Assembly: GCA_001179505.1 (NCBI GenBank)
Contig: CDMY01000646.1
Location: 124,001 to 188,000, forward strand
Direction of reading: 5' to 3'
Length of the DNA stretch: 64,000 nt
Source: Vitrella brassicaformis CCMP3155
Lineage: Eukaryota; Protista; Chromerida
The position numbers and the translations under genes are program-made. Positions 1 through 64,000 of this stretch are shown piece after piece (positions within the stretch are counted from its first letter, which is position 1; every line of letters starts with the position of its first letter). Below the pieces are notes generated by a model. That model saw only the letters and a list, made by a program, of their open reading frames with translations. It did no database searches and was not told where the DNA came from.

Positions 1-987
1 CCAACGCATTCAACGCCAGACGGGGAGACGTCTTGACACTCACCTGCACCAATCACCCCATCCAAACGCAGATCAGATTGATACTCAATCAACATGTGGA
101 TGTGTGTGCAGTGCAGTGCACACTGACCTGCCAGCCCTGGTCGCACGCGTCGTTCAGCAACTCGAGCACCGCTCCCGATGGACAGTCGCAGCACCACACG
201 AGCTGTGGACTCGACGAGGCGTACCACACCAGCCGGAATTTGTCAACCCACGTCAGGTGGTCGCCCACCCGCCGATGCCGCTCCCACACCGCCGGCACCA
301 CACACTCGGCGTCTCCCACAGACACCGTCCGCGACGTGGCACGCGTCGAGGTCCTGTCGTCTTCTTCACCAATCATGCCATCCAACTCTGCACAATCGCG
401 TGGCTCCTCCGGCCCGTCGGAGGCCGCGTCGAGCGTCTCGATGGTCGGGGCGGGCTGTGGCCTGGCGAGGCGCAGCGGATGGCGGTTCTCGCGTAATGGG
501 TGCGTGACGGACGTGCCGTTGGCCTGCAGTGTGGATGGGCCGTACAGAGGGAGGCTCCGTAGAGTCGGCAAAGATGCCAGAAGGCCTGCAACAGAGAGAG
601 ACATTGATGTGCCTTAAGCATGTCCACAGATGGCGGCAAGATCTGGTCTGGGCGCGATTGGCCGAATGTACCTCTGTTCATCAATCTGCGCCAGAACGTC
701 TCAGACAGGAAGCGCCGCCCAAACCGGTTGCGGCGCACCAACACAGGCCACATGTCCATCTGACAAACAAACAAACAAACACACACACACACAGAATTGC
801 CAATGCACACATGCTGTCTGTCATCGCTCGGCGAGTGTTGGCGCACCTCTGCTGTGAGTGAGAGGCCCGTGTTGCTGGTCTGCATAAGGACGAAGAGGTC
901 CTTGGCGCAGAGGAACGCCAGCAGCTCGGTGAACAGGGCATCTGGCACGTGCAGGATGCGGTCGGATGGACCCGCTGACGAGCCCAT
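1..987 (-). CDS. F-box-like multi-exon protein; 3' end lies beyond the left edge of the window
   Basis: ATG at 987. Exon 1 reads ILHVPDALFTELLAFLCAKDLFVLMQTS, which resembles an F-box. GT-AG junctions join it in frame to MDMWPVLVRR...FWRRLMNR and GLLASLPTLRSLPL...; a further acceptor lies near 50. Confidence 0.55.
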
Positions 988-1309
988 CTTGCCGCCTCGT
1001 CGTCAAACCCGATGGGTCAAGATGGTGAACGTCCCTCACTCTGCCCGACGGCTGGCGCCAGCCAGGGCTACCAAGCAACCTTTGCCCGGAAGGCGAGCTG
1101 TGAGAGGAAGGCTAAGCTCGCGGGCGCCAGCAGAAGGCGGCGTCCTAGACATTCAGTATGTTCAATACGTGATCCAGAAGCAGGTTATGAAGAGATCTCG
1201 TCTGGTGATGCACACACAGGTGAGTGAGCGCGTTTCCTTCGTCCTGTGTTTTGCATCTCCTGTTGGCTGCTTGCACTGCAGACGCGTCCCATCTGACTGC
1301 GCTCACTCG

Positions 1310-4300
1310 ATGAAGACCTCCACATCAGCGGGGAGGCGGCTTGACCGCATTCATCGACACTTCTCGTCCACCAGTGCTGCCAGGAGGAATGACAAATCAG
1401 CCACTCCCATGGGCTGGCTGTCCATCGGTGACGTATCGACGGCCATCTACAAGCCAGAGCGGCCCTCCCTGGTGCCACGTGGACACCACCTTTTCGGAGA
1501 GGGCTCACACGAGGTGCTGGATCACCACCGGTGGATGCTGCAGAAGGACCTCTCCCAACAGGACATGTGCCTCATCGGTCGGTCAGCTGCACAAAACGGA
1601 CGGGCGGAACAACACCCACACGTGGATGAGATGACCTGATGCATTACACTCCCTTATCCCCTGCGCTTGTCTGACTCACAGGCCCTCCTGGCTCATTCAG
1701 ACGGGAGCTGGTTTTGCGGTTCTGTGAGCTGACGCAGCGGGAGGTGGAGTACCTGTGCATCTCGCGCGACACGTCTGAGGGTGATCTCAAGCTGAGAAGG
1801 GAGCTGGGCGGCAACGCCACCTACTACGAGCAGCAGGCCCCGGTGCGTGCGGCCATCCATGGGCGAGTGCTGCTGATAGAGGGGCTGGAGAAGGCCGAGA
1901 GAAACGTCCTGCCGACGCTCAACAACCTGCTCGAGGTGGCTGACACACACACGGATGAAGCCCACGCACGCCCATCTTGGTCATTTCTGCTCTCTGCTCG
2001 TCTCATCAATCAGAACCGAGAGATGAACCTTGACGACGGCCGCCTTCTCATCAGCGCCGACCGCTATGACGCCCTCACCGACGACGCCTCACGAAACAGC
2101 AAGTCCCACCTGGTCCGTGTCGACCCCCGTTTCCGCGTCATTGCCCTCTGCATTCCCTGCCCACCATATGCTGGCCACCCCCTAGACCCGCCGCTGCGGT
2201 CTCGCTTCCAGTCACGCGTCGTCACCCCGCCCAGCCTCCTCACCCACGATGCGGCCCAAGACGACGGCAGCAGGGAGCTTTTGCAGCGCCTCCAGGGGTC
2301 GTTTGAGGCCCTGCGGCTGATAGAGAATCAATCTCAGTCGCTGGGCGGCATGGGACGGCTCCCGCACGTGTCGTTCGACTGCGGGAGGAGGGTGCTGGGT
2401 CTGGTGTGCCAGCTGCCGGAAGGGGCGCGGCCGAGTGTGTGGGGTGCGATGATGCGATCATGGCCGGCCAAGTGGATGGATCACAACACGGGGCGAGGCA
2501 AGAGGGAAACAGTGGCAGACGGAGAGGCGCAGCCGGCGGTTGAGGAGTCTACGCATGTGGCGACAAGTCGGCGCATCTTTAACCATTTCCAGCTCCCTTC
2601 TGATGCAGCTGCCGATGAAATGACCGCTCTGCCCGGTGCTGTTCGTGCCACACCTGCCGGCGACCATCTATGCCGCATCGACCGGCTGGCCAGCGTGCCG
2701 TGCGGACCATCGTTGGAGCGAGAGAGGGCGTTCGGCCAGGACGATCCGGCTTACGTGACGACAGACGGTGTCCGGAGGCTGCTCAATGGCGTGCTACAGG
2801 ACCATGCGAGCGGCTCAGACGTCTGTCTCATAGGCCCCCCCGGCTGTGGCAAGAGCGCCTTCGTCCGTCAGCTCGGCCGCTTCCTCGGCTACGACGGCAG
2901 CAGCACGGAGCATATCTTTCTTTACGAAGACATGAGCTCGCGCGACCTCCTGTTGCGCCGCATTACCGATGAGGAGGGCCAGACGCGTTGGCAAGAAGGG
3001 CCGCTGGTGAAAGCCGCGAAGGGAGGGAAGCTGCTGGTGCTGGATGGGCTGCAGAGGGTCCCTCCGGATGTGCTCTGCGTGGTCGGCCCTCTGCTGACGT
3101 CGCGGTTCCTTCCTCTGCGGCTGACCGAAGACGGCGAGACTCTTGTGCGCCACGATCGTGCGCAGCAGCACGGAGACGGCTCCATGGTGCCGATCCGCCC
3201 CTCGTTTCGCGTCATCGCTCTGGCCACGCCACCAACCGCCAAGACACGGTGGCTCACAGACGAGGTTGCAACTTACTTCTCTTTCCACGCCTTCCCAGTG
3301 GCCGATCGGTCCGACCTCTCACTCATCCTCTCATCGCGCTTCCCCTCCTGCCCATCGCCGGCGATTGACACACTCGTCAGCATCGCTGACAGACTTGAGA
3401 CATCTGGGCGTGCACAGCTCAACGAAGCCCACCCTCGGCTTTCACTGCGGCAGCTCATCCGCGTGACCAGGGGGCTCTGTGAGCGGAGGGGCAGGGAGGA
3501 CGGTGGTGGGTCGTTGCCTGTCCGTGCTGAGATGGACCGCCTCATCAGGAAGCAGACGCTGTACCCGTTCATGCCCCTGTCGGCCCGAATGCAGCTCGAT
3601 GAGGCTCTGGAGGTGACCAAGTCCCATGCGGGCATGGAGGAATGGGCCGCGGCAGTAGCCAGTGGTGCGAGGGAAGCCCCGTCTCCCCCCTCCCCTGCTT
3701 CGGCCGAGATGGTGCGTGTGGGGTCGATTGAGATGCCTGTGGGTCGGCCGATGAGGCCCGAGCTGGTGCCAAGGGTCACTTTCACCAGCATCGATCGCCA
3801 CCAGAGGGTGCTCGAGGATCTGGCGAGGGACTTCACAAGCGGGGAGAAGCACGTGCTCGTCATCGGTAAGCCAATATCTGCGCTCGGCATGGGGCCGTCC
3901 GTCCGTGTGAGTGTATGATGTGTCTGGTGCTTTGTTGACACACAGGTCCTCAGGGGGTGGGGAAGAACCGGATTGTGGATTATTTCTGCCAGCTGCTGCG
4001 TCTGGAGAGGGAGTACCTCCAGCTGCATCGCGACACCACAGTGCAGGCCCTCACTGTCTTGCCCGCTCTGAGGGACGGCCGCCTCGTATACGACGACTCG
4101 CCACTCGTCAAGTCAGCACCACCACCTCTCACACTCACATGCTGTTGATGCATTCATGTGTGTGCCCTCGTCTTTGTGTCAGAGCGGTGACTCATGGGCG
4201 TGTGTTGGTGGTGGACGAAGCCGACAAGGCGCCTCTGGAGGTGGTGGTGGTGCTCAAGAGCCTGGTGGAGGACGGCACCATGGCCTTGTCTGACGGCCGC

Positions 4301-7300
4301 ACCATTACCGCCCATGAAACCGATGATACCAATGTCGGCAAGACCATCTGTGTGCATCCCGGGTTTCGGATGGTCGTCTTGGCCAACCGACCCGGCTTCC
4401 CATTCCTCGGTATTGTGTGCACCCAGGACGCCACACACACGTGTGTGGAGCAAATGGGTGTGTATGTTTGCTCTGCGTGGGTGTAACTGTGTGTGTGACA
4501 GGTAACGACTTTTTCCGCGAGTGTGGTGATGTGTTTGCGGCCCATCCGCTGGACAACCCCGACACAGAGAGCGAGCTGGAGCTGGTCCGCTCGTACGCAC
4601 CGAGGGTGAGTGAGGGGGTGCTGCGTCAGCTGATCGGGCTCTTCACAGAGCTCCGTACACAAGTGACGGAAGGCCGGCTGTCGTACCCCTACTCCATGCG
4701 GGAGCTCATCAACGTGGCCAAACATCTAGATCGCTTCAACGACCCCCTCCCCACCGTGCTCGAGAACGTCTTCGGCTTCGACCGGTTCGACCCGGTGACC
4801 AAGGAGCTGATGCCGATCTTTGCACGACACGGCATCCCGACAACCGATTCCACGCGGCACATGACCCTCATGGAACGTGTGAGGCATGCCCTGTCGACCA
4901 TCTCCCTCTCGGCCGTCATGCACCTGAATGAGCCACAGCAGACGGGCCGGGTGGCGCTGCCAGAGTCTGTGCGCGTGCAGGGCGACATGCGTCAGTGGCG
5001 TGTGGTGGGGGGCGATCCGTGGCTGGTGGGGCAGGAGGTGATTGGCGGAGTGGAGGTGCGGGAGCACCCCTTAGGTCCCCCGCAGATACTTCCTGTGGCT
5101 GATTTCGCTGCGTGTCGCACTCATGGGTGAGGGAAAGACAGAGATTGCACATGAGGCACCGGCTACGCGTGCGTGGTGTTGTGTGATGTGGTGTGATGTC
5201 GGCAGGTTCTCGGAAGTGCTGTATCAATGCCGTCTGCCCGTCAACACCGCCAAGGCATCCTCCCTACAGCCCACTCCAGGCTCCTTCGTGTCGGTCGCCA
5301 TGCCGCCCCACGGCCACCCATCCCCCTCCCTCTTTTTCCTCTCGTCATGGCCGCTCACCGTCTTCGCCATGACCGACCCCACACAGCAGCCCCTCATCGG
5401 CCACCCCACCTGCCAGAAGCTCGTCTTGACGCGCAACACATACGGCAGCGGCAGCCCCATGGCGTCTCAGCTGTGGACCGACCAGCTGGCCACTGGCATT
5501 CGCAGGCGGCTCGAGGGGGACCTTCCCTCCTTAGCCCTCCATGTCAACGGCCGGCGTGTCGACATTGGCGCGCCGCAGCTGGCATGGATTGCCGGCATTG
5601 ACCGTCTGGTGGTGCACAACCCCTCTGAGCCAGGAGTGCCGCCACTGCTGCTACTCAATGCCATGGAGAATGCCGGTGGGCGGACCACCGCTGCATCGGA
5701 GGGCGGGCCAGAGGGCGCACTCATGGCTGAGAGCTGGCGCGTTGGCAGCCTTACCGAGGGAGTGGGAGCGTCTGGATGGCTGCGCAGCAAGGACAGCTCC
5801 GCCCGATTCTTCACTCTAGTGCCGATACAAGGACAGGCAGAGCCGTCGACACCAACAAGCGCATATCATCCGGCGGATTGCGCCATGTTCGTGTCGGCGA
5901 CGCAGCGGCTGCTGATACAGGTGGACTTCAGAAGTCGGCAAGCGAGGCAGATTGCCCTCCAGACGGACGAGGCGCAACCGACGGTAATCGACATATCGGC
6001 GTGGAGCGGCCGTGTCGATGACGCGCCTGCGACCCTCGTGTCTGTCAATGGCAAGATCCTGTTGCTGCCGAGCGGATCAGACAGGGGTGCGTGTGTCGAG
6101 CTGGAAGTGGCGATGCGGTCGATCGGCCCGATCGGTGCTCTCCCTGGGTCCATTGCGACCTATCAAGACGATCGAGCCGTTCATTTGGCGCACTCTGTGA
6201 AAGGCGATGAGGCCATCCTCAGCTACACACCCCCGAGCACAGCAGAGCCCAGCGGCAGTGTCGTCAAGCAGCCACTTCGTCTGCCGATGGCCAAACTGCT
6301 TCGGTCACCTGATGGGTGGCAGTACCAGCACTCTCTCGTCGCAACAGATGGCTCAAGGGTCGTCAATCTCTTCACCACCAACACCAAGACCGAGAGCAGC
6401 ACCAGCAGTCCTGCAGTGATGGAAGTAGTGAGCCTGGCGGACCGCACGGTCACCTCTGTCGACACATCGGCAGCAGCAGCAGGAGCAGCAGCCAGCCCTC
6501 CCCCTCACACCCACCCCACAGGCGCAGCTCGGGCCAAGTACCAGCAGAAGCAGGCAGACGCAGTGGTTGGCGTGTGGGAGCTGCACGGCACCCACTTTCT
6601 GACCATCACCGCCAACGGCGAAGTCCGGTGGTACCAGGTGGCCGATGCGGCTCTGGCCTCCGCCCTCATGGACTATCTAACCGTCCGTGGTGCGCTGCCT
6701 GGGCACATCAAACACCACACCAGCAGGGGAGTGGAGAGCATCATCCGGCAGCTCCATGAGGCGATCGCCGACAGTGAGAGGAGAGGTGGAGGGGCGTCTG
6801 GTGACACTGGCGGTGGGGAGGCGAAGCAGGCCCTGAGGATGGAGTTCACCCGCAACAAGGATCGTCCTGTGACGGCACCGAAGCACGGCATAGACGACGG
6901 CAAGGAGCACGTCGGCGGCGGCACGTTCGCTGGCGGCACAGGTGACACACTCACGCCCTCACAGAGGGGACTGACCACACGCGCACCCAAACACGCATTT
7001 GGTGTGTCATGCATGCAGGCGGCTCCGACACAGCCGGGCTCGGCGGAAAGGGCGGCCCGTATCGGCTGGATAAGGGTTTCGACGTCCACCAGCTGGCCGA
7101 CGACGCCAAACACAACATCTCGCTGGAGGCGCAGAAGGCCGCGCGTGATGCGGGCAGGGAGGCCCTTCGGAAGCGGCTTGACGAGATCAAGATGTCCGAG
7201 AGAGACCTGGACCTCTACCTGCGGCTGAAGGAGGGCGTCAGCCAGGAGATAATGCAGCTTAGACAGGTGGGTGGGAGGGAGGGTATGACGCAGACACGTA

Positions 7301-8252
7301 TGGATCTCCTTCCTCTCTGTGTGCGTGTGAGTGCAGATACTGGCGGAGGCCGAAGCGAAGCAGAAGGAGCGAGTCTGGCAGGTGGGTGAGAGCGGCGAGC
7401 TCGACGACAGGCGACTCGTCGACGCACTCACGGGCGAGAGGAACGTGTGGAAGCGGAGGGCCGAGCGACCGGAGAACCCCCTATTCACCCCACTGCCCAA
7501 GCGCATATCCTTCGTCTTCGACGTCTCGGCTTCCATGTACAGGTGGGTGGGTACCTGCAGAGATGCCCTCGCGCACTCACAAACGTGCAAGGGCCCATCT
7601 CTCTCTCTCCGGTGCCAAGCAGGTTCAATGGGTACGACAGCCGACTGCACCGTCTGCTCGAGACAGCCGCCATGTTGCTGGAGAGCCTCTTCTCGCAGAC
7701 GGCCGACCAGTCACGGCACAAGTTCGACATAGAGATTAGCGGCCACAACGGCGACAACGCGGCCATCCCGTTCGTCCCCTTTGGGCAGCAGCCGGAGGCC
7801 ACTGAGACTGAGATGGGCCGGCTGCGTGTGTTGGAGAGCATGTATGCCTGTGCCCAGTACTGCTCTGCCGGCGACAGCACGCTCGAGGCCATCAGGCAGG
7901 CCATGCAGCGCGTGACGGCCCAGGAGGCCGACGACCACCTTGTCATCTGCTTCAGCGACGCCAACATCGACCGGTCGGCACGCCATCGGCTGTGTGTGCT
8001 TCATTGGGGCATGTCGGTCTGTGTGTGTGTGTGTGTGTGTGCAGGTATGGGATAACTCCCGAGCTGCTGAATTCGACGCTCATGAGCGATGCGCGTGTGC
8101 ACGCCGTGTGCGTGTTCATAGCGGGGTTGGGCGGCCAGGCCGAGAAGTTCGCCGATGCGATAATGGCTGGGAGGGCTGTGGTGTGCAAGAACACCAGAGA
8201 CCTGCCCGTGCTGATTAAGGACATTCTGGCGGCCAGCGCAGAGGCTCAGTAG
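1310..8252 (+). CDS. VWA8: von Willebrand factor A domain-containing protein 8 (multiple MoxR-like AAA+ modules plus C-terminal vWA), probable mitochondrial presequence
   Basis: Spliced motifs RWMLQKDLSQQDMCLIG, EGLEKAERNVLPTLNNLLE|NREM, Walker A GPPGCGKS, VDEADKAPLEV, YPYSMRELINVAKHL, HVGGGTFAGGT|GGSDTAGLGGKGGPYRLDKG and MIDAS FVFDVSASMYR. Arg/Ser-rich N-terminus. TAG at 8250-8252. Confidence 0.93.
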
Positions 8253-8313
8253 TAGAGATCGTGATGTGACGCAGACAGACAGACAGGCAGGTAGGTAGGC
8301 GTGTGTGTATATG

Positions 8314-9900
8314 TTAGGTCTTTAGGGTCTGTTTGTACTTTTGATGGAGGGCGCACACATCATTTGACTTGATGAGACGTGAGTGAGCCCGTGTAAGCAT
8401 AAATGTTCGCTGTCTGTCTGCATAGAAACCACACAGCCTCAACTCCATCCTACTATCGCGCCTAGCGCTATATGCTGCGTTCAGAGTTCCCTGTACGAGG
8501 AGAGCATCTCTCGCGACCTGGCCATTAGCTTCTCCTTGTCGAATCTCACAGGCACTCCTGCATATGCAGGCAACAGTGCATTTGATGCAGTCAGTGCACA
8601 TGGGCTGCTCTTTATCCCTTATACCGCCTTGGATCGCCTGTCCGACCAGCCCCCGATCTTTCGCGGACATGCAGACAACCAGACAGACACGCGGGAAGTT
8701 GGTGTGTATGTGTGTGTGTATGTGTGTTTGCATGTATGTGTGTGGGGGGGGGGGGGGGGGGGGGGGGGGGGNNNNNNNNNNNNNNNNNNNNNNNNNNNNN
8801 NNNNNNNNNNNNNNNNNNNNNNNNNNNNNNNNNNNNNNNNNNNNNNNNNNNNNNNNNNNNNNNNNNNNNNNNNNNNNNNNNNNNNNNNNNNNNNNNNNNN
8901 NNNNNNNNNNNNNNNNNNNNNNNNNNNNNNNNNNNNNNNNNNNNNNNNNNNNNNNNNNNNNNNNNNNNNNNNNNNNNNNNNNNNNNNNNNNNNNNNNNNN
9001 NNNNNNNNNNNNNNNNNNNNNNNNNNNNNNNNNNNNNNNNNNNNNNNNNNNNNNNNNNNNNNNNNNNNNNNGGGGTGGGGGGGGTGTGGTTGTGGGATGC
9101 TCACAGTGTTCATAAGCCATGCTTTTCCACTTTTGCAGCCCCTGAAGAGCCTCCTGGGCCTGCTGCAAATCTGAATCATCTGGGCTACACACATACACAC
9201 ACCACATGCCTCACGCACGAGCACACGGCTTACTTACTGCCTGTCCTGCAGCGTCGCCAGTTTCGCCTTGATGCCGCGTTCTTTCTCGTCTATCTGGTCG
9301 AGTTGCTTCTCGAGCTCATCAATCAAGAACTGGATTAGAAAGGCGCCTGTATGGGCGGGGCTCCAGTGCAGTGGAACAGACACCTGCAAAAGAATGAACG
9401 AATCAAGACACTGCACACACATACGGTACACGCCTCCTCACCTGCGCACTCGGCCGACCAACGGTAACCGCATCATCAGACTTGACTCTCACCTGCCCAA
9501 CCTCAACCGAAGTCTTGTTGCCATCCACACACAGAGATAATTGTATGTCGACCGACAAGACGACGGGAGAGCCAGAAGCCGCTCCATTGCCTTTCAAAGG
9601 CTCAGTCGTGCCCGTGTCGACCTGCATGCACTCAGGTGTGACCGCAGCTCTTGAAGGTGCTGTAGGCATGATGTGTCTGTGCTTACGGCTGCATGGACGG
9701 CGCCTCCACCCTTCTGCCCGCGGAGTTATGGCCTCCTGGTCAAGCGATGCACGTGCTGGTGTGGACGGGCGGTTGGCCACGGTGACAACGCGAGGAAAGA
9801 GGTGCTTGTGGCTGTGGGTGTGGCTGCAGACAGTGCTGGTGTTTGCAGTAGATGCGCAAGCAGGTGAACGGTGGCAATGGCCATGACGCACATCAACTGC
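8314..9900 (-). CDS. Hypothetical multi-exon protein with a coiled-coil segment; ends uncertain, spans an assembly gap
   Basis: Splice-bounded exons VDGNKTSVEVGQVRVKSDDAVTVGRPSAQ, VSVPLHWSPAHTGAFLIQFLIDELEKQLDQIDEKERGIKAKLATLQDR and PDDSDLQQAQEALQGLQKWKSMAYEH. No family recognised. Confidence 0.4.
8772..9071. other. Assembly gap (300 N) flanked by G-rich runs
   Basis: Exactly 300 N after a long G homopolymer. Confidence 0.99.
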
Positions 9901-10341
9901 AGTGCAGGCAGACAGACAGACGGGCAATCACAGAAACAAGCGCGACACAAACACGATGATGTACAGTATGTCCTTCCTTCTTGGATGCCGTTGGTGTGTC
10001 ATAGTGCTTTTGTTTTGTGTGTCCATACCCTCTGAAAGCCCAGCCGGCATGCAATTAAGTCCGCAGACAGACGTCTCACTCAGCCACTGCCACCGGGCAC
10101 AGGACTCATAGATCTCCTCTGAAAGCAAAGCGTTCGGTCCTTCTCGCCATCAGCACACGACAGAGCCCGACAGGTGAGAGGCGTGTGCTTTCTGGTGCTT
10201 GGAAGCTAAGCTCGCACCTGAGACCTCTTTGGCGAGAAGGAGCTCATCGACGTATCAGCGCGTTCGTCCCTGCTCCTTCGTCGATCCCCATCGCTCTCCC
10301 GTCCACTCCCGGCCGCGCATCTGTCCCTCTCGCCTGCCGCC

Positions 10342-11565
10342 ATGCCTGTGCTGCTGACGGCGTTCGCTGTCAGTGTGGGAGGGAAGCTCATAGCCCTCGC
10401 CACGAGCAAGGCCGCCATCGGCTTCGCGGCCTTCTATTTGGGCTGGCAGGGGAGCGGCATCGCCGACAAGGCCGTCGAGAAGGCGCTGGACACCTGGAAG
10501 CACCTCAATGGCGAGAGATCCGCCTCCCCCCCGGCCGACTCTCCCGCTCCCTCACCGCCTGGCCCACCACCTTCACCATCGGCCGCCGCCCCACCGACCC
10601 GGGACCCCCTCAGACGGCCGCCCAAGACGTTTGCCTCCGCGGAATGCCTCATTCCCCTTGACGGCAAAGATGGCGGCACTGAGGACGCCGCGTGCCACCA
10701 CAACGAGGCCGGCGTCATCGCCATCGCTGACGGAGTGTCGGACATCAAGCCGTGTTACGGCTTCTCGGCCCGTCTGCTCTCCAGATGGCTGATGAGCCGC
10801 ATTCGGGAGGTCGCCCCGCTGTACGCCATCAGTCGCTGGACTGAGAACCGCGCCGTCGACATCCTGCTGCATGTGTGGGGCGAGAGGGCCCTGGGGGAGG
10901 GCCAGCGAGGCGCCTGCACCGTGGTTGTGGTGGCCATGGTGCGGGATTCGTGGATCGACATCGACAACCTCCACGTGGCGGCCTGGGGCGACTCGGTGGC
11001 GCTGCTGCTGCGTCGGGACCGGTTCGGCAAGCTCTTCATCCTCTACAGGAGCGGGATCATGGTGGAGCCGAGCCTCCCGGACGTGCCGGTGCAGCTCAGC
11101 GCCCTCCCCCGGACAGTCGGCTGGACAACCACGACGAGAGTGAACCCCTCGCCGGCCGTTCTCCGCCGCAGCCTGCAGCAGCTCAAGTGGAGCGTCCAGG
11201 AGGGCGACCTGCTCCTGGCGATGACGGACGGCGTGAACGACAACCTGTTCCACGAGCAGATCGAGAGCGTTGCCAACCAGTACGAGCCGTACGCCGAGCC
11301 AGCCGTCATCGCACAGGCCATCTGCGAGGCCGCCCACAGCCACAGCGTCACACCCACCAGCGTCACCCCCTTTGGCACGCTCCGACATCGACATGGGGGG
11401 AAACCTGACGACATTTCAGTGGGGGCGGCCTGGGTGCGGCGAGCGGCAGGTGGCGATGACGCAGCATATGCGGCAGCACAACAAGAGTTGGTGCCCCGAT
11501 GGCTGTGGCCCCAGCCGCCGAGGGACAGAAGGAGGGAGAGGGGGGAGCGGGCGAGGGATAGATAG
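10342..11565 (+). CDS. PTC7: PTC7-like PP2C/PPM protein phosphatase, single exon, 407 aa
   Basis: PPM metal-binding motifs EDA, IADGVS, WGDS, AMTDGVNDNLF and GGKPDDISV in one uninterrupted ORF; hydrophobic N-terminus followed by a Pro-rich linker. Confidence 0.88.
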   Translation: MPVLLTAFAVSVGGKLIALATSKAAIGFAAFYLGWQGSGIADKAVEKALDTWKHLNGERSASPPADSPAPSPPGPPPSPSAAAPPTRDPLRRPPKTFASAECLIPLDGKDGGTEDAACHHNEAGVIAIADGVSDIKPCYGFSARLLSRWLMSRIREVAPLYAISRWTENRAVDILLHVWGERALGEGQRGACTVVVVAMVRDSWIDIDNLHVAAWGDSVALLLRRDRFGKLFILYRSGIMVEPSLPDVPVQLSALPRTVGWTTTTRVNPSPAVLRRSLQQLKWSVQEGDLLLAMTDGVNDNLFHEQIESVANQYEPYAEPAVIAQAICEAAHSHSVTPTSVTPFGTLRHRHGGKPDDISVGAAWVRRAAGGDDAAYAAAQQELVPRWLWPQPPRDRRRERGERARDR

Positions 11566-13196
11566 GCAGGCCACTGAGTGAGGCCGGCGATTTCTCAGGC
11601 ATTCGTTTTGTCGGTCAATCAAGAGGGAGGAGGGTCGGGGGGAGGGTGCGATGGGGTCGGTTGGTTGGTGCGCATGAGAAGAGGCCGGGAATGTGGCAGA
11701 TAGAAACAGCCAGGCCGGAGGTCACGTGCGGGGAGCTCGCGGTGAGGGAACGAGTTGCGCGAGTGTGCGGCCAGTCAGAGGGTAAGTGCCTGTGCTGTGG
11801 GATTAAGTCTGTCGGTCTGTTTGTCTGTCCTTGTCTGTGTTAGCATTCATTCGGCATTTTGTCGGTCTGTTTCCTCTTTCGGTCGCCGTTTTGCTTTCGA
11901 TTCGTTTTGCTTTCGATTCGTCAATCAAGTGGAAGTGAATGGGGCAGGGGTAGGGCAGTTTGTTCGTCGGACAGATGCGGGTGTGCATCGTTTGTGTGGA
12001 CTCAATCGCTGGGGCTGCGGGTCAATGGATTATGTAATGACATCAATTCAGTGTCAGCCAGTGTTCATCGGGCATCTCCGCCATCCATGTAGGATTGGGA
12101 ATGCATGAGTCAGACCTCGTCCAATCAGATCATTCATTGTCAACTCCGTGTCTCTTGTCAAGTCGGTGTGTGTCCCACCCACCCACCCACGCACGGGCCC
12201 ACCACATGACACAACCATCACATGACACAACCACGACGACTCTCTCCCCGTGTGCCCGTGTGTGTGTGACCTGCCTTGCCGCTTCGAGCAGGCAGCAACA
12301 CGAAAGGCACCACGCACACGAATAGGTGCTCTCTCTGCACCACCCAAACCCAATGGTGTGTGTGATGTGACACTACCAGTCTTCTTGGCCCCGCCGATGG
12401 ATATGGTCTTCTTGCCTTACTGATTCGAGCAGGCAGGAAGGCCATACCCAAGGTCAAGCTGAAGACCAGGCAGGCGTCACCCACATACGCTTTTACACGT
12501 CAGATCATGATGCCTGTTCTTGGCTTCTCGCTCCCTGATCCCTTATCACCCACATGTATCTGTCTCTCTCTCAGTATCATACAACACATTTGTGCGAGAA
12601 CCCACCCCCTCCGTCCCTACGTGTGTGTGCGATCGGCTCTCTCGCTTACTTCGTTCCCTCGCTCCACTGGTCGCTCGCTCGCTCGGCACGACTCACTTCA
12701 CCTCACAAGCACATTGACGCGATGAAAAACGTTGTGTCTGTCTGTCTGTCTGGGCACTGAAACACATTGATTGATTGCATCTTGATGCAAAGACCGGCCA
12801 CTAATCAAGCATCACTTATCCACTGAGCACCCACCCGCAGGCACATGGATAGAAATCACTGCCCCGGCCTCTCTCTCTCTCTCCCTTCTCCTTCCTGCAT
12901 TGTGTGTGTGTGGTGTGGCGTCTGTGGTGCAGTGCATGGCACAGACATCCCACCCATTCGCCAGTGACGAGAAAAAAGACGCATTAGGCACATGACAATA
13001 CATACAACACAGCCGGCTGATGAGAGAGTTCGCCCGCAGTGGTAAGCGGGCTCTTCTCTCTCCCACACACACACGCACTGCATCGCACTGACATTACACA
13101 ACGCATCCATCCATCCATCCAACCATCCACTCATGCACTCGTGTATCCTACATGCCCCTCCCCCGGTGAGTGTGGTGTGTGGTGTGTGGTGTGTGT

Positions 13197-15415
13197 CTAC
13201 TGCGTGAGCTCGGTGAGGGCCACGACGGCCTGGCGGATGTCCCCGCCCTTCATCTACACACACTCGACACACACCAGACATAAAGAAGAGAATGGGCGCT
13301 CGCTTCACGCTCGTGTAAGTCGTGTAGGTGGTGTGGTGCATACCTTGAGTATCTCGCGGTTGAGGTCCTGGTTCTCGAAACCCATCTCGCTCAACAACTG
13401 AAACATACACAACACATCCAGCCTCTCTCTCCCCTCCCTCCCTCCCTCCCTGCCAACCCACCGACGCACCTGCAGCTTCCTGTCCATGTCCTGCTGGTCG
13501 GCGTCGCCCTCACCCTCGCCCTGCCCCTGTGTCTGGGCACCCGAACGCTCCTCGTTGTTGCCCGGCCCCTCGTTCCACATCTCCAACTCGACATCCCAGC
13601 CGGGCTGAGCCGAAGGGCCGGGGGGAGGAGGCGGGGGCATCATGCCGCCGCCCATGCCGCCATACCCCCATGCCTGGCCGCAGAAGGGCGGCATCGGCAT
13701 GCCACCCCATGGCTGGCCGCCACGGTGGCCGAAGCCGCGAGGGCCCCAGCCGTGGTGGTGGTGGCGACCGCCGAAATGGAAGTTCTGCAACGTCATGGAT
13801 ACAATGATAAGCATGGTGTGTTGGTGGCCGTGGTCGGTGTGTTGGTTTGTGTGTGGTGTGCGTGCTGTACCTTGTGGTGTGCCTTCCACTTGCCGCCCTT
13901 CTTGCCGCCACACGGGCCGCCCCTGCCGCCACACGGCCCGGGGCGGCCCTGGTTGGGCGCGCCGCAGCTGAAGTCGACCGATCCGGCGAATCGGGGCATC
14001 ACCACGGGCACCAGCGACGCAAACTCACTCATAATCACCTGGATGGACAACACACACACGCCCTCGAGTGCATCCTCCCTCTCTCTCTCCCTCCCTCCCT
14101 CCCTCCCCTGTTGCTTACCTGCAGCAGCTCCAGGGCATACTGCAGAGCAGCGGTGGCGATGCCGTCCACGGCCTTGACCAGGGCCTTGAGCACGTCAGCC
14201 ACAGCCACACTGGTGCCGTCCACCAGCGAGCGCACGCCGGCCGTGAATGCCTCCAGGTTGTGGGTGAGTGCCTCGCGGTCGATGGCGGCCTCCGACATGC
14301 CGTGGACGGTGGCGGTGGTCTGCTCGAGCTGCGTGCCGATGCGCTGCAGGCGCTCGGTGATCTGGGGGAGGTAGTCGACGGCGGCCTCGTTGATGCGCTC
14401 GGCGTGGCTGTCGATGCTCTCACTAACGTTCTGCAGAAACCCGCGGGCCATCGAGGCCGCCTGACAGACAGAGACACAAACAAACAAACAGACATGTGAG
14501 CCGGACAAAGTGTGTTGATGGATGGGATTGTGTGTCAGTGTGTACCGTGTTGGGGTCGTTGAGGAGGCTCATCATCATCGCCATGAAGCCCATCGGGCCG
14601 CAGGGCGGGGGACCCTCTCGCTCCTGCTGCTGCTGCTGCTGCTCCTGCTCCCCCTCTCCCTCTGTCTCCTGGCTGGCAGCTGCCTTCTTGGCGTCCCTCT
14701 TGGCCTCCTTGACGGCGCGCTTGCGCTCCCGGTCGATGTCCTTGGTGTTGATGACCTTGAGCTTGAGGATGGCCTTGCTGCTGTCGCCCGCCTCATGGGC
14801 CACCTGGATGGCGTCGAGCGTCGTGCTGGGCGTCAACGTGCAGTACTCACCTGCAGCAGAGCAGCAACACATGGAAACGCATCGACGATGGTGTGATGGT
14901 GTGATGCTGTGAGGCGCGACATACCCTCTTCGTCGAGATACTTGAGGACATAGCCGTCCGCGAGGTGGGGCGCCTTGCCGGGCTCGACATCGGCCTTGTT
15001 GAGGCCCTCGTAGCTGTCCGTCAACGTGTCGATGATCTGGGAAAGAAAATCACACAAGAGATCCAGCATTGAGCATTGAGCATGACGTCTCAGACGGCCT
15101 TCTCTGGCAGTCTCGTCTCTCCTTACCAACTCATAGTACTTGGCAGGCGAAGCACTGCTGGCAATGTCGAAACCCGGCAGACGGAACCGACGAATGTCGC
15201 CCTGACGCACAGAACACACAGACAAGCGGGCAGTCGTTGGGAATTGTGTGCCGGTGCAGGGCGCCGGTCGTGCGCACCTGGAAGTCGACTTTGAGCAGCA
15301 TGGTGCCGTTGGTTGGGGTGACGAGGACATACTGGGATGCGGTGGATGCCGTGGGACCCTCTGCAGCAGCCGCGGCGGCAGCAGCGGACGATGACGGCGA
15401 ACTCGTGGGCACCAT
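13197..15415 (-). CDS. PB1 + UBA domain protein (p62/NBR1-like architecture), about 9 exons
   Basis: N-terminal LLKVDFQ|GDIRRFRL...YVLKYLDEEG|EYCTL matches PB1 (basic Lys plus OPCA motif). C-terminal spliced LLSEMGFENQDLNREILK|MKGGDIRQAVVALTELTQ* matches UBA. Gly/His/Pro-rich middle region. Confidence 0.8.
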
Positions 15416-15729
15416 CAGAAGAACGACAGATCAACAACAACTATCACTATCTCAGACAGCAACAACACTACTGTCACAAGACTCTCAGAATGGGCAGAAT
15501 GGCCGTGTGCCAGCCTGTCCGTTGAGTCCTTCGCGTGTTTCGTCTCTTCAGCCCTGCCACAGGAGAAGAATTTCACGATCACCCTACCCTCTTTCAAGCT
15601 CGCAATTCCAAGTGACTCAAAGGCAGAGCGTCAAGCGGCTAGGCGCCACATCCATCGCATCGTATCGTCCACATTCATTGGGTTTCAAACGATCCCGCCA
15701 TCTCTGACAGTCACTGACTGAGAAGGAAC

Positions 15730-19881
<4,152 letters not shown>

Positions 19882-20442
19882 CCACATACACACACACCTG
19901 CCTGCAGTCAGTGTGCCTTCACACTGTGTGCTGTGCTGGACCGTCCGTCCACACCGCACGAACAAGAACCGTTCTCATCTCATAAAGGTTGCAGGCAGAG
20001 AGAGGCAGAGAGAGGCTGGCTAACTGATTGGTGTGTGTACACTATGCATGACGAGCGAGCATGACTGTGGCTGTCTGTATAGTCAGTGTGCAGCGTTCGA
20101 TGGAGGCTTGGTTGGATGGATTGGCTGCATGAGGTGCTGGTTGGTTGGTTGATGCGTTGTTGTGTGTTGGTGAGAGGGAGCGAGCGACGGACGGACACAG
20201 CGAACCAATTTAACTTAACCACACACACACACGTGTGTGCGAGTCGATAGCTATGTACATCGGAAGGGGCCAAATGTATAACGACGTGCCCTCACATCTC
20301 ACATCACATCAACTGCATCCATCCATCCCACCGGCACACACCAAAAAGGCCGCGGTATCACAGCACTCAAACAAACGCCTCCTTCACTCACCCACACAGA
20401 CACACCGATTAAGCACTCCAGTCGGTGGGTCACGCCAAATCG

Positions 20443-20760
20443 TCATGACTCCCTGACGTCCGCATAAGCCCGAAAGATGTGGAAGAACAGCCCATCTGCA
20501 CCCTGATGCCGCTGCTGACCCTCCTGCTGCTGCTGCTGCTGCTGCTGATCACGCCCCGCCTCCACATCATCCACCAGTGACGATGACGCCGTGGCTCCGC
20601 CGGCTGGCTCACCCTCCAGCAGGCCTTTCCCTCTCCTCCGTCTGTGGCGCTTCCCCGTGTGCCTCCTCCAACACAGGCTGCTGGACACGAGAGCCGTCCC
20701 GACCACCAGTATCACCACACACAACGATAAGAACGCCGCAGCTCGGAGGGAGAGAGCCAT
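20443..20760 (-). CDS. Small single-pass membrane or secreted protein, 105 aa
   Basis: Single-exon ORF with a hydrophobic N-terminus (AAAFLSLCVVILVVGTALVSSSL), a basic stretch (RRHTGKRHRRRRGK) and poly-Q. Confidence 0.5.
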   Translation of the reverse strand: MALSLRAAAFLSLCVVILVVGTALVSSSLCWRRHTGKRHRRRRGKGLLEGEPAGGATASSSLVDDVEAGRDQQQQQQQQEGQQRHQGADGLFFHIFRAYADVRES

Positions 20761-21026
20761 TTACGGCAGACAGATGAAAGGCCGTGACCGCGCTGATCAG
20801 GATATCCTCTTTTCCCTCAGTCAGTGTGTAAGCCGTGCAGACCCTTCCACACTGCATGCCACATTGGTTGGGAATGAAAGGCCTTCCATTCCCTGCGCCA
20901 AGAGCTCTCGGCGAATTCGATCCTGGGTCGATCCCGCGAAAAAAGGCTCTTTTGCAGTCCGCTTTCAGCCCTCCTGCTGTCTTTTGGGCTTACAGGTGCA
21001 TGGCGCTCAGATTCGCGCCCGGGGGG

Positions 21027-21326
21027 NNNNNNNNNNNNNNNNNNNNNNNNNNNNNNNNNNNNNNNNNNNNNNNNNNNNNNNNNNNNNNNNNNNNNNNNNN
21101 NNNNNNNNNNNNNNNNNNNNNNNNNNNNNNNNNNNNNNNNNNNNNNNNNNNNNNNNNNNNNNNNNNNNNNNNNNNNNNNNNNNNNNNNNNNNNNNNNNNN
21201 NNNNNNNNNNNNNNNNNNNNNNNNNNNNNNNNNNNNNNNNNNNNNNNNNNNNNNNNNNNNNNNNNNNNNNNNNNNNNNNNNNNNNNNNNNNNNNNNNNNN
21301 NNNNNNNNNNNNNNNNNNNNNNNNNN
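21027..21326. other. Assembly gap (300 N) flanked by poly-G
   Basis: Exactly 300 N between G runs, upstream of the NRPS start. Confidence 0.99.
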
Positions 21327-21404
21327 GGGGGGGGGGGGGGGGGGAGTCGGCGATCACTGGAATTCAGCTCGCAGAAGCTTCGGCGTCGCGCGTGAAATAG
21401 AGAA

Positions 21405-22228
21405 ATGGCACCTACGAGCGGAGATTTCGGGATGCCTGTGCTAGATCGGTCCCTAAGCAACGCGGGGACGCGCCTGTCGCTCAGCCAGGTGCGGTCGACA
21501 ATGTGTGTCTGAAGGGATTGATCTGATCTAATGTGTCAAATGCTTGTGTGTTTTGTGTTGTCTACAGGAGGCCCGGTGGTTTGTCGAGTCCTTGACTCAT
21601 GGCGCCGGCCTGGCCAACAAGGCCACTTTGCGGCTGGCCCTGCCCAAGCAGTACACCGACATAGATCGGGCCAGGGAGGCCTTGTCGGACCTTGTCGACA
21701 CCACTCAGGTCAGGTGGTCAGATAAGATGAAGACACGCAGGCAGGAAGAGTGTGTTGGTGTGTCGGTGTGCTGATTGCAGTGCTGCCAGTCTTCGTATGC
21801 GTGTGTGGGCGATGGCGGGGAGCGCGTGCGGCAGAAGCACTCGTGTGTGGTGCCTTTGGTGACGGCCGTCGACTGCTGTGGGTGGGAGCATGGGAAGATT
21901 GAGGAGGAGATCGGTCGGCTGGCGGGGAAGGCATTCGACCTGCAGGGAGAGGCGCCCATCCGAATGATCGTCGTGCATGTGAGGGCGTGAGTCGCTCGCT
22001 CGGCGTGGCGATGGACAAGTGAATGTGTGTGTGTGTGTGTGTGTATGTTAAGAGTGGAGCCGAGAGTGTCACAGACACCGTGGTGTTTGTCGGCCACCTG
22101 CTGTCGTTCGATACGCCGTCCTTCTACGCCGTGTGCGAGAAGGCCATCGCACTGCTCACACAACTGGAGGTGCGCTGCGTACGGACACTCCCCCTCCCCA
22201 CACACAGACGCACCTCTCTCTCTCTCTG

Positions 22229-22264
<36 letters not shown>

Positions 22265-25200
22265 GCGATGCAGTCGAGCGACCCTGAGTGGGGCCATCAG
22301 TATCCCTATTTCGATTTCCACTTCAACTTCGATGAGTACGTCAAAGCCGAGAGGGCCGCACTCGCCAACAGCGAGGCGCTCAAGGTTCGTTCGCACGGAG
22401 CGTGCACTCCCGCACACACACATGAAGTGTGTCATGTGTGTGTGTGTGTTCAGGAGCACTGGTCTAAGGTCGTGAGTGGCGTGCCGCCTTTGGAGCTGCC
22501 GATGGCCGTGGGGGCCAGCCGCCCGAAGGGCAAGCTGTTTGAGGGCAAGATGGCTACCATCGCCATTGACAGCGACACCGGTGAGCTCTCCACACCCCAC
22601 CACACAAATGAGAGTCACGGACGGCCATTCTTGTGTTGGTGTGTGTATGTCTGTGCAGTGCGTCAGCTGTGGGGCGTGGTGAGGCGTGCAGGGGTGACTG
22701 TTGAGTCCCTTGTGCTGGCGGCCTTTCAGGCAAGCCGTCACCATCAACACGCACACACACCGTCAGAGGGAATGTATGTGTGTGTATGTGTATGTGTGTG
22801 ACTTAACTGCACTGCAGGTGGCGATTCACCGTTACAGCCGAGAGGACGAGTTCCTGGTGGCCTACCACGCACACCCCACTGGGCCGCCCATCAACTACCC
22901 AAAGGCTGAAAAGGCCATCGGACCCGTAAGCGCCCACTCTCACACACAGATTTGCACCTCTGTGTGTGTCTGTGTGTCTCTATATGTCAGTTTCACGACA
23001 CCACTGTGCTGCGGCTGGGATACTCGCCCGACGCGACGCTCACGGAGGTGCACATGAGTGTGAGCATGTGGCAACGCATGACAGCCACACATTCCTCTGT
23101 TCCTCCTCTTGTGTACCTGTGGGTGGGTGCAGGTGGCGCAGTCGGTGCTGTCCAAGATCGCAGAGGCCCGCAACCACCAGCCATACCCTCTCGCACAAAT
23201 CGCAAGAGACATCAGTGCGTCGCCCTCACAGACACATACACACAGACACACACACACACACACACACAGCCCTCTGTGTGTGTGTGTATGTGCAGGCAAG
23301 CATGAGGGCAAAGGCAGCAGCAGCACGGGCCACTCGGCGGTGTGTCAGGCTGGCTTCGTGTACATGGCCTTCAACGGGGAGATGCCCCGCGTGGCCAACG
23401 CCCTCGCACACACACCCCAGATTAACGCACAAAGTGTCGACTTCGGTACGTGCGTGTCGGTGTGGCCATCCTCTGTCTGTCTGTCAAGACAGGCGTGTGT
23501 CTGTGTGGGTGTGGGTGTGGGTGTGTGTGTTGGTGTTGTCAGATTACACACTGGAGGCGTATGCGTTCTCCGATCCGCCCGGGAAGGCACCTGGTATCCT
23601 TCGCGCCCATCCATCCATCCATCCACACACACAGATGTGACTGTGTGTGCGTGTGGTGGCAACAGGGGTGTTGCAGCTCAACCTCAAGTACAATCCCCAC
23701 TGGCTGAATGCTGCCCGCGCACAGCAGCTTCTGCACAGCCTCGCCGCGTGCATCCGGGGCTCTGTCCGGAGCAATGACGCTGAGAAGGTCTCCACACACA
23801 CACATCTCCGTGTGTGTGTGCGTTCATCTGTGTGTGTGTGTGTGGCTTATGGCAAGTGCAGGTGGGGGATCTGGACATGGTTTCGGCGGATGAGAGGCGC
23901 CTCATGCTCGACACGTTCAACGACACAGGTCCGCGGACACTGAGCCCCCTAGACACACGCACACACACACGCTCACTCAGCCCACAATGGATGCGACGAA
24001 TGCAGCTGTGGATTACGACCTCTCCCGGCCGCTGCACCACTGGCTAGAGGAGCAGAGGAACAAAACACCAGGTGAGTGTGTGAGTGTGCCAACACGAGTA
24101 CACCTGCATCTGTGTGTGTGGGTGAATGGATGCATCAGATGCACCTGCGGTCGAGTTCGACGGCGCGGTGCTCACATACGAGCAGCTGCACACAAGGGCT
24201 GACAGATTGGCCAAGATCCTGCCGCCCGTACGCTCATCACATGGACATCCACATGTCTGTCAGAGAGTGTGTGTGTGTGTGGTGCAGAAGCGTTTGATCG
24301 GTGTGGCGATGGACCGCTCACACGAGATGGTGGTCGCCCTGGTGGCCGTGCTCAAGGTCAGTGTGTTCCGCGCCCAGACCACGCTCCCACGGATAGCAAC
24401 ATGTGGTGTGTGGTGTGTGAGGTGTGTGGTGTGTGTGGTGTGTGTGTGTGGTCAGGCGAACAGTGCCTACGTGCCGATTGACCCGTCTTATCCCAAGGAC
24501 AGAGTGGATTTCCTCCTGACCGACTGCAACGCGCCCGTACTGCTGACACAGACACACCTGCTCAGCACCATTGTCAAGTAAACCCTTACACACACACGCG
24601 CACAGAGAGAGAGAGAGAGACACACACACGCATGGCTGTGCTTCCGGACAGGGAGGGAGGCGAGAACGCCCCCAGGGTCATCTGTGTGGACAGTCTAGCT
24701 GAGACCCACACACCAGGCGACGGTGCAATGGCAATGTGTGAGTGTGCATCATCATCTTCCGACGACCCCGCTTACATGATCTACACGAGCGGCTCAACCG
24801 GCCGGCCCAAGGGCGCCATCAACTCACACAGGGGGATCGTCAACAGGCTGCTCTGGATGCAGGACGCCTATCGGCTGACGGAGCGCGACGCTGTGCTGCA
24901 GAAGACGCCCTTCAGCTTTGATGTCTCGGTGTGGGAGTTCTTCTGGCCACTGATGGTTGGCGCCAAGATCGTCGTTGCGAAGCCGGGTACGCTGCACACG
25001 CCTGCATGGTCGCTCGCCAGGTGTGTGTTGGGACCGTTCGTTCGTGTGTTATATATGTGTGCAGGCGGCCATCGCGAGCCCGACTACCTGGCGGACCTGA
25101 TAGTGTCTTCCGGCGTCACGACCTGCCACTTCGTGCCCAGCATGCTGTCCGTCTTCCTGGTACGTCTAGTCTACACAGAGAGAGAGAGAGAGATGTGATG

Positions 25201-26102
25201 TGAGAATGACCTGCCATGACCGGCTCTCTATGGGTGTTAGGACGAAGCCAAGGCGCCTGGGTGTTCGGCGTCGCTGAGGCGGGCTATCTGCTCGGGAGAG
25301 GTGCGCATTCACACACACACTTGACAGACAGACAGACAGACAGAGAGACAGAGAGACGTGCACATGTGTGAGTGTTGCAGGCGCTTCCCCTCGAGCTGCA
25401 GGACCGGTTCTTCCGAACCATGCACGACGTCGAACTGCACAACCTGTCAGCACACACACGAGCGTCGAGACGAAGACACACCTCTCTCTGTATCTCCCTT
25501 TCTCTCTGTGTGCACAGGTACGGCCCGACCGAGGCGGCCATTGACGTGACAGCGTGGCAGTGCTCGCCGGACAGCAAGTATGCCCCCACTCCCAAGGCTC
25601 CCACACCCACGCAGAGAGAAATGTTTGTGTGTGTGTGTGTGTGTGTGTCTGCAGGTTGCCGACGGTGCCAATCGGGAAGGCCATCGCCAACACAAAGCTG
25701 TACATCCTCGACTCGCGCCTGCAAATGGTCCCTGTGGGCGTAGCTGGGGAGCTGCACATCGGTACGTGTGCATTCCCCCCCCCCCCCCCCCCCCCCCNNN
25801 NNNNNNNNNNNNNNNNNNNNNNNNNNNNNNNNNNNNNNNNNNNNNNNNNNNNNNNNNNNNNNNNNNNNNNNNNNNNNNNNNNNNNNNNNNNNNNNNNNNN
25901 NNNNNNNNNNNNNNNNNNNNNNNNNNNNNNNNNNNNNNNNNNNNNNNNNNNNNNNNNNNNNNNNNNNNNNNNNNNNNNNNNNNNNNNNNNNNNNNNNNNN
26001 NNNNNNNNNNNNNNNNNNNNNNNNNNNNNNNNNNNNNNNNNNNNNNNNNNNNNNNNNNNNNNNNNNNNNNNNNNNNNNNNNNNNNNNNNNNNNNNNNTTC
26101 CC

Positions 26103-26133
<31 letters not shown>

Positions 26134-26494
26134 ACATCCATCAGCGCACATCTGTGTGCAGGTGGCGTGCAAGTGGCGATTGGGTACCATAGCCGGCCCG
26201 AACTGACGGCTCAGCGGTTCATCTCTGACCCTTACAGTGACAACGGCGGCCGGATGTACAAGACGGGGGACCTGGCGCGCTACTGGCCCGACGGCAGCAT
26301 CGAGTTCCTCGGCAGAATTGACTTTCAGGTATGGGTGGTGTGTGGTGTGTGGTGTGTGGGCGAGTAAATGGGTGGGTGGATGGATGGATGTGTGTGTGTC
26401 TCTGTGTGAGCAGGTGAAGATTCGGGGTCTTCGGATAGAGCTGGGAGAGATCGAGGAGGCCATTGCGTGAGTCAAGGACACACGTGCACACAGC

Positions 26495-26528
<34 letters not shown>

Positions 26529-29235
26529 CAGGGGCAAACATGAAGACTCACACGTGTGTTGGGTGGTCTGGGTCAGCTCCCATCCCTTGGTGAAGGAGGC
26601 AGTCGTCCTGGCCAGGAACGGCGCTCTCGTGGCCTACTTGACGCCAACACACCCCACCACCCAAGTAGAGGTCAGTCACGTGCACACGCAGCGCCACCAT
26701 GCCGCGATCAAGACACACACTGTTGTGTGGATGGACGTGCAGCCCTCGAGCCTCCGGTCGCATCTGAAGGAGACTCTGCCCGAGTACATGGTGCCCTCGG
26801 CCTTCGTGCAGCTGCACAGGTGGATTGAGCGCATTGCACACACACACACACACACATGGATGTCTGTCTATCTGTCTGTCTGCCTGTGTGTCCATGTGTG
26901 TGTGCAGTTTGCCTCAGACGCCCAACGGGAAGCTGGACAGGAAGGCACTCCCTGCACCATCTGACGAGAACCTGGGCAGGAACCAAAGTGAGTGTTCTTC
27001 CCTCTGCACCCAACCCCGGACAAGAGAGAGAGAGATGGATTGTATCCGTGTCTCTTGTTGGTGCAGGTGAGTACGTTGCCCCGTCCACAGGCGTGGAGAA
27101 GGCCATCACATCCATCTGGCAGTCGCTGCTCGGGTGCGTGTGTGTACGTGTCTGCACACAGAAATGACGCCACTCATCCGGATGTGTCCGTCTGTCTGTG
27201 TGTCTGTGTGTCTGTGTGTCTGTGTGTCTGTGTGTCTGTGTGTCTGTGTGTGCGCAGCATCGAGAAGGTCTCCGTGGACGCTGATTGGTTCGAAAATGGC
27301 GGCAACAGCCTGCTGGTACACACACACACATACACACAGACATCCACAGCGCACAGCACCTTCACATACGACGCTCTCTCTCTCTCTCTGTGCGTGTGTG
27401 TCACAGGCGATGCGTTTGGTGAGCTGTGTGGAGAAGGAGTGCGGCGCCAAGCTGGGCCTGGCACAGCTGCTCAAGGCCTCCACCGTCCGCGGCCTGGCCG
27501 CACTTGTCGAGGAGAAAAGAAACAACGCCGAGAAGGTGCGTGTGCAGCCGAGAGAGAAGCTCACAAAGCCCCGTGTCCACTCATCCATGTGTGTGGTCGG
27601 TCGGTCTGTCTGTGGTTGTCTGTGGCTGACAGCAATCGCGCTGGCACAAGTGTGTTATCGAGATCACGCCAAAGTGAGTACAATACGCACGGGCAGGAGA
27701 ACCCCCAGGCCCTTAATCTGGCCCGTCTTGCTGTTTCTTTCTTTCCGCAGGCAGCCCGGCAGCACCAGGCGGCCTCTCTTCCTCGTCCACCCAGCTGGTA
27801 CTCTCACACACACGCCCATACTAACCTCGCAGGTATGTTGATGTCCTGTCCTACGCTGTCTCTGTCCCCACACAGGTGGCCACGTCTTGTGCTACGCCCC
27901 GATCGGCCGCCACATGGGCCCCGACTTCCCTCTCTATGGCGTGCAGGCCACTGGTACGCCACGGCACGGCACGCCGCGCCACGCGCACAAGCGTCCAATG
28001 GATGTGCACATGCACGTGTCCTGCAGGGTTTGCCGCTGGCGAGGAGCCCAATCAGACAGTCGAGGCGATGGCCAGGCTGTACGCCGACGCCATCAGTACG
28101 TTCGTGTGCCTGCACCTGCGCACCGATGCATTCATCACTCTCTCTCTCTCTCTCTCTCTGTGTCTGTGTGTGTGTGTGTGTGTGTGTGCAGCGACTGTTG
28201 AGCCCTCCGGCCCCTACCGGGTGGGCGGCTGGTCGTTTGGAGGCGTTGTTGCGTATGCGACCTGCCTGGAGCTGATGCGCAGGGGACACACAGTGGAGAT
28301 CTGCGGTATGAAGAGCGCACCCCCCCCCCCCCCNNNNNNNNNNNNNNNNNNNNNNNNNNNNNNNNNNNNNNNNNNNNNNNNNNNNNNNNNNNNNNNNNNN
28401 NNNNNNNNNNNNNNNNNNNNNNNNNNNNNNNNNNNNNNNNNNNNNNNNNNNNNNNNNNNNNNNNNNNNNNNNNNNNNNNNNNNNNNNNNNNNNNNNNNNN
28501 NNNNNNNNNNNNNNNNNNNNNNNNNNNNNNNNNNNNNNNNNNNNNNNNNNNNNNNNNNNNNNNNNNNNNNNNNNNNNNNNNNNNNNNNNNNNNNNNNNNN
28601 NNNNNNNNNNNNNNNNNNNNNNNNNNNNNNNNNGGCCCCCACACACACGGACCCATGTGTCCATGTCCCATGGGTGCAGCGGTTCTCGACTCGTGGCGCC
28701 CCATCATCCTCGACAAGGCAAAGGTGGATACTCACCATCTTGACACACACACACACCAAACCCGTCCAAATATCAGCGGTGTGTGTGTGTGCAGGAGATC
28801 ACCGATCAGTATCTGGTCGGCGTCTGCTCCCGAGTCTTCGGCGGCATGTTCGGACAGGTATGCCACACACGCATTTGGACGCATTTTGCACAGCCACACG
28901 TGTGTCTACGGTCACACACTCAGGACAATTTGGTGACTGACGAGGAGCTGGCATCGGTTGAGGGCGGCCACGGCGCCCAGATCGACTATATCATTGACAA
29001 AGCCAGACAGGTAGGCAAACACACACACAGACGCGTGTGTGAGGAGAACACACAATTGGACACACGTCTGTGTGTGTGTGTGTGTGTGTTGTGGAATAGG
29101 TGGGCATTTTCCCGGCGGACGTCGAGCAGAGCGAGAACAGGCGGATCCTGGAGGTGCTTGTGGGCACCCTCCGCGCCACCTACTCCTACAAGCCACCGAG
29201 ATTCCCAGGAACCGTCACATGCTTCAGAGCGTACG

Positions 29236-29266
<31 letters not shown>

Positions 29267-29547
29267 ACACACAGAGAGAGAGAAAGCGAGAGTGACAGAC
29301 GCATAAACGAACAGATGGATGGATGGACTGTGTGTGTGGACGTGTAACTAACAGGATGGAGAAGCACCTGCACGCGCCCGACCCTCAGCTGGTGTGGGTG
29401 GAGCTGTTCGCCATCATGGACGCCGACAAGGTGGACGTGCGGCAGTGTGCGGGGTCTCACTACACCTTCATCGTAGAGCCGCACGTCAAGGCCCTGGCAC
29501 ACAACATACGCGACGCTCTACTGGAGCTGGAGGGCGGGCAGAAGTAG
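21405..29547 (+). CDS. Monomodular non-ribosomal peptide synthetase C-A-T-TE, about 40 exons, predicted Ser-activating
   Basis: C1 motif LSLSQ|EARWF. A-domain cores [30 protein letters not shown]|YGPTE, GELHI|[22 protein letters not shown]|[21 protein letters not shown] and TPNGKLDRK. Carrier FENGGNSLL (Ser 27307-27309). TE GWSFG (Ser 28233-28235) and GSHYT (His 29458-29460). The junctions checked join in frame. Confidence 0.96.
25798..26097. other. Assembly gap (300 N) inside an NRPS intron
   Basis: Flanked by poly-C. The exons on either side join in frame (GELHI|GGVQ). Confidence 0.97.
28334..28633. other. Assembly gap (300 N) inside an NRPS intron
   Basis: Preceded by poly-C. The flanking exons join in frame (VEIC|AVLDSW). 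Confidence 0.97.
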
Positions 29548-30775
29548 TCTGTGTGTAGCGGCGTTGATGTCTTGGCACATGTGCGCGTGTGGATGGATGG
29601 ATGGCTGAGTGCGTGTGTGAGTGGTGTGTGTGTCACGCGAAGCGTGGGTCGGGTCGGTTCATTATTCGTGTGTAGGGGGGTAAATGCGTGCGTGGGCGTG
29701 TGCGTGTGCGTGTGCGTGTGCCTGCTCTTCAAGACTCCCACAACTATGGGCGGGCTTTTTTGGTTTTCTTGTCTGTGTGGGCGTGCATTGCGTGTGAGTG
29801 CAGAGCACATCACATGCTACGTGTGGCGGTTTTTGATGCCCCTGTTGGGCAGGCAGCACAGCGGTCGGTCCAGTCCAATGCGTGTTTGTGTGCGTGTGTG
29901 TGTTTAGTGTGGGTGGCTGGCTGGTGCGTGCCTGTGTGTATGTGCGTGTGTTACCCGTGGAGGTGTGTGTGTGGGGGTGTGTGGCTGTCTTTTTCCCATC
30001 GGACGTGTGTTGACGTGTGTGTGTACTCACTCAGCCGATGTGCGCTGAGACCGACAGACAGACAGTTTGGTAAGCGGATGCGGTTGGGTGTTGGGTTGGG
30101 TGGGTGGGTGGGGAGGGTGTATGCGGACGTGATTGCGAGAGACTGTTGATATCTATGCCCTATATGTCGGGTGAATGGACAAACCACGCCAGCCTTACTG
30201 TTAACACTCACTCAGGAATGGTCCCTCTCTACGCGCAAATTAATAAATGGACATGTGAGTGCACCATGCAGTGAGTCGACTCACGCCCCTGAATACACAT
30301 GGACTCACGCCTCCCTCCCCTCGGCTATCCACCCATCCATTGGGGGGAGAAGACATTGACTCACAGCGCAACGGCAGGCAGAGTCGGTCTGTCTCTCATG
30401 AAATGACCTGCGTCAATCGACCAACCCTCCCTCAATCACGCGACAAACATGCCAGCACCATCCTCACCGCCCGCCGGGCCGGCGTATCTACCATCGGCGC
30501 CGCCCACCACGCACACACACACTCGCACTACGAACCCACCGCATCACCTGGCTTTACGACTTGTCTGCCCACGCAGCCTTGGTGCGCACCACACACCATT
30601 GGCCGAAAAAAACCATTGGGCAGGCGGCTGCCCAATGCGGCTGAAGGCTGAAAAAATCGTTGGCCTCTCTGCCCCACACACCATCCACCGTCACGCATAA
30701 AGGGGTGAGTGGATGGACTTGTCTGTCCTCGCACACACGCCGGTGGTAGGCTTTCTTGGCCTCGGCATCCACCCG

Positions 30776-32558
30776 TCAGATCTTCCTGATGACGAACACA
30801 TGCGACTTGATGCCCAGGGGGCCCGGCCGGTTGCCGTACGACCGCACCAACTCCCCCCTCAGTGTCACGTAGAACTGCTTGACCCCGGCCGCAACGGCAT
30901 CAGCTGCATCAGCGGGATTGTGACCTTCGAGGCCGCCCGACGCTGCCGCTCTTTTGCAGTCGTCAGCCATGAAGGAGGTGACCATGCCCTCCGCCCAGCC
31001 GCGGGCCGACAACATGAGCTGCACACATTCAAACAGCTCACACACGCCATCCATCAGGTCTGTGTGTCAGTGTCTGTTTGCTCACGTCGTCGAAGAACAT
31101 CTCGGTGGCTTTACCCTCGTCGCACTGGCCGGAGGCGACCCTCGTGTTGTAGGCATGCAGGAAGACCTCGTTGTCTGCCGTCCAGATGGCCTCCAGCTGC
31201 AGCGGCAGCTCCGTGTGTGTGGCGGGACAGGGCAGTGGGCACTCGTCGTGGGCCGGCCGTCGACGCCCTCCCACGGCTGCAGCAGTGTGGACATGGGGAG
31301 GAAGACAAAAGGCAGGGACGCCTTGCTCGCCGTCTCGCGAGACACCCTGACACAGCAACAGCATTCACTGTGTGCGTGTGTGTGATATGGGGGTCTACCA
31401 GCCCTCATCAGCCATGACGTTCACGACGTTGTGGACGGCCTTGAACACGCCGCCCCCTTCCTTTGTTTCCACCCATGACACGACGATGCGGCCGCCCGGG
31501 ACGAGCTCGGCACTGCGGAGGCGCAGAAACGTCTCCAACTCCCGCTGCTTGACCTAACAATACCACACCAGACACCACCACAGACAGAGAGATTTGACAG
31601 ACGGACACCGTGTGTGTGTGATGGGGACACACACGTACCTGCAGCCACGCTTGTGTGGCCTCTTTGTCTGTGGAACACTGGAAGACCAGCCCATCGGACA
31701 GGGGCCTCGGCTGATGGTCCATCCTACACGGGCGTCACAACCGGAACAGACGTGGATGGACGAGTGGGCAGGTGCCCTCAGATGATACATGTGGGGGTCA
31801 TGTACTGCAGTGGCACACATAAGTACATACCAGTGGATCGAGTTGAAGGCGACCACCAAGTGAAGACTCTCGTCGGGCGCCTGACGCTCGTACTACACAC
31901 AACACACACACACAGTCGATGAATGCCGCCCGTGTTGCTTGCCCCTCCCCGTTCCTCACCATTGTCTTCCCGGACGCAAAGGCCATGGCTGTCGGCGGGC
32001 CCCCAGCGGCGTAGCCCGCCGGCGCATTGACCGTGTTGAAGAGCTCTGCCCAGTGGTTGGATGGCAGGTCGTTGTGGATGACACACAGACACCGATGGCC
32101 GCCGATTTCATGTCGGTGCTCTTGCATGGCCTTGTGCACGGCCGCCATCATTCCATCGGACGCCTTGCCGTGACCACACCTGCACGTCAAAGCAATCCAT
32201 CAACACACGAAAGCGAAAGACGAGTCGATGTGACGTCAGCCGCTCACACATGTGTGCTGTGCCAATACATACCCGCAGTCGAGGGCCCACACGGGGCCAA
32301 GGTTGTTGCCTCTCTGCCGCTCTCCCTTGAGCGTCTTGATCAGCCCCTCGGACACCACCGAATGCCACAGACGCGCCGCAGCCTGCAGCCCACAGCACAG
32401 CAAATCACAGAATCAGTGAGTGAATGCAACAGGGGATACCGGCAAGTGTGTCGGTCTGTCTGTGTGTGTGTGTGGGCACGCACCTGCTGCCAGTGGCTGC
32501 CGTCCTTATTGTACGACTTGCCCATCACGGGCGTCACGACACCCGCCATCCTTGCCAT
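30776..32558 (-). CDS. SABATH-family (Methyltransf_7) SAM-dependent carboxyl methyltransferase
   Basis: MGKSYNKDGSHWQQ, WALDCG|CGHG (SAM motif I), IHNDLPSNHWAELF, ESLHLVVAFNSIHW, FLRLRSAELVPGGRIVV, SLPFVF and LSARGWAEGMV, in the order expected for SABATH. Stop at 30776. Confidence 0.85.
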
Positions 32559-32884
32559 GGATCTTTCTCTCTCTTTGTGTGGGTGTCAGTCACCTGCCGG
32601 CCTCTGCTGTCGTATTTGTTGCTCTGGGCTTGACCGCTGCGAGCCAAGCGCGCAGATGCCGATCGGAATTCCGGACGCGATGCTCCTCCGTCAAGCGTCC
32701 TCAACGAGGCCTCACGACCCATGGGAGAGGCTCTTCTGACCAAGATCAAGATCTCTCGGCAAGCGACTGATTCATTGCTCTCCTACTGCCGCTTCCTTAA
32801 GAGTCCCGGTCCTCTGCGAAGCTCATTCCTTCGAGTGTCAGCGTGGACAAGATTGTCAACTGTGGAGGGCTGAGTTAACTGCCA

Positions 32885-33480
32885 ATGTGGAGGCCCCTTC
32901 CTATTCTGGGATGGCGTGACGTGTTCGACGTCGCCGGTTGCCCATCGTCTTGCCCTGCGTGGAAGGGGCCTGCTTATCCCAAGAAGCCATCTCCCAGGTG
33001 TAACAACCGCGGGGGCGACCACGTCCTGGTGCACTACAAGGGCCACGCAGAGGTGTGCCGCTTTCCACTACGGGCCAGTGTGGAGGACACGATGGTCGTC
33101 GTACGGGAGAAGTTCGGGCCGCATGGGCTGGAGTCGTGCGGTTTGTCAGTCCCTATGGGCAGGTTGTGGATCCTTTGCACTTGTTTTCTTATGAAAGTGT
33201 GGCACTCTGGCTCGGTCAGTGCTCTTCGGGACAGACAGACAGGCAGACAGACGTCGACAGTCAAGAGCCTTCTCTCTTCCCCGCGTGTGCGTGTGTGTGT
33301 GCAGGTCCGCTGTGGACGCCTGAGCAGGAGGAGGTGTGGAGGAGAGAGAACGCCCCCTCGTGGGTCAAGTGGCTGCGCCGCAACCTCAGGGGGCAGAAGG
33401 TCGAGCAACGGGCACCCACAGAGGACCACCAGCCACTCCTGGCCCACCACGGCGACCTGGTCGTACAAGGACAGCCCTGA
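32885..33480 (+). CDS. Hypothetical two-exon protein (~143 aa), divergent from the methyltransferase
   Basis: Exon 32885-33140 and exon 33305-33480 join in phase 1 across a GT-AG intron (LESC|GPLWTPEQ). Confidence 0.5.
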
Positions 33481-33782
33481 CTGACAAACACGCACATGGC
33501 TGCCTGCCTGCCACCCGCTTGGCCACACAAATGCAGCCAGGTGCTGCACTGCACAAATGCTCACACACAGCTGTGTGTCCTTTCCTTGACGATCTTTCTT
33601 TCTTTATTTTGCCGGTGGATGTATGCGTGTAGCTGTGATTGTGCTGTGTGGCTGCCTGCCCGCCTGGCCACAATGCAGCCAGCCAGGTGGATACTCTCTC
33701 TACACGAGGCCGAGCTGCCCACCCCCCTTTATGCCATTCATTCATCGGCCGACCGACCACTGGGCTTCACACTTGTGTGCCT

Positions 33783-34090
33783 ATGATGAGCCTGAGGGCG
33801 GGCGGCGACGCGGCTGTCGCAGTCAGGCCGTTCGTTGCTGGGCTGTTAAGGAGACGCCCGGGTAAGAAGGGAAGATGAGACAGGCAGGCAAACACCTGAC
33901 GCGCTTGTGTGTGAGTGTGTGTGCGTGCACAGCTTCTTTTGCTGATGATTTCGCCTCAGGTTTTTCTGACCCGATACCGCCTCGCCATTCCCGACCGACA
34001 CCATGCGGCTGTCTGTCATCCGGCCCCGCCGGCCGCCCGCAGGGTGGCAAGGGAAGCCGGGTCGGGGCGACGGACGCAGCCAGGAGATGA
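33783..34090 (+). CDS. Possible small two-exon protein (~78 aa)
   Basis: Donor GTAAG at 33862 and acceptor at 33932 are phase-compatible; no homology recognised. Confidence 0.3.
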
Positions 34091-34387
34091 CAGACGGCTG
34101 AAAGTGATGAGAGAGGGGCAGACTGATAGAACAGAGATATCTATTGATTGTTAGCACATATGTGCGATATGCGATCGAAATGCGGTAGAGCATGGAGAAA
34201 TTCTCTCTGGATGGGTGGAATGCGTCCAGGCGTGTGCACGGACGTGTGTCCACGCATGAACATCCACACCGACTCAGCAACCCTTAAACCAGTGAAGTGA
34301 TGAACCTGGCCGGCGACCACGGTTCATTGCGGGCCGCCGTCTCCCCCGACGCCCCCAGGCCGTTCGCCCCTCCCTACGGCTGCAAGG

Positions 34388-34844
34388 ATGATGATTCCCC
34401 TCGGCATGCAGCGCCTTATCGCATTCTCCCTCTTCGTTGCTTGGGCGGCACCCGGGCTGTCAGCGAATCCCTCCGACCCTCTCCGCCATCGCCGCAACAA
34501 TTTGAATGCCATCGCCCGACACGGACACATGGCCAGAGCCATTGACAGGAACAACGGCGCACAGCAGGGTACACGTGTGGCAGAAAGAGAGACCGACGTT
34601 GTCTGTGCCATTGGGTGTCTCATGTGCGCAGTCTGCAGGTGAAAAGTGTCAACTCGCATCTTGGGGGATTCTCTACGACTGCAAGACCCCCAAAGTGTGT
34701 GCCCTGCGCGTGCCTCAGCAGACGGGCGAGTGCGTGTCTGCCGATGAGGCACAGCAGCAGTGCGGCCCGGAGGAAGTCAAGAGCGCACCGGCCTCAGACG
34801 GCCGATACTGCATTGTGAGGTCACCCATGGGGGAAAAGGCTTGA
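34388..34844 (+). CDS. Small secreted cysteine-rich prepropeptide (~128 aa, 2 exons)
   Basis: Signal-like RLIAFSLFVAWAAPGLSA, then an RHRR motif. Intron 34569-34638 (phase 1). Exon 2 contains six Cys. Confidence 0.65.
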
Positions 34845-35346
34845 GTGAGTGGGTGGGTGAGTGAGCCGAGACGGACGCATGGACGGATGCATGAGGGATG
34901 GGTGTTAGGACCATCCCATGACACACTGAATCGAAGTGTCAGCGAATTGTTACACAACTTGGGGCCCCATCGATCTTCCCAATCGTTGCACCAGGCAAGA
35001 GCACGTCACTCTTTTCAGCCCGAAACTGGCCAAACCGATGCACATATCCACCATCTCAGCAAATATAAAATGTAGGCAGAGATTTGCGGGGTAATGGCAA
35101 CTGCAGATGGCCACCACCCCCTCCCACGCCCGTCCCTAGTGGGTGAGCTCATCGGGACTCTCACAGCACCTCCCTCCCTCCCTCCCTCCCTCCTATCCAT
35201 CCATCCATCCATCGATCCATCCATCCATCCATCCATCTATCCATCCCCCAATGCCATCCTCACGGCAGGTAGGCCTCAGTTGATGTGCGTTGGCGTGGTG
35301 CAGCTGCAGCTCTCGACTATCTTGGCCATTCCCTTCCACATGCCCC

Positions 35347-36041
35347 TCACACCCGCCCAGGCCTCCCGCAGCGGGCACGGGCAGCGTCTGCTGCTGCACT
35401 GGTGCGGCTGCTGCCTGCCGTGGGGTGCGAGCGGCTGGTGGTGCTGCCGCTGCTCTTGCTGCTGGTGGTCCTGGTGCGGGGCGGCTTGGTGTCCGTCGGC
35501 TTGGTGTGGGCAGGGCTTGGGTGGTTGTCGAAGTTGCCCGCCTTGGCGGCATTGGGGGCGGGGAGGGTGGGCTCGTCGACCTCTGAGAAGTAGATGGTGT
35601 CGGACATGGTGTTGAACTCCCACTCCGCCGCCTCCCTGGACGACTCGCGTATCAACGCCTGCACACATCAAACAGACTCGGTTTCATTATCACGGAAGAT
35701 GCATGTGCCCTCGGCATCCCTCCCAGCTTACCTCCCGTTTGGCCTGGCAGAGGTAACACAGCTGCCCTCCACTCCTTGCGGCAGGCAAACGGATTGCCAT
35801 CACACGGGCTGTCCTCGGCACGCGCCGGGCCCTCCTCCGCTATCTCCAGCATCAGGGCCTTCGCCTCGTTGAGGTCCTTCATGCGCTCGTCGCTGCCCTT
35901 GGTCTTGTCGGAGTGGTACTTGAGAGCGAGGAGGCGATAACGCTTTATCACGGACCCACTCGTCGCCCCCCTCCTCAGGCCGAGAATGCGGTGGGCCTTG
36001 CTAAGCTGCTGGAGCTTCTCAAACCAGCACTCAACTGCCAT
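35347..36041 (-). CDS. J-domain (DnaJ-like) protein with HSD in place of HPD; 5' end uncertain
   Basis: HRILGLRRGATSGSVIKRYRLLALKYHSDKTKGSDERMKDLNEAKALM is a compact J-domain; a downstream exon encodes a low-complexity tail. Confidence 0.75.
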
Positions 36042-36480
36042 CTTAACAAAGCTGAACCTCACAAGCCCCTTGGGCTGCACAGACACAGACACACACGGGA
36101 TCCCCCTGCCCTTGTTTTCCCCTTGTATCTTTCTCATTTCTTGTGCAAGCCACATGGTGCACCTCTCGTCATGGCCAATCTGGTGCATGAGTGTGTAGTT
36201 GCCGTTAGCCAGCCGGTCCCTGCCGCAACAACGCAGGCAAGAAGGATGTCTTTGGATGTTTGCTGCTGCTGCTCACCCAGGGCGGGCAGGATGGAAGCCG
36301 CCCATTCTGTACATATGTGCTGATGTCCTCCATGTCTCCACCCGCAGCAGCATTGTACGCACCCTGCCAAAGTGATATCGAAGACTCCAAGTCAAGGAGG
36401 CGTAACTCCACTCTTTATGGACCGCACTTATTGAGTGCGTCTCGCTTACTGTTCAAGTGGAGCGATGCGTTTTGCATTAA

Positions 36481-36543
36481 TCGAAGAGCCAGCGAATATA
36501 AAATGTAAGCAGCGATTGACAATGACAATCTTGTTTCCTCGAC
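36481..36543 (-). repeat. Dispersed module copy A (core TCGAAGAGCCAGCGAATATAAAATGTAAGCAGCGATTGACAATG...TTCCTCGAC)
   Basis: Near-identical to 50433-50495 and 53819-53881. Confidence 0.92.
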
Positions 36544-36659
36544 GCTGCACCACCATCGGCTGCCAGCTTGGCCGGCATGGGAGGCACAACAGCATCTTCT
36601 TGGCGATTCTGCGCACATACATGAGAATACGCGCGCACACACAGACACATACACCAGAT

Positions 36660-37620
36660 ACACATTGACCGGTCTCTCGTGTCACCTGTGGCCTCATGTT
36701 TCCGTTTCCTCCCTCCACCAGCCATCATCTGCAGCAGCAGGCTCGTCTGGCACCGGTGCCGTCTTGTGAGGGAGGCAAAGGGGCCTTTCTCGGTTGATGG
36801 CACCTACCGTTTCGCTGGCGTTTGACGATCCACTTGAAGAGCATTACGTGCAGGCAGCACTGTACCATGTGGCGGGTCCGATCACACACCCAACACGGTC
36901 TCCTCAGATATATCTGAACAAATATAAACAGCACAAAAACACCACCCCTGCACCCTTTTCGCCCTCTCTTTCCCCTCTCCCTTGCCTTTTGCGTCGTGTT
37001 TTCGCTTGCCCCGTCCGGACAGGAAGGTTCCCCAGCCGCCCGCATCAGTAGCAGCAGCAGCAGCAGGCTGCTCGCGGACAGGCGGCGTCTTGTGGGCGTT
37101 TGGGGTCGGTTTGGCGCCGAAGTCGATCATGAGTTCGTTGGGGCAGCGAATGCATCGGTCGCCCGGGACGAGGATGCGCTGCTCCATCAGGGAGAGAATC
37201 GAACCATAACACTCCTCCCTGCGTGTATCAGACGCAAACATACATAGATACATACATGCGTATGGCTGTTTGTGTCTGGGGGTGGTGGTTTGGTCGCTCA
37301 CTTGGCTCTGAATATCTGCTCGACTTGTGGGTCGTTGGGTGCGGACGGGGGTGGCGGCCTCGCCGTGAGGCCATGCGGATCCAGCGCCTTGGCCCGCTCA
37401 CACGCCATCGTGATGAACAGCCTTCCGGACACACAGACAGTATACACACACACACTTTATCTCGCCCAGCCTCTCGGTGCTGTGTGTCAGACAACGTCTC
37501 CCTCTCCCCATCTCTCTCTCCCTCTCCCTCTCTCTCTCCCTGTCCCTCACCTGACAGTCTTGGCAGCCTCCGCTTTCTTCAAGAGTGCCTTGATGTCGAC
37601 ATCGGGCACGAGCAGCCATG
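36660..37620 (-). pseudogene. Duplicated and rearranged fragment of the Nup155 C-terminal exons
   Basis: DIKALLKKAEAAKTVR, REECYGSILSLMEQRILVPGDRC...MIDFGAKP and LHVMLFKWIVK mirror exons at ~41820-42680 (DIKTLLRKAEAAKAVR, EERILVPGDRC...MIDFGAKP, LHVMLFKWIIK). Confidence 0.75.
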
Positions 37621-39674
37621 AGGATCTGGTGCTGTCATTCCTGCCATCAGCACACAACAGACACACACGAGCATCGATTATCTCCCTCTTTCGACAAAAC
37701 CCATGACAAAGCCGCCAGTGTCGCCTGGCGCCGGATCTGGTGGTTGAGAGGGCTCGTCCATCGGTACTCAAAACCAATGCCCGGTCTTCTGGCGGGCGAA
37801 AGGGTCGCTCCGCTTCGTTACCGTGCCACGAGGCTCTTCATCGACATCCTGGACGGCACCAGCAACAGAGAATTCGAGATCGAACAGAAGAGAAGGCACA
37901 GAGAAAGGCTGCGGCCTGCTTCCTTCCTGTCTTGCGCTGTGCTTCAAAAAAATATTACGCCCCCCCGTCTCCAGTCTTGTAAATCTCGACAGCGCGATGG
38001 TGTGTGGAGTGTAGTCCACACACCGGCAGGCACCAATGAACGCACCGGCGACTGATTACCCATGCGTTTTCGTCGGCACTTGGAACACACACGTCAATCA
38101 ACATGGCTACTATTGGATACTATTGGAGGGCGCGTGGCTGAAGTGCCCCACGTCTCGTGCATGGTCGTGTGGTGAGGCAAGTACGGCAAATACACAAGCT
38201 TCTCTCCGTCAGTTCAGATGTGCTCAGTCAGTCAAGTCGAGTCAGGATAGAGTGAGGGGCTGTCGAAGGACACGGAATGCAAGTCGCCTTGGCTACGTCA
38301 CGTGTGTGGCCAGTATGCTCAGTGCTGGCAGCGGCAGCTGACAAAGATGAAGGAGCAAATACACAGATCAGATGGCCACAAACACACACACAGACCAGGC
38401 TGCCTGCCTGCCTGCCTGCCTGCCTGGAAAGCGAGAGCAACAGCGACTATGTGTTGCGAATCGAAAAGCGATCGCCATGGCGCGCCCGCGAGGCGGCCAG
38501 GCTCAAAGCGATGCGATGACGCTACCTGGCGTACGAGTGCCAGTCTCACTTACTCATGTCTACAGGTAAGTGCTGTGCTCTCTGTCTGTCTGTCTGTCTG
38601 TCTGTCAGGTCAGCTGTTTACTCACGTCCAATATACACACACGGTACTCACGTGTGGGGTGGGTATGTGTGTGTGTCATGATGATACGTCATGGTGTGGG
38701 TGGGGAGTGACTGATGAATGTAATGTATGTATGTGGCCATTTCACCAAGTAAGGAGTGTCCGTCCGAAGGGAGTGAGTACGTCTGTCTGTCTGTCTGCTG
38801 CTGTGGTGGTCTCACACATCGATCCATTTATCCATCCATCCATCCATCTCTCTCGTCACCATCCGTGTGTGCTGTGCTTGGCACACGACAGCCCCATCCA
38901 CGTCCCTGCCGCCTCACCCACCCCAACGCCATCACACTCACCACGTCTGGTTCGATTCATGCGCGGCTCCTCTCCTCAAAGGAAAACAAAACAAAACAAT
39001 ACAATACGGCTACCACAGAACCGGAGAGAAAAAAACACAGGCGAGAAAGAAAAACCAAGAACCGCACGAAGAGAAACAAAAGGTGTGTGTTGCGCACACA
39101 CAGAAAGCACTGGAGAGAAAGAAAAACCGCGGCCTCCCAGGACCACACGAAAGCAAAGACATACGAGAAGAAAGACGGACGGCTACAGGGAGCAGTCGGG
39201 ATGAAAGGAAAGAAAAACCAGACAGACAGGCCTCTACAGAAACAGAACAGAGAGGCGTCTAAAGGAAGGGAAAGAAAAGAGAGAGGTGAAAGAAAAAGCC
39301 CGCGATTGGCTGGGGGGTGGTGAGTGATGATGGGTGTGATGGGCGTGGCGGTGTAGCTGTGGCTGGCCTGTACGTATGGGCGCACCGACGCACACCCTGC
39401 CTGCATACTGATGGATGGATGGATGGATGGCCATGCACTTACTCCCGTCTCATGCCATGGGGTGGGTGCGTGTGAGTGAGTGATGCGTCCGTCTGTCGTG
39501 AAAATGCACTGCGGCAGTCTCTGTTCATCGATGTGCGGACAGCATGTACCATGCACACAATACACACACGATGGATGCACATACAAGATGGCCACGAGAC
39601 CCCCATCCCATCCTAATCCAACCGACCCTCGCTACACACGACGTACAAATCGGCAATACAATACGATCGGCTGT

Positions 39675-42600
39675 CTATTCACAGCCCATCCGCATGCGCT
39701 TGGATGGGCGCGGTGCGTCAGGGCTATCCACACAGTCCGCTCCACGACGTTTTCCTCGGCCACGGTTGACATCCCCCGCCAGCTCGCCCACCTGCCGCAG
39801 TAGCGCCGTCAGTGCCTGGTCGTCGATGACGGAATGGTGGCTGTCGCACAGGTCCTTTATCTCCGTGTGCGCCGCGTTGATGTCATTAAGGAACCGCTGG
39901 GTGTCGCCCGGGCGGTGGTGGACGGCCAGCACGCGGCTCCGATCGAGTGCCTTGGTGATGATGTCTAGGAGGTGCTTGACGAGGTGGTAGCGAAGGAGGG
40001 ACGGGAAGTCGTAGGCCGTCCTGCCGTCAGGGCTGGTCAGCTTCCTGATCTCGCCCCGCACCATGTCCTGCAGCCAGCCGTCCATCCATCCATCCATCCA
40101 CAAACACAGATACATCCGTCTCCTGTTTTTCTTTTGCCCACGTACATTTCTGAGTGCATGGCAGATGGTCAGATGGGAGAATCGGAAGGTCGGCAGCCCC
40201 TCAGCGCACAGCTCGTTGACCGACTGGTCAGCCTGTGGCCCCCACAGCACACGGATCGGCCACTCCCACCAATACGGCCCCCCGACGCTCGCACGCATCG
40301 AGTAGGCGAAGTCCGTCAGCTTGAGCACGACGATTGGCAGCGCCGCCTGCCACATGCGCTGGCTGGTTGTACCAGAGTCGGCTGTGGGCGAGAAGCTGGA
40401 ACACAAACGCTCCACCTCACCGGTTGATGAACAACAGATGGATGAATGGATGGATGGATGGACGGCTGGCATGAGTTGTCGCTTGTCTGTCCGTGCTTAC
40501 GAGCTCGATGACGACATTCTGGTCGTTGCCCGACTTCCGCGCCCGACGAATGGCCTGATCCATCAGATGCTGACCGTACCATCCACACACACAGCGACGG
40601 AGGAAAGCCAGCCGTTCAGCCCGACACATACATACATCACCCCTCCCTTTCAGCTGAGCTGAGCTCACCCGGACGAGGAATGCGATCCGCTCCTGGCCGT
40701 CGTCTGGCCACTGCTGCATGCGCAGCAGCAGCTGCAGCAAAGTCCAGTAGAGTTCGAGGTTCCACGCCAGCAGGTGCAGGTGCGCGGCGTTCCACAGAGA
40801 CTGCTGCACGGCGTGGGCACCGAGCAGGGTGCGGTGGATGTCCGTGCGATGGCTGCTGGACGCCTGCAGGAAGGAATGTCACACACACGGGGAGAGAGAG
40901 AGATGGTGAAGGTGGAGGAGAGGGGCGGGGAGGGGAGGGGGTTGTGGCTTACCATTGTGCCGTCACTGTTGAGATGCGTCTTAGCGTCGTAGAGGAGCTC
41001 CCGGAGACTCTCCTTTATCTCCGCCAGCATCGTGCTCTGCAGCATCACCTGCACACAACAACACGAGAGTCCAAGCCATACGCCTCAGCAGTGCATCCAT
41101 CCGCCTCTACTGACCGTCTTGTAGGCCATCTGGCAGTTGTCGCGCTCCCACCGGCGCAGCAAAGGTGACGATCCCACACGCGGCACCTGCCCAGTCAGGC
41201 CGCCGCCTCCCACACCACCACCCACAGCGCCCGTCGCCATGCTCACGCCTGCGCGGCCGGCCTGGTCCTGCTCTCTGGCCTTCTCCCAGTAGCTGCTGGC
41301 CGCCGCCGCAAACTTGCAGCGATCGGCAAGTGACGGGAAGTGGGCTGCATCGGCACTTTCGAGAAGCTGGTCGACGGTGGTGCTGCTGTCGATATGTGGG
41401 GCGGGGATGTTCCACTCGCTGGGGTTGACGCGATGTGGCGGCGACGAGTCGCCTGCTTCGGCGGCGAGGAAGGAGGGGTCGATGCTGCGTGTGGGCCACG
41501 GGGCGATGGCCAGGTGCATGTAACACGCGCACGCCTGTTTGGGTGGGTGAGCCACAACCAATACAAACGCATGAGCCCGAGCACTTGTGTTGGTCTGTGA
41601 TCTCCAGCCGCATATGTACCTCTGCAAAGAGTCCGATGCGGCTGTAGTACTTGGCGAGCTCGTCGGGCGGGATGCTCTTGAGCAGCGCCTCGCTGTCCAC
41701 AAGTGCAGCAGTAGTGGCGACAGGCGTCCCCCGCTGCCGGAGTTGGTCGGTGTGGGCCTTCATCTCCATCAAGCCCAGCAGCCACTGAGCCAGGTAGGGG
41801 GAATCGAACTCATGAAGATGCAGGTCTGCACACACACAAGTGCACACAGAGATGGGCGGGAGGAAGAGGCCCGTTTCTCGATTGATGGAACCCACCGTAT
41901 TGCTGGTGTTTGATGATCCACTTGAAAAGCATCACGTGCAGCTGCCGGTCGGCCGACTCGCGCAGGCAGTACTGCACTATGTGGCGGCACCGATCCACAC
42001 AGCCAACACGCTCCTTCTCAGACACTGACACGCCTACGTCCACGAGCACACACACACACACACACCGCACACAGTGACCGCCGTCCAAGAGTCTTGACCG
42101 GCCTCCCTCCGAAATTCTCTTGTCTCACCTGTGGGCTCATATTTCCGTTTTCCCCCACCAGCAGCATCAGTAGCGGCAGCAGCAGGCCGGTCGGCCACCG
42201 ATGCCGTCATGCGGAGAGGTTTGCCTTCCGGTTTGGCGCCGAAGTCGATCATCAGCTCGTCGGGGTAGTAGACGCAGCGGTCACCCGGGACGAGGATGCG
42301 TTCCTCCAAGAGGGAGAGAATGGCGCTGTAGCAGTACTCCCTGCGTGGATGGGGACAGAAAAGCGTACGGGCGGCTGTGGACGTGGTGTTAATGGTGGCT
42401 CACTTTGCTTTGTAGATCTGTTCGACTCCTTGGTCGATGGGTGCGGACGGGGGCGAAGGCCTCGCCGTGACGCCGTGCTGATCCAGCGCCTTGGCCCGTT
42501 CGCACGCCATCGTGATAAACAACCTGTGGGAGGACACAAACACGCACACATCCTTGCACTCAGCCTCTCTGTTGTGTGCTCATCGGTGTCACACTCTCTC

Positions 42601-45600
42601 TCTCTCTCTCTCTCTCCCTCACCTGACAGCCTTTGCGGCCTCCGCTTTGCGCAGGAGTGTCTTGATGTCGATCTCGGGGTTGGGTAGGTGTTTCTCGATG
42701 ACATTCTCTGCCTGATTGACCTCTCGGGCCCACTGCCGCAGGCTGCCCATCTTGCTGATGTCGCCCGAGGGCCGGCCGTCCCTCTCCCACCGAGCGAAGT
42801 GCTCCTTGGCCGCTGCCAGACAGAGGTAGACCTCCTGCACGTCGGCATCCAGCTGACTGCAGGCAGAAAGACAGACATACAGAAAAGACGACAGAGATAT
42901 GCAACGAACGATTTGTGAGTGGACATGAGTGCACGGCTGGGTACGTACGTGTAGAGCGTCGGGCATCTGTTCCTGAGCTCGTTCTGGTCGACGACCCGCT
43001 CCAGCACCAGCTGCTGCAGCAGGTCCGCTACGCCCTCACCAACCACACCCACAGGACCCGCACCTCCTTCACGCGCCCTGCCATCCACACCACCCCGACG
43101 GCCATCCGCCCTCCTGCCTTCGGTATCTGCAGTCGCCTGCCGTTTCTTGTCTGGGCCGCCTCCTGTCTGGCCCCCAGCCGGGTATGGATACGGTGCTTGC
43201 GTGGGGGCCGCCTGGGGAGCGGGGGGCGGCGGGCGCATTGACGGCATGATCCTGAACACATACACACACACAGGGGGGTGTTTGGGCGTGTGAGAGTCTG
43301 GGGTGCGGTTGGTGTGCGCTCGTACATGTCTTTGAATGTGGTGTCTGCGAGCCGGTTGAACGTGGCTGGGGTGAGAACCCGGTCCACGTCTGCCAGCCGG
43401 GGCGCATCGAAGATGTCGCACAAGTTCAACACACCAATCGCCGAATCCAACGTGGCCAACAGACTCTCCTGCACATACAACACATACACACTCTTGCCAC
43501 ATCCCCTCGCCTCGGTATTTTCGCTCTCACCAGCAGCTCAGGTTCCTGTGGAGGCTGCACGGGAGTGGTGGTGCTCCCGCTGCCCTTCTGCCGTCCGCGG
43601 CGATGTCTGTGTGCCTCGCTGCCACCCTGGCTGGCATAGAAGGACGTCACGAAGGGGTTGGCCTGGTGCTGCGGCGGGGGCATGCCATAGGGCAGCACGG
43701 GGCCGTTCGGGGGCGACATGGCCTCGAGTTCCTGACGGTTCTCACGGATCACCTGTATGTAACACAGATGGAATGCACAGGGAGAATCATGGGGGCATGG
43801 CTGGCGGGTATGTGGGCGGTGTGTGTGTGTGTGTGTTTGTGGTGTTTGTCTGTCTGCCCGTCCCTCACTCACAGTGGCGAGGTTGGTGAGCTGTGCCTGG
43901 AGGTGCTGCCTCTGGGGTGGTGTGAAGGTGGGGGTGAGGGAGGGGAGGAACCGGCCCTCCACCATGCCGTCTTGCTCGCCTTGCCTGATGCCACCCAGCC
44001 AGCCGACCGTCCGCCGCCTCTTCTTGAACGTGGCGCCCCAGAATCTCTCCCACTCCGTATCTGCACACAATAGGAGTCCACAACATCTGGCGTGATAGCC
44101 GCGTTTCTCCATTGTGCTGTTTGTTTACCAGACTGATCGAGTGGCTGCATTCTTATGCCCATGGCGCCCTCCTTGGCCACCTGGAAGAGGGGGGCGTCCC
44201 ATATCGCCCGCAGCAGCGCAGAGGCGTAGATGTAGAGGCCCTTGAGCCGCGCCGAGTAGGTGCCCTGACCCATGTCCAGCACGCCTGCTGGGGACTTGTC
44301 GTCACGACCACGGCCTGCAGACATACACATGGGGGAGGGAGAGACGGAGGGAGACATTCACCAACCTCTCTGCGCGACAGGTTCCTGACTGACCTGTGGA
44401 TTGGTGGAACATGCGATATGCGGAAGACAGGAGCGCCGTCATCAGGTTCCGCCTCAGCACCTCCAGCACCCTCTGGTCCGCACCCCCGTCCAGCCCGCTC
44501 ACGCCAGGGACGCTCACGTACGTCAGCGGCGACACATACTGAAGCCCCCGGCAAACCGAAGCCGTGTGTGGCGAGCGGGAAGGCGCGCACAGGAGGCCCG
44601 TGTCTGTGGCCGACCGGTGCCACTCGCACAGCAGCTGCCAGAGCATGGCGCACGTCTGCTCGGGCGAGTGGGTGTTGTAGAACTGCTGGAAGTCCTGCTG
44701 CATCGGCGGCCCGTACACGGTGTCCTGGTCAGTGGCCGCAGCGGGCGGCTCCAGACTCACGCTGACCATCAGGTGCGCCAGCTGGTCGATCGGCCTCGTC
44801 TTGGTCACGTGCAGCACCTCGCTGTTCGACAGAATGACGAATGAGGTGGGCGGCAACAACTGCTCGGTCGCAATGTCAGGGAGGGCAATCAGTGCGCCTG
44901 GTACTCGGGTCATGCTGGCGGCAAATGGCGTGCCTGAGCGGGGCTGCTGCTGGACGCTGCCGGGGGGGCGGGGGTGGAACTCCAGCCGCCGAGTGGTGTT
45001 GTACTGGTCAAGGTACATGGGCGCCCATGAGTAGAGGCTGGCTATGTGAGGAAGCTCATAGCTGATGCACTCGGTCGCTGGGACGACCACCGAGCCGGCC
45101 AACACCTCCCTGAGAGAAACAGAATGGACACAAGCGTGGGTGAGGGAGAGAGGGGGTGTGGTTGCGGGTGTGGTTGTGGGTGTCTGACCATCCTGCGTCG
45201 AGTGGTGCGATGCCCTTCTGCGTGGCGTCCATGAGGTCTGATGCCTCCTGCAAATGGTCGCTGTCCGACACGCGACCGGTGACCAAGCCACTGGCAGATG
45301 GATCGACGCACCACAACCAACAGCCAACGACCAACACATAGCGTCGGGATGTCGCGTGTGGCTCTCCCTCTGTCCCATACTTACGCGTTTCGGTTCTGCG
45401 CCATGTGCCTCACGTCGACAGCAATCCCCACCAGCCCGTTGTTGGGCCGGCTCGCAACGGGGAGCTGGGTCTCGGCTGCAAGACTGCCCCTCTCGCCCAC
45501 ACCGCCAATCAAATCCACGCTGTCACCCTGCTGCAGGTGGCCCTCGTCAACTAGGCTCGGCGCCGCCCCCTGGTCACCGGCCTCAGCTGAGACGAAACAA

Positions 45601-47921
45601 ACGGAACACATCAGCACAATGAATGCATCCCTCCTGTCTGGCTGTCCGTCGCTCCTACCTGTGTCGTCTGGTTCATATGCATCCATCGCCGCCTCCAGAC
45701 TCAGCTTGGCCTCTCGGCGCCTTGGAGGAGGTGGGCAGGGCGGAGCATCGTCACCGTCGCCCCCCGCACTAAGGTCGTTCTCGCCTTGCAGTAGGCGTCT
45801 TGTGGGGGTTCGGGGGGCCAGCGGGTCAGAGCGGTCGGTCTCCTCCTCTGCTGCGGCTGCCTCTAGGCTCAGGGCGAGGGAGAAAGGGGCGGCACGCCGA
45901 CGTGGCGGTGGCGGTGGCGGTGGGCTGGGCATGTCATCTGAGATGGAACAGCCAAGACAACCAGGCAAGAGTCTAGCAGAGCGTCTATCTGTCTGTCCTT
46001 TTTGCTAGTACATACATGTACCTGTCTCTTCGGGGTGACATGCGTCCATGGGCTCGTCCAGGCTGAGCTGGATGGCCGTGCCCTTCCCAGCTCCCCCTGG
46101 GCGGCGGGGTGACTCGACACTGTCGTGGTCGGGCAGCAGCAGGGCTGGGCGGATCGGCCGCCGCCTGTCGGCGCACTTCGTTGAGGATGGGCCTGAAGCG
46201 AACGACAACCATATATCAAAGATGTGGATGAACTGGTCACACGCACGCCCACCATGGAGGAGCTTGGCCATCGACGGCAGCTGATCTGAGTCTGAAGACC
46301 AGCGGATGCAGCAAAAAGCAGCTGGATCAATGTGTGTGTGTGTGTGTGTGCGTGTGCGTAGGTTGTGTTGCGGACGCACCTTTCATACTGTTGCAATACG
46401 TGATGCACGTCTGCCGGAGCTGAATATTCGGCGCGGCACACTGGCGTTGGGCCTTGACCTGCATGCACGACCACAGCCCATCCATTCCTTTGGCCTTCGA
46501 TCCATTCCCCGTCTTGACCTCACCTGGTTGTATGCGAGCTCGTAGATCTTGTCCTCCTCCACAGGGTGGCGCTCGGGCGGCGGGGCGCTGGCCAGCTCAG
46601 CGACGTTGAACCAGGCGTACGTGAGGATGGCAATGGCGGCAGATCGCGACACCCCTGAACACATGGATGAGCCAAGTCTCTCTCTCTCTCTCTCTCTGTA
46701 TGTCTCTCTCTGCGCGTGTGTGTGTGTGTGTGTGTGTGTGACGTCGACGTACCCTTCTCGCAATTGACCAGGAGGTGAGGCTCGCCGTTGTCGGTGCTAA
46801 ACACCGTCCCAACCACCCACTCCATCGCCTCATCGATGATAGACCCGAAACGCCGCGACTCGTCCCTCACAAACTCAATCGTGTCCTGATTGACAAGAGG
46901 AGAACAGGACGTGAATGCAGACACGTGTCATGGGTGCCATCCGTCATCACCATGAAGCCCATGATGCTCTTGCGATCCGGCATCCATGTCCGGTCCCAGC
47001 CGGCCCGCTTCAGCTCGTCATCACTGACGACATCGAAGCGGTCGGCTACCAGGTTGAGCATGTGGGTGGGGGCGAGAGCGGCGACCGTCTGCACACACAC
47101 AATGTCAACACATGAATGTGCACAATGGTCACATGTATAGCATAGAGGCTTTGAGGGTTCACTCACCCTGGCGTCCTGCGCATATTTGATGTTGCTGACG
47201 GTCAACTTGCCGCGGCCGGGGATGCAGATCGTCCCGGGCGGCGCCTCAGTGCCGACGCCCGGGGCCTTCTTGTCCTCGTTGGCTGCGAGCAAACACAGAC
47301 ACACATTGAGGGATCACACCGATCCGACGAGTATCCAAGAAGTGGCCTGCACATTACCGTCTAGATCGTCAGTCTGAATGGCGAGGCGGGGTCCCTTGCG
47401 CTTCCTCTTCTTCCTCTCGCCCGTGGCCTGCCGATCGCGGTCGCTGCCGCCCGACGGGGAGAGCGGTGGCAATGCCGGCCGCTGCTGCTGCATCTGCTGG
47501 CCGCCTTGCTGGCCCTGGAGCTGCGGCATGACGGTGCGGTGCGGCGGCTTGTGCGGCTGCTGGGCGAACGGGGAGGGGCCCTGCTGCCCGGACAGGCTGG
47601 GGGGTGGGGCGAGGGGCTGCTGGGGTGACAGCTGGGCGGCCGCAGCGGCTGCTGTGATTGACGCGGATGGCGGGCACTCGGACACTATGAGAGAAGATCC
47701 CTGAAACAAGGGGAGGGAGAGAGGGAGGGAGGGAGGGAGGGAGGGGCAGTCGGGAGTCTGCTGCATGGGATTCCTCGTCTCCGTGTCTGTCTGTCTGTGT
47801 GTGACCTTTGCGTAGAAGACGTCTTTGACTTTGATGGATGAGTCCATGGGGGGTAGGTGGATCTTGGACAGCTCCACACTCACGGGGCCCTCATAACGAC
47901 TGAAGCATTACGCACACGACA

Positions 47922-47952
<31 letters not shown>

Positions 47953-49649
47953 ATGTGTGTGTGTGTGCATTGTGCTGACATGGCCGGTGTGGGCGGGTTT
48001 GGTTTGCCGATCTGGATGGGTGTGAAGGGTGAAGAGCCAAACTGGCCCGTGAAGAACAGACGGTGGCCTGAGGGAAGGCAGGAACAGAGACCAAAGGTGA
48101 GACGCGCTTGGCAAAATGCTGGCGTGCTGACTGACCATCGTGTGTGACGGCCAAGAAGAGGGGACTCCCCCCTGCAGTGGGCGGCAGCGGCTCCACGTGC
48201 ACTATCTGCGCGCACACACGCACACACGCACACACACACATATAGGCAGGCAGGCACACGCACTTGACGAGTCACTGCTTACCGGTAGGACGGACCTCCT
48301 GCTGTGTGTGGTCTGCCCGTCCTGTCGGTTGAGCGCAGCCACGTCACGGTGGGTCCGCAGTGTCATCACACGATCGTCAACAGAGTCAGGCGACACCGTC
48401 ACTGATATGCACACAGACACAGACACACAAAGGCAAAGAATCTCATCCATCACCTCACGTATGCACGTCCATCTGTCTGTCCCCACCCACCTGACAACAC
48501 AGGTGCCGGCGGTTTCGCAACAGTCCCTTGCGCACGTGGCGGGTCGACATAGGGGATGCTGGCGTCGCGCTCGTATGCGATGGTGGAGGGGGCGTGGGGC
48601 GGGATGTGGAACACCCGTATCCACGAGTCGGCCGTGAGCACATAGAGCAGCCCTCGGGCCTCGTCCACGGCCATCTGCCTGACCTCCTGATAGAAGACAT
48701 TGGCGAGCTGGCCCAGCTGCACGAAGGTCTTCCGTGCGGCGCGGGGCGTGTAGTCGAGCAGTGACAGCTCCAGGGGCACCAGCTTCTGCCGCTCATAGTC
48801 GCACTCGTACACGCGACCCCGATCACCTAGGGAGAACCAGACACGAGAACAAGTCGCACACCCCGTGTGTGAATGTGCATGTGCTGTTTGCTGGCCGTTC
48901 CTCTCTCTTACCTCCGACAAACACGCGCCCGCTCGCCTGGTGCGCCTTGACTACTGTGTATGTGTCTTCCTTGTCTGCAGATACAGCGAACAGTTCCTCC
49001 CACATCTCCCTCCCTCCCCTCCCTCCCAGATTCACCTGTGCGGATCCGATACTGGTCGAGCTCTCTGATGTCCAGCCGCCCCACCACCTTGGGCGGCGCG
49101 TAGCCGACCGATGACCGCGGCGCACTCTCGTCGGGGTAGACCATGATGACGCGCAGGTGGTGGAAAGTCAGCCAATGCGCCGTGGCGGCGACGAGGATCC
49201 AGTCCTCGCCCTGCCACTGCCGCTGGAAGGAGGCCTTCGGTCGCACCAGGTCGGCCGCCAACACCGGGCCGTCGGCAACGGACTCCGACAGGGCGTAGTA
49301 CTGCACACCTGCACGATAGGAGCAGAACAAGTGTATGCATGCCATTGGGCGGATGCATGCCTTTCTACCTCCTGTCGGCTGGAGGCCCGTGTAGTTCCAG
49401 AACAGGACGCCATTGTCGACGCCACGGAAACAGGTCTCAACCTCTGAAACCGAACACACACATACGCACGCATCAACACATGAATGCGAACGAGCATGCG
49501 AAGAGGTGAGCCTCCATGCGTCGTACATGTGACTTCTTACGTGGGAAGATGCCGTAGCACCCCTTGCTGGCGCCTCGGTCCTCGTTGATGAAGTCCTGCG
49601 GCACCGGGGGGCCGGTCTTTGTGATGTGGAACATGCTGGTCACTTGCAT
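39675..49649 (-). CDS. NUP155: Nucleoporin Nup155/Nup170-like, many exons; N-terminus uncertain
   Basis: PVPQDF...CYGIFP, VDNGVLFWNY, VLAADLVRPK, GRVFVGG, RQMAVDEARGLLYVLTADSWIRVFHI, TRPIDQLAHLM...EQTCAMLW, SARLKGLYIYASALLRAIWDAPLF and LHVMLFKW occur in the order I recall for Nup155/170. Stop at 39675. Confidence 0.85.
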
Positions 49650-50432
49650 GTCCACGACATGCTCACAGACTCCAACTCTGATTTTGCTTTAGAGAAAACT
49701 TTCCTGAAAATTAATCGGCCCGGGGTAAATGATCTTTTAAGCACGAGGTGCGGCGAAAATGCAAGTGGGCCCTCCACTCAGAAAGCCAGCCAGCGCCACG
49801 GAAAGCCAGCTTTGCAGTGCAGAAATCCAGCTTTCCGGGCGGGAAGCTGACGCAAAAACGGTAAAAAACGGCGGTCTTGGGCAAGCAGAAGGACCGGAGG
49901 AGTTCCCTCGTTTCTTGTGCGTTGACTGTCATTGCAAACAGCCATATAGTCCAGCTTTCTCGAGCTCCAGACAACTCGCTGAGGCCGACAGACATCTCTC
50001 CGGTGCAAAGACGGGCGTGACATCTCATCGATGGGCGTGGCAGCACGATGAGAACACGTTCTCACAGAAAACAGACTCTTCTTTCAGTGAGTGAGTGAGT
50101 GAGTGAACGAATGATTGAATGATTCACTTCTAAACCTCCTTGCAGTGATGAGTGGATGAGTGATTGACTGGTTGATTGGTTGGTAAAGGTGCACTGGCCG
50201 TGATGTGACACTAACAAGGCATGTATAATGCGTCCCTCCCAAGTTTTCGACCGAAGACACTAAGCAAGTCAAACGAAATGCCTCAGAATATAAAATGTAG
50301 GCAGCAATAGACGCACAACAGTTGCACGTTCAGCAACCAGCTAACACGATTGTTCGCAGCGACCGTGTGCGGGCACCTGCTCAAGTGGCTTCCCTCCTCA
50401 ATTAGAGGCGGTGCGTATTGCATTGCAATTGA

Positions 50433-50495
50433 TCGAAGGGCCAGCGAATATAAAATGTAAGCAGCGATTGACAATGCCATTCCTGTTTCCTCGAC
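50433..50495 (-). repeat. Dispersed module copy B
   Basis: Matches copies A and C; homology with C extends over about 50370-50760 versus 53760-54140. Confidence 0.92.
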
Positions 50496-50599
50496 GCTGA
50501 TGGTGGAACACAAGCAACAAGCAACAAGCCAGACATAGATAGAGATGAGTATGTTCGCTCTCTCCCTCTCCCTTCTCTCCCTCTCCCTTCCCATCCCAT

Positions 50600-51960
50600 C
50601 CATCCTTACGCGCTTCGCTTCTGCGCCACGTGCCGCAGGTCGACACCAATCGCCACCAGCCCGTTGTTCGGCCGGCTCGCAACAAGTAGCTGGCTCTCGG
50701 GCGCGTCACCGCCACTCTCGCCCGCTTCACCGCCAACCGAATCCGTACCTCCTCGAGAAGACGTTGGCGAGTCTGCCTGGGCAGCTGCACGAAGGTCTTG
50801 CGTGCGGCGCCGGGCACGTAGTCGAACACTGACAGCTCCAGGGGCAGCACCTTCTGACGCTCGTAGTCCCACTCGTACACGCGGCCTCGCTCCTTAACAA
50901 ACAGCGGCGTCAGACACAAAAACAAGTGCGCATTCGGGTGTGGATATTCATGTGTTGTTTGCTGGCCGTCATCTCACCTGGTGCGCTTTGATCACCGAGG
51001 GTTCCTCGTCTACAGACACAGACATGCACACAAATCGCTCTAGCGAAGAGATCCTCCGACCCTCCCTTCCTCACTCCGTTCTTCCCTCCTTCCTTCACCT
51101 GTGTGTGTGCGGTATTGTTCCAGCTCTCTTATCTCCAGCCGCCCCACCGCCGTGGCCGGCACGAAGCCGATCGACGACCGCGGCGCACTCTCAGTGGGGT
51201 ATGGTCGTGGCGGCACCAGCTCGGCCGCCACGCCCGGACCGTCGGTGATGGAAGTGGACAGACCGTAGCGCTGCACACCTGCACGATAGGAGCAGAACAA
51301 TTGTATGCATGCCATTGGGCGGATGCATGCCTTTGTACCTCCTGTCTGGTCGAGGCCCGTGTAGTTCCAGACGAGGAGGCCGTTGTTGACGCCGCGGAAG
51401 CAGAATTGTATTTCTGAAGTCGAGCATACACACAGATACACATGCATGCGAAGAGATGAGCCTCCCTGTGTCGTGTATGTGCTGTCCTGACGTGGGAAGA
51501 TAACATAACAGCCCTTCTGTCGGCGCGTCGGTCATCATCACTGTTAAGAATGAACTCCTGCGGCACGGGCAGGCCAGGCTTCCTCACTTCGAACATGCTG
51601 GACAACTAATGACTTTTGGCTGGTCCCAGTGCCGTCCATGCAATGCCGCATAAGGTAAATGATCACAAAGCGGCAAGCTCCTCCATATCGGCCAACATGT
51701 CCACACGACGGCCGCGTGGGGCCGGGGGCGGGGGAGGCACCGAGAGGAGACAAACAACAAGAGTCAGCAAAGAGGGGGCCGTTTCTCTGTCTGTGTATGG
51801 CTGCTGGACGTGTGAGTGCATGTGCTCACCGAGGGGAGGTTCCTCATCGTGCATGCCGTAATCCATATCTCTCTCAACGCCAAGGAGCCCCAAGTGCTCG
51901 CGCGGGTAACGCAGCGGCGCGTGCAACATGCGATCAGCAACTGCACACACACACGGCCAA
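50600..51960 (-). pseudogene. Partial Nup155 N-terminal duplicate with a frameshift and internal deletions
   Basis: Paralogous exons PVPQEF, FRGVNNGLLVWNY and GRVYEWDYERQKVLPLELSVFDY. An indel near 51510 shifts KGCYVIFP out of frame. The KASFQ...RVIMV segment is deleted. It then joins sequence homologous to 45370-45510. Confidence 0.75.
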
Positions 51961-53818
51961 TAATCAGAGGGACAAGAGGCTCCATTGGCTGCCTGTTGTG
52001 TCATATGTTAAGTGGGTACGTGAACGTACCGGTCTTGTCATCCGCCGCCCATGGGTCCCTGCCCATGGGAGGCATGTCCACGCCGCCCTCGCCCATCGCC
52101 TCGCCGTCACGCACTGCCCTGCCACCCTGGCCACCAGCAGCAGCTGCGCCTGCGCAAGAGGGAGAGAGGCGTAGTCTAAGATGGATTCCCGTGCGTGCAT
52201 TGTAGTTGGTTGGATGCGGACGTCCCTCCTTGCACACTTACTCACCGTCATCGATCTCCATGTCTTCCTCTGCGTCTCGGAGGAGCGGCTCGCCCAAGTA
52301 GCCGAGGCGACGGCGAGGGGCTCGCGCTTGAGGCGACTCAAGGGGGACAGGCGGGGTCAGTTTGGCTGTCTATCTGTGTGTCCTTGCGTGTGCGTGCGTT
52401 TGCATACCAGCAGCAGCATCCTCTCGTGTATAGTTATTTGTGTCAGCCAACAGGTCCAAACGCATACGACGTCCGTGTGGAGCCGAGGGCGGGGGGAGTG
52501 GAGGAGGAACTGCCAGACAAACAGACAGACAGACAGAGAGGCAGACAGCCAACTCGCGTCGGCAGATGAGAGGTATGTCTGTGTGACCGAGTGTGTTTGC
52601 GTATCTGCTTACTCAGGTCAGTCTCCTCAGCCATCTCGTCCATGTCCGCAAAGAACTTCATGGGCAGTCCACCACGAGGGGGCGGGGGCGGAGGCAGCAC
52701 CTGACGGAGGAAGACATACAGAGTAGGGTGAGGAGGAAACACACTATGAGTGGCTGCCTGGCTGCACACGCACCTTCAGCCATCTTGCTACACCCAATTG
52801 GCTACACCACTGTCTGCCCGCTTCAGTCAGGCCGATGTTGTGGACCGGTACTCGCGTATCTGCACCAGGCAGGCAGGCAGCACCCACGCAGATGGATGAA
52901 TGAGACATCCAGGAAGGCGAGCAGAAAGGCGCCATCTAAGTGTGCATGTGTGCAGCGATGTCGAATAGGTTCCTGCCCTGCCCATCGTCCACAGCAGGAG
53001 CCGCGGCGGCAGCGGCAGCGGCACTGGCGGAGCCTCGGTTCTGCGTGTATATGTCCTTCTGCGTGCGTGTGTGTGTATGTTTGTTGTGTGTATATGTGTA
53101 TGAGTGGTGTTTGTCCGCCCACCTTCATATCTTTGACGTCATAGAAGGTCACGTGCGGCAGGTCGCCCCTCGACTTGCACACATAATCGCCACCCGACGT
53201 GTCCCCTGCCGCCAGGTTGCACACATGGGTGACCGCAGCCGACTTGAGAAACTGACAGATGGACAGACAGGCAACGACAGGAATGTGTCACCACAGACGC
53301 CGATATCGCCCTCAGCACACAGTACCTCTGTGTCATGCGCGGCATCCTTGCTCCCTATGAGGAGTCCCCTTATAAATTAGTGTGGCCGTCCCCATCCATG
53401 CGTACCTTGTCCAGCTCTAATCTGGCGACTTTCGTCTCAAGCTCTTCTGTGCTGCGTCTGTAGAAATCGAGGCCATGCCCAAATCATAGATCCGTACGAC
53501 GTTCCTCCCGAAGAGCAGACACACACAGAGAAGGATGATTGTGTATGTGTGCATGTGTATCTGCTTACTCAGGTCAGTCTCCTCCCTCCCGCTGCCGCCG
53601 CCGCACTGCTGGCAAGTACTTCTCGCCTGTCTCTCGCCTTGGTGTGATATGGCAGTCGGTGTGCCGAGTGTCTCGAAGATGCGGAACGACGGGCGTGCAC
53701 TCCGACCTGCAGCCAACATACACATACATCAGTACCTCGGTTATTGACATCGACCATGTGAGGGCACCTGCTCAAGTGGCTTCCATCCCTCGATTGGAGG
53801 CGCTGCGTATTGCATTGA

Positions 53819-53881
53819 TCGAAGAGCCAGCGAATATAAAATGTAAGCAGCGATTGACAATGACATTCTTGTTTCCTCGAC
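53819..53881 (-). repeat. Dispersed module copy C
   Basis: Matches copies A and B. Confidence 0.92.
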
Positions 53882-53939
53882 TCTGATGGATGCAATACAA
53901 GCAACAAGCAACAAGCAACAAGCGACACATAGATAGAGA

Positions 53940-55560
53940 TGAGTATGTTCGCTCTCTCCCTCTCCCTTCTCTCCCTCTCCCTTCCCATCCCATCCATACT
54001 TACGCGCTTCGCTTCTGCGCCACGTGCCGCAGGTCGACAGCAATCGCCACCAGCCCGTTGTTCGGCCGGCTCGCAACAAGTAGCTGGCTCTCGGGCGCGT
54101 CACCGCCACTCTCGCCCGCTTCACCGCCAACCGAATCCGCCCTCATGCCGCTGTCGCCCTGCTGCAGCTTGCCCTCGTCATCCTGACTCGGCGCCGCCCC
54201 CTGGTCAACAACATCAGCTGAAACAAGGAAGACATCAGCACAATGAATGTACCCCTCCTGGCTGTCTCTCTATCCATCTACTCATCCTACCTGCCTCATC
54301 TGGTTGATATGAGTCCATAGCCGCCACCAGACTCAGCTTGGCCTTGCTTCGGCCTCTCGGCGCCCCCGGCCGAGGAAACGCGCGGCGGAGCATCCTCACT
54401 GTCCCCCCCGCTGAGTAGGCTCTCGCCTGGCAGTGAGCGTCGTGTGGGGGCGGGCGGGGCCGGCGGGTCAGATGCGTCCGTGTGCTCCTCGGCTGCGGCT
54501 GCCTCGAGGCTGAGAGAGAGGGAGGGAGGGGCAGCACGTCGACGTGGCGGTGGCGGTGGGGGGGCGGGGCAATCTGACGGGACGTCACAGCAGCGCAGTC
54601 GGGCGCCACCACGCCGGTCTACACATCTGGTGGAAACGGGGGCTGAAACGAATGATGACAGCACAGAGAGGGTGCGTCTGGGTGGTGGGCAGATGAGCGT
54701 AACATATCATTGTGCCAACCTGGCTGGAGGGCTTGGGTCATCAATGGGAGCTGCTGCGACCCTGAAGCACAAGAGCAAAAAGCCGACGCATTTGTGTGTG
54801 TGCGCATGTACATGTGCGTGTGGTTTATGTTATGCACGCACCTGGTATCAAGTTGCAATAGGCGACGCACGCCTGCCTCAGCTCGACGTTTGGCGCAGCA
54901 CACAGGTGCCTGACCTTGACCTGCACGAAACGCCAAAGCGCGTTCGCCATCCACTGCAATGCTTTGCTTGCCCTTGTTTTGGTCACCTGCTCATACGCAG
55001 GTCGTATATCTTGTCTTCCTCATTGCCTGCGTCGGGCGCGGTTGGTGGTTCTGGTCCTGCTTGCGCTTCTTCCGCGCGCGCAGGTGCTCTGTGTCCGACT
55101 CGCTTTTTTCTTCCTCGGGCGTGGCGCATCCCTGCAGCTGTTCACGTAACACAGTCCATCAGGTGCTTGGCTTTGGCTGTGGCTGTGTGTGTATATGTGT
55201 GTGTCTGTCTATGCCAGCGTACCGCTTGCGGCCGCCACCCAGATTGCCATGGCCAGCGGCCGCATGGCCAGCTCGGCACCATGGCCAGCTCCTGCAGCAG
55301 CAGCAGCTCCTGAGGCCTTGGATACCACCGCACGGCCCAGCTCTGCGGAAAAGGGACAGAAATGGAGGGATAAATGAATGGATCCACATATGACTCACTT
55401 CATCGGCGTCGCGGTGATCTGCCTGAACTCCTGGGCAGCTGCACGAAGGTCTTGCGTGCGGCGCCGGGCACGTAGTCGAAGACTGACAGCTCCAAGGGTA
55501 TGAGCTTCCGACACTCATAGTCGCACATCCCGCCGGTTTGGCTTGTCGTGCACTATCTGC
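53940..55560 (-). pseudogene. Third Nup155-derived mosaic fragment
   Basis: CDYECRKLIPLELSVFDYVPGAARKTFVQL with a frameshifting deletion (55420-55530), followed by copies of 46380-46620 (at 54840-55100) and 45370-45920 (at 53990-54560). Confidence 0.72.
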
Positions 55561-55573
55561 ACACAGCAGATGC

Positions 55574-56650
55574 TCAGACGGTTGATATCAGACGGTTGGT
55601 ACAGATGCACTTGACGATGGGCAGCACGCTATTGCACTCAGCCAGCCGCCGCCACACCTCAACCTCGGTATCACTCTGAACCCCATCCATCCATCCATCC
55701 AGACAGACAGACAGCCCCTCGCCTCTCTCTACCTGGATCTTCCTCTGTGAAGACAGCTCGGCATCGGGCAGCTTGATGGTGGAATGGTGAGTGTACCGGA
55801 AGATGATCACGTTCTTGCCCGTGTTGTCTACCCCCTTGTACCCGAGCGCCACCCCACCACTGACATCCCCCACTGGCCGGCTGCACCGCCACTTGCACTG
55901 TCACACACACAAATGAGTGCGGCCACAAACATACACACTTGCAAAGTCGAAGGAGACACCTCGTGAGCGCCGATCGATGACCCTCAAGTCGAGCGCCGTG
56001 CTGTCGAGAGAGACCAACACAACAGAAATGCACTCAGGTCGATGGGCCGTGTCCCCTCTGTCCGCTTACTCCTCTGCAAACGGCAGGATGAAGGTCTGAT
56101 TCGCCCCGTGAACCAGCGCACAGTCATACTCGAGCAGCCCCGGGAGGCTCTCGTCAGGGTGTATGTACCCGAAGTCCTGATGGCCGTACATACTCCTCTG
56201 CACACACACACACACACAAGGGAGAGAGAGAGCTGCCGGCTGGCCGGCCGTCTATCCATCCATCCATCCATCCTCCCGGGATCTCTCAGACTCACCGTGA
56301 CGGTCAACTTGTGCAACATGTCGGCCGGAAAGAACTTCAAGACCATCAACTGCGAACACCCACAGATGCACCAATCCATCCATCGAAATGTGTCGCTATT
56401 TTTTTCGGCATGATGTGTGCAGAATGGGAGGTTTAGGTGCTGCAGGCAGCTCTCGGCGGCACTTCGTACGCCAAGAGACTGCAGAGCAGACAGACAGGAC
56501 TCATACCTATCTCGTCTGTTCGTCTCTTGTGCGTGACCTCTGTCTCTGATGTGAGCCGCCCGACGATTCTCTTGACTTTCTCCTGCAGCCGAGTGTCCTC
56601 CAGCCCCTCTGTGTCACCCCGCTGGTGGTCGTCCGCATCTCCACGATGAT
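55574..56650 (-). CDS. Hypothetical multi-exon protein; start uncertain
   Basis: Splice-bounded exons LMVLKFFPADMLHKLTVT|RSMYGHQDFGYIHPDESLPGLLEYDCALVHGANQTFILPFAE|DTALDLRVIDRRSR and GVALGYKGVDNTGKNVIIFRY. Confidence 0.45.
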
Positions 56651-56695
56651 GCTCAGTCTCAACTAGAATTCAGGGAGGGACAGACGGAGTGCGCG

Positions 56696-56726
<31 letters not shown>

Positions 56727-57083
56727 TCGTTTATACGTACTTCCGATACTCTTAAGAGAGCGATGGCGGCAGTCTTCGAATCGAAGCTGCTCTGGGGTAC
56801 AGACCCGCAGACACGGCGCGATGTCATTGAATGGTTTGAAGCCGCACATAAGCGTACCCATCGCGCCCTGCATGGAATTCCGCAGGGCCGGGAACAGACT
56901 ACGGTGCAGTGATATACGCACACGGGAACGGCCGGCGACGCGCCATCCAGGCTTTGCTGCCGTGTCGAAGTGTGTCGAACCAATCGCCATGGACTGCAAT
57001 AAGGGGGAAGCGCAAGCACGAATGGGAGTGAAAACACGAAAAAGCTGTGAATTGCGTTTTTCCCCGTCTCCGATTCTCGGCGG

Positions 57084-57173
57084 TTTAGGGTTTGCTTTAG
57101 AGTGGGGTTCTCGTGAAACTTAAGAGATAGAGAAGAGGACTCCGAAGGAGAGATGTAGGGTTTAGGGTTTAGG
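57084..57173 (+). promoter_or_regulatory. Telomere-like TTTAGGG motifs (telobox-like) upstream of PLAC8 copy 1
   Basis: TTTAGGGTTT at ~57084-57093 and TAGGGTTTAGGGTTTAGG at 57156-57173. The regulatory role is inferred only. Confidence 0.35.
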
Positions 57174-57301
57174 AGAGATCTGTCGCGGAGAGAAGAGAGC
57201 CACGAAGGAGAGATCTGTCGCGGATCGGAAGCCTCAAACCCTTGAGATCTACTCCCTCTCTGTTAACGGCGTGTGTTGTGGGTTTGAGTGGGAAGGACGG
57301 T

Positions 57302-58367
57302 ATGGCACCAGCTGCAGATCCTACCCAGCCGCAGCAGCCAATGCCACTAGTAGTGGGACAGCCAGCCGCGCTGCCGATGCCTGTGGTAGTGGCGGGACCG
57401 CCGCAAACAGCGGAGCCGGGGGGAGATAACATATGGCGAGGTGAACTGCAGCTCACCGCACCGGAAGCGCAGAAAGCGAAGATGACATTCTGTGTGCGGG
57501 CGGGCGGTTGTGTGTGTGGCATGCAGGTCGCTGGAGTGACGGCCTGTGCGGCTGTTTCTCCGACCTGCCCAGCTGCCTCCTTGGCACCCTGGGGACAGTT
57601 TGTTTGCCCATCTTGGGCTGCCTCAAGGTGAGCTGAATGCGAAAGACAGGTGCCAAAGACTTCTTTCTCATTCTCTTTCTCCATCTGGTGGCTGGTTCTG
57701 CTCTGCACTAACAGGCGTGGCCACTGGCGCAGGTGAAGGTTCTGTCGTCCCGCGTTGGTGTGTTTCTGTTCGTGATGGTGTTCGGCTGCCTTGGCGTGGC
57801 AGCCATTTTCTTCCCCATCTGGATGATCACGCACCCCATCAGCTCGTCCAGCTACGCCTACCGAAGCCCAGATGGAAGCTCCTGGGGCTACGGATATCGC
57901 GCGGAGCTCAACTTCGTGTGGCTCTTGCCCATGTTGGCCATCATCATCCTGCTGGCTGTTCTCAGTCTTGTCTACCGCACCAAGCTTCGCAGGTCAGTCA
58001 CATAGTGGGCCCGAAATGACCAATCAGCGGGTGTGTGTATGTGCTGGTTGTTTCGTGTGTCCGTCATGTAGGCATTACGACATCGAGGCGGGCGACGGCT
58101 GTGCCGACGCCACAGCCGACGCCCTTCTCGTCTTGTTCTGCTTGCCGTGCTCCATCTGCCAGGAATACAGGCAAGCCAGCGAAATGCCGACACAGTAATG
58201 CTCAGGCCGTCCGTAAGTGTGCTTCTGTCTTATTGTTCAGGCATGTGTTGAGGGCCTGTGGATTCAAGAAGGACATCTTCCCTCGGGTCATGGCTCCGGT
58301 TCAGTATCACAATGGGATGGCATACGTGTGGGCGCGCCCCCAGCAACAGACAGAGACTCAAGTGTAG
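57302..58367 (+). CDS. PLAC8-family cysteine-rich membrane protein, copy 1 (5 exons)
   Basis: WSDGLCGCFSDLPSCL, two hydrophobic spans, YRTKLRR|HYDIEAGDGCAD...FCLPCSICQEYR; TAG at 58367. Confidence 0.85.
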
Positions 58368-59110
58368 TCAGTCCTGAAGGCCACGATGAGACGGCTGGGC
58401 ATGCATGGCTGTTATACGTGTGAGTGCGTCAGGTGTGTTTTATTGTCATGGTGTTCTCTTCTGCGCGTATATCTGTCTACTTTTACTGGCCATCTATGGG
58501 CTGTCGAATTTCTCGTGCAGTGTTTTTCGACGGGGGGGCATGGTCGCCTCTCACATGCATATGTGCCGTCACTGATAATGGATGGACACAGGCATGCTTT
58601 TCGAGATGTGCGCAAGAGCCACACAGATCGACGCATGGCTGCGTATTCCCGTGTGTGTAAATGTCTGCCTGTCTTGCTTGCTGTGTCTGCGAGATCCCAT
58701 GGTACATGTGTCGGCTTTGCTCTGCCTGGCGCGCAATGGAGCCAGCGTTTTCTTAACCCTTCTAGTGAGCATTTTTGCATGGCACCTGTAGGTAAGTTGC
58801 CGAGGTGTGCGCGGTACTATGTTTTTCTCTTCCGTACCGAGTTGTTGGCTTGCATCGATGGGCATAAGTTCGTTTTCGTTGGCTGACGTCAGGGTGCGAT
58901 GAATGGCTTGGTTCATCAGATTCTGATTCTGCACAAACCCCACTCATCACGCTGGAACTCATGAATGTGGACGAGTAGCAGTGAGAGATAGCCGTGAAAG
59001 CAATAGTGGGTTTTCCGTGGAGAGATCTGTCGCGGATCGACCGCCTCTCCCTCTCTCCCAGGTGTCTGTCACGGCACAAGGTTGCTGTGGGTTTGAGCAC
59101 TGGTGGAAGG

Positions 59111-60111
59111 ATGCGACGGTGTCGCGCCGAGACCTCTGCTGGGGACGCCGAGGCGCCAGCAGGTTCTGCCCAACAGCACCCGATGCCTTCGGTAGCGCCA
59201 GCAGCGCTGCCGGTGGGAGACAACATATGGCGAGGTGAACACTGCAGGTCAAGACAACATTGCATTGCGATTGTGTGCGGTTGTGTGCGTGTTGCATCCA
59301 GGTAGCTGGAGCGACGGCCTGTTTAGCTGTTTTTCCGACTGGCCAAGCTGCCTCCTGGGGATCCTGGGGATCTTCTATTTCTTGCCCATTTTGGGGTACC
59401 TCAAGGTGAGCTGAATGCGGAAGGAAATCTCACTCCCCTCTCTCCATTTGGTGGCTGTCTGTGCACTCACAGGCGTGGCCACTGGGGCAGGTGAAGATTC
59501 TGTCGTTCCGCGTGGCTGTGTTGATGTTCGGCGGCCTTAGTCTGGCCTACACTGCCATCAACATCTGGTCGACCACACAACACCCCAACTCCTCTTTCTA
59601 CAGCCACATGGGCCAAGATGGTTTGTGGCATTTCGGATATCATGCGGAGCAAAACCCTGTGTGGCTCTTGCCCCTGTTGGCCATCATCATCGTGTTGTTT
59701 GTTCTCAGTCTTGTCTACCGCACCAAGCTTCGCAGGTCAGTGACAGAAAGCATCCAGATGCTTTGGCGTAGAATGACCAATCAGCGGGTGTGTGTGTGCT
59801 GATTGTATCGTCCGTCCGTCATGCAGGCATTACGACATCGAGGCGGGCGACAGTTGTGGCGACTGCTGTCTCCTCTTGTGGTGTTGGCCGTGCGCCATCC
59901 TTCAGGAATACAGGCAAGCCGGCGAGAAGCAGACACGAGGCAGAGGATGTCCGTAAGTCCCCGCTGTGTTGCCGTACTCAGGCATGTGTTGAGGGCCCGC
60001 GGGTTCAAGAAGGACATCTTCCCGCCGGGTCTGGCTATGGTCCCCGGCCAGAAAAATGGGATATCATACGTGTGCGTGCGCCCCCAACAGCAGACGGAGA
60101 CTCAAGAGTAG
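59111..60111 (+). CDS. PLAC8-family protein, tandem copy 2
   Basis: Same exon structure as copy 1: WSDGLFSCFSDWPSCL...KLRR|HYDIEAGDSCGDCC...WCWPCAILQEYR; TAG at 60111. Start codon uncertain. Confidence 0.83.
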
Positions 60112-60650
60112 TCAGTCCTGAAGGCCACGACGAGACGCCCAGTATGAGAGAGTCAGATGTGTGTTTTCGTGATGGTATTCTCTTGTGCGCGTGTGTCTGT
60201 CTACTGGCCGTCGATGAGGTCTTGGGTTGTTCGTGCGTGACTTTTGATTTGCGGGCATGGTCGCCTCTCACTTGTATATGTGTTGTCACTGGATGACAGG
60301 CATGCACTTTTCGAGAAGTGTGCAAGAGACACACAGATCGACGCATGCCTGCGCATACCCGTGTGTGTGAATGTCTTTTTGTTTGTGCGCGGTCTGTGCT
60401 GCGTGTGTTGCCTTAGCTCTGCCTGGCTCGCGATGGGAGCCAGAAGGTTCCTTGCATGGCACGTGTAGGTAAGTTACCGATGTGTGCGTGAATGGGAAGT
60501 GAACAGACGAACTAATATAAGGTGTCGGTATGCTTTTCGTACCACTCAGAAACAGCACCCAGTCTCGACTTTGCCCTTTCCCTCCCCCCGCCCCGCGCAA
60601 CGTCCTTGACTTGAGTACTCTACCCTCTCCGTCCTATCATATCTCCGACC

Positions 60651-63600
60651 ATGCGTATTCTGATCTGCCAGCACCGGCAGATGACGTACCAGGGGTGGAT
60701 GGAGGTGCTGGGAAGCGTTCCACTGTCCGATTGTGACATGCTGGTGCTGCCGGAGAACTGCCTGGTGCTGCCCCAGGCCATGGAGAAGGGCATGTCGCCC
60801 ATCTCCATCGACAATCCCCCCATCCGCATGATGGCGCGGTTCGCACAACAGAAGGCGGTCAGAGGACAAAAGAGACCTGCACTGTTGATCTCATTCACGA
60901 GCTGTCGTCTCTTCTTGCAGATTTATATGGTGTTGGGCAGTGTGCCCGAGTCGATTGAGGACGAGGACGGCGGCATGGCCCTGTACAGCACATGTGTAGT
61001 CATCGGCCGGCAGGGGCAAATTCTGCATTCATACCGTCGGCGAGGACATCGACATCTGAAGAGTGAGAAGGCCGGCAGCGAATTGGGGCTCTTTAGAACC
61101 GAATTTGGTTTGGTCCGAACACAGTTGTGGACAGAGAGCTCCATTGGATGAACATCACACATGTTTTTCCGCTACCTGTGTCTCCGTCAGATTGGCATAC
61201 TGCTCTCACAGGAAGTGGAGGACATGAAGCTCGTCCGTGCGCTGCCCCCGTGCCGTCTGGTGATCAACCCCACTCTCCAGTCACCCCCTATCGACACAAC
61301 CGTCTTCCGCAAAATCCACTCGATTCAGCGGCGGTCATGGCAGACGCACTCCCTCAAGACGGCGAGACACCTGCTCTCCCTAGTGCTGCCGCCGTCACTT
61401 GGCGGCCGCCACGGGTCCAGCCTGGGCTCCTACCTCCGTGTGGATCAGCCCATCCCCTTCGGCTACGGCAGCAGCATGCTGGTGGAGCCGCACCGGACCG
61501 TCATGGCCCCCACCCCAGGAGCACTCGCCTTCAGGGTCACCGTGACCAGCCCACAAGAGCTGAGGGGCCTCCTCATTTCCATTGCATTCCCCATTACGGT
61601 CGACCGCATCCCCCGGCTGGCCAAGAAAAGGGAGAGCCTGGAGAGGAAGCGACACAGCGTCGACAAGAGGCGAGACCAGGTGTCTAGTGGCCGGCGGTCC
61701 TCTTCGTCGACGCCTGCGTCAGGCGTGCAGGAGTCCCAGAGCGCCCCTGCTCTCCCGCGCACGGAGGTGGTGATGAAGACGACCATCTGCCGCTACACAC
61801 TGTGGACAGTCGATCGGTACTGGGAGAGGGGGGAGGTGATCCCGAAAGACACGCTCCTCGATCCGGGAAGCGGCGGGCTGTCGCCGGCACGGGTGCGCAG
61901 GCAGAATGCTGTCAGACTGAAGTGAAGCGAGTACATTGACCTGTTCTCTGTGGAAGTGTAGGGCAGCATGAGTTCCCGATCCCACTCGGCACAAGACATG
62001 GGTGCGGCGACCCCACGCACACCAACGCCACGAAAGTCTCTCATTGGTGCAAGTCCGCGCACACGGGCGCTGCTATCAGGTACGTGTCTCACACCCATTC
62101 ATGTCGGCTACAGAGGGAGGTGGGTTATGTGCGCCTGCGCAGGTCGTGGGTTCATTGCGGTCATCTATGGCGACTTTGGCAAGGAGACACCCTCTGACTC
62201 ATTGGCCATCACACGCGCCTTCGCCGTGCCCTCTCTGCCCCCTGCACACCCCCGCACATCCACCATCCGGCCTGCATCGGCGTCAAACACGGCCCCGAGA
62301 CGCATGCAGTCGCTGACTGCTCTGCCAGCTATTAGAGGCAAGAAATCGCCCCCGCCGTCATCCATCGATGTCCGGCCGCAGTCATCATTGCAGGGTGTGG
62401 GGAAATACGTCGTGAATTTCGCAATGGGGGAGATGGCGGTCATCGATCCAGTCGCCAAGACTGTCGTCTTCTCTCAACCATTGCCTGTGGGGCAGAAGGT
62501 ACGTTCCGTGTGGTGAATGCCGTATCGAGACACAAACCTCTGTGTCTCATGCCCATCAGCTGACGGCTCTTGCGTCTCTCCCCTCGATGTCGTCTCTCTC
62601 GGTCCGCCAGCCGCCCATCGTGGCCGATCACGCCACATCAGACGGATTCCTCGTCGCCTCAACGTCCACCATCTCACGGGTTGAGTCGCCCGTGGGCGGC
62701 GGCACCAAGAGGATCCATCTCACGGCCTGGAAGGCGGGGCAGCCCGTCCAGTCCATCGTACTCACGCGGCAGGTGGTGCGGGAGGCAATCGTCACGCGAA
62801 GGGCCCAGTATCTCGAGACAGACGGCGATGAGCAGCACGAGGAATCCCCAATGGTCCAAGCCGCCACCAAGCTGCGGTTCCACACAGAGGCGACACAAGG
62901 GCCTGCCGTCGACCGCTTTGGTACGGACGTCTCAAGCATCCTGTTCGAGCTATCCGACAACTCCCCCTCGGCATTCGAGGCCTCCCACGTCCACTGGCTG
63001 AGCCCAACATGCCTTATGGGCCTCATCGGCCCACCCACCACTTCACAGGGGGCGTTCACCATGGTGTTCCGCCTACAGTGGAGCATCGAGAGGCGAGACG
63101 TGCCCAGGTTCATGGCAGTGCCGTGCGGAGTCACTCCGGGGTCCGTGTGCGCATCCCATGCAGTGCGCCAGGGGGTGTTTGACGTGGCTGGGCTGCGGGG
63201 GGAGGGGCGGATGGGGGGCGTCGGGAGGACGGGCCCCCTGTATGTGGTCATCTGCAGGGAGGGAACCGTCCTGATCTACTTCTCTGATGAAGACCAGCTG
63301 GAATCAATGTTAGAGACAGAGAGAGAGAGAGAGAGACAGAGAGAGAGAGACGTGATACGTCTTTTCCAAATGTCAGATGTGTGACGCTCTTTGACGAGAT
63401 GCAGCTGTCCCCCGCCAGCCGGCACAAAAGGTCCACATCGAGAAAGAGCAAAGCCGACGGCCCCATTGCGCGCATCGTTGAGGGGCCGCACACCGACGAC
63501 AGCGACATAGTCGACCCCATTGTGACGGCGGCAGTAGTCTCGGCGCCTTCGTTTCTGTGGGTGTTCTGCGCCTACAAGAGGGGCGATGTGAAGCTCTTCC

Positions 63601-64000
63601 AGCTCAATCTTGCCGAGCATGTGACCGCCAAGGTGATCGCGTCGACGCACTTCAAGCACTCATTCGTGCGGCTGATGGTGATCCCACAAGGCCTGGCACA
63701 CACCCAGCCGCAGCCAAAGCCACAGCCGGCCCATGCACCAGCGAAACACCCACACCACCCACAGCAGCAGCAGCAGCCGCAGCCGCAGAGTGACAGCTCG
63801 TCTGACAGCGACACATCATCAGGCGACACCGACATCATCCCAACTTTCACCCTTCAGCGGCCCCGGCCGAAAGTGATGATGAGACACAAACGAGAAAGAC
63901 GGCACTTGCCGTCATACGGTCCACGGAGAGACACTCGCGCATCTGTCACTGAAGACGGGATCAGGCGACGACAGCAGATGGCAAGAGTCGCCGCCCACAG
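60651..64000 (+). CDS. Large multi-exon protein with an N-terminal degenerate nitrilase/CN-hydrolase domain; runs off the right edge
   Basis: MRILICQ, DMLVLPE, IYMVLGSVPE, LYSTCVVIGRQGQILHSYRR, FRTEFG|IGILLSQE and LVINPT follow the CN-hydrolase pattern. A candidate phase-0 intron at 61911-61961 joins it to the downstream exons. Confidence 0.7.

What the first reader, a model, noticed from the sequence alone, without database searches (positions are those of the whole stretch)
21405..29547. Complete EntF-like C-A(Ser)-T-TE NRPS split into ~40 spliceosomal exons
Seen: all four domains can be spliced in frame, with carrier Ser (GGNSLL) and TE Ser/His intact. Reading the ten specificity positions against GrsA numbering gives DVWHISLIDK. 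Known: DVWHxSLxDK codes activate L-Ser, and C-A(Ser)-T-TE is the architecture of enterobactin synthase EntF. Inference: a bacterial-type module acquired long ago (given the intron density) and used for an unknown Ser-containing metabolite, such as an N-acyl-serine, a Ser lactone or a siderophore-like compound. I recognise no characterised product for such an enzyme in this kind of organism.
Basis: partly seen in the sequence, partly recalled or inferred. Interest (0 to 1): 0.88.

Follow-up and report, generated by a model that had tools for sequence, protein, structure and literature searches.

The report
Sunscreen (shinorine) synthetase gene in Vitrella
This is a real, intact and apparently expressed 41-exon gene for a one-module peptide synthetase, but its closest relatives are not enterobactin-type enzymes: they are the cyanobacterial MysE enzymes that add serine to mycosporine-glycine to make the UV sunscreen shinorine, a family reviewed in 2023 as seemingly confined to cyanobacteria.

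Summary
A 41-exon model (42 with one optional small exon) with GT/GC-AG introns, at 21405-29547 on the + strand, gives an uninterrupted 1366-aa C-A-T-TE protein. The carrier Ser, the TE Ser/Asp/His and the code DVWHISLIDK are all intact. Both N gaps lie inside introns, next to poly-C runs, and hide no coding sequence.

The interpretation needs revising. The best full-length relatives (40-43% identity, clearly above all others) are 21 stand-alone cyanobacterial C-A-T-TE proteins. All five that I checked sit in mysA-mysB-mysC clusters for mycosporine-like amino acids, so they are MysE enzymes of the subtype that carries a C domain. The window protein joins this clade with support of 99 (full length) and 100/100 (TE alone). 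It shares their exact Ser code, their TE motifs and their altered C-domain motif, in which the second His and the Gly of HHxxxDG are lost.

The likely function is therefore serine + mycosporine-glycine -> shinorine. An EntF-like siderophore or acyl-serine role is unlikely.

The genome is probably Vitrella brassicaformis. An antiSMASH survey of 2024 already lists this gene as an NRPS of 8116 bp, but does not link it to MAAs. Earlier notes of this scan report mysA/B-like and mysC-like genes elsewhere in the genome; I could not check them. None lies in this window.

Verdict: a new, eukaryotic and intron-rich member of a known family.

The parts
21405..29547 (+). Whole gene: 41 exons (42 with optional exon 27633-27673), CDS 4101 nt, 1366 aa, C-A-T-TE. 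Exons: 21405-21488, 21568-21708, 21781-21972, 22053-22169, 22274-22384, 22454-22580, 22659-22729, 22818-22925, 22991-23047, 23133-23214, 23296-23445, 23543-23593, 23666-23787, 23862-23928, 24006-24071, 24139-24227, 24288-24356, 24456-24577, 24652-24986, 25065-25159, 25241-25300, 25381-25445, 25518-25577, 25655-25761, 26162-26328, 26414-26466, 26577-26670, 26743-26819, 26908-26987, 27067-27133, 27258-27315, 27407-27537, 27751-27797, 27876-27953, 28027-28095, 28192-28305, 28680-28723, 28795-28857, 28924-29010, 29100-29230, 29355-29547
   Evidence: Spliced alignments. The full-length alignment to the Coleofasciculus MysE-like protein gives 45% identity over 1299 aligned positions.
21405..24070 (+). 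Condensation-like domain (residues 1-515), non-canonical
   Evidence: Colinear with Pfam Condensation of L052 and P0271. Only 23-26% identity (E 1e-39) to MysE-like C domains. It is the least conserved domain of the family.
22092..22121 (+). C3 motif [10 protein letters not shown]: the second His of HHxxxDG is Leu and the Gly is Thr
   Evidence: The same position is K, Q, C or Y in 20 of 21 MysE-like proteins, whereas most outgroup modules have HHxxxDG. H154 and D159 are invariant in the clade.
24071..27068 (+). Adenylation domain (residues 516-1007); specificity positions read DVWHISLIDK
   Evidence: Pfam AMP-binding on exon 19, E 1.5e-24. The best PDB matches are the FscH, Txo1/2 and EntF A domains. 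The code is identical in 17 of 21 MysE-like proteins.
25798..26097 (.). Assembly gap inside intron 25762-26161, flanked by poly-C
   Evidence: The A6 motif GELHIG|GVQVAIGY is continuous across the splice.
27069..27751 (+). Carrier (T) domain with GGNSLL (Ser1046, at 27286-27315) and the T-TE linker. The exon structure of the linker is uncertain.
   Evidence: Pfam PP-binding on exon 32, the motif, and the alternative linker exon.
27752..29547 (+). Thioesterase domain of MysE type (residues 1093-1366): GGWSFGG (28224-28244), LDS (28682-28696), GSHYTF (29452-29469)
   Evidence: Pfam Thioesterase, E 1.6e-10. Identity is 48-59% to MysE-like TEs and at most 37% to any other. 83 of 274 columns are invariant in the clade. 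The TE tree gives 100/100.
28334..28633 (.). Assembly gap inside intron 28306-28679, flanked by poly-C
   Evidence: GHTVEIC|AVLDSW is colinear with the homologues, with no residue missing.
30776..32558 (-). Neighbouring convergent gene: a SABATH-like SAM-dependent carboxyl methyltransferase (weak evidence; a link to the synthetase is not shown)
   Evidence: Exon-like pieces. Pfam PF03492, E 5.4e-5, below the cut-off. Best PDB matches are a fatty acid O-methyltransferase and salicylic acid carboxyl methyltransferase at E about 0.5, colinear with each other.

Best explanation
The gene encodes a eukaryotic member of the MysE family, the single-module NRPS-like enzyme that finishes biosynthesis of the mycosporine-like amino acid shinorine.

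Inferred mechanism, by homology to characterised MysE:
1. The A domain (code DVWHISLIDK) activates L-serine as the adenylate.
2. It loads serine as a thioester on the phosphopantetheine arm of the T domain (Ser in GGNSLL). This needs an Sfp-type PPTase.
3. The Ser-Asp-His TE domain is the most conserved part of the family. It takes over the seryl group and joins it to C1 of mycosporine-glycine. The literature proposes an enol-ester intermediate followed by an O-to-N rearrangement. Shinorine is released.

The N-terminal C-like domain has lost the catalytic second His. It probably does not make a peptide bond; it may bind mycosporine-glycine or serve as a scaffold.

The gene most likely came from a cyanobacterium. 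It has since acquired the host's intron density and base composition.

Shown here: the gene structure, domain integrity, family membership, shared motifs, and k-mer evidence of spliced transcripts. Inferred: the substrate pair, the product and the role of each domain.
For: 1. The best full-length matches are 21 stand-alone cyanobacterial C-A-T-TE proteins (850-1081 bits, 37-43% identity). All other proteins sampled score 791 bits or less. The same holds among bacterial loci, where the Coleofasciculus locus scores 1040 bits and the next 795.
2. All five members checked lie directly downstream of DHQ-synthase-like, O-methyltransferase and ATP-grasp genes, the mysA-B-C arrangement.
3. Trees: the window protein plus the 21 proteins form one group with SH-aLRT 99 on the full length and 100/100 on the TE alone.
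4. Shared derived characters: an identical code in 17 of 21; the same GGWSFGG, LDS and HY(T/S)F motifs in the TE; the second His of C3 lost in 20 of 21 and in the window; the Gly after the Asp lost in all.
5. The TE is the diagnostic domain, at 48-59% identity against at most 37% to others, and the most conserved in the clade.
6. A spliced alignment against a MysE profile scores 2418. Other reference modules score 1791 or less.
7. Literature: MysE converts mycosporine-glycine and Ser to shinorine. Forms with a C domain exist in Chlorogloeopsis fritschii PCC 6912 and others, and are predicted to be Ser-specific (PMC4558948, PMC10666671, PMC12232313).
8. Expression: runs X5 and X6 hold 1.00 and 0.97 of the words of exon 19 but only 0.41 of 22000-25700, where 0.39 is expected if only exon-internal words are present.
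9. GC3 of the CDS is 0.80, like a host ORF at 0.74 and unlike cyanobacterial mysE at 0.41.
Against: - No mysA, mysB or mysC homologue lies in the 64-kb window. Their presence elsewhere in the genome rests on three unchecked notes of this scan.
- No report of MAAs in chromerids was found in the searchable literature.
- Identity to MysE is moderate (about 43%), the branch is long (1.1), and the outgroup was sampled through similarity searches, not exhaustively.
- The characterised MysE of Anabaena has A-T-TE only. As far as I could find, no C-A-T-TE form has been assayed in vitro.
Confidence: 0.75

Rival explanations
1. One reading: an EntF- or serrawettin-type enzyme. The C domain would condense an aryl or acyl donor, carried on a separate carrier protein, with Ser-S-T. 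The TE would then release or oligomerise an acyl-serine, a lactone or a siderophore-like compound.
For: The architecture is C-A(Ser)-T-TE. EntF is among the best solved-structure matches of the A core. A published survey matched the architecture to the one-module pyreudione synthetase (PMC10794256).
Against: The second His and the Gly of HHxxxDG are missing. The C domain is only 23-26% identical to any C domain and is the least constrained domain. The TE is of MysE type and is at most 37% identical to other TEs. A-domain similarity does not discriminate, being 56-58% to many Ser domains. No carrier protein, acyl ligase or DHB genes were seen in the window (a coarse survey).
Confidence: 0.07
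2. A MysE-derived enzyme that has shifted its chemistry in the alga. It might add serine to another acceptor (4-deoxygadusol, mycosporine-taurine or another enaminone), or it might work with the neighbouring carboxyl methyltransferase to give a modified MAA.
For: The branch is long and the C domain very divergent. The gene is not clustered with mysA-C. A convergent SABATH-like gene lies 1.2 kb from its 3' end. Shinorine methyl ester is known from alveolate dinoflagellates, and the enzyme that makes it is unknown (PMC3083659).
Against: The specificity code and all TE motifs are those of ordinary Ser-type MysE. The evidence for the methyltransferase is weak, and adjacency in a eukaryote is weak evidence of shared function.
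Confidence: 0.12
3. A decaying relic of an old transfer: transcribed, but no longer a working enzyme.
For: The C domain has lost its canonical catalytic residue and is highly divergent.
Against: The 1366 codons over 41 exons contain no stop or frameshift. Every catalytic motif of A, T and TE is intact. 83 TE columns are invariant with the cyanobacterial proteins. The C3 change is a family trait of functional clusters, not a private lesion.
Confidence: 0.05

Closest known systems
MysE with an N-terminal C domain, in cyanobacterial MAA clusters (for example Coleofasciculus sp. LEGE 07092, Gloeothece citriformis PCC 7424, Chlorogloeopsis; described for C. fritschii PCC 6912 and Mastigocoleus testarum in PMC4558948)
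   Same: Stand-alone C-A-T-TE of about 1330-1380 aa. The Ser code DVWHISLIDK is identical. The TE motifs are identical. C3 is altered in the same way (second His and Gly lost). Full-length identity is 40-45%, and the proteins group together at 99 and 100/100.
   Different: The window gene is a nuclear eukaryotic gene with 40 introns and host GC3. It is not adjacent to mysA-B-C. Its C domain is much more divergent (24%, against 46% within cyanobacteria).
MysE (Ava_3855) of Anabaena variabilis ATCC 29413, the biochemically characterised shinorine-forming NRPS-like enzyme (PMC10666671, PMC12232313)
   Same: One module, Ser-specific A domain, T and TE. The presumed reaction is mycosporine-glycine + L-Ser + ATP -> shinorine. 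It needs a PPTase.
   Different: Ava_3855 is A-T-TE without a C domain.
EntF (enterobactin synthase component F)
   Same: C-A(Ser)-T-TE order, a Ser-type code (DVWH.SL.DK), and a good match of the A core.
   Different: EntF has a catalytic HHxxxDG C domain that accepts DHB from EntB, and a trimerising/lactonising TE (established knowledge). Here the C motif is degenerate and the TE belongs to the MysE clade.
One-module lipo-amino-acid NRPSs: pyreudione synthetase (MIBiG BGC0002075, matched by architecture in PMC10794256) and serrawettin W1 synthetase SwrW (from memory)
   Same: A single Cstarter/C-A-T-TE protein; SwrW is Ser-specific.
   Different: Those enzymes use a functional C domain to acylate the amino acid. 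I found no sequence affinity beyond the generic NRPS level, and the architecture match in the survey did not use sequence.
[quoted passage not shown]
   Same: The same pathway step: an amino acid is added to C1 of mycosporine-glycine.
   Different: It is an unrelated fold with unrelated chemistry (ATP-grasp, phosphorylates mycosporine-glycine). The window organism appears to use the NRPS route instead.

Membership tests
MysE (NRPS-like shinorine synthetase), C-A-T-TE subtype | Sequence groups with NRPSs encoded in MAA (mysA-B-C) clusters, to the exclusion of other NRPS modules | tested here: met
   Bit-score gap. Trees: 99 and 100/100. Five of five clade members lie in mysABC clusters. Caveat: the outgroup is limited to about 25 modules retrieved by similarity.
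MysE (NRPS-like shinorine synthetase), C-A-T-TE subtype | Single module with A, T and TE (with or without an N-terminal C), and all catalytic motifs intact | tested here: met
MysE (NRPS-like shinorine synthetase), C-A-T-TE subtype | A-domain code for Ser (or Gly) | tested here: met
   DVWHISLIDK, identical to 17 of 21 clade members. Published MysE predictions are mostly Ser (PMC12232313).
MysE (NRPS-like shinorine synthetase), C-A-T-TE subtype | Family-specific TE (GGWSFGG ... LDS ... HY[TS]F, conserved lid) | tested here: met
MysE (NRPS-like shinorine synthetase), C-A-T-TE subtype | Genomic association with mysA, mysB and mysC | tested here: not met
   No homologue in the 64-kb window. Clustering is not expected in a eukaryote. 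Presence elsewhere in the genome is claimed only by unchecked notes s1-215904, s1-248750 and s1-201888.
MysE (NRPS-like shinorine synthetase), C-A-T-TE subtype | Catalyses mycosporine-glycine + L-Ser -> shinorine | not testable with these tools
   Needs an enzyme assay, heterologous expression or metabolite analysis.
EntF-type aryl/acyl-serine NRPS | Catalytic C domain with HHxxxDG | tested here: not met
   The motif is HLLSFDT: the second His is Leu and the Gly is Thr.
EntF-type aryl/acyl-serine NRPS | Closest relatives are siderophore or lipopeptide termination modules | tested here: not met
   The whole protein and the TE group with MysE instead. Only the A core resembles EntF, FscH and Txo.
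EntF-type aryl/acyl-serine NRPS | Partner donor genes nearby (aryl/acyl carrier protein, DHB-AMP ligase or acyl ligase) | tested here: inconclusive
   None was noticed in a coarse ORF survey of the window. Eukaryotic genes need not cluster.

The most novel reading that the evidence does not exclude
The MysE gene and the convergent SABATH-like carboxyl methyltransferase 1.2 kb from its 3' end form a two-gene unit. The unit would make shinorine methyl ester (M-333), an MAA known from alveolate dinoflagellates whose methylating enzyme has never been identified. The degenerate C domain would act as the mycosporine-glycine docking site.
Probability: 0.1. Interest if true: 0.6.

Novelty: new member of a known kind. 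Interest (0 to 1): 0.5.

Why it matters
A 2023 review states that MysE homologues seem to occur only in cyanobacteria (PMC10666671), and the dinoflagellates and red algae studied so far use the unrelated MysD for this step (PMC9298759). A bona fide MysE that is fully domesticated in the nucleus of a coral-reef chromerid would matter in three ways.

- It would be the first clear eukaryotic case of the NRPS route to shinorine.
- It predicts that Vitrella makes its own UV sunscreen. This is testable by HPLC-MS and bears on the ecology of coral-associated relatives of apicomplexans.
- It gives a natural, highly diverged variant of the C-domain form of MysE, in which only the TE is strongly conserved. 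This points to the TE as the catalytic heart of the unusual imine-forming reaction.

It also corrects the published architecture-only pairing of this gene with a lipopeptide synthetase.

Tried and rejected
- the representative search with a 137-aa A-domain piece returned only giant multi-module bacterial NRPSs, because scores sum over modules. These served as alignment references but said nothing about the nearest relative.
I therefore have no read-level splice junctions. After that call I sent no reference containing 24400-24455 to any search tool. Those letters were used only inside my own local scripts, as part of the window.
- I tried to retrieve the annotated full-length protein with an alignment of 41 exon pieces plus a bacterial guide. 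Nothing scored, probably because the profile was almost all gaps.
- a search with the stop-free stretch 24482-25195 found no identical transcript-derived fragments, only bacterial fragments at 50-64% identity.
- the one hit at 78% local identity (P0244) was a 73%-GC bacterial contig, 45% identical overall, and not an orthologue.
- tblastn and spliced alignment of cyanobacterial MysA, MysB and MysC against the window found nothing.
- the protein atlas search with the MysE TE gave only generic bacterial thioesterase clusters.
- Contamination by a cyanobacterium is rejected on 40 spliceosomal introns, host-like GC3 (0.80, against 0.41 in cyanobacterial mysE) and ordinary eukaryotic neighbours.
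- A hidden upstream module is rejected. An in-frame stop lies three codons before the ATG, and the protein's N-terminus aligns with the N-termini of the bacterial proteins.
Full report
**What is in the sequence.** The window is GC-rich (about 0.59), and the region has many short stop-free stretches carrying NRPS core motifs, separated by TG/CA-rich spacers. I wrote a splice-aware protein-to-DNA aligner that handles three intron phases and GT/GC-AG sites, with a splice-site matrix trained on the clearest introns. I ran it against several bacterial termination modules, against a profile of 27 such modules, and finally against a profile of 21 MysE-like proteins.

The curated model has 41 exons from the ATG at 21405 to the stop at 29545-29547. 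The CDS is 4101 nt and encodes 1366 aa with no internal stop. Of the 40 introns, 38 are GT-AG and 2 are GC-AG. Median exon length is 84 nt and median intron length about 80 nt. The MysE-profile run reproduced 37 exons exactly. The real disagreements are one donor (26664 or 26670) and an optional small exon (27633-27673) in the poorly conserved T-TE linker. An in-frame stop lies three codons upstream of the ATG, and the N-terminus aligns with the N-termini of bacterial homologues. No upstream module is therefore expected behind the gap at 21027-21326.

**The gaps.** Gap 25798-26097 lies within intron 25762-26161. The flanking exons join as GELHIG|GVQVAIGY, which aligns residue for residue with the homologue. 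Gap 28334-28633 lies within intron 28306-28679. The join GHTVEIC|AVLDSW is colinear with the homologues, and the distance from the TE Ser to the Asp equals that of the reference modules. All four gaps of the window abut long poly-C or poly-G runs, so they are probably homopolymer-induced assembly breaks. No coding sequence is missing.

**Domains and motifs.** Single exons hit Pfam AMP-binding (E 1.5e-24), PP-binding (E 4.6e-4) and Thioesterase (E 1.6e-10). The C-domain exons are individually too short and too divergent to hit Pfam. Residues 24-515 nevertheless align colinearly with proteins that carry Pfam Condensation, at E 1e-39.

Motifs A3, A5, A7, A8 and A10 are intact, as are the carrier motif GGNSLL and the TE residues GGWSFGG, LDS and GSHYTF. 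From memory, this is one residue from the classical Ser code. The C3 motif is [10 protein letters not shown]: the second His of HHxxxDG is Leu and the Gly is Thr. This agrees with note s1-218712.

**Organism and prior record.** An earlier follow-up in this scan named the genome Vitrella brassicaformis. [quoted passage not shown] The distance from the second Met (M10, 21432) to the stop at 29547 is exactly 8116 bp. I take this to be the same, already annotated gene. That paper paired it, by domain order alone, with the pyreudione synthetase BGC0002075. It did not connect it to MAAs.

**Expression.** Word shares give indirect evidence:

| Stretch | X1 / X2 | X5 / X6 | X4 |
|---|---|---|---|
| 22000-25700 (exons and introns) | 0.99 / 0.98 | 0.41 / 0.41 | 0.41 |
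| Exon 19 alone | 1.00 / 1.00 | 1.00 / 0.97 | 0.68 |

My model predicts 0.39 for 22000-25700 if only words lying wholly inside exons are present. Runs X5 and X6 therefore hold the exons but not the introns, as spliced transcripts would.

**What it is related to.** A scan of bacterial genomes with exon 19 gave 80 loci from many phyla at 57-68% identity over about 100 or more residues of the exon, or 66-82% over shorter core segments. No single donor stands out at this level.

Laying the whole 1366-aa model on these loci changed the picture. One locus, in Coleofasciculus sp. LEGE 07092, matched residues 24-1354 in a single segment at 43% identity and 1040 bits. The next best scored 795 bits. It is a stand-alone 1333-aa C-A-T-TE ORF, preceded by an O-methyltransferase, an ATP-grasp protein and a symporter. 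A DHQ-synthase-like gene lies just upstream. This is the canonical mysA-mysB-mysC-mysE sunscreen cluster.

A search with this protein returned about 20 more stand-alone cyanobacterial C-A-T-TE proteins of 1320-1450 aa. The window protein's 21 best matches are exactly these:

| Compared proteins | Bits | Identity |
|---|---|---|
| 21 stand-alone cyanobacterial C-A-T-TE proteins | 850-1081 | 37-43% |
| Every other protein or module in hand | 791 or less | 35-36% among the best of these |

. Four further members that I looked up (Gloeothece PCC 7424, Chlorogloeopsis, Heteroscytonema and a metagenomic one with a Gly code) all sit behind mysA, mysB and mysC.

**Phylogeny and shared characters.** In a maximum-likelihood tree of 47 whole modules, the window protein is sister to the 21 proteins with SH-aLRT 99. 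In a TE-only tree the 22 form a clade at 100/100. The window protein is weakly nested inside it, next to Coleofasciculus (77/57). The window branch is long, so its exact position within or beside the clade is uncertain.

Shared characters:
- The code DVWHISLIDK is identical in 17 of 21. Two members carry a Gly code, as reported for some MysE.
- GGWSFGG is identical in all, the LDS(Y/W) Asp motif is shared by all, and all have HY(T/S)F.
- The second His of C3 is replaced (by K, Q, C or Y) in 20 of 21, and the following Gly is lost in all. Most outgroup modules keep HHxxxDG.

Conservation by domain:

| Domain | Window vs clade | Within the clade | Window vs best non-member |
|---|---|---|---|
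| TE | 57% mean (48-59%) | 74% | 37% or less |
| A | 56% | 69% | about 57% |
| C | 24% | 46% | about 25% |

The TE is the diagnostic and most conserved domain, with 83 of 274 columns invariant across all 22. The A domain does not discriminate, because any Ser-type A domain is about 56-58% identical. The C domain is the least conserved, but H154 and D159 are invariant.

**How it most likely works.** According to the literature, MysE of Anabaena variabilis (A-T-TE) loads L-Ser on its T domain in an ATP-dependent way and converts mycosporine-glycine to shinorine. The TE is proposed to form an enol ester that rearranges from O to N (PMC10666671). Activity in yeast needs a PPTase, and D324 of the code binds the Ser hydroxyl (PMC12232313). 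Forms with an extra C domain were noted in Chlorogloeopsis fritschii PCC 6912, Chlorogloeopsis PCC 9212 and Mastigocoleus testarum (PMC4558948), and again in both later papers. I infer the same chemistry here. The pattern of constraint (TE far above C) and the family-wide loss of the catalytic His suggest that the C domain is not a peptide-bond catalyst. It may dock mycosporine-glycine or be structural.

**Origin.** The relatives are all cyanobacterial. The gene now has host-like GC3 (0.80, against 0.74 for a neighbouring host ORF and 0.41 for cyanobacterial mysE) and the host's intron density. It is an old nuclear resident, not a contaminant. The direction of transfer, cyanobacterium to alga, is inferred from this distribution and from weak nesting. 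It is not proven.

**Surroundings.** No mysA, mysB or mysC homologue lies in the window. Three first-stage notes report a cyclase-O-methyltransferase fusion and MysC-type genes elsewhere in this genome. They fit the hypothesis, but I could not check them.

On the minus strand at about 30776-32558, convergent with the synthetase, lie exon-like pieces of a SABATH-type carboxyl methyltransferase. The support is a Pfam PF03492 hit at E 5.4e-5, below the cut-off, and colinear weak PDB matches to a fatty acid O-methyltransferase and to salicylic acid carboxyl methyltransferase (compare note s1-218451). Shinorine methyl ester is a known dinoflagellate MAA with no known methyltransferase (PMC3083659). 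A functional link is therefore conceivable, but it is speculative. Other neighbours look like ordinary eukaryotic genes.

**What is new.** The gene and its domain order are already public (NCBI annotation used in PMC10794256). I found no paper that links it, or chromerids, to MAA biosynthesis. A 2023 review considers MysE confined to cyanobacteria. Symbiodiniaceae and red algae use MysD for this step (PMC9298759, PMC6001144). Anthozoan 'NRPS-like' genes have been claimed (PMC4083563), but I could not compare them. I rate the finding a new, eukaryotic member of a known family. It is of moderate interest, and it makes a clear, cheap, testable prediction: shinorine in Vitrella.

**Limits.**
- There is no read-level evidence of splicing.
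- The T-TE linker exon structure is unsettled.
- The outgroup sampling is limited.
- Ava_3855 was not compared directly.

Noticed in passing
window 30776-32558 (-): A convergent, intron-containing gene with SABATH-type carboxyl methyltransferase features (MGKSYNKDGS..., HNDLPSNHW..., LVPGGRIVV...). Statistical support is weak. It is a possible tailoring enzyme for an MAA methyl ester.
   Followed up: partly
window 8772-9071, 21027-21326, 25798-26097, 28334-28633: All four 300-N assembly gaps are bordered by long poly-G or poly-C runs. The assembly seems to break at homopolymers, here mostly inside introns.
   Followed up: yes
window 1675-3915 (+) and on to about 8000: A long 747-aa open stretch that, on reading its sequence (not searched), resembles an AAA/MoxR-like ATPase or VWA8-like protein. 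It looks like an ordinary host gene, with GC3 0.74.
   Followed up: no
window 18228-18584 (+): An exon with a MYST-type histone acetyltransferase motif ([17 protein letters not shown]...).
   Followed up: no
window 48453-48950 (-), 50401-50973 (-), 53744-54142 (-): Two or three paralogous copies of a gene sharing the stretch RVYE(C/W)DYERQK..PLELS..DY.P.AARKTFVQL, and a repeated segment ...LSIAAYILYSLALRS.... This looks like a local tandem family or repeat.
   Followed up: no
window 57712-58002 (+) and 59410-59799 (+): Two similar small predicted membrane proteins (QAWPL.QVK.LS.RV...LVYRTKLRRSVT): a tandem duplicate.
   Followed up: no
runs X10, X11, X13: Marine sediment metagenomes of 2025 hold 23-29% of the words of exon 19. 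The same organism, or a very close relative, may occur in those sediments.
   Followed up: no
L080 (Massilia sp.) and L065 (Pseudomaricurvus alcaniphilus): These proteobacterial C-A-T-TE modules carry the same code DVWHISLIDK but a canonical HH motif and a different TE. They are the nearest group outside the MysE clade in the full-length tree. Their gene context was not examined.
   Followed up: no

Follow-up and report, generated by a model that had tools for sequence, protein, structure and literature searches.

A putative MysE-type peptide synthetase gene and a convergent, frame-broken SABATH-like methyltransferase gene in Vitrella brassicaformis

The locus

Two genes for small-molecule enzymes lie side by side in the genome of Vitrella brassicaformis, a photosynthetic alga related to the apicomplexan parasites: a nonribosomal peptide synthetase (NRPS) gene on the forward strand, and a methyltransferase gene of the SABATH (PF03492) type on the reverse strand (Table 1). 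Both fall within a single window, by which is meant the whole stretch of DNA that was analysed (64 kb). The NRPS gene runs from an ATG at position 21405 to a TAG at 29545-29547, and the methyltransferase gene from an ATG at 32558 to a stop at 30778-30776 (TCA on the forward strand, TGA on the reverse strand). The original prediction had described two stops facing each other across about 1.2 kb of DNA devoid of any recognisable gene, and both points hold: the intervening space measures 1,228 bases, and searches of it for tRNAs, Rfam families and segments with coding potential came back empty. An RNA-derived contig covers positions 29417-30078, extending from the last NRPS exon to at least 30078, and its coverage beyond that exon is probably 3' untranslated region. 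The same space also holds a 72-base block (30308-30379) that is 96% identical in L001, a contig from an environmental relative, and a 24-base near-perfect palindrome (30614-30637), which falls within a region where depth is very high in every run.

The genes that flank the pair encode a PP2C-like protein, a MYST acetyltransferase and a DnaJ protein, and the locus therefore forms no wider cluster. Further members had been suggested for such a cluster; one of them, a '143-aa ORF', proves to be the antisense strand of the last two methyltransferase exons and not a gene.

Table 1. Positions of genes, domains and other features in the window
Feature	Position	Strand	Description and basis
Putative MysE-type NRPS gene	21405..29547	+	42 exons, 1,362 codons, C*-A(Ser)-T-TE; splice-aware model, one open frame
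Degenerate condensation-like domain (C*)	21405..23928	+	14 exons; 21-23% identical to the corresponding domains of MysE homologues (E 1e-19)
Adenylation domain, predicted L-serine	24006..26987	+	Pfam AMP-binding; serine code DVWHISLIDK
Thiolation (carrier) domain, GGNSL attachment site	27067..27535	+	Pfam PP-binding on exon piece
Putative MysE-type thioesterase domain (GWSFGG, LDS, SHY)	27751..29547	+	Pfam Thioesterase; TE identities, TE tree
Assembly gap	25798..26097		Within intron 25762-26161; exon ends GELHI and GGVQVAIGY join
Assembly gap	28334..28633		Within intron 28306-28679; true length probably a few bases
Intergenic space between stops	29548..30775		1,228 bases; probably two 3' UTRs
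SABATH/PF03492-type methyltransferase gene	30776..32558	-	Reading of the reverse strand, Pfam, local HMM, RNA contigs
Methyltransferase exons	32558-32484, 32382-32273, 32179-31960, 31892-31831, 31723-31639, 31553-31399, 31346-31086, 31018-30776	-	
Frame break in methyltransferase exon 7, Pro/Thr/Ser-rich loop	31209..31264	-	Frames differ by one base
'143-aa ORF'	30954..31385	+	Antisense of methyltransferase exons 7-8 (31346-31086, 31018-30776)

Structure of the NRPS gene

The exons of the NRPS gene join into a single frame of 4,089 bases that passes across both assembly gaps. As had been predicted, the product is a single module with the layout C-A(Ser)-T-TE; the gene also appears in a published survey (entry VitBra_CDMY01000646.1_1), where it was filed by domain layout only and matched to the pyreudione NRPS (PMC10794256). 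Individual exons match the Pfam AMP-binding, PP-binding and Thioesterase families, 27 of the 42 are matched by tblastn with P0172 (a homologue from Coleofasciculus), and the exon at 29100-29230 is matched by an RNA contig. The least certain part of the gene model lies in the exon borders of the N-terminal C domain, the exons of which, searched singly, found no match in Pfam or the PDB.

Both assembly gaps are intronic, and the NRPS loses no coding sequence to them. The sequences on either side of the first correspond to residues 789-821 and 821-891 of P0172, with none missing. The second is bridged by L001, in which its flanks are only about 5 bases apart (L001 position 3836 corresponds to window position 28640, and 3842 to 28328), and the residues of P0172 run from 1183 to 1187 across the same interval.

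Membership of the NRPS in the MysE family

MysE, the chemistry of which is described in PMC10666671, has an A-T-TE core and, optionally, an N-terminal C domain (PMC10666671, PMC12232313). The same layout is present in the NRPS, where Pfam matches and colinear alignment place an A-T-TE core in one polypeptide behind an N-terminal C domain. Residues 24-1354 can be aligned throughout with the C-A-T-TE MysE homologues of cyanobacteria, at 41-45% identity and more than 1000 bits (blastp), the best full-length matches being P0172 and a protein from Gloeothece PCC 7424 (P0165). The thioesterase domain is 57-62% identical to MysE TEs versus 23-32% to those of other NRPSs; it scores 248-302 bits against MysE-family TEs versus at most 131 bits against other full-length TEs (nothing falls between 131 and 216 bits), and it nests within the MysE clade of a TE tree with an SH-aLRT support of 99. 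Its Ser/Asp/His triad is intact, and its dN/dS relative to L001 is 0.06. A protein search with the TE region of P0172 did not recover the public Vitrella brassicaformis protein among the 120 matches listed.

Similar agreement is found elsewhere in the protein. The ten-residue code of the adenylation domain is the same in the NRPS and in P0156, P0165, P0172, P0171, P0130, P0141 and P0175, of which P0156 is an 888-aa protein of Anabaena/Trichormus variabilis ATCC 29413, and the carrier site is that of the A-T-TE MysE proteins. The C3 motif of the condensation-like domain, as judged from 13 ungapped alignments to bacterial C domains, reads H-L-L-S-F-D-T-P-S, versus H-H-x-x-x-D-G-x-S in its typical form; the second His is missing, too, in all but 2 of the 45 cyanobacterial C-A-T-TE members listed (52 aligned). 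The closest metagenomic relative, L097 (P0125), corresponds to a 913-aa A-T-TE protein of Fischerella sp. NIES-4106 that is 50% identical to the NRPS over residues 441-1355, and its gene stands after a DHQS-like gene, a Methyltransf_3 O-methyltransferase gene and an ATP-grasp gene. These correspond to mysA (DHQS-like), mysB (O-methyltransferase) and mysC (ATP-grasp), which adjoin the genes for P0165, P0172 and P0156 as well; no mysA, mysB or mysC gene was found within the 64-kb window.

The best solved relatives of the adenylation domain are FscH, Txo1, Txo2, an unnamed peptide synthetase (8xjz) and EntF. A tree of the A and T regions is poorly resolved; it leaves the NRPS outside the MysE clade, at the end of a long branch, and its grouping tracks amino-acid specificity. 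The placement of the NRPS therefore relies on the TE tree and on the domain-by-domain identities.

On the strength of these comparisons of sequence, the NRPS is probably a member of the MysE family and would, like that family, join L-serine to mycosporine-glycine in order to form shinorine. We know of no chemistry described for Vitrella brassicaformis. If the enzyme behaves as its characterised Anabaena counterpart does, the adenylation domain would activate L-serine, the T domain would take it up on its phosphopantetheine arm, and the thioesterase would join the serine to C1 of mycosporine-glycine and release shinorine. The N-terminal condensation-like domain, without its catalytic His (as in the cyanobacterial MysE proteins that contain a C domain), would be dispensable for this chemistry. 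An assignment of this kind would give the NRPS a concrete job, as the enzyme that completes the synthesis of shinorine. The (acyl-)serine acid that the thioesterase had been expected to release is probably not the product of a MysE-type enzyme with relatives in mysA-mysB-mysC sunscreen clusters.

The methyltransferase gene and its frame break

When exon 6 is searched alone, it matches Pfam Methyltransf_7 with an E value of 5e-5 and a score (22.9 bits) under the cut-off of 29.8. The spliced product scores 103 bits (E 1e-33) against a local PF03492 HMM, built from 114 proteins that carry this domain, and aligns to positions 49-259 of 359. It is only 27-33% identical to any family member found and keeps 32 of 70 conserved family positions; the C-terminal positions 260-359 of the HMM are unmatched, and only one of eight conserved C-terminal positions is kept. 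Structures of SAMT contain a carboxylate-binding Gln in an N-terminal motif and a corresponding Trp in an HW motif. By eye, the methyltransferase carries both SYNKDGSHWQQ and SIHW, the N-terminal motif lying outside of the HMM alignment. Judged by its sequence, the gene is a divergent, carboxyl-methyltransferase-like member of the SABATH/PF03492 family, and the original assignment to SABATH/Methyltransf_7 stands. RNA contigs show it to be transcribed and spliced; they confirm the junction 31086|31018 and agree with the borders of exon 5 and of exons 2 and 3.

Within exon 7, the upstream frame (which displays the family homology) and the downstream frame (which leads to the conserved stop) are one base apart. 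L001 is 7 bases longer in this segment, and its methyltransferase frame is intact; at the break, the window is matched without insertions or deletions by contigs from three runs, two of RNA (X1 and X2) and one of DNA (X5). A frame-restoring intron within exon 7 was considered and not adopted, the best candidates scoring at most 4.8 versus 7.8-13.5 for the real introns of the gene. Because exon 7 is shifted by one base, the product probably lacks its conserved C-terminal third, and no single open frame here encodes the whole fold with its C-terminal substrate cap. The RNA evidence at the break consists of assembled contigs, which drop minor isoforms, and a weak 56-base intron (31264-31209) could bypass it. 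In comparison with L001, dN/dS is 0.18 upstream of the break versus 0.87 downstream (Fisher p 0.04), and this near-neutral pattern in the C-terminal third suggests that the function of the methyltransferase has been lost, or is decaying, in this species.

A search with exon 3 through 1.84 billion representatives returned one close fragment (P0001, which leads to L001) and one true remote homologue (P0004). Two other matches, P0002 and P0003, were rejected as chance matches to repeat proteins.

Are the two genes linked?

The two genes are found together only in L001, which is about 85% identical in DNA to the window; because its divergence is only about 15%, the adjacency kept there says little. 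Elsewhere the pair does not recur. A PF03492 gene was found at none of 80 prokaryotic loci related to the NRPS and at none of 4 verified prokaryotic sunscreen loci (positive control, 82 of 82), and C, T or TE domains of an NRPS were found at none of 82 prokaryotic loci related to the methyltransferase. Bacterial contexts of the methyltransferase family (3 Pfam-annotated contigs and 80 genome loci) likewise contained no NRPS, and generic AMP-binding ligases stand at 11 bacterial loci of that family. Runs X1 and X2, which are putative RNA assemblies, contain both genes, as contigs that cannot rank or compare conditions. The absence of the pair from 84 NRPS-relative and 82 methyltransferase-relative loci therefore leaves the two-enzyme pathway of the original prediction unsupported, and the shift of frame in the methyltransferase, together with the relaxed constraint on its C-terminal third, counts against it as well. 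Beyond adjacency, on which that prediction had itself based the link, nothing ties the NRPS to the methyltransferase.

Weighing the alternatives

The reading that we consider likely is a joint one, in which the NRPS is a MysE homologue, the methyltransferase is divergent, transcribed and frame-broken, and the pair are neighbours. For the NRPS, the competing view is that of an EntF-like enzyme that makes a serine-based siderophore or an acyl-serine. The C-A(Ser)-T-TE layout would fit such an enzyme, as would the survey's match to the pyreudione NRPS (PMC10794256) and the presence of EntF among the best solved relatives of the adenylation domain. The last of these is not diagnostic, however, because the similarity reflects serine specificity; moreover, the HHxxxDG motif and its catalytic His are absent from the C domain, the thioesterase is of the MysE type and only 23-32% identical to other TEs, and no aryl-carrier or acyl-loading partner lies nearby within the 64-kb window. 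An EntF-like function is, in our judgment, highly improbable.

For the methyltransferase, two alternatives grant it a working product. One is the two-step pathway, in which a SABATH-type enzyme would methylate a carboxyl group of the NRPS product, and which, combined with the MysE assignment, would lead from shinorine to shinorine methyl ester. That ester occurs naturally in dinoflagellates, which are also alveolates, and is said to arise from shinorine by esterification, in a review that names no enzyme for the step (PMC3083659); carboxyl-methylating enzymes are likewise absent from the tailoring enzymes listed in a 2023 review. The adjacency and the intact methyltransferase frame in L001, the purifying selection on the N-terminal two thirds of the protein, and the presence of both genes in both putative RNA assemblies are all consistent with such a pathway. 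Set against it are the broken frame, seen here in three runs, the near-neutral C-terminal third, the closeness of L001, the absence of the pair from 166 prokaryotic loci, the lack of a shared promoter between convergent genes, and the exon-3 search, which found no close homologue beyond the L001 fragment and hence none in dinoflagellates. The pathway is accordingly rated improbable, and it is very doubtful that the SABATH-type gene (intact in L001) encodes the carboxyl methyltransferase that turns shinorine into its methyl ester, with the pair as what is left of a tailoring unit of two genes in a sunscreen pathway of alveolates. The other alternative is that the methyltransferase remains intact by way of the weak short intron at 31264-31209, or some other bypass, and has an unrelated small acid, for example a fatty acid, as its substrate. 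The segment in question is intron-like in being more diverged than the exons and in its 7-base difference from L001, and the gene has another intron of only 52 bases; among solved structures, exon 3 comes closest, though weakly (E 0.5), to a mycobacterial fatty acid O-methyltransferase (5F2K), and several bacterial family members adjoin AMP-binding ligases. However, the donor GTCGAC and the acceptor GAG score -0.7, far under the real introns, the RNA contigs of two runs retain the segment and lack the neighbouring intron, and the C-terminal family positions are nearly all lost, and we regard an intact enzyme as unlikely. The preferred reading, of a MysE homologue beside a decaying methyltransferase that recurs with it in no other sampled genome except L001, thus carries a caution about adjacency.

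Comparison with known systems

As in the biosynthetic gene clusters of bacteria and fungi, two small-molecule enzymes are encoded side by side. In contrast to such clusters, the locus comprises only two genes, which are convergent and stand between housekeeping genes on both sides, and the pair is not recurrent in the other genomes sampled. The methyltransferase shares core fold motifs with SABATH/PF03492 proteins such as plant SAMT (1M6E), the fatty acid O-methyltransferase of Mycobacterium marinum (5F2K) and the family found in soil bacteria; these include an LDxGCG-type SAM loop, HNDLPSN, SIHW with its putative carboxylate-binding Trp, and FLRLRSAELVPGGR. It differs from them in that its C-terminal third is unrecognisable and, in this species, out of frame. 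EntF (enterobactin synthase component F) has the same one-module layout as the NRPS, and a closely similar serine code; its condensation domain is active, with the HHxxxDG motif, and its thioesterase oligomerises, whereas in the NRPS the catalytic His is replaced by Leu and the thioesterase is of the MysE type.

The closest parallel is with MysE itself (Ava_3855, from Anabaena/Trichormus variabilis ATCC 29413) and its cyanobacterial homologues. The NRPS shares with MysE the A-T-TE core and an identical ten-residue serine code, and with the family at large its carrier and thioesterase catalytic motifs; its thioesterase is 57% identical to that of MysE (P0156), and up to 62% identical to those of other members. 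The members from Gloeothece and Coleofasciculus have, like the NRPS, an extra C domain that lacks the second His, and its length (1,362 aa) is close to that of the cyanobacterial C-A-T-TE homologues (1,320-1,360 aa). The differences are that its C domain is far more diverged, that its gene does not adjoin mysA, mysB or mysC, and that this gene is eukaryotic and nuclear, with 41 spliceosomal introns interrupting it. In Symbiodinium, on the other hand, the gene for the shinorine-forming step is that of a D-Ala-D-Ala ligase (MysD-type). A fungal entry, from Basidiobolus, was also noted. MysE homologues seemed, according to a 2023 review, to be confined to cyanobacteria (PMC10666671); together with the fungal entry, an intron-rich and strongly constrained copy in the nuclear genome of an alveolate suggests that the NRPS route to shinorine is found in eukaryotic genomes as well.

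A MysE-type synthetase in an algal genome

As judged by homology, the NRPS of Vitrella is a eukaryotic, intron-bearing new member of the known MysE family, rather than a new kind of system. Splice-aware construction of the gene gave a single open frame, and Pfam matched AMP-binding, PP-binding and Thioesterase on its individual exons; the surrounding DNA is GC-rich and eukaryotic, and its introns are short and rich in CA/TG repeats. A survey that catalogued algal clusters already includes the region (entry VitBra_CDMY01000646.1_1; 8,116 bases, layout Cond-AMP-PCP-TE) and pairs it by layout with the Pseudomonas pyreudione NRPS (PMC10794256). No paper was found that connects a MysE gene with either Vitrella or Chromera.

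The largest exon of the NRPS A domain, used as a query against metagenome contigs, gave 80 loci. The best of these (L097) codes for an A-T-TE protein of 913 aa whose identity over residues 441-1355 is 50%. Directly upstream come three genes, DHQS-like, Methyltransf_3 O-methyltransferase and ATP-grasp; this order is that of the ‘mysA-mysB-mysC’ genes of a mycosporine-like amino acid cluster, followed by an NRPS-like mysE. The L097 protein comes from Fischerella sp. NIES-4106; another of its family, with 888 aa, is from Trichormus (formerly Anabaena) variabilis ATCC 29413 and on the basis of strain, A-T-TE layout and cluster context is taken to be Ava_3855, the biochemically characterised MysE of that strain (PMC10666671). 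Residues 24-1354 of the Vitrella model align end to end with C-A-T-TE members of the family (41-45% identity, >1,000 bits), and the best of these matches (Gloeothece PCC 7424 and Coleofasciculus), together with the Anabaena type, all lie in a mysA-mysB-mysC-type context. None of mysA, mysB or mysC was found within the 64-kb window, and the PP2C-like, MYST and DnaJ genes that it also holds are not biosynthetic.

The family signal is carried by the TE domain, which is 46-62% identical (248-302 bits) to about 100 MysE-family members and 23-32% identical (no more than 131 bits) to the TEs of other NRPSs, a clean separation; in a TE tree it falls within a 97-row MysE-family clade (SH-aLRT 99), adjoining the Coleofasciculus proteins (support 81). 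Many serine-type A domains share 51-55% identity with that of Vitrella, and a tree of A+T was set aside as not diagnostic. The specificity code, DVWHISLIDK, recurs unchanged in the Anabaena enzyme and in most of the family, and the carrier site and TE triad motifs are intact. The C domain reads H-L-L-S-F-D, versus H-H-x-x-x-D in ordinary C domains; the second histidine is likewise absent from 43 of the 45 cyanobacterial C-A-T-TE members listed (52 aligned), which marks its absence as a family trait and not a local defect. The C3 motif of the cyanobacterial domains (P0130-P0201) is H-[Q/K/Y/C/T]-x-x-x-D in nearly all. Since so few members (2/45 listed) retain both histidines, the extra MysE C domain seems to be non-catalytic generally.

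MysE homologues have been described as seemingly confined to cyanobacteria (2023 review; PMC10666671). Among the protein matches listed, nearly all were cyanobacterial, the exception being an entry of the fungus Basidiobolus ranarum (P0250; 1178 aa), 42.6% identical to the Vitrella model. This entry is either a second non-cyanobacterial carrier of the family or contamination; its MysE-type TE is 68% identical to that of a Coleofasciculus protein (P0172) and 56% to that of Vitrella. Three further proteins with MysE-family TEs (P0246, P0252 and P0265; ~1,750 aa) contain an embedded class-I SAM methyltransferase domain (PF13847/PF08241/PF08242), so that some MysE-like enzymes have built-in methylation, by a different class of methyltransferase.

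Features of the locus and of contigs compared with it (window positions, except where a contig is named)
Feature	Position	Strand	Description
PP2C-like phosphatase	10222-11556	+	one long exon
MYST (MOZ/SAS) histone acetyltransferase	16000-19000	+	
NRPS	ATG 21405, TAG 29545-29547	+	42 exons, 4,089 coding bases, 1,362 codons
First gap	25798-26097		300 N; flanks 25780-25797, 26098-26115
Second gap	28334-28633		300 N; flanks 28320-28333, 28634-28645
Inter-gene block	30308-30379		72 bases
High-depth stretch	30441-30639		
Palindrome	30614-30637		24 bases, CATTGGGCAGCCGCCTGCCCAATG
Methyltransferase	ATG 32558, TGA 30778-30776	-	eight exons
DnaJ-domain protein	35353-36224	-	
Relative's contig L001	1-3998		ENA ERZ893784, k147_5619912; environmental
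Adjacent PF03492 and AMP-binding genes	L052:11114-12562; L066:4902-6320; L012:11191-11697		soil-bacterial genomes

A close relative, and the integrity of the NRPS

A search with methyltransferase exon 3 identified a 123-aa fragment (P0001) on metagenome contig L001, which matches window 32408-28173 colinearly at ~85% DNA identity, with gene order and splice sites alike. That colinearity and identity mark its source as a close, apparently unsequenced relative of V. brassicaformis, present in that metagenome. Over 209 codons of the TE exons, 3 amino acids differ from it (dN/dS 0.06); the NRPS gene is strongly constrained.

The two assembly gaps cost the NRPS no coding sequence. The first separates exon ends GELHI and GGVQVAIGY, which jointly form the usual A-domain core motif, and the Coleofasciculus protein continues across it, residues 789-821 aligning upstream and 821-891 downstream. 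The second lies inside intron 28306-28679, where the same protein aligns up to residue 1183 before and from 1187 after; L001 crosses it with flanks only ~5 bases apart, giving a true missing length of a few bases. Both gaps are bordered by C or G runs beside CA repeats, and resemble artefacts of scaffolding in intron DNA of low complexity.

The methyltransferase and its reading frame

The methyltransferase exons were read manually. The spliced protein matches an HMM built from 114 PF03492-carrying proteins (103 bits, E 1e-33, positions 49-259 of 359), at only 27-33% identity to any of them, and retains 32 of the family's 70 strongly conserved positions (1/8 in its C-terminal part).

The two RNA-like runs (X1 and X2) were compared with window 28650-34600 as assembled contigs, which give no expression levels and may miss minor isoforms. 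An X1 contig connects 31018 with 31086, omitting a 67-base GT..AG intron that DNA runs retain, so the gene is transcribed and spliced; further RNA contigs stop close to or exactly at the borders of exon 5, and agree with the exon 2/3 junction. For the NRPS, one X1 contig matches exon 29100-29230 and another extends from the last exon as far as 30078, probably its 3' UTR.

The family-matching part of exon 7 lies in one frame, and the rest of exon 7 with exon 8, which encode a family-like C-terminus whose stop is also conserved in L001, in another. L001 has 7 more bases in the Pro/Thr/Ser-rich loop (31264-31209) and an open frame throughout; contigs of three runs, drawn from two or more studies, carry the window sequence there with no indels. 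An inefficiently used intron of 56 bases is a possible alternative that would restore the frame, but two of these three runs are RNA-like, and both retain the segment. Frame-restoring introns within exon 7 scored at most 4.8, versus 7.8-13.5 for the gene's real introns. Relative to L001, dN/dS is 0.18 in exons 2-7a and 0.87 in exons 7b-8, where it is near 1 in all three frames (rough Fisher test of the contrast, p 0.04). The simplest reading is that the gene is transcribed, but that its C-terminal third is without constraint and no longer correctly made in this species.

Do the two genes form a cluster?

The original prediction joined the two genes into a candidate two-enzyme biosynthetic cluster. 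Its placement of the two genes is accurate: the convergent stops lie 1,228 bases apart (TAG to TGA; ~1.2 kb had been given), and that interval holds no tRNA, Rfam family or coding-potential segment. It does contain a block 96% identical in L001 (versus 70-90% for nearby non-coding DNA) without Rfam or tRNA match, and a stretch whose depth exceeds that of the flanking sequence 5-20 times in 4/4 runs, within which lies a near-perfect palindrome kept in L001; this probably represents either a hairpin element or a dispersed repeat within the 3' UTR of the methyltransferase.

The functional link itself is not supported. Adjacency is kept in L001, but at only ~15% DNA divergence this synteny carries little weight. 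No PF03492 gene was found near NRPS relatives in 80 loci (1.18 Mb) or at four verified sunscreen loci, while the same procedure was positive in 82/82 control loci. Conversely, no NRPS C, T or TE domain was found near methyltransferase relatives in three Pfam-annotated contigs and 80 genome loci; eleven loci had generic AMP-binding ligases (~25% identical), three of them directly adjacent. The adjacent acyl-CoA-ligase-like genes occur in several soil-bacterial genomes, which hints at a carboxylic-acid handling pair. Because the Vitrella genes converge, they share no promoter. The NRPS is of cyanobacterial type, and for the methyltransferase the nearest relatives found belong to Acidobacteria, Proteobacteria and Verrucomicrobia, origins that give no sign of joint transfer.

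Predicted chemistry and known systems

By homology with the characterised Anabaena MysE (PMC10666671), the A domain would activate L-serine, the T domain would carry it, and the TE would couple it to C1 of mycosporine-glycine and release shinorine, with the C-like domain dispensable for shinorine formation. The released acid would thus be shinorine, and not the (acyl-)serine acid originally proposed as the substrate for methylation.

Shinorine methyl ester is a known dinoflagellate sunscreen, said to form by esterification of one shinorine carboxyl group, for which that review names no enzyme (PMC3083659); a 2023 review lists no carboxyl-methylating tailoring enzyme. A carboxyl methyltransferase adjoining a shinorine-forming enzyme in an alveolate therefore offers a concrete hypothesis, albeit one that we consider improbable for the lineage, and less likely still for this strain because the frame is broken.

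The best solved relatives of the methyltransferase, both weakly similar, are a mycobacterial fatty acid O-methyltransferase and plant SAMT; for the NRPS, the A, T and TE roles are likened by analogy to those of Anabaena MysE (PMC10666671).
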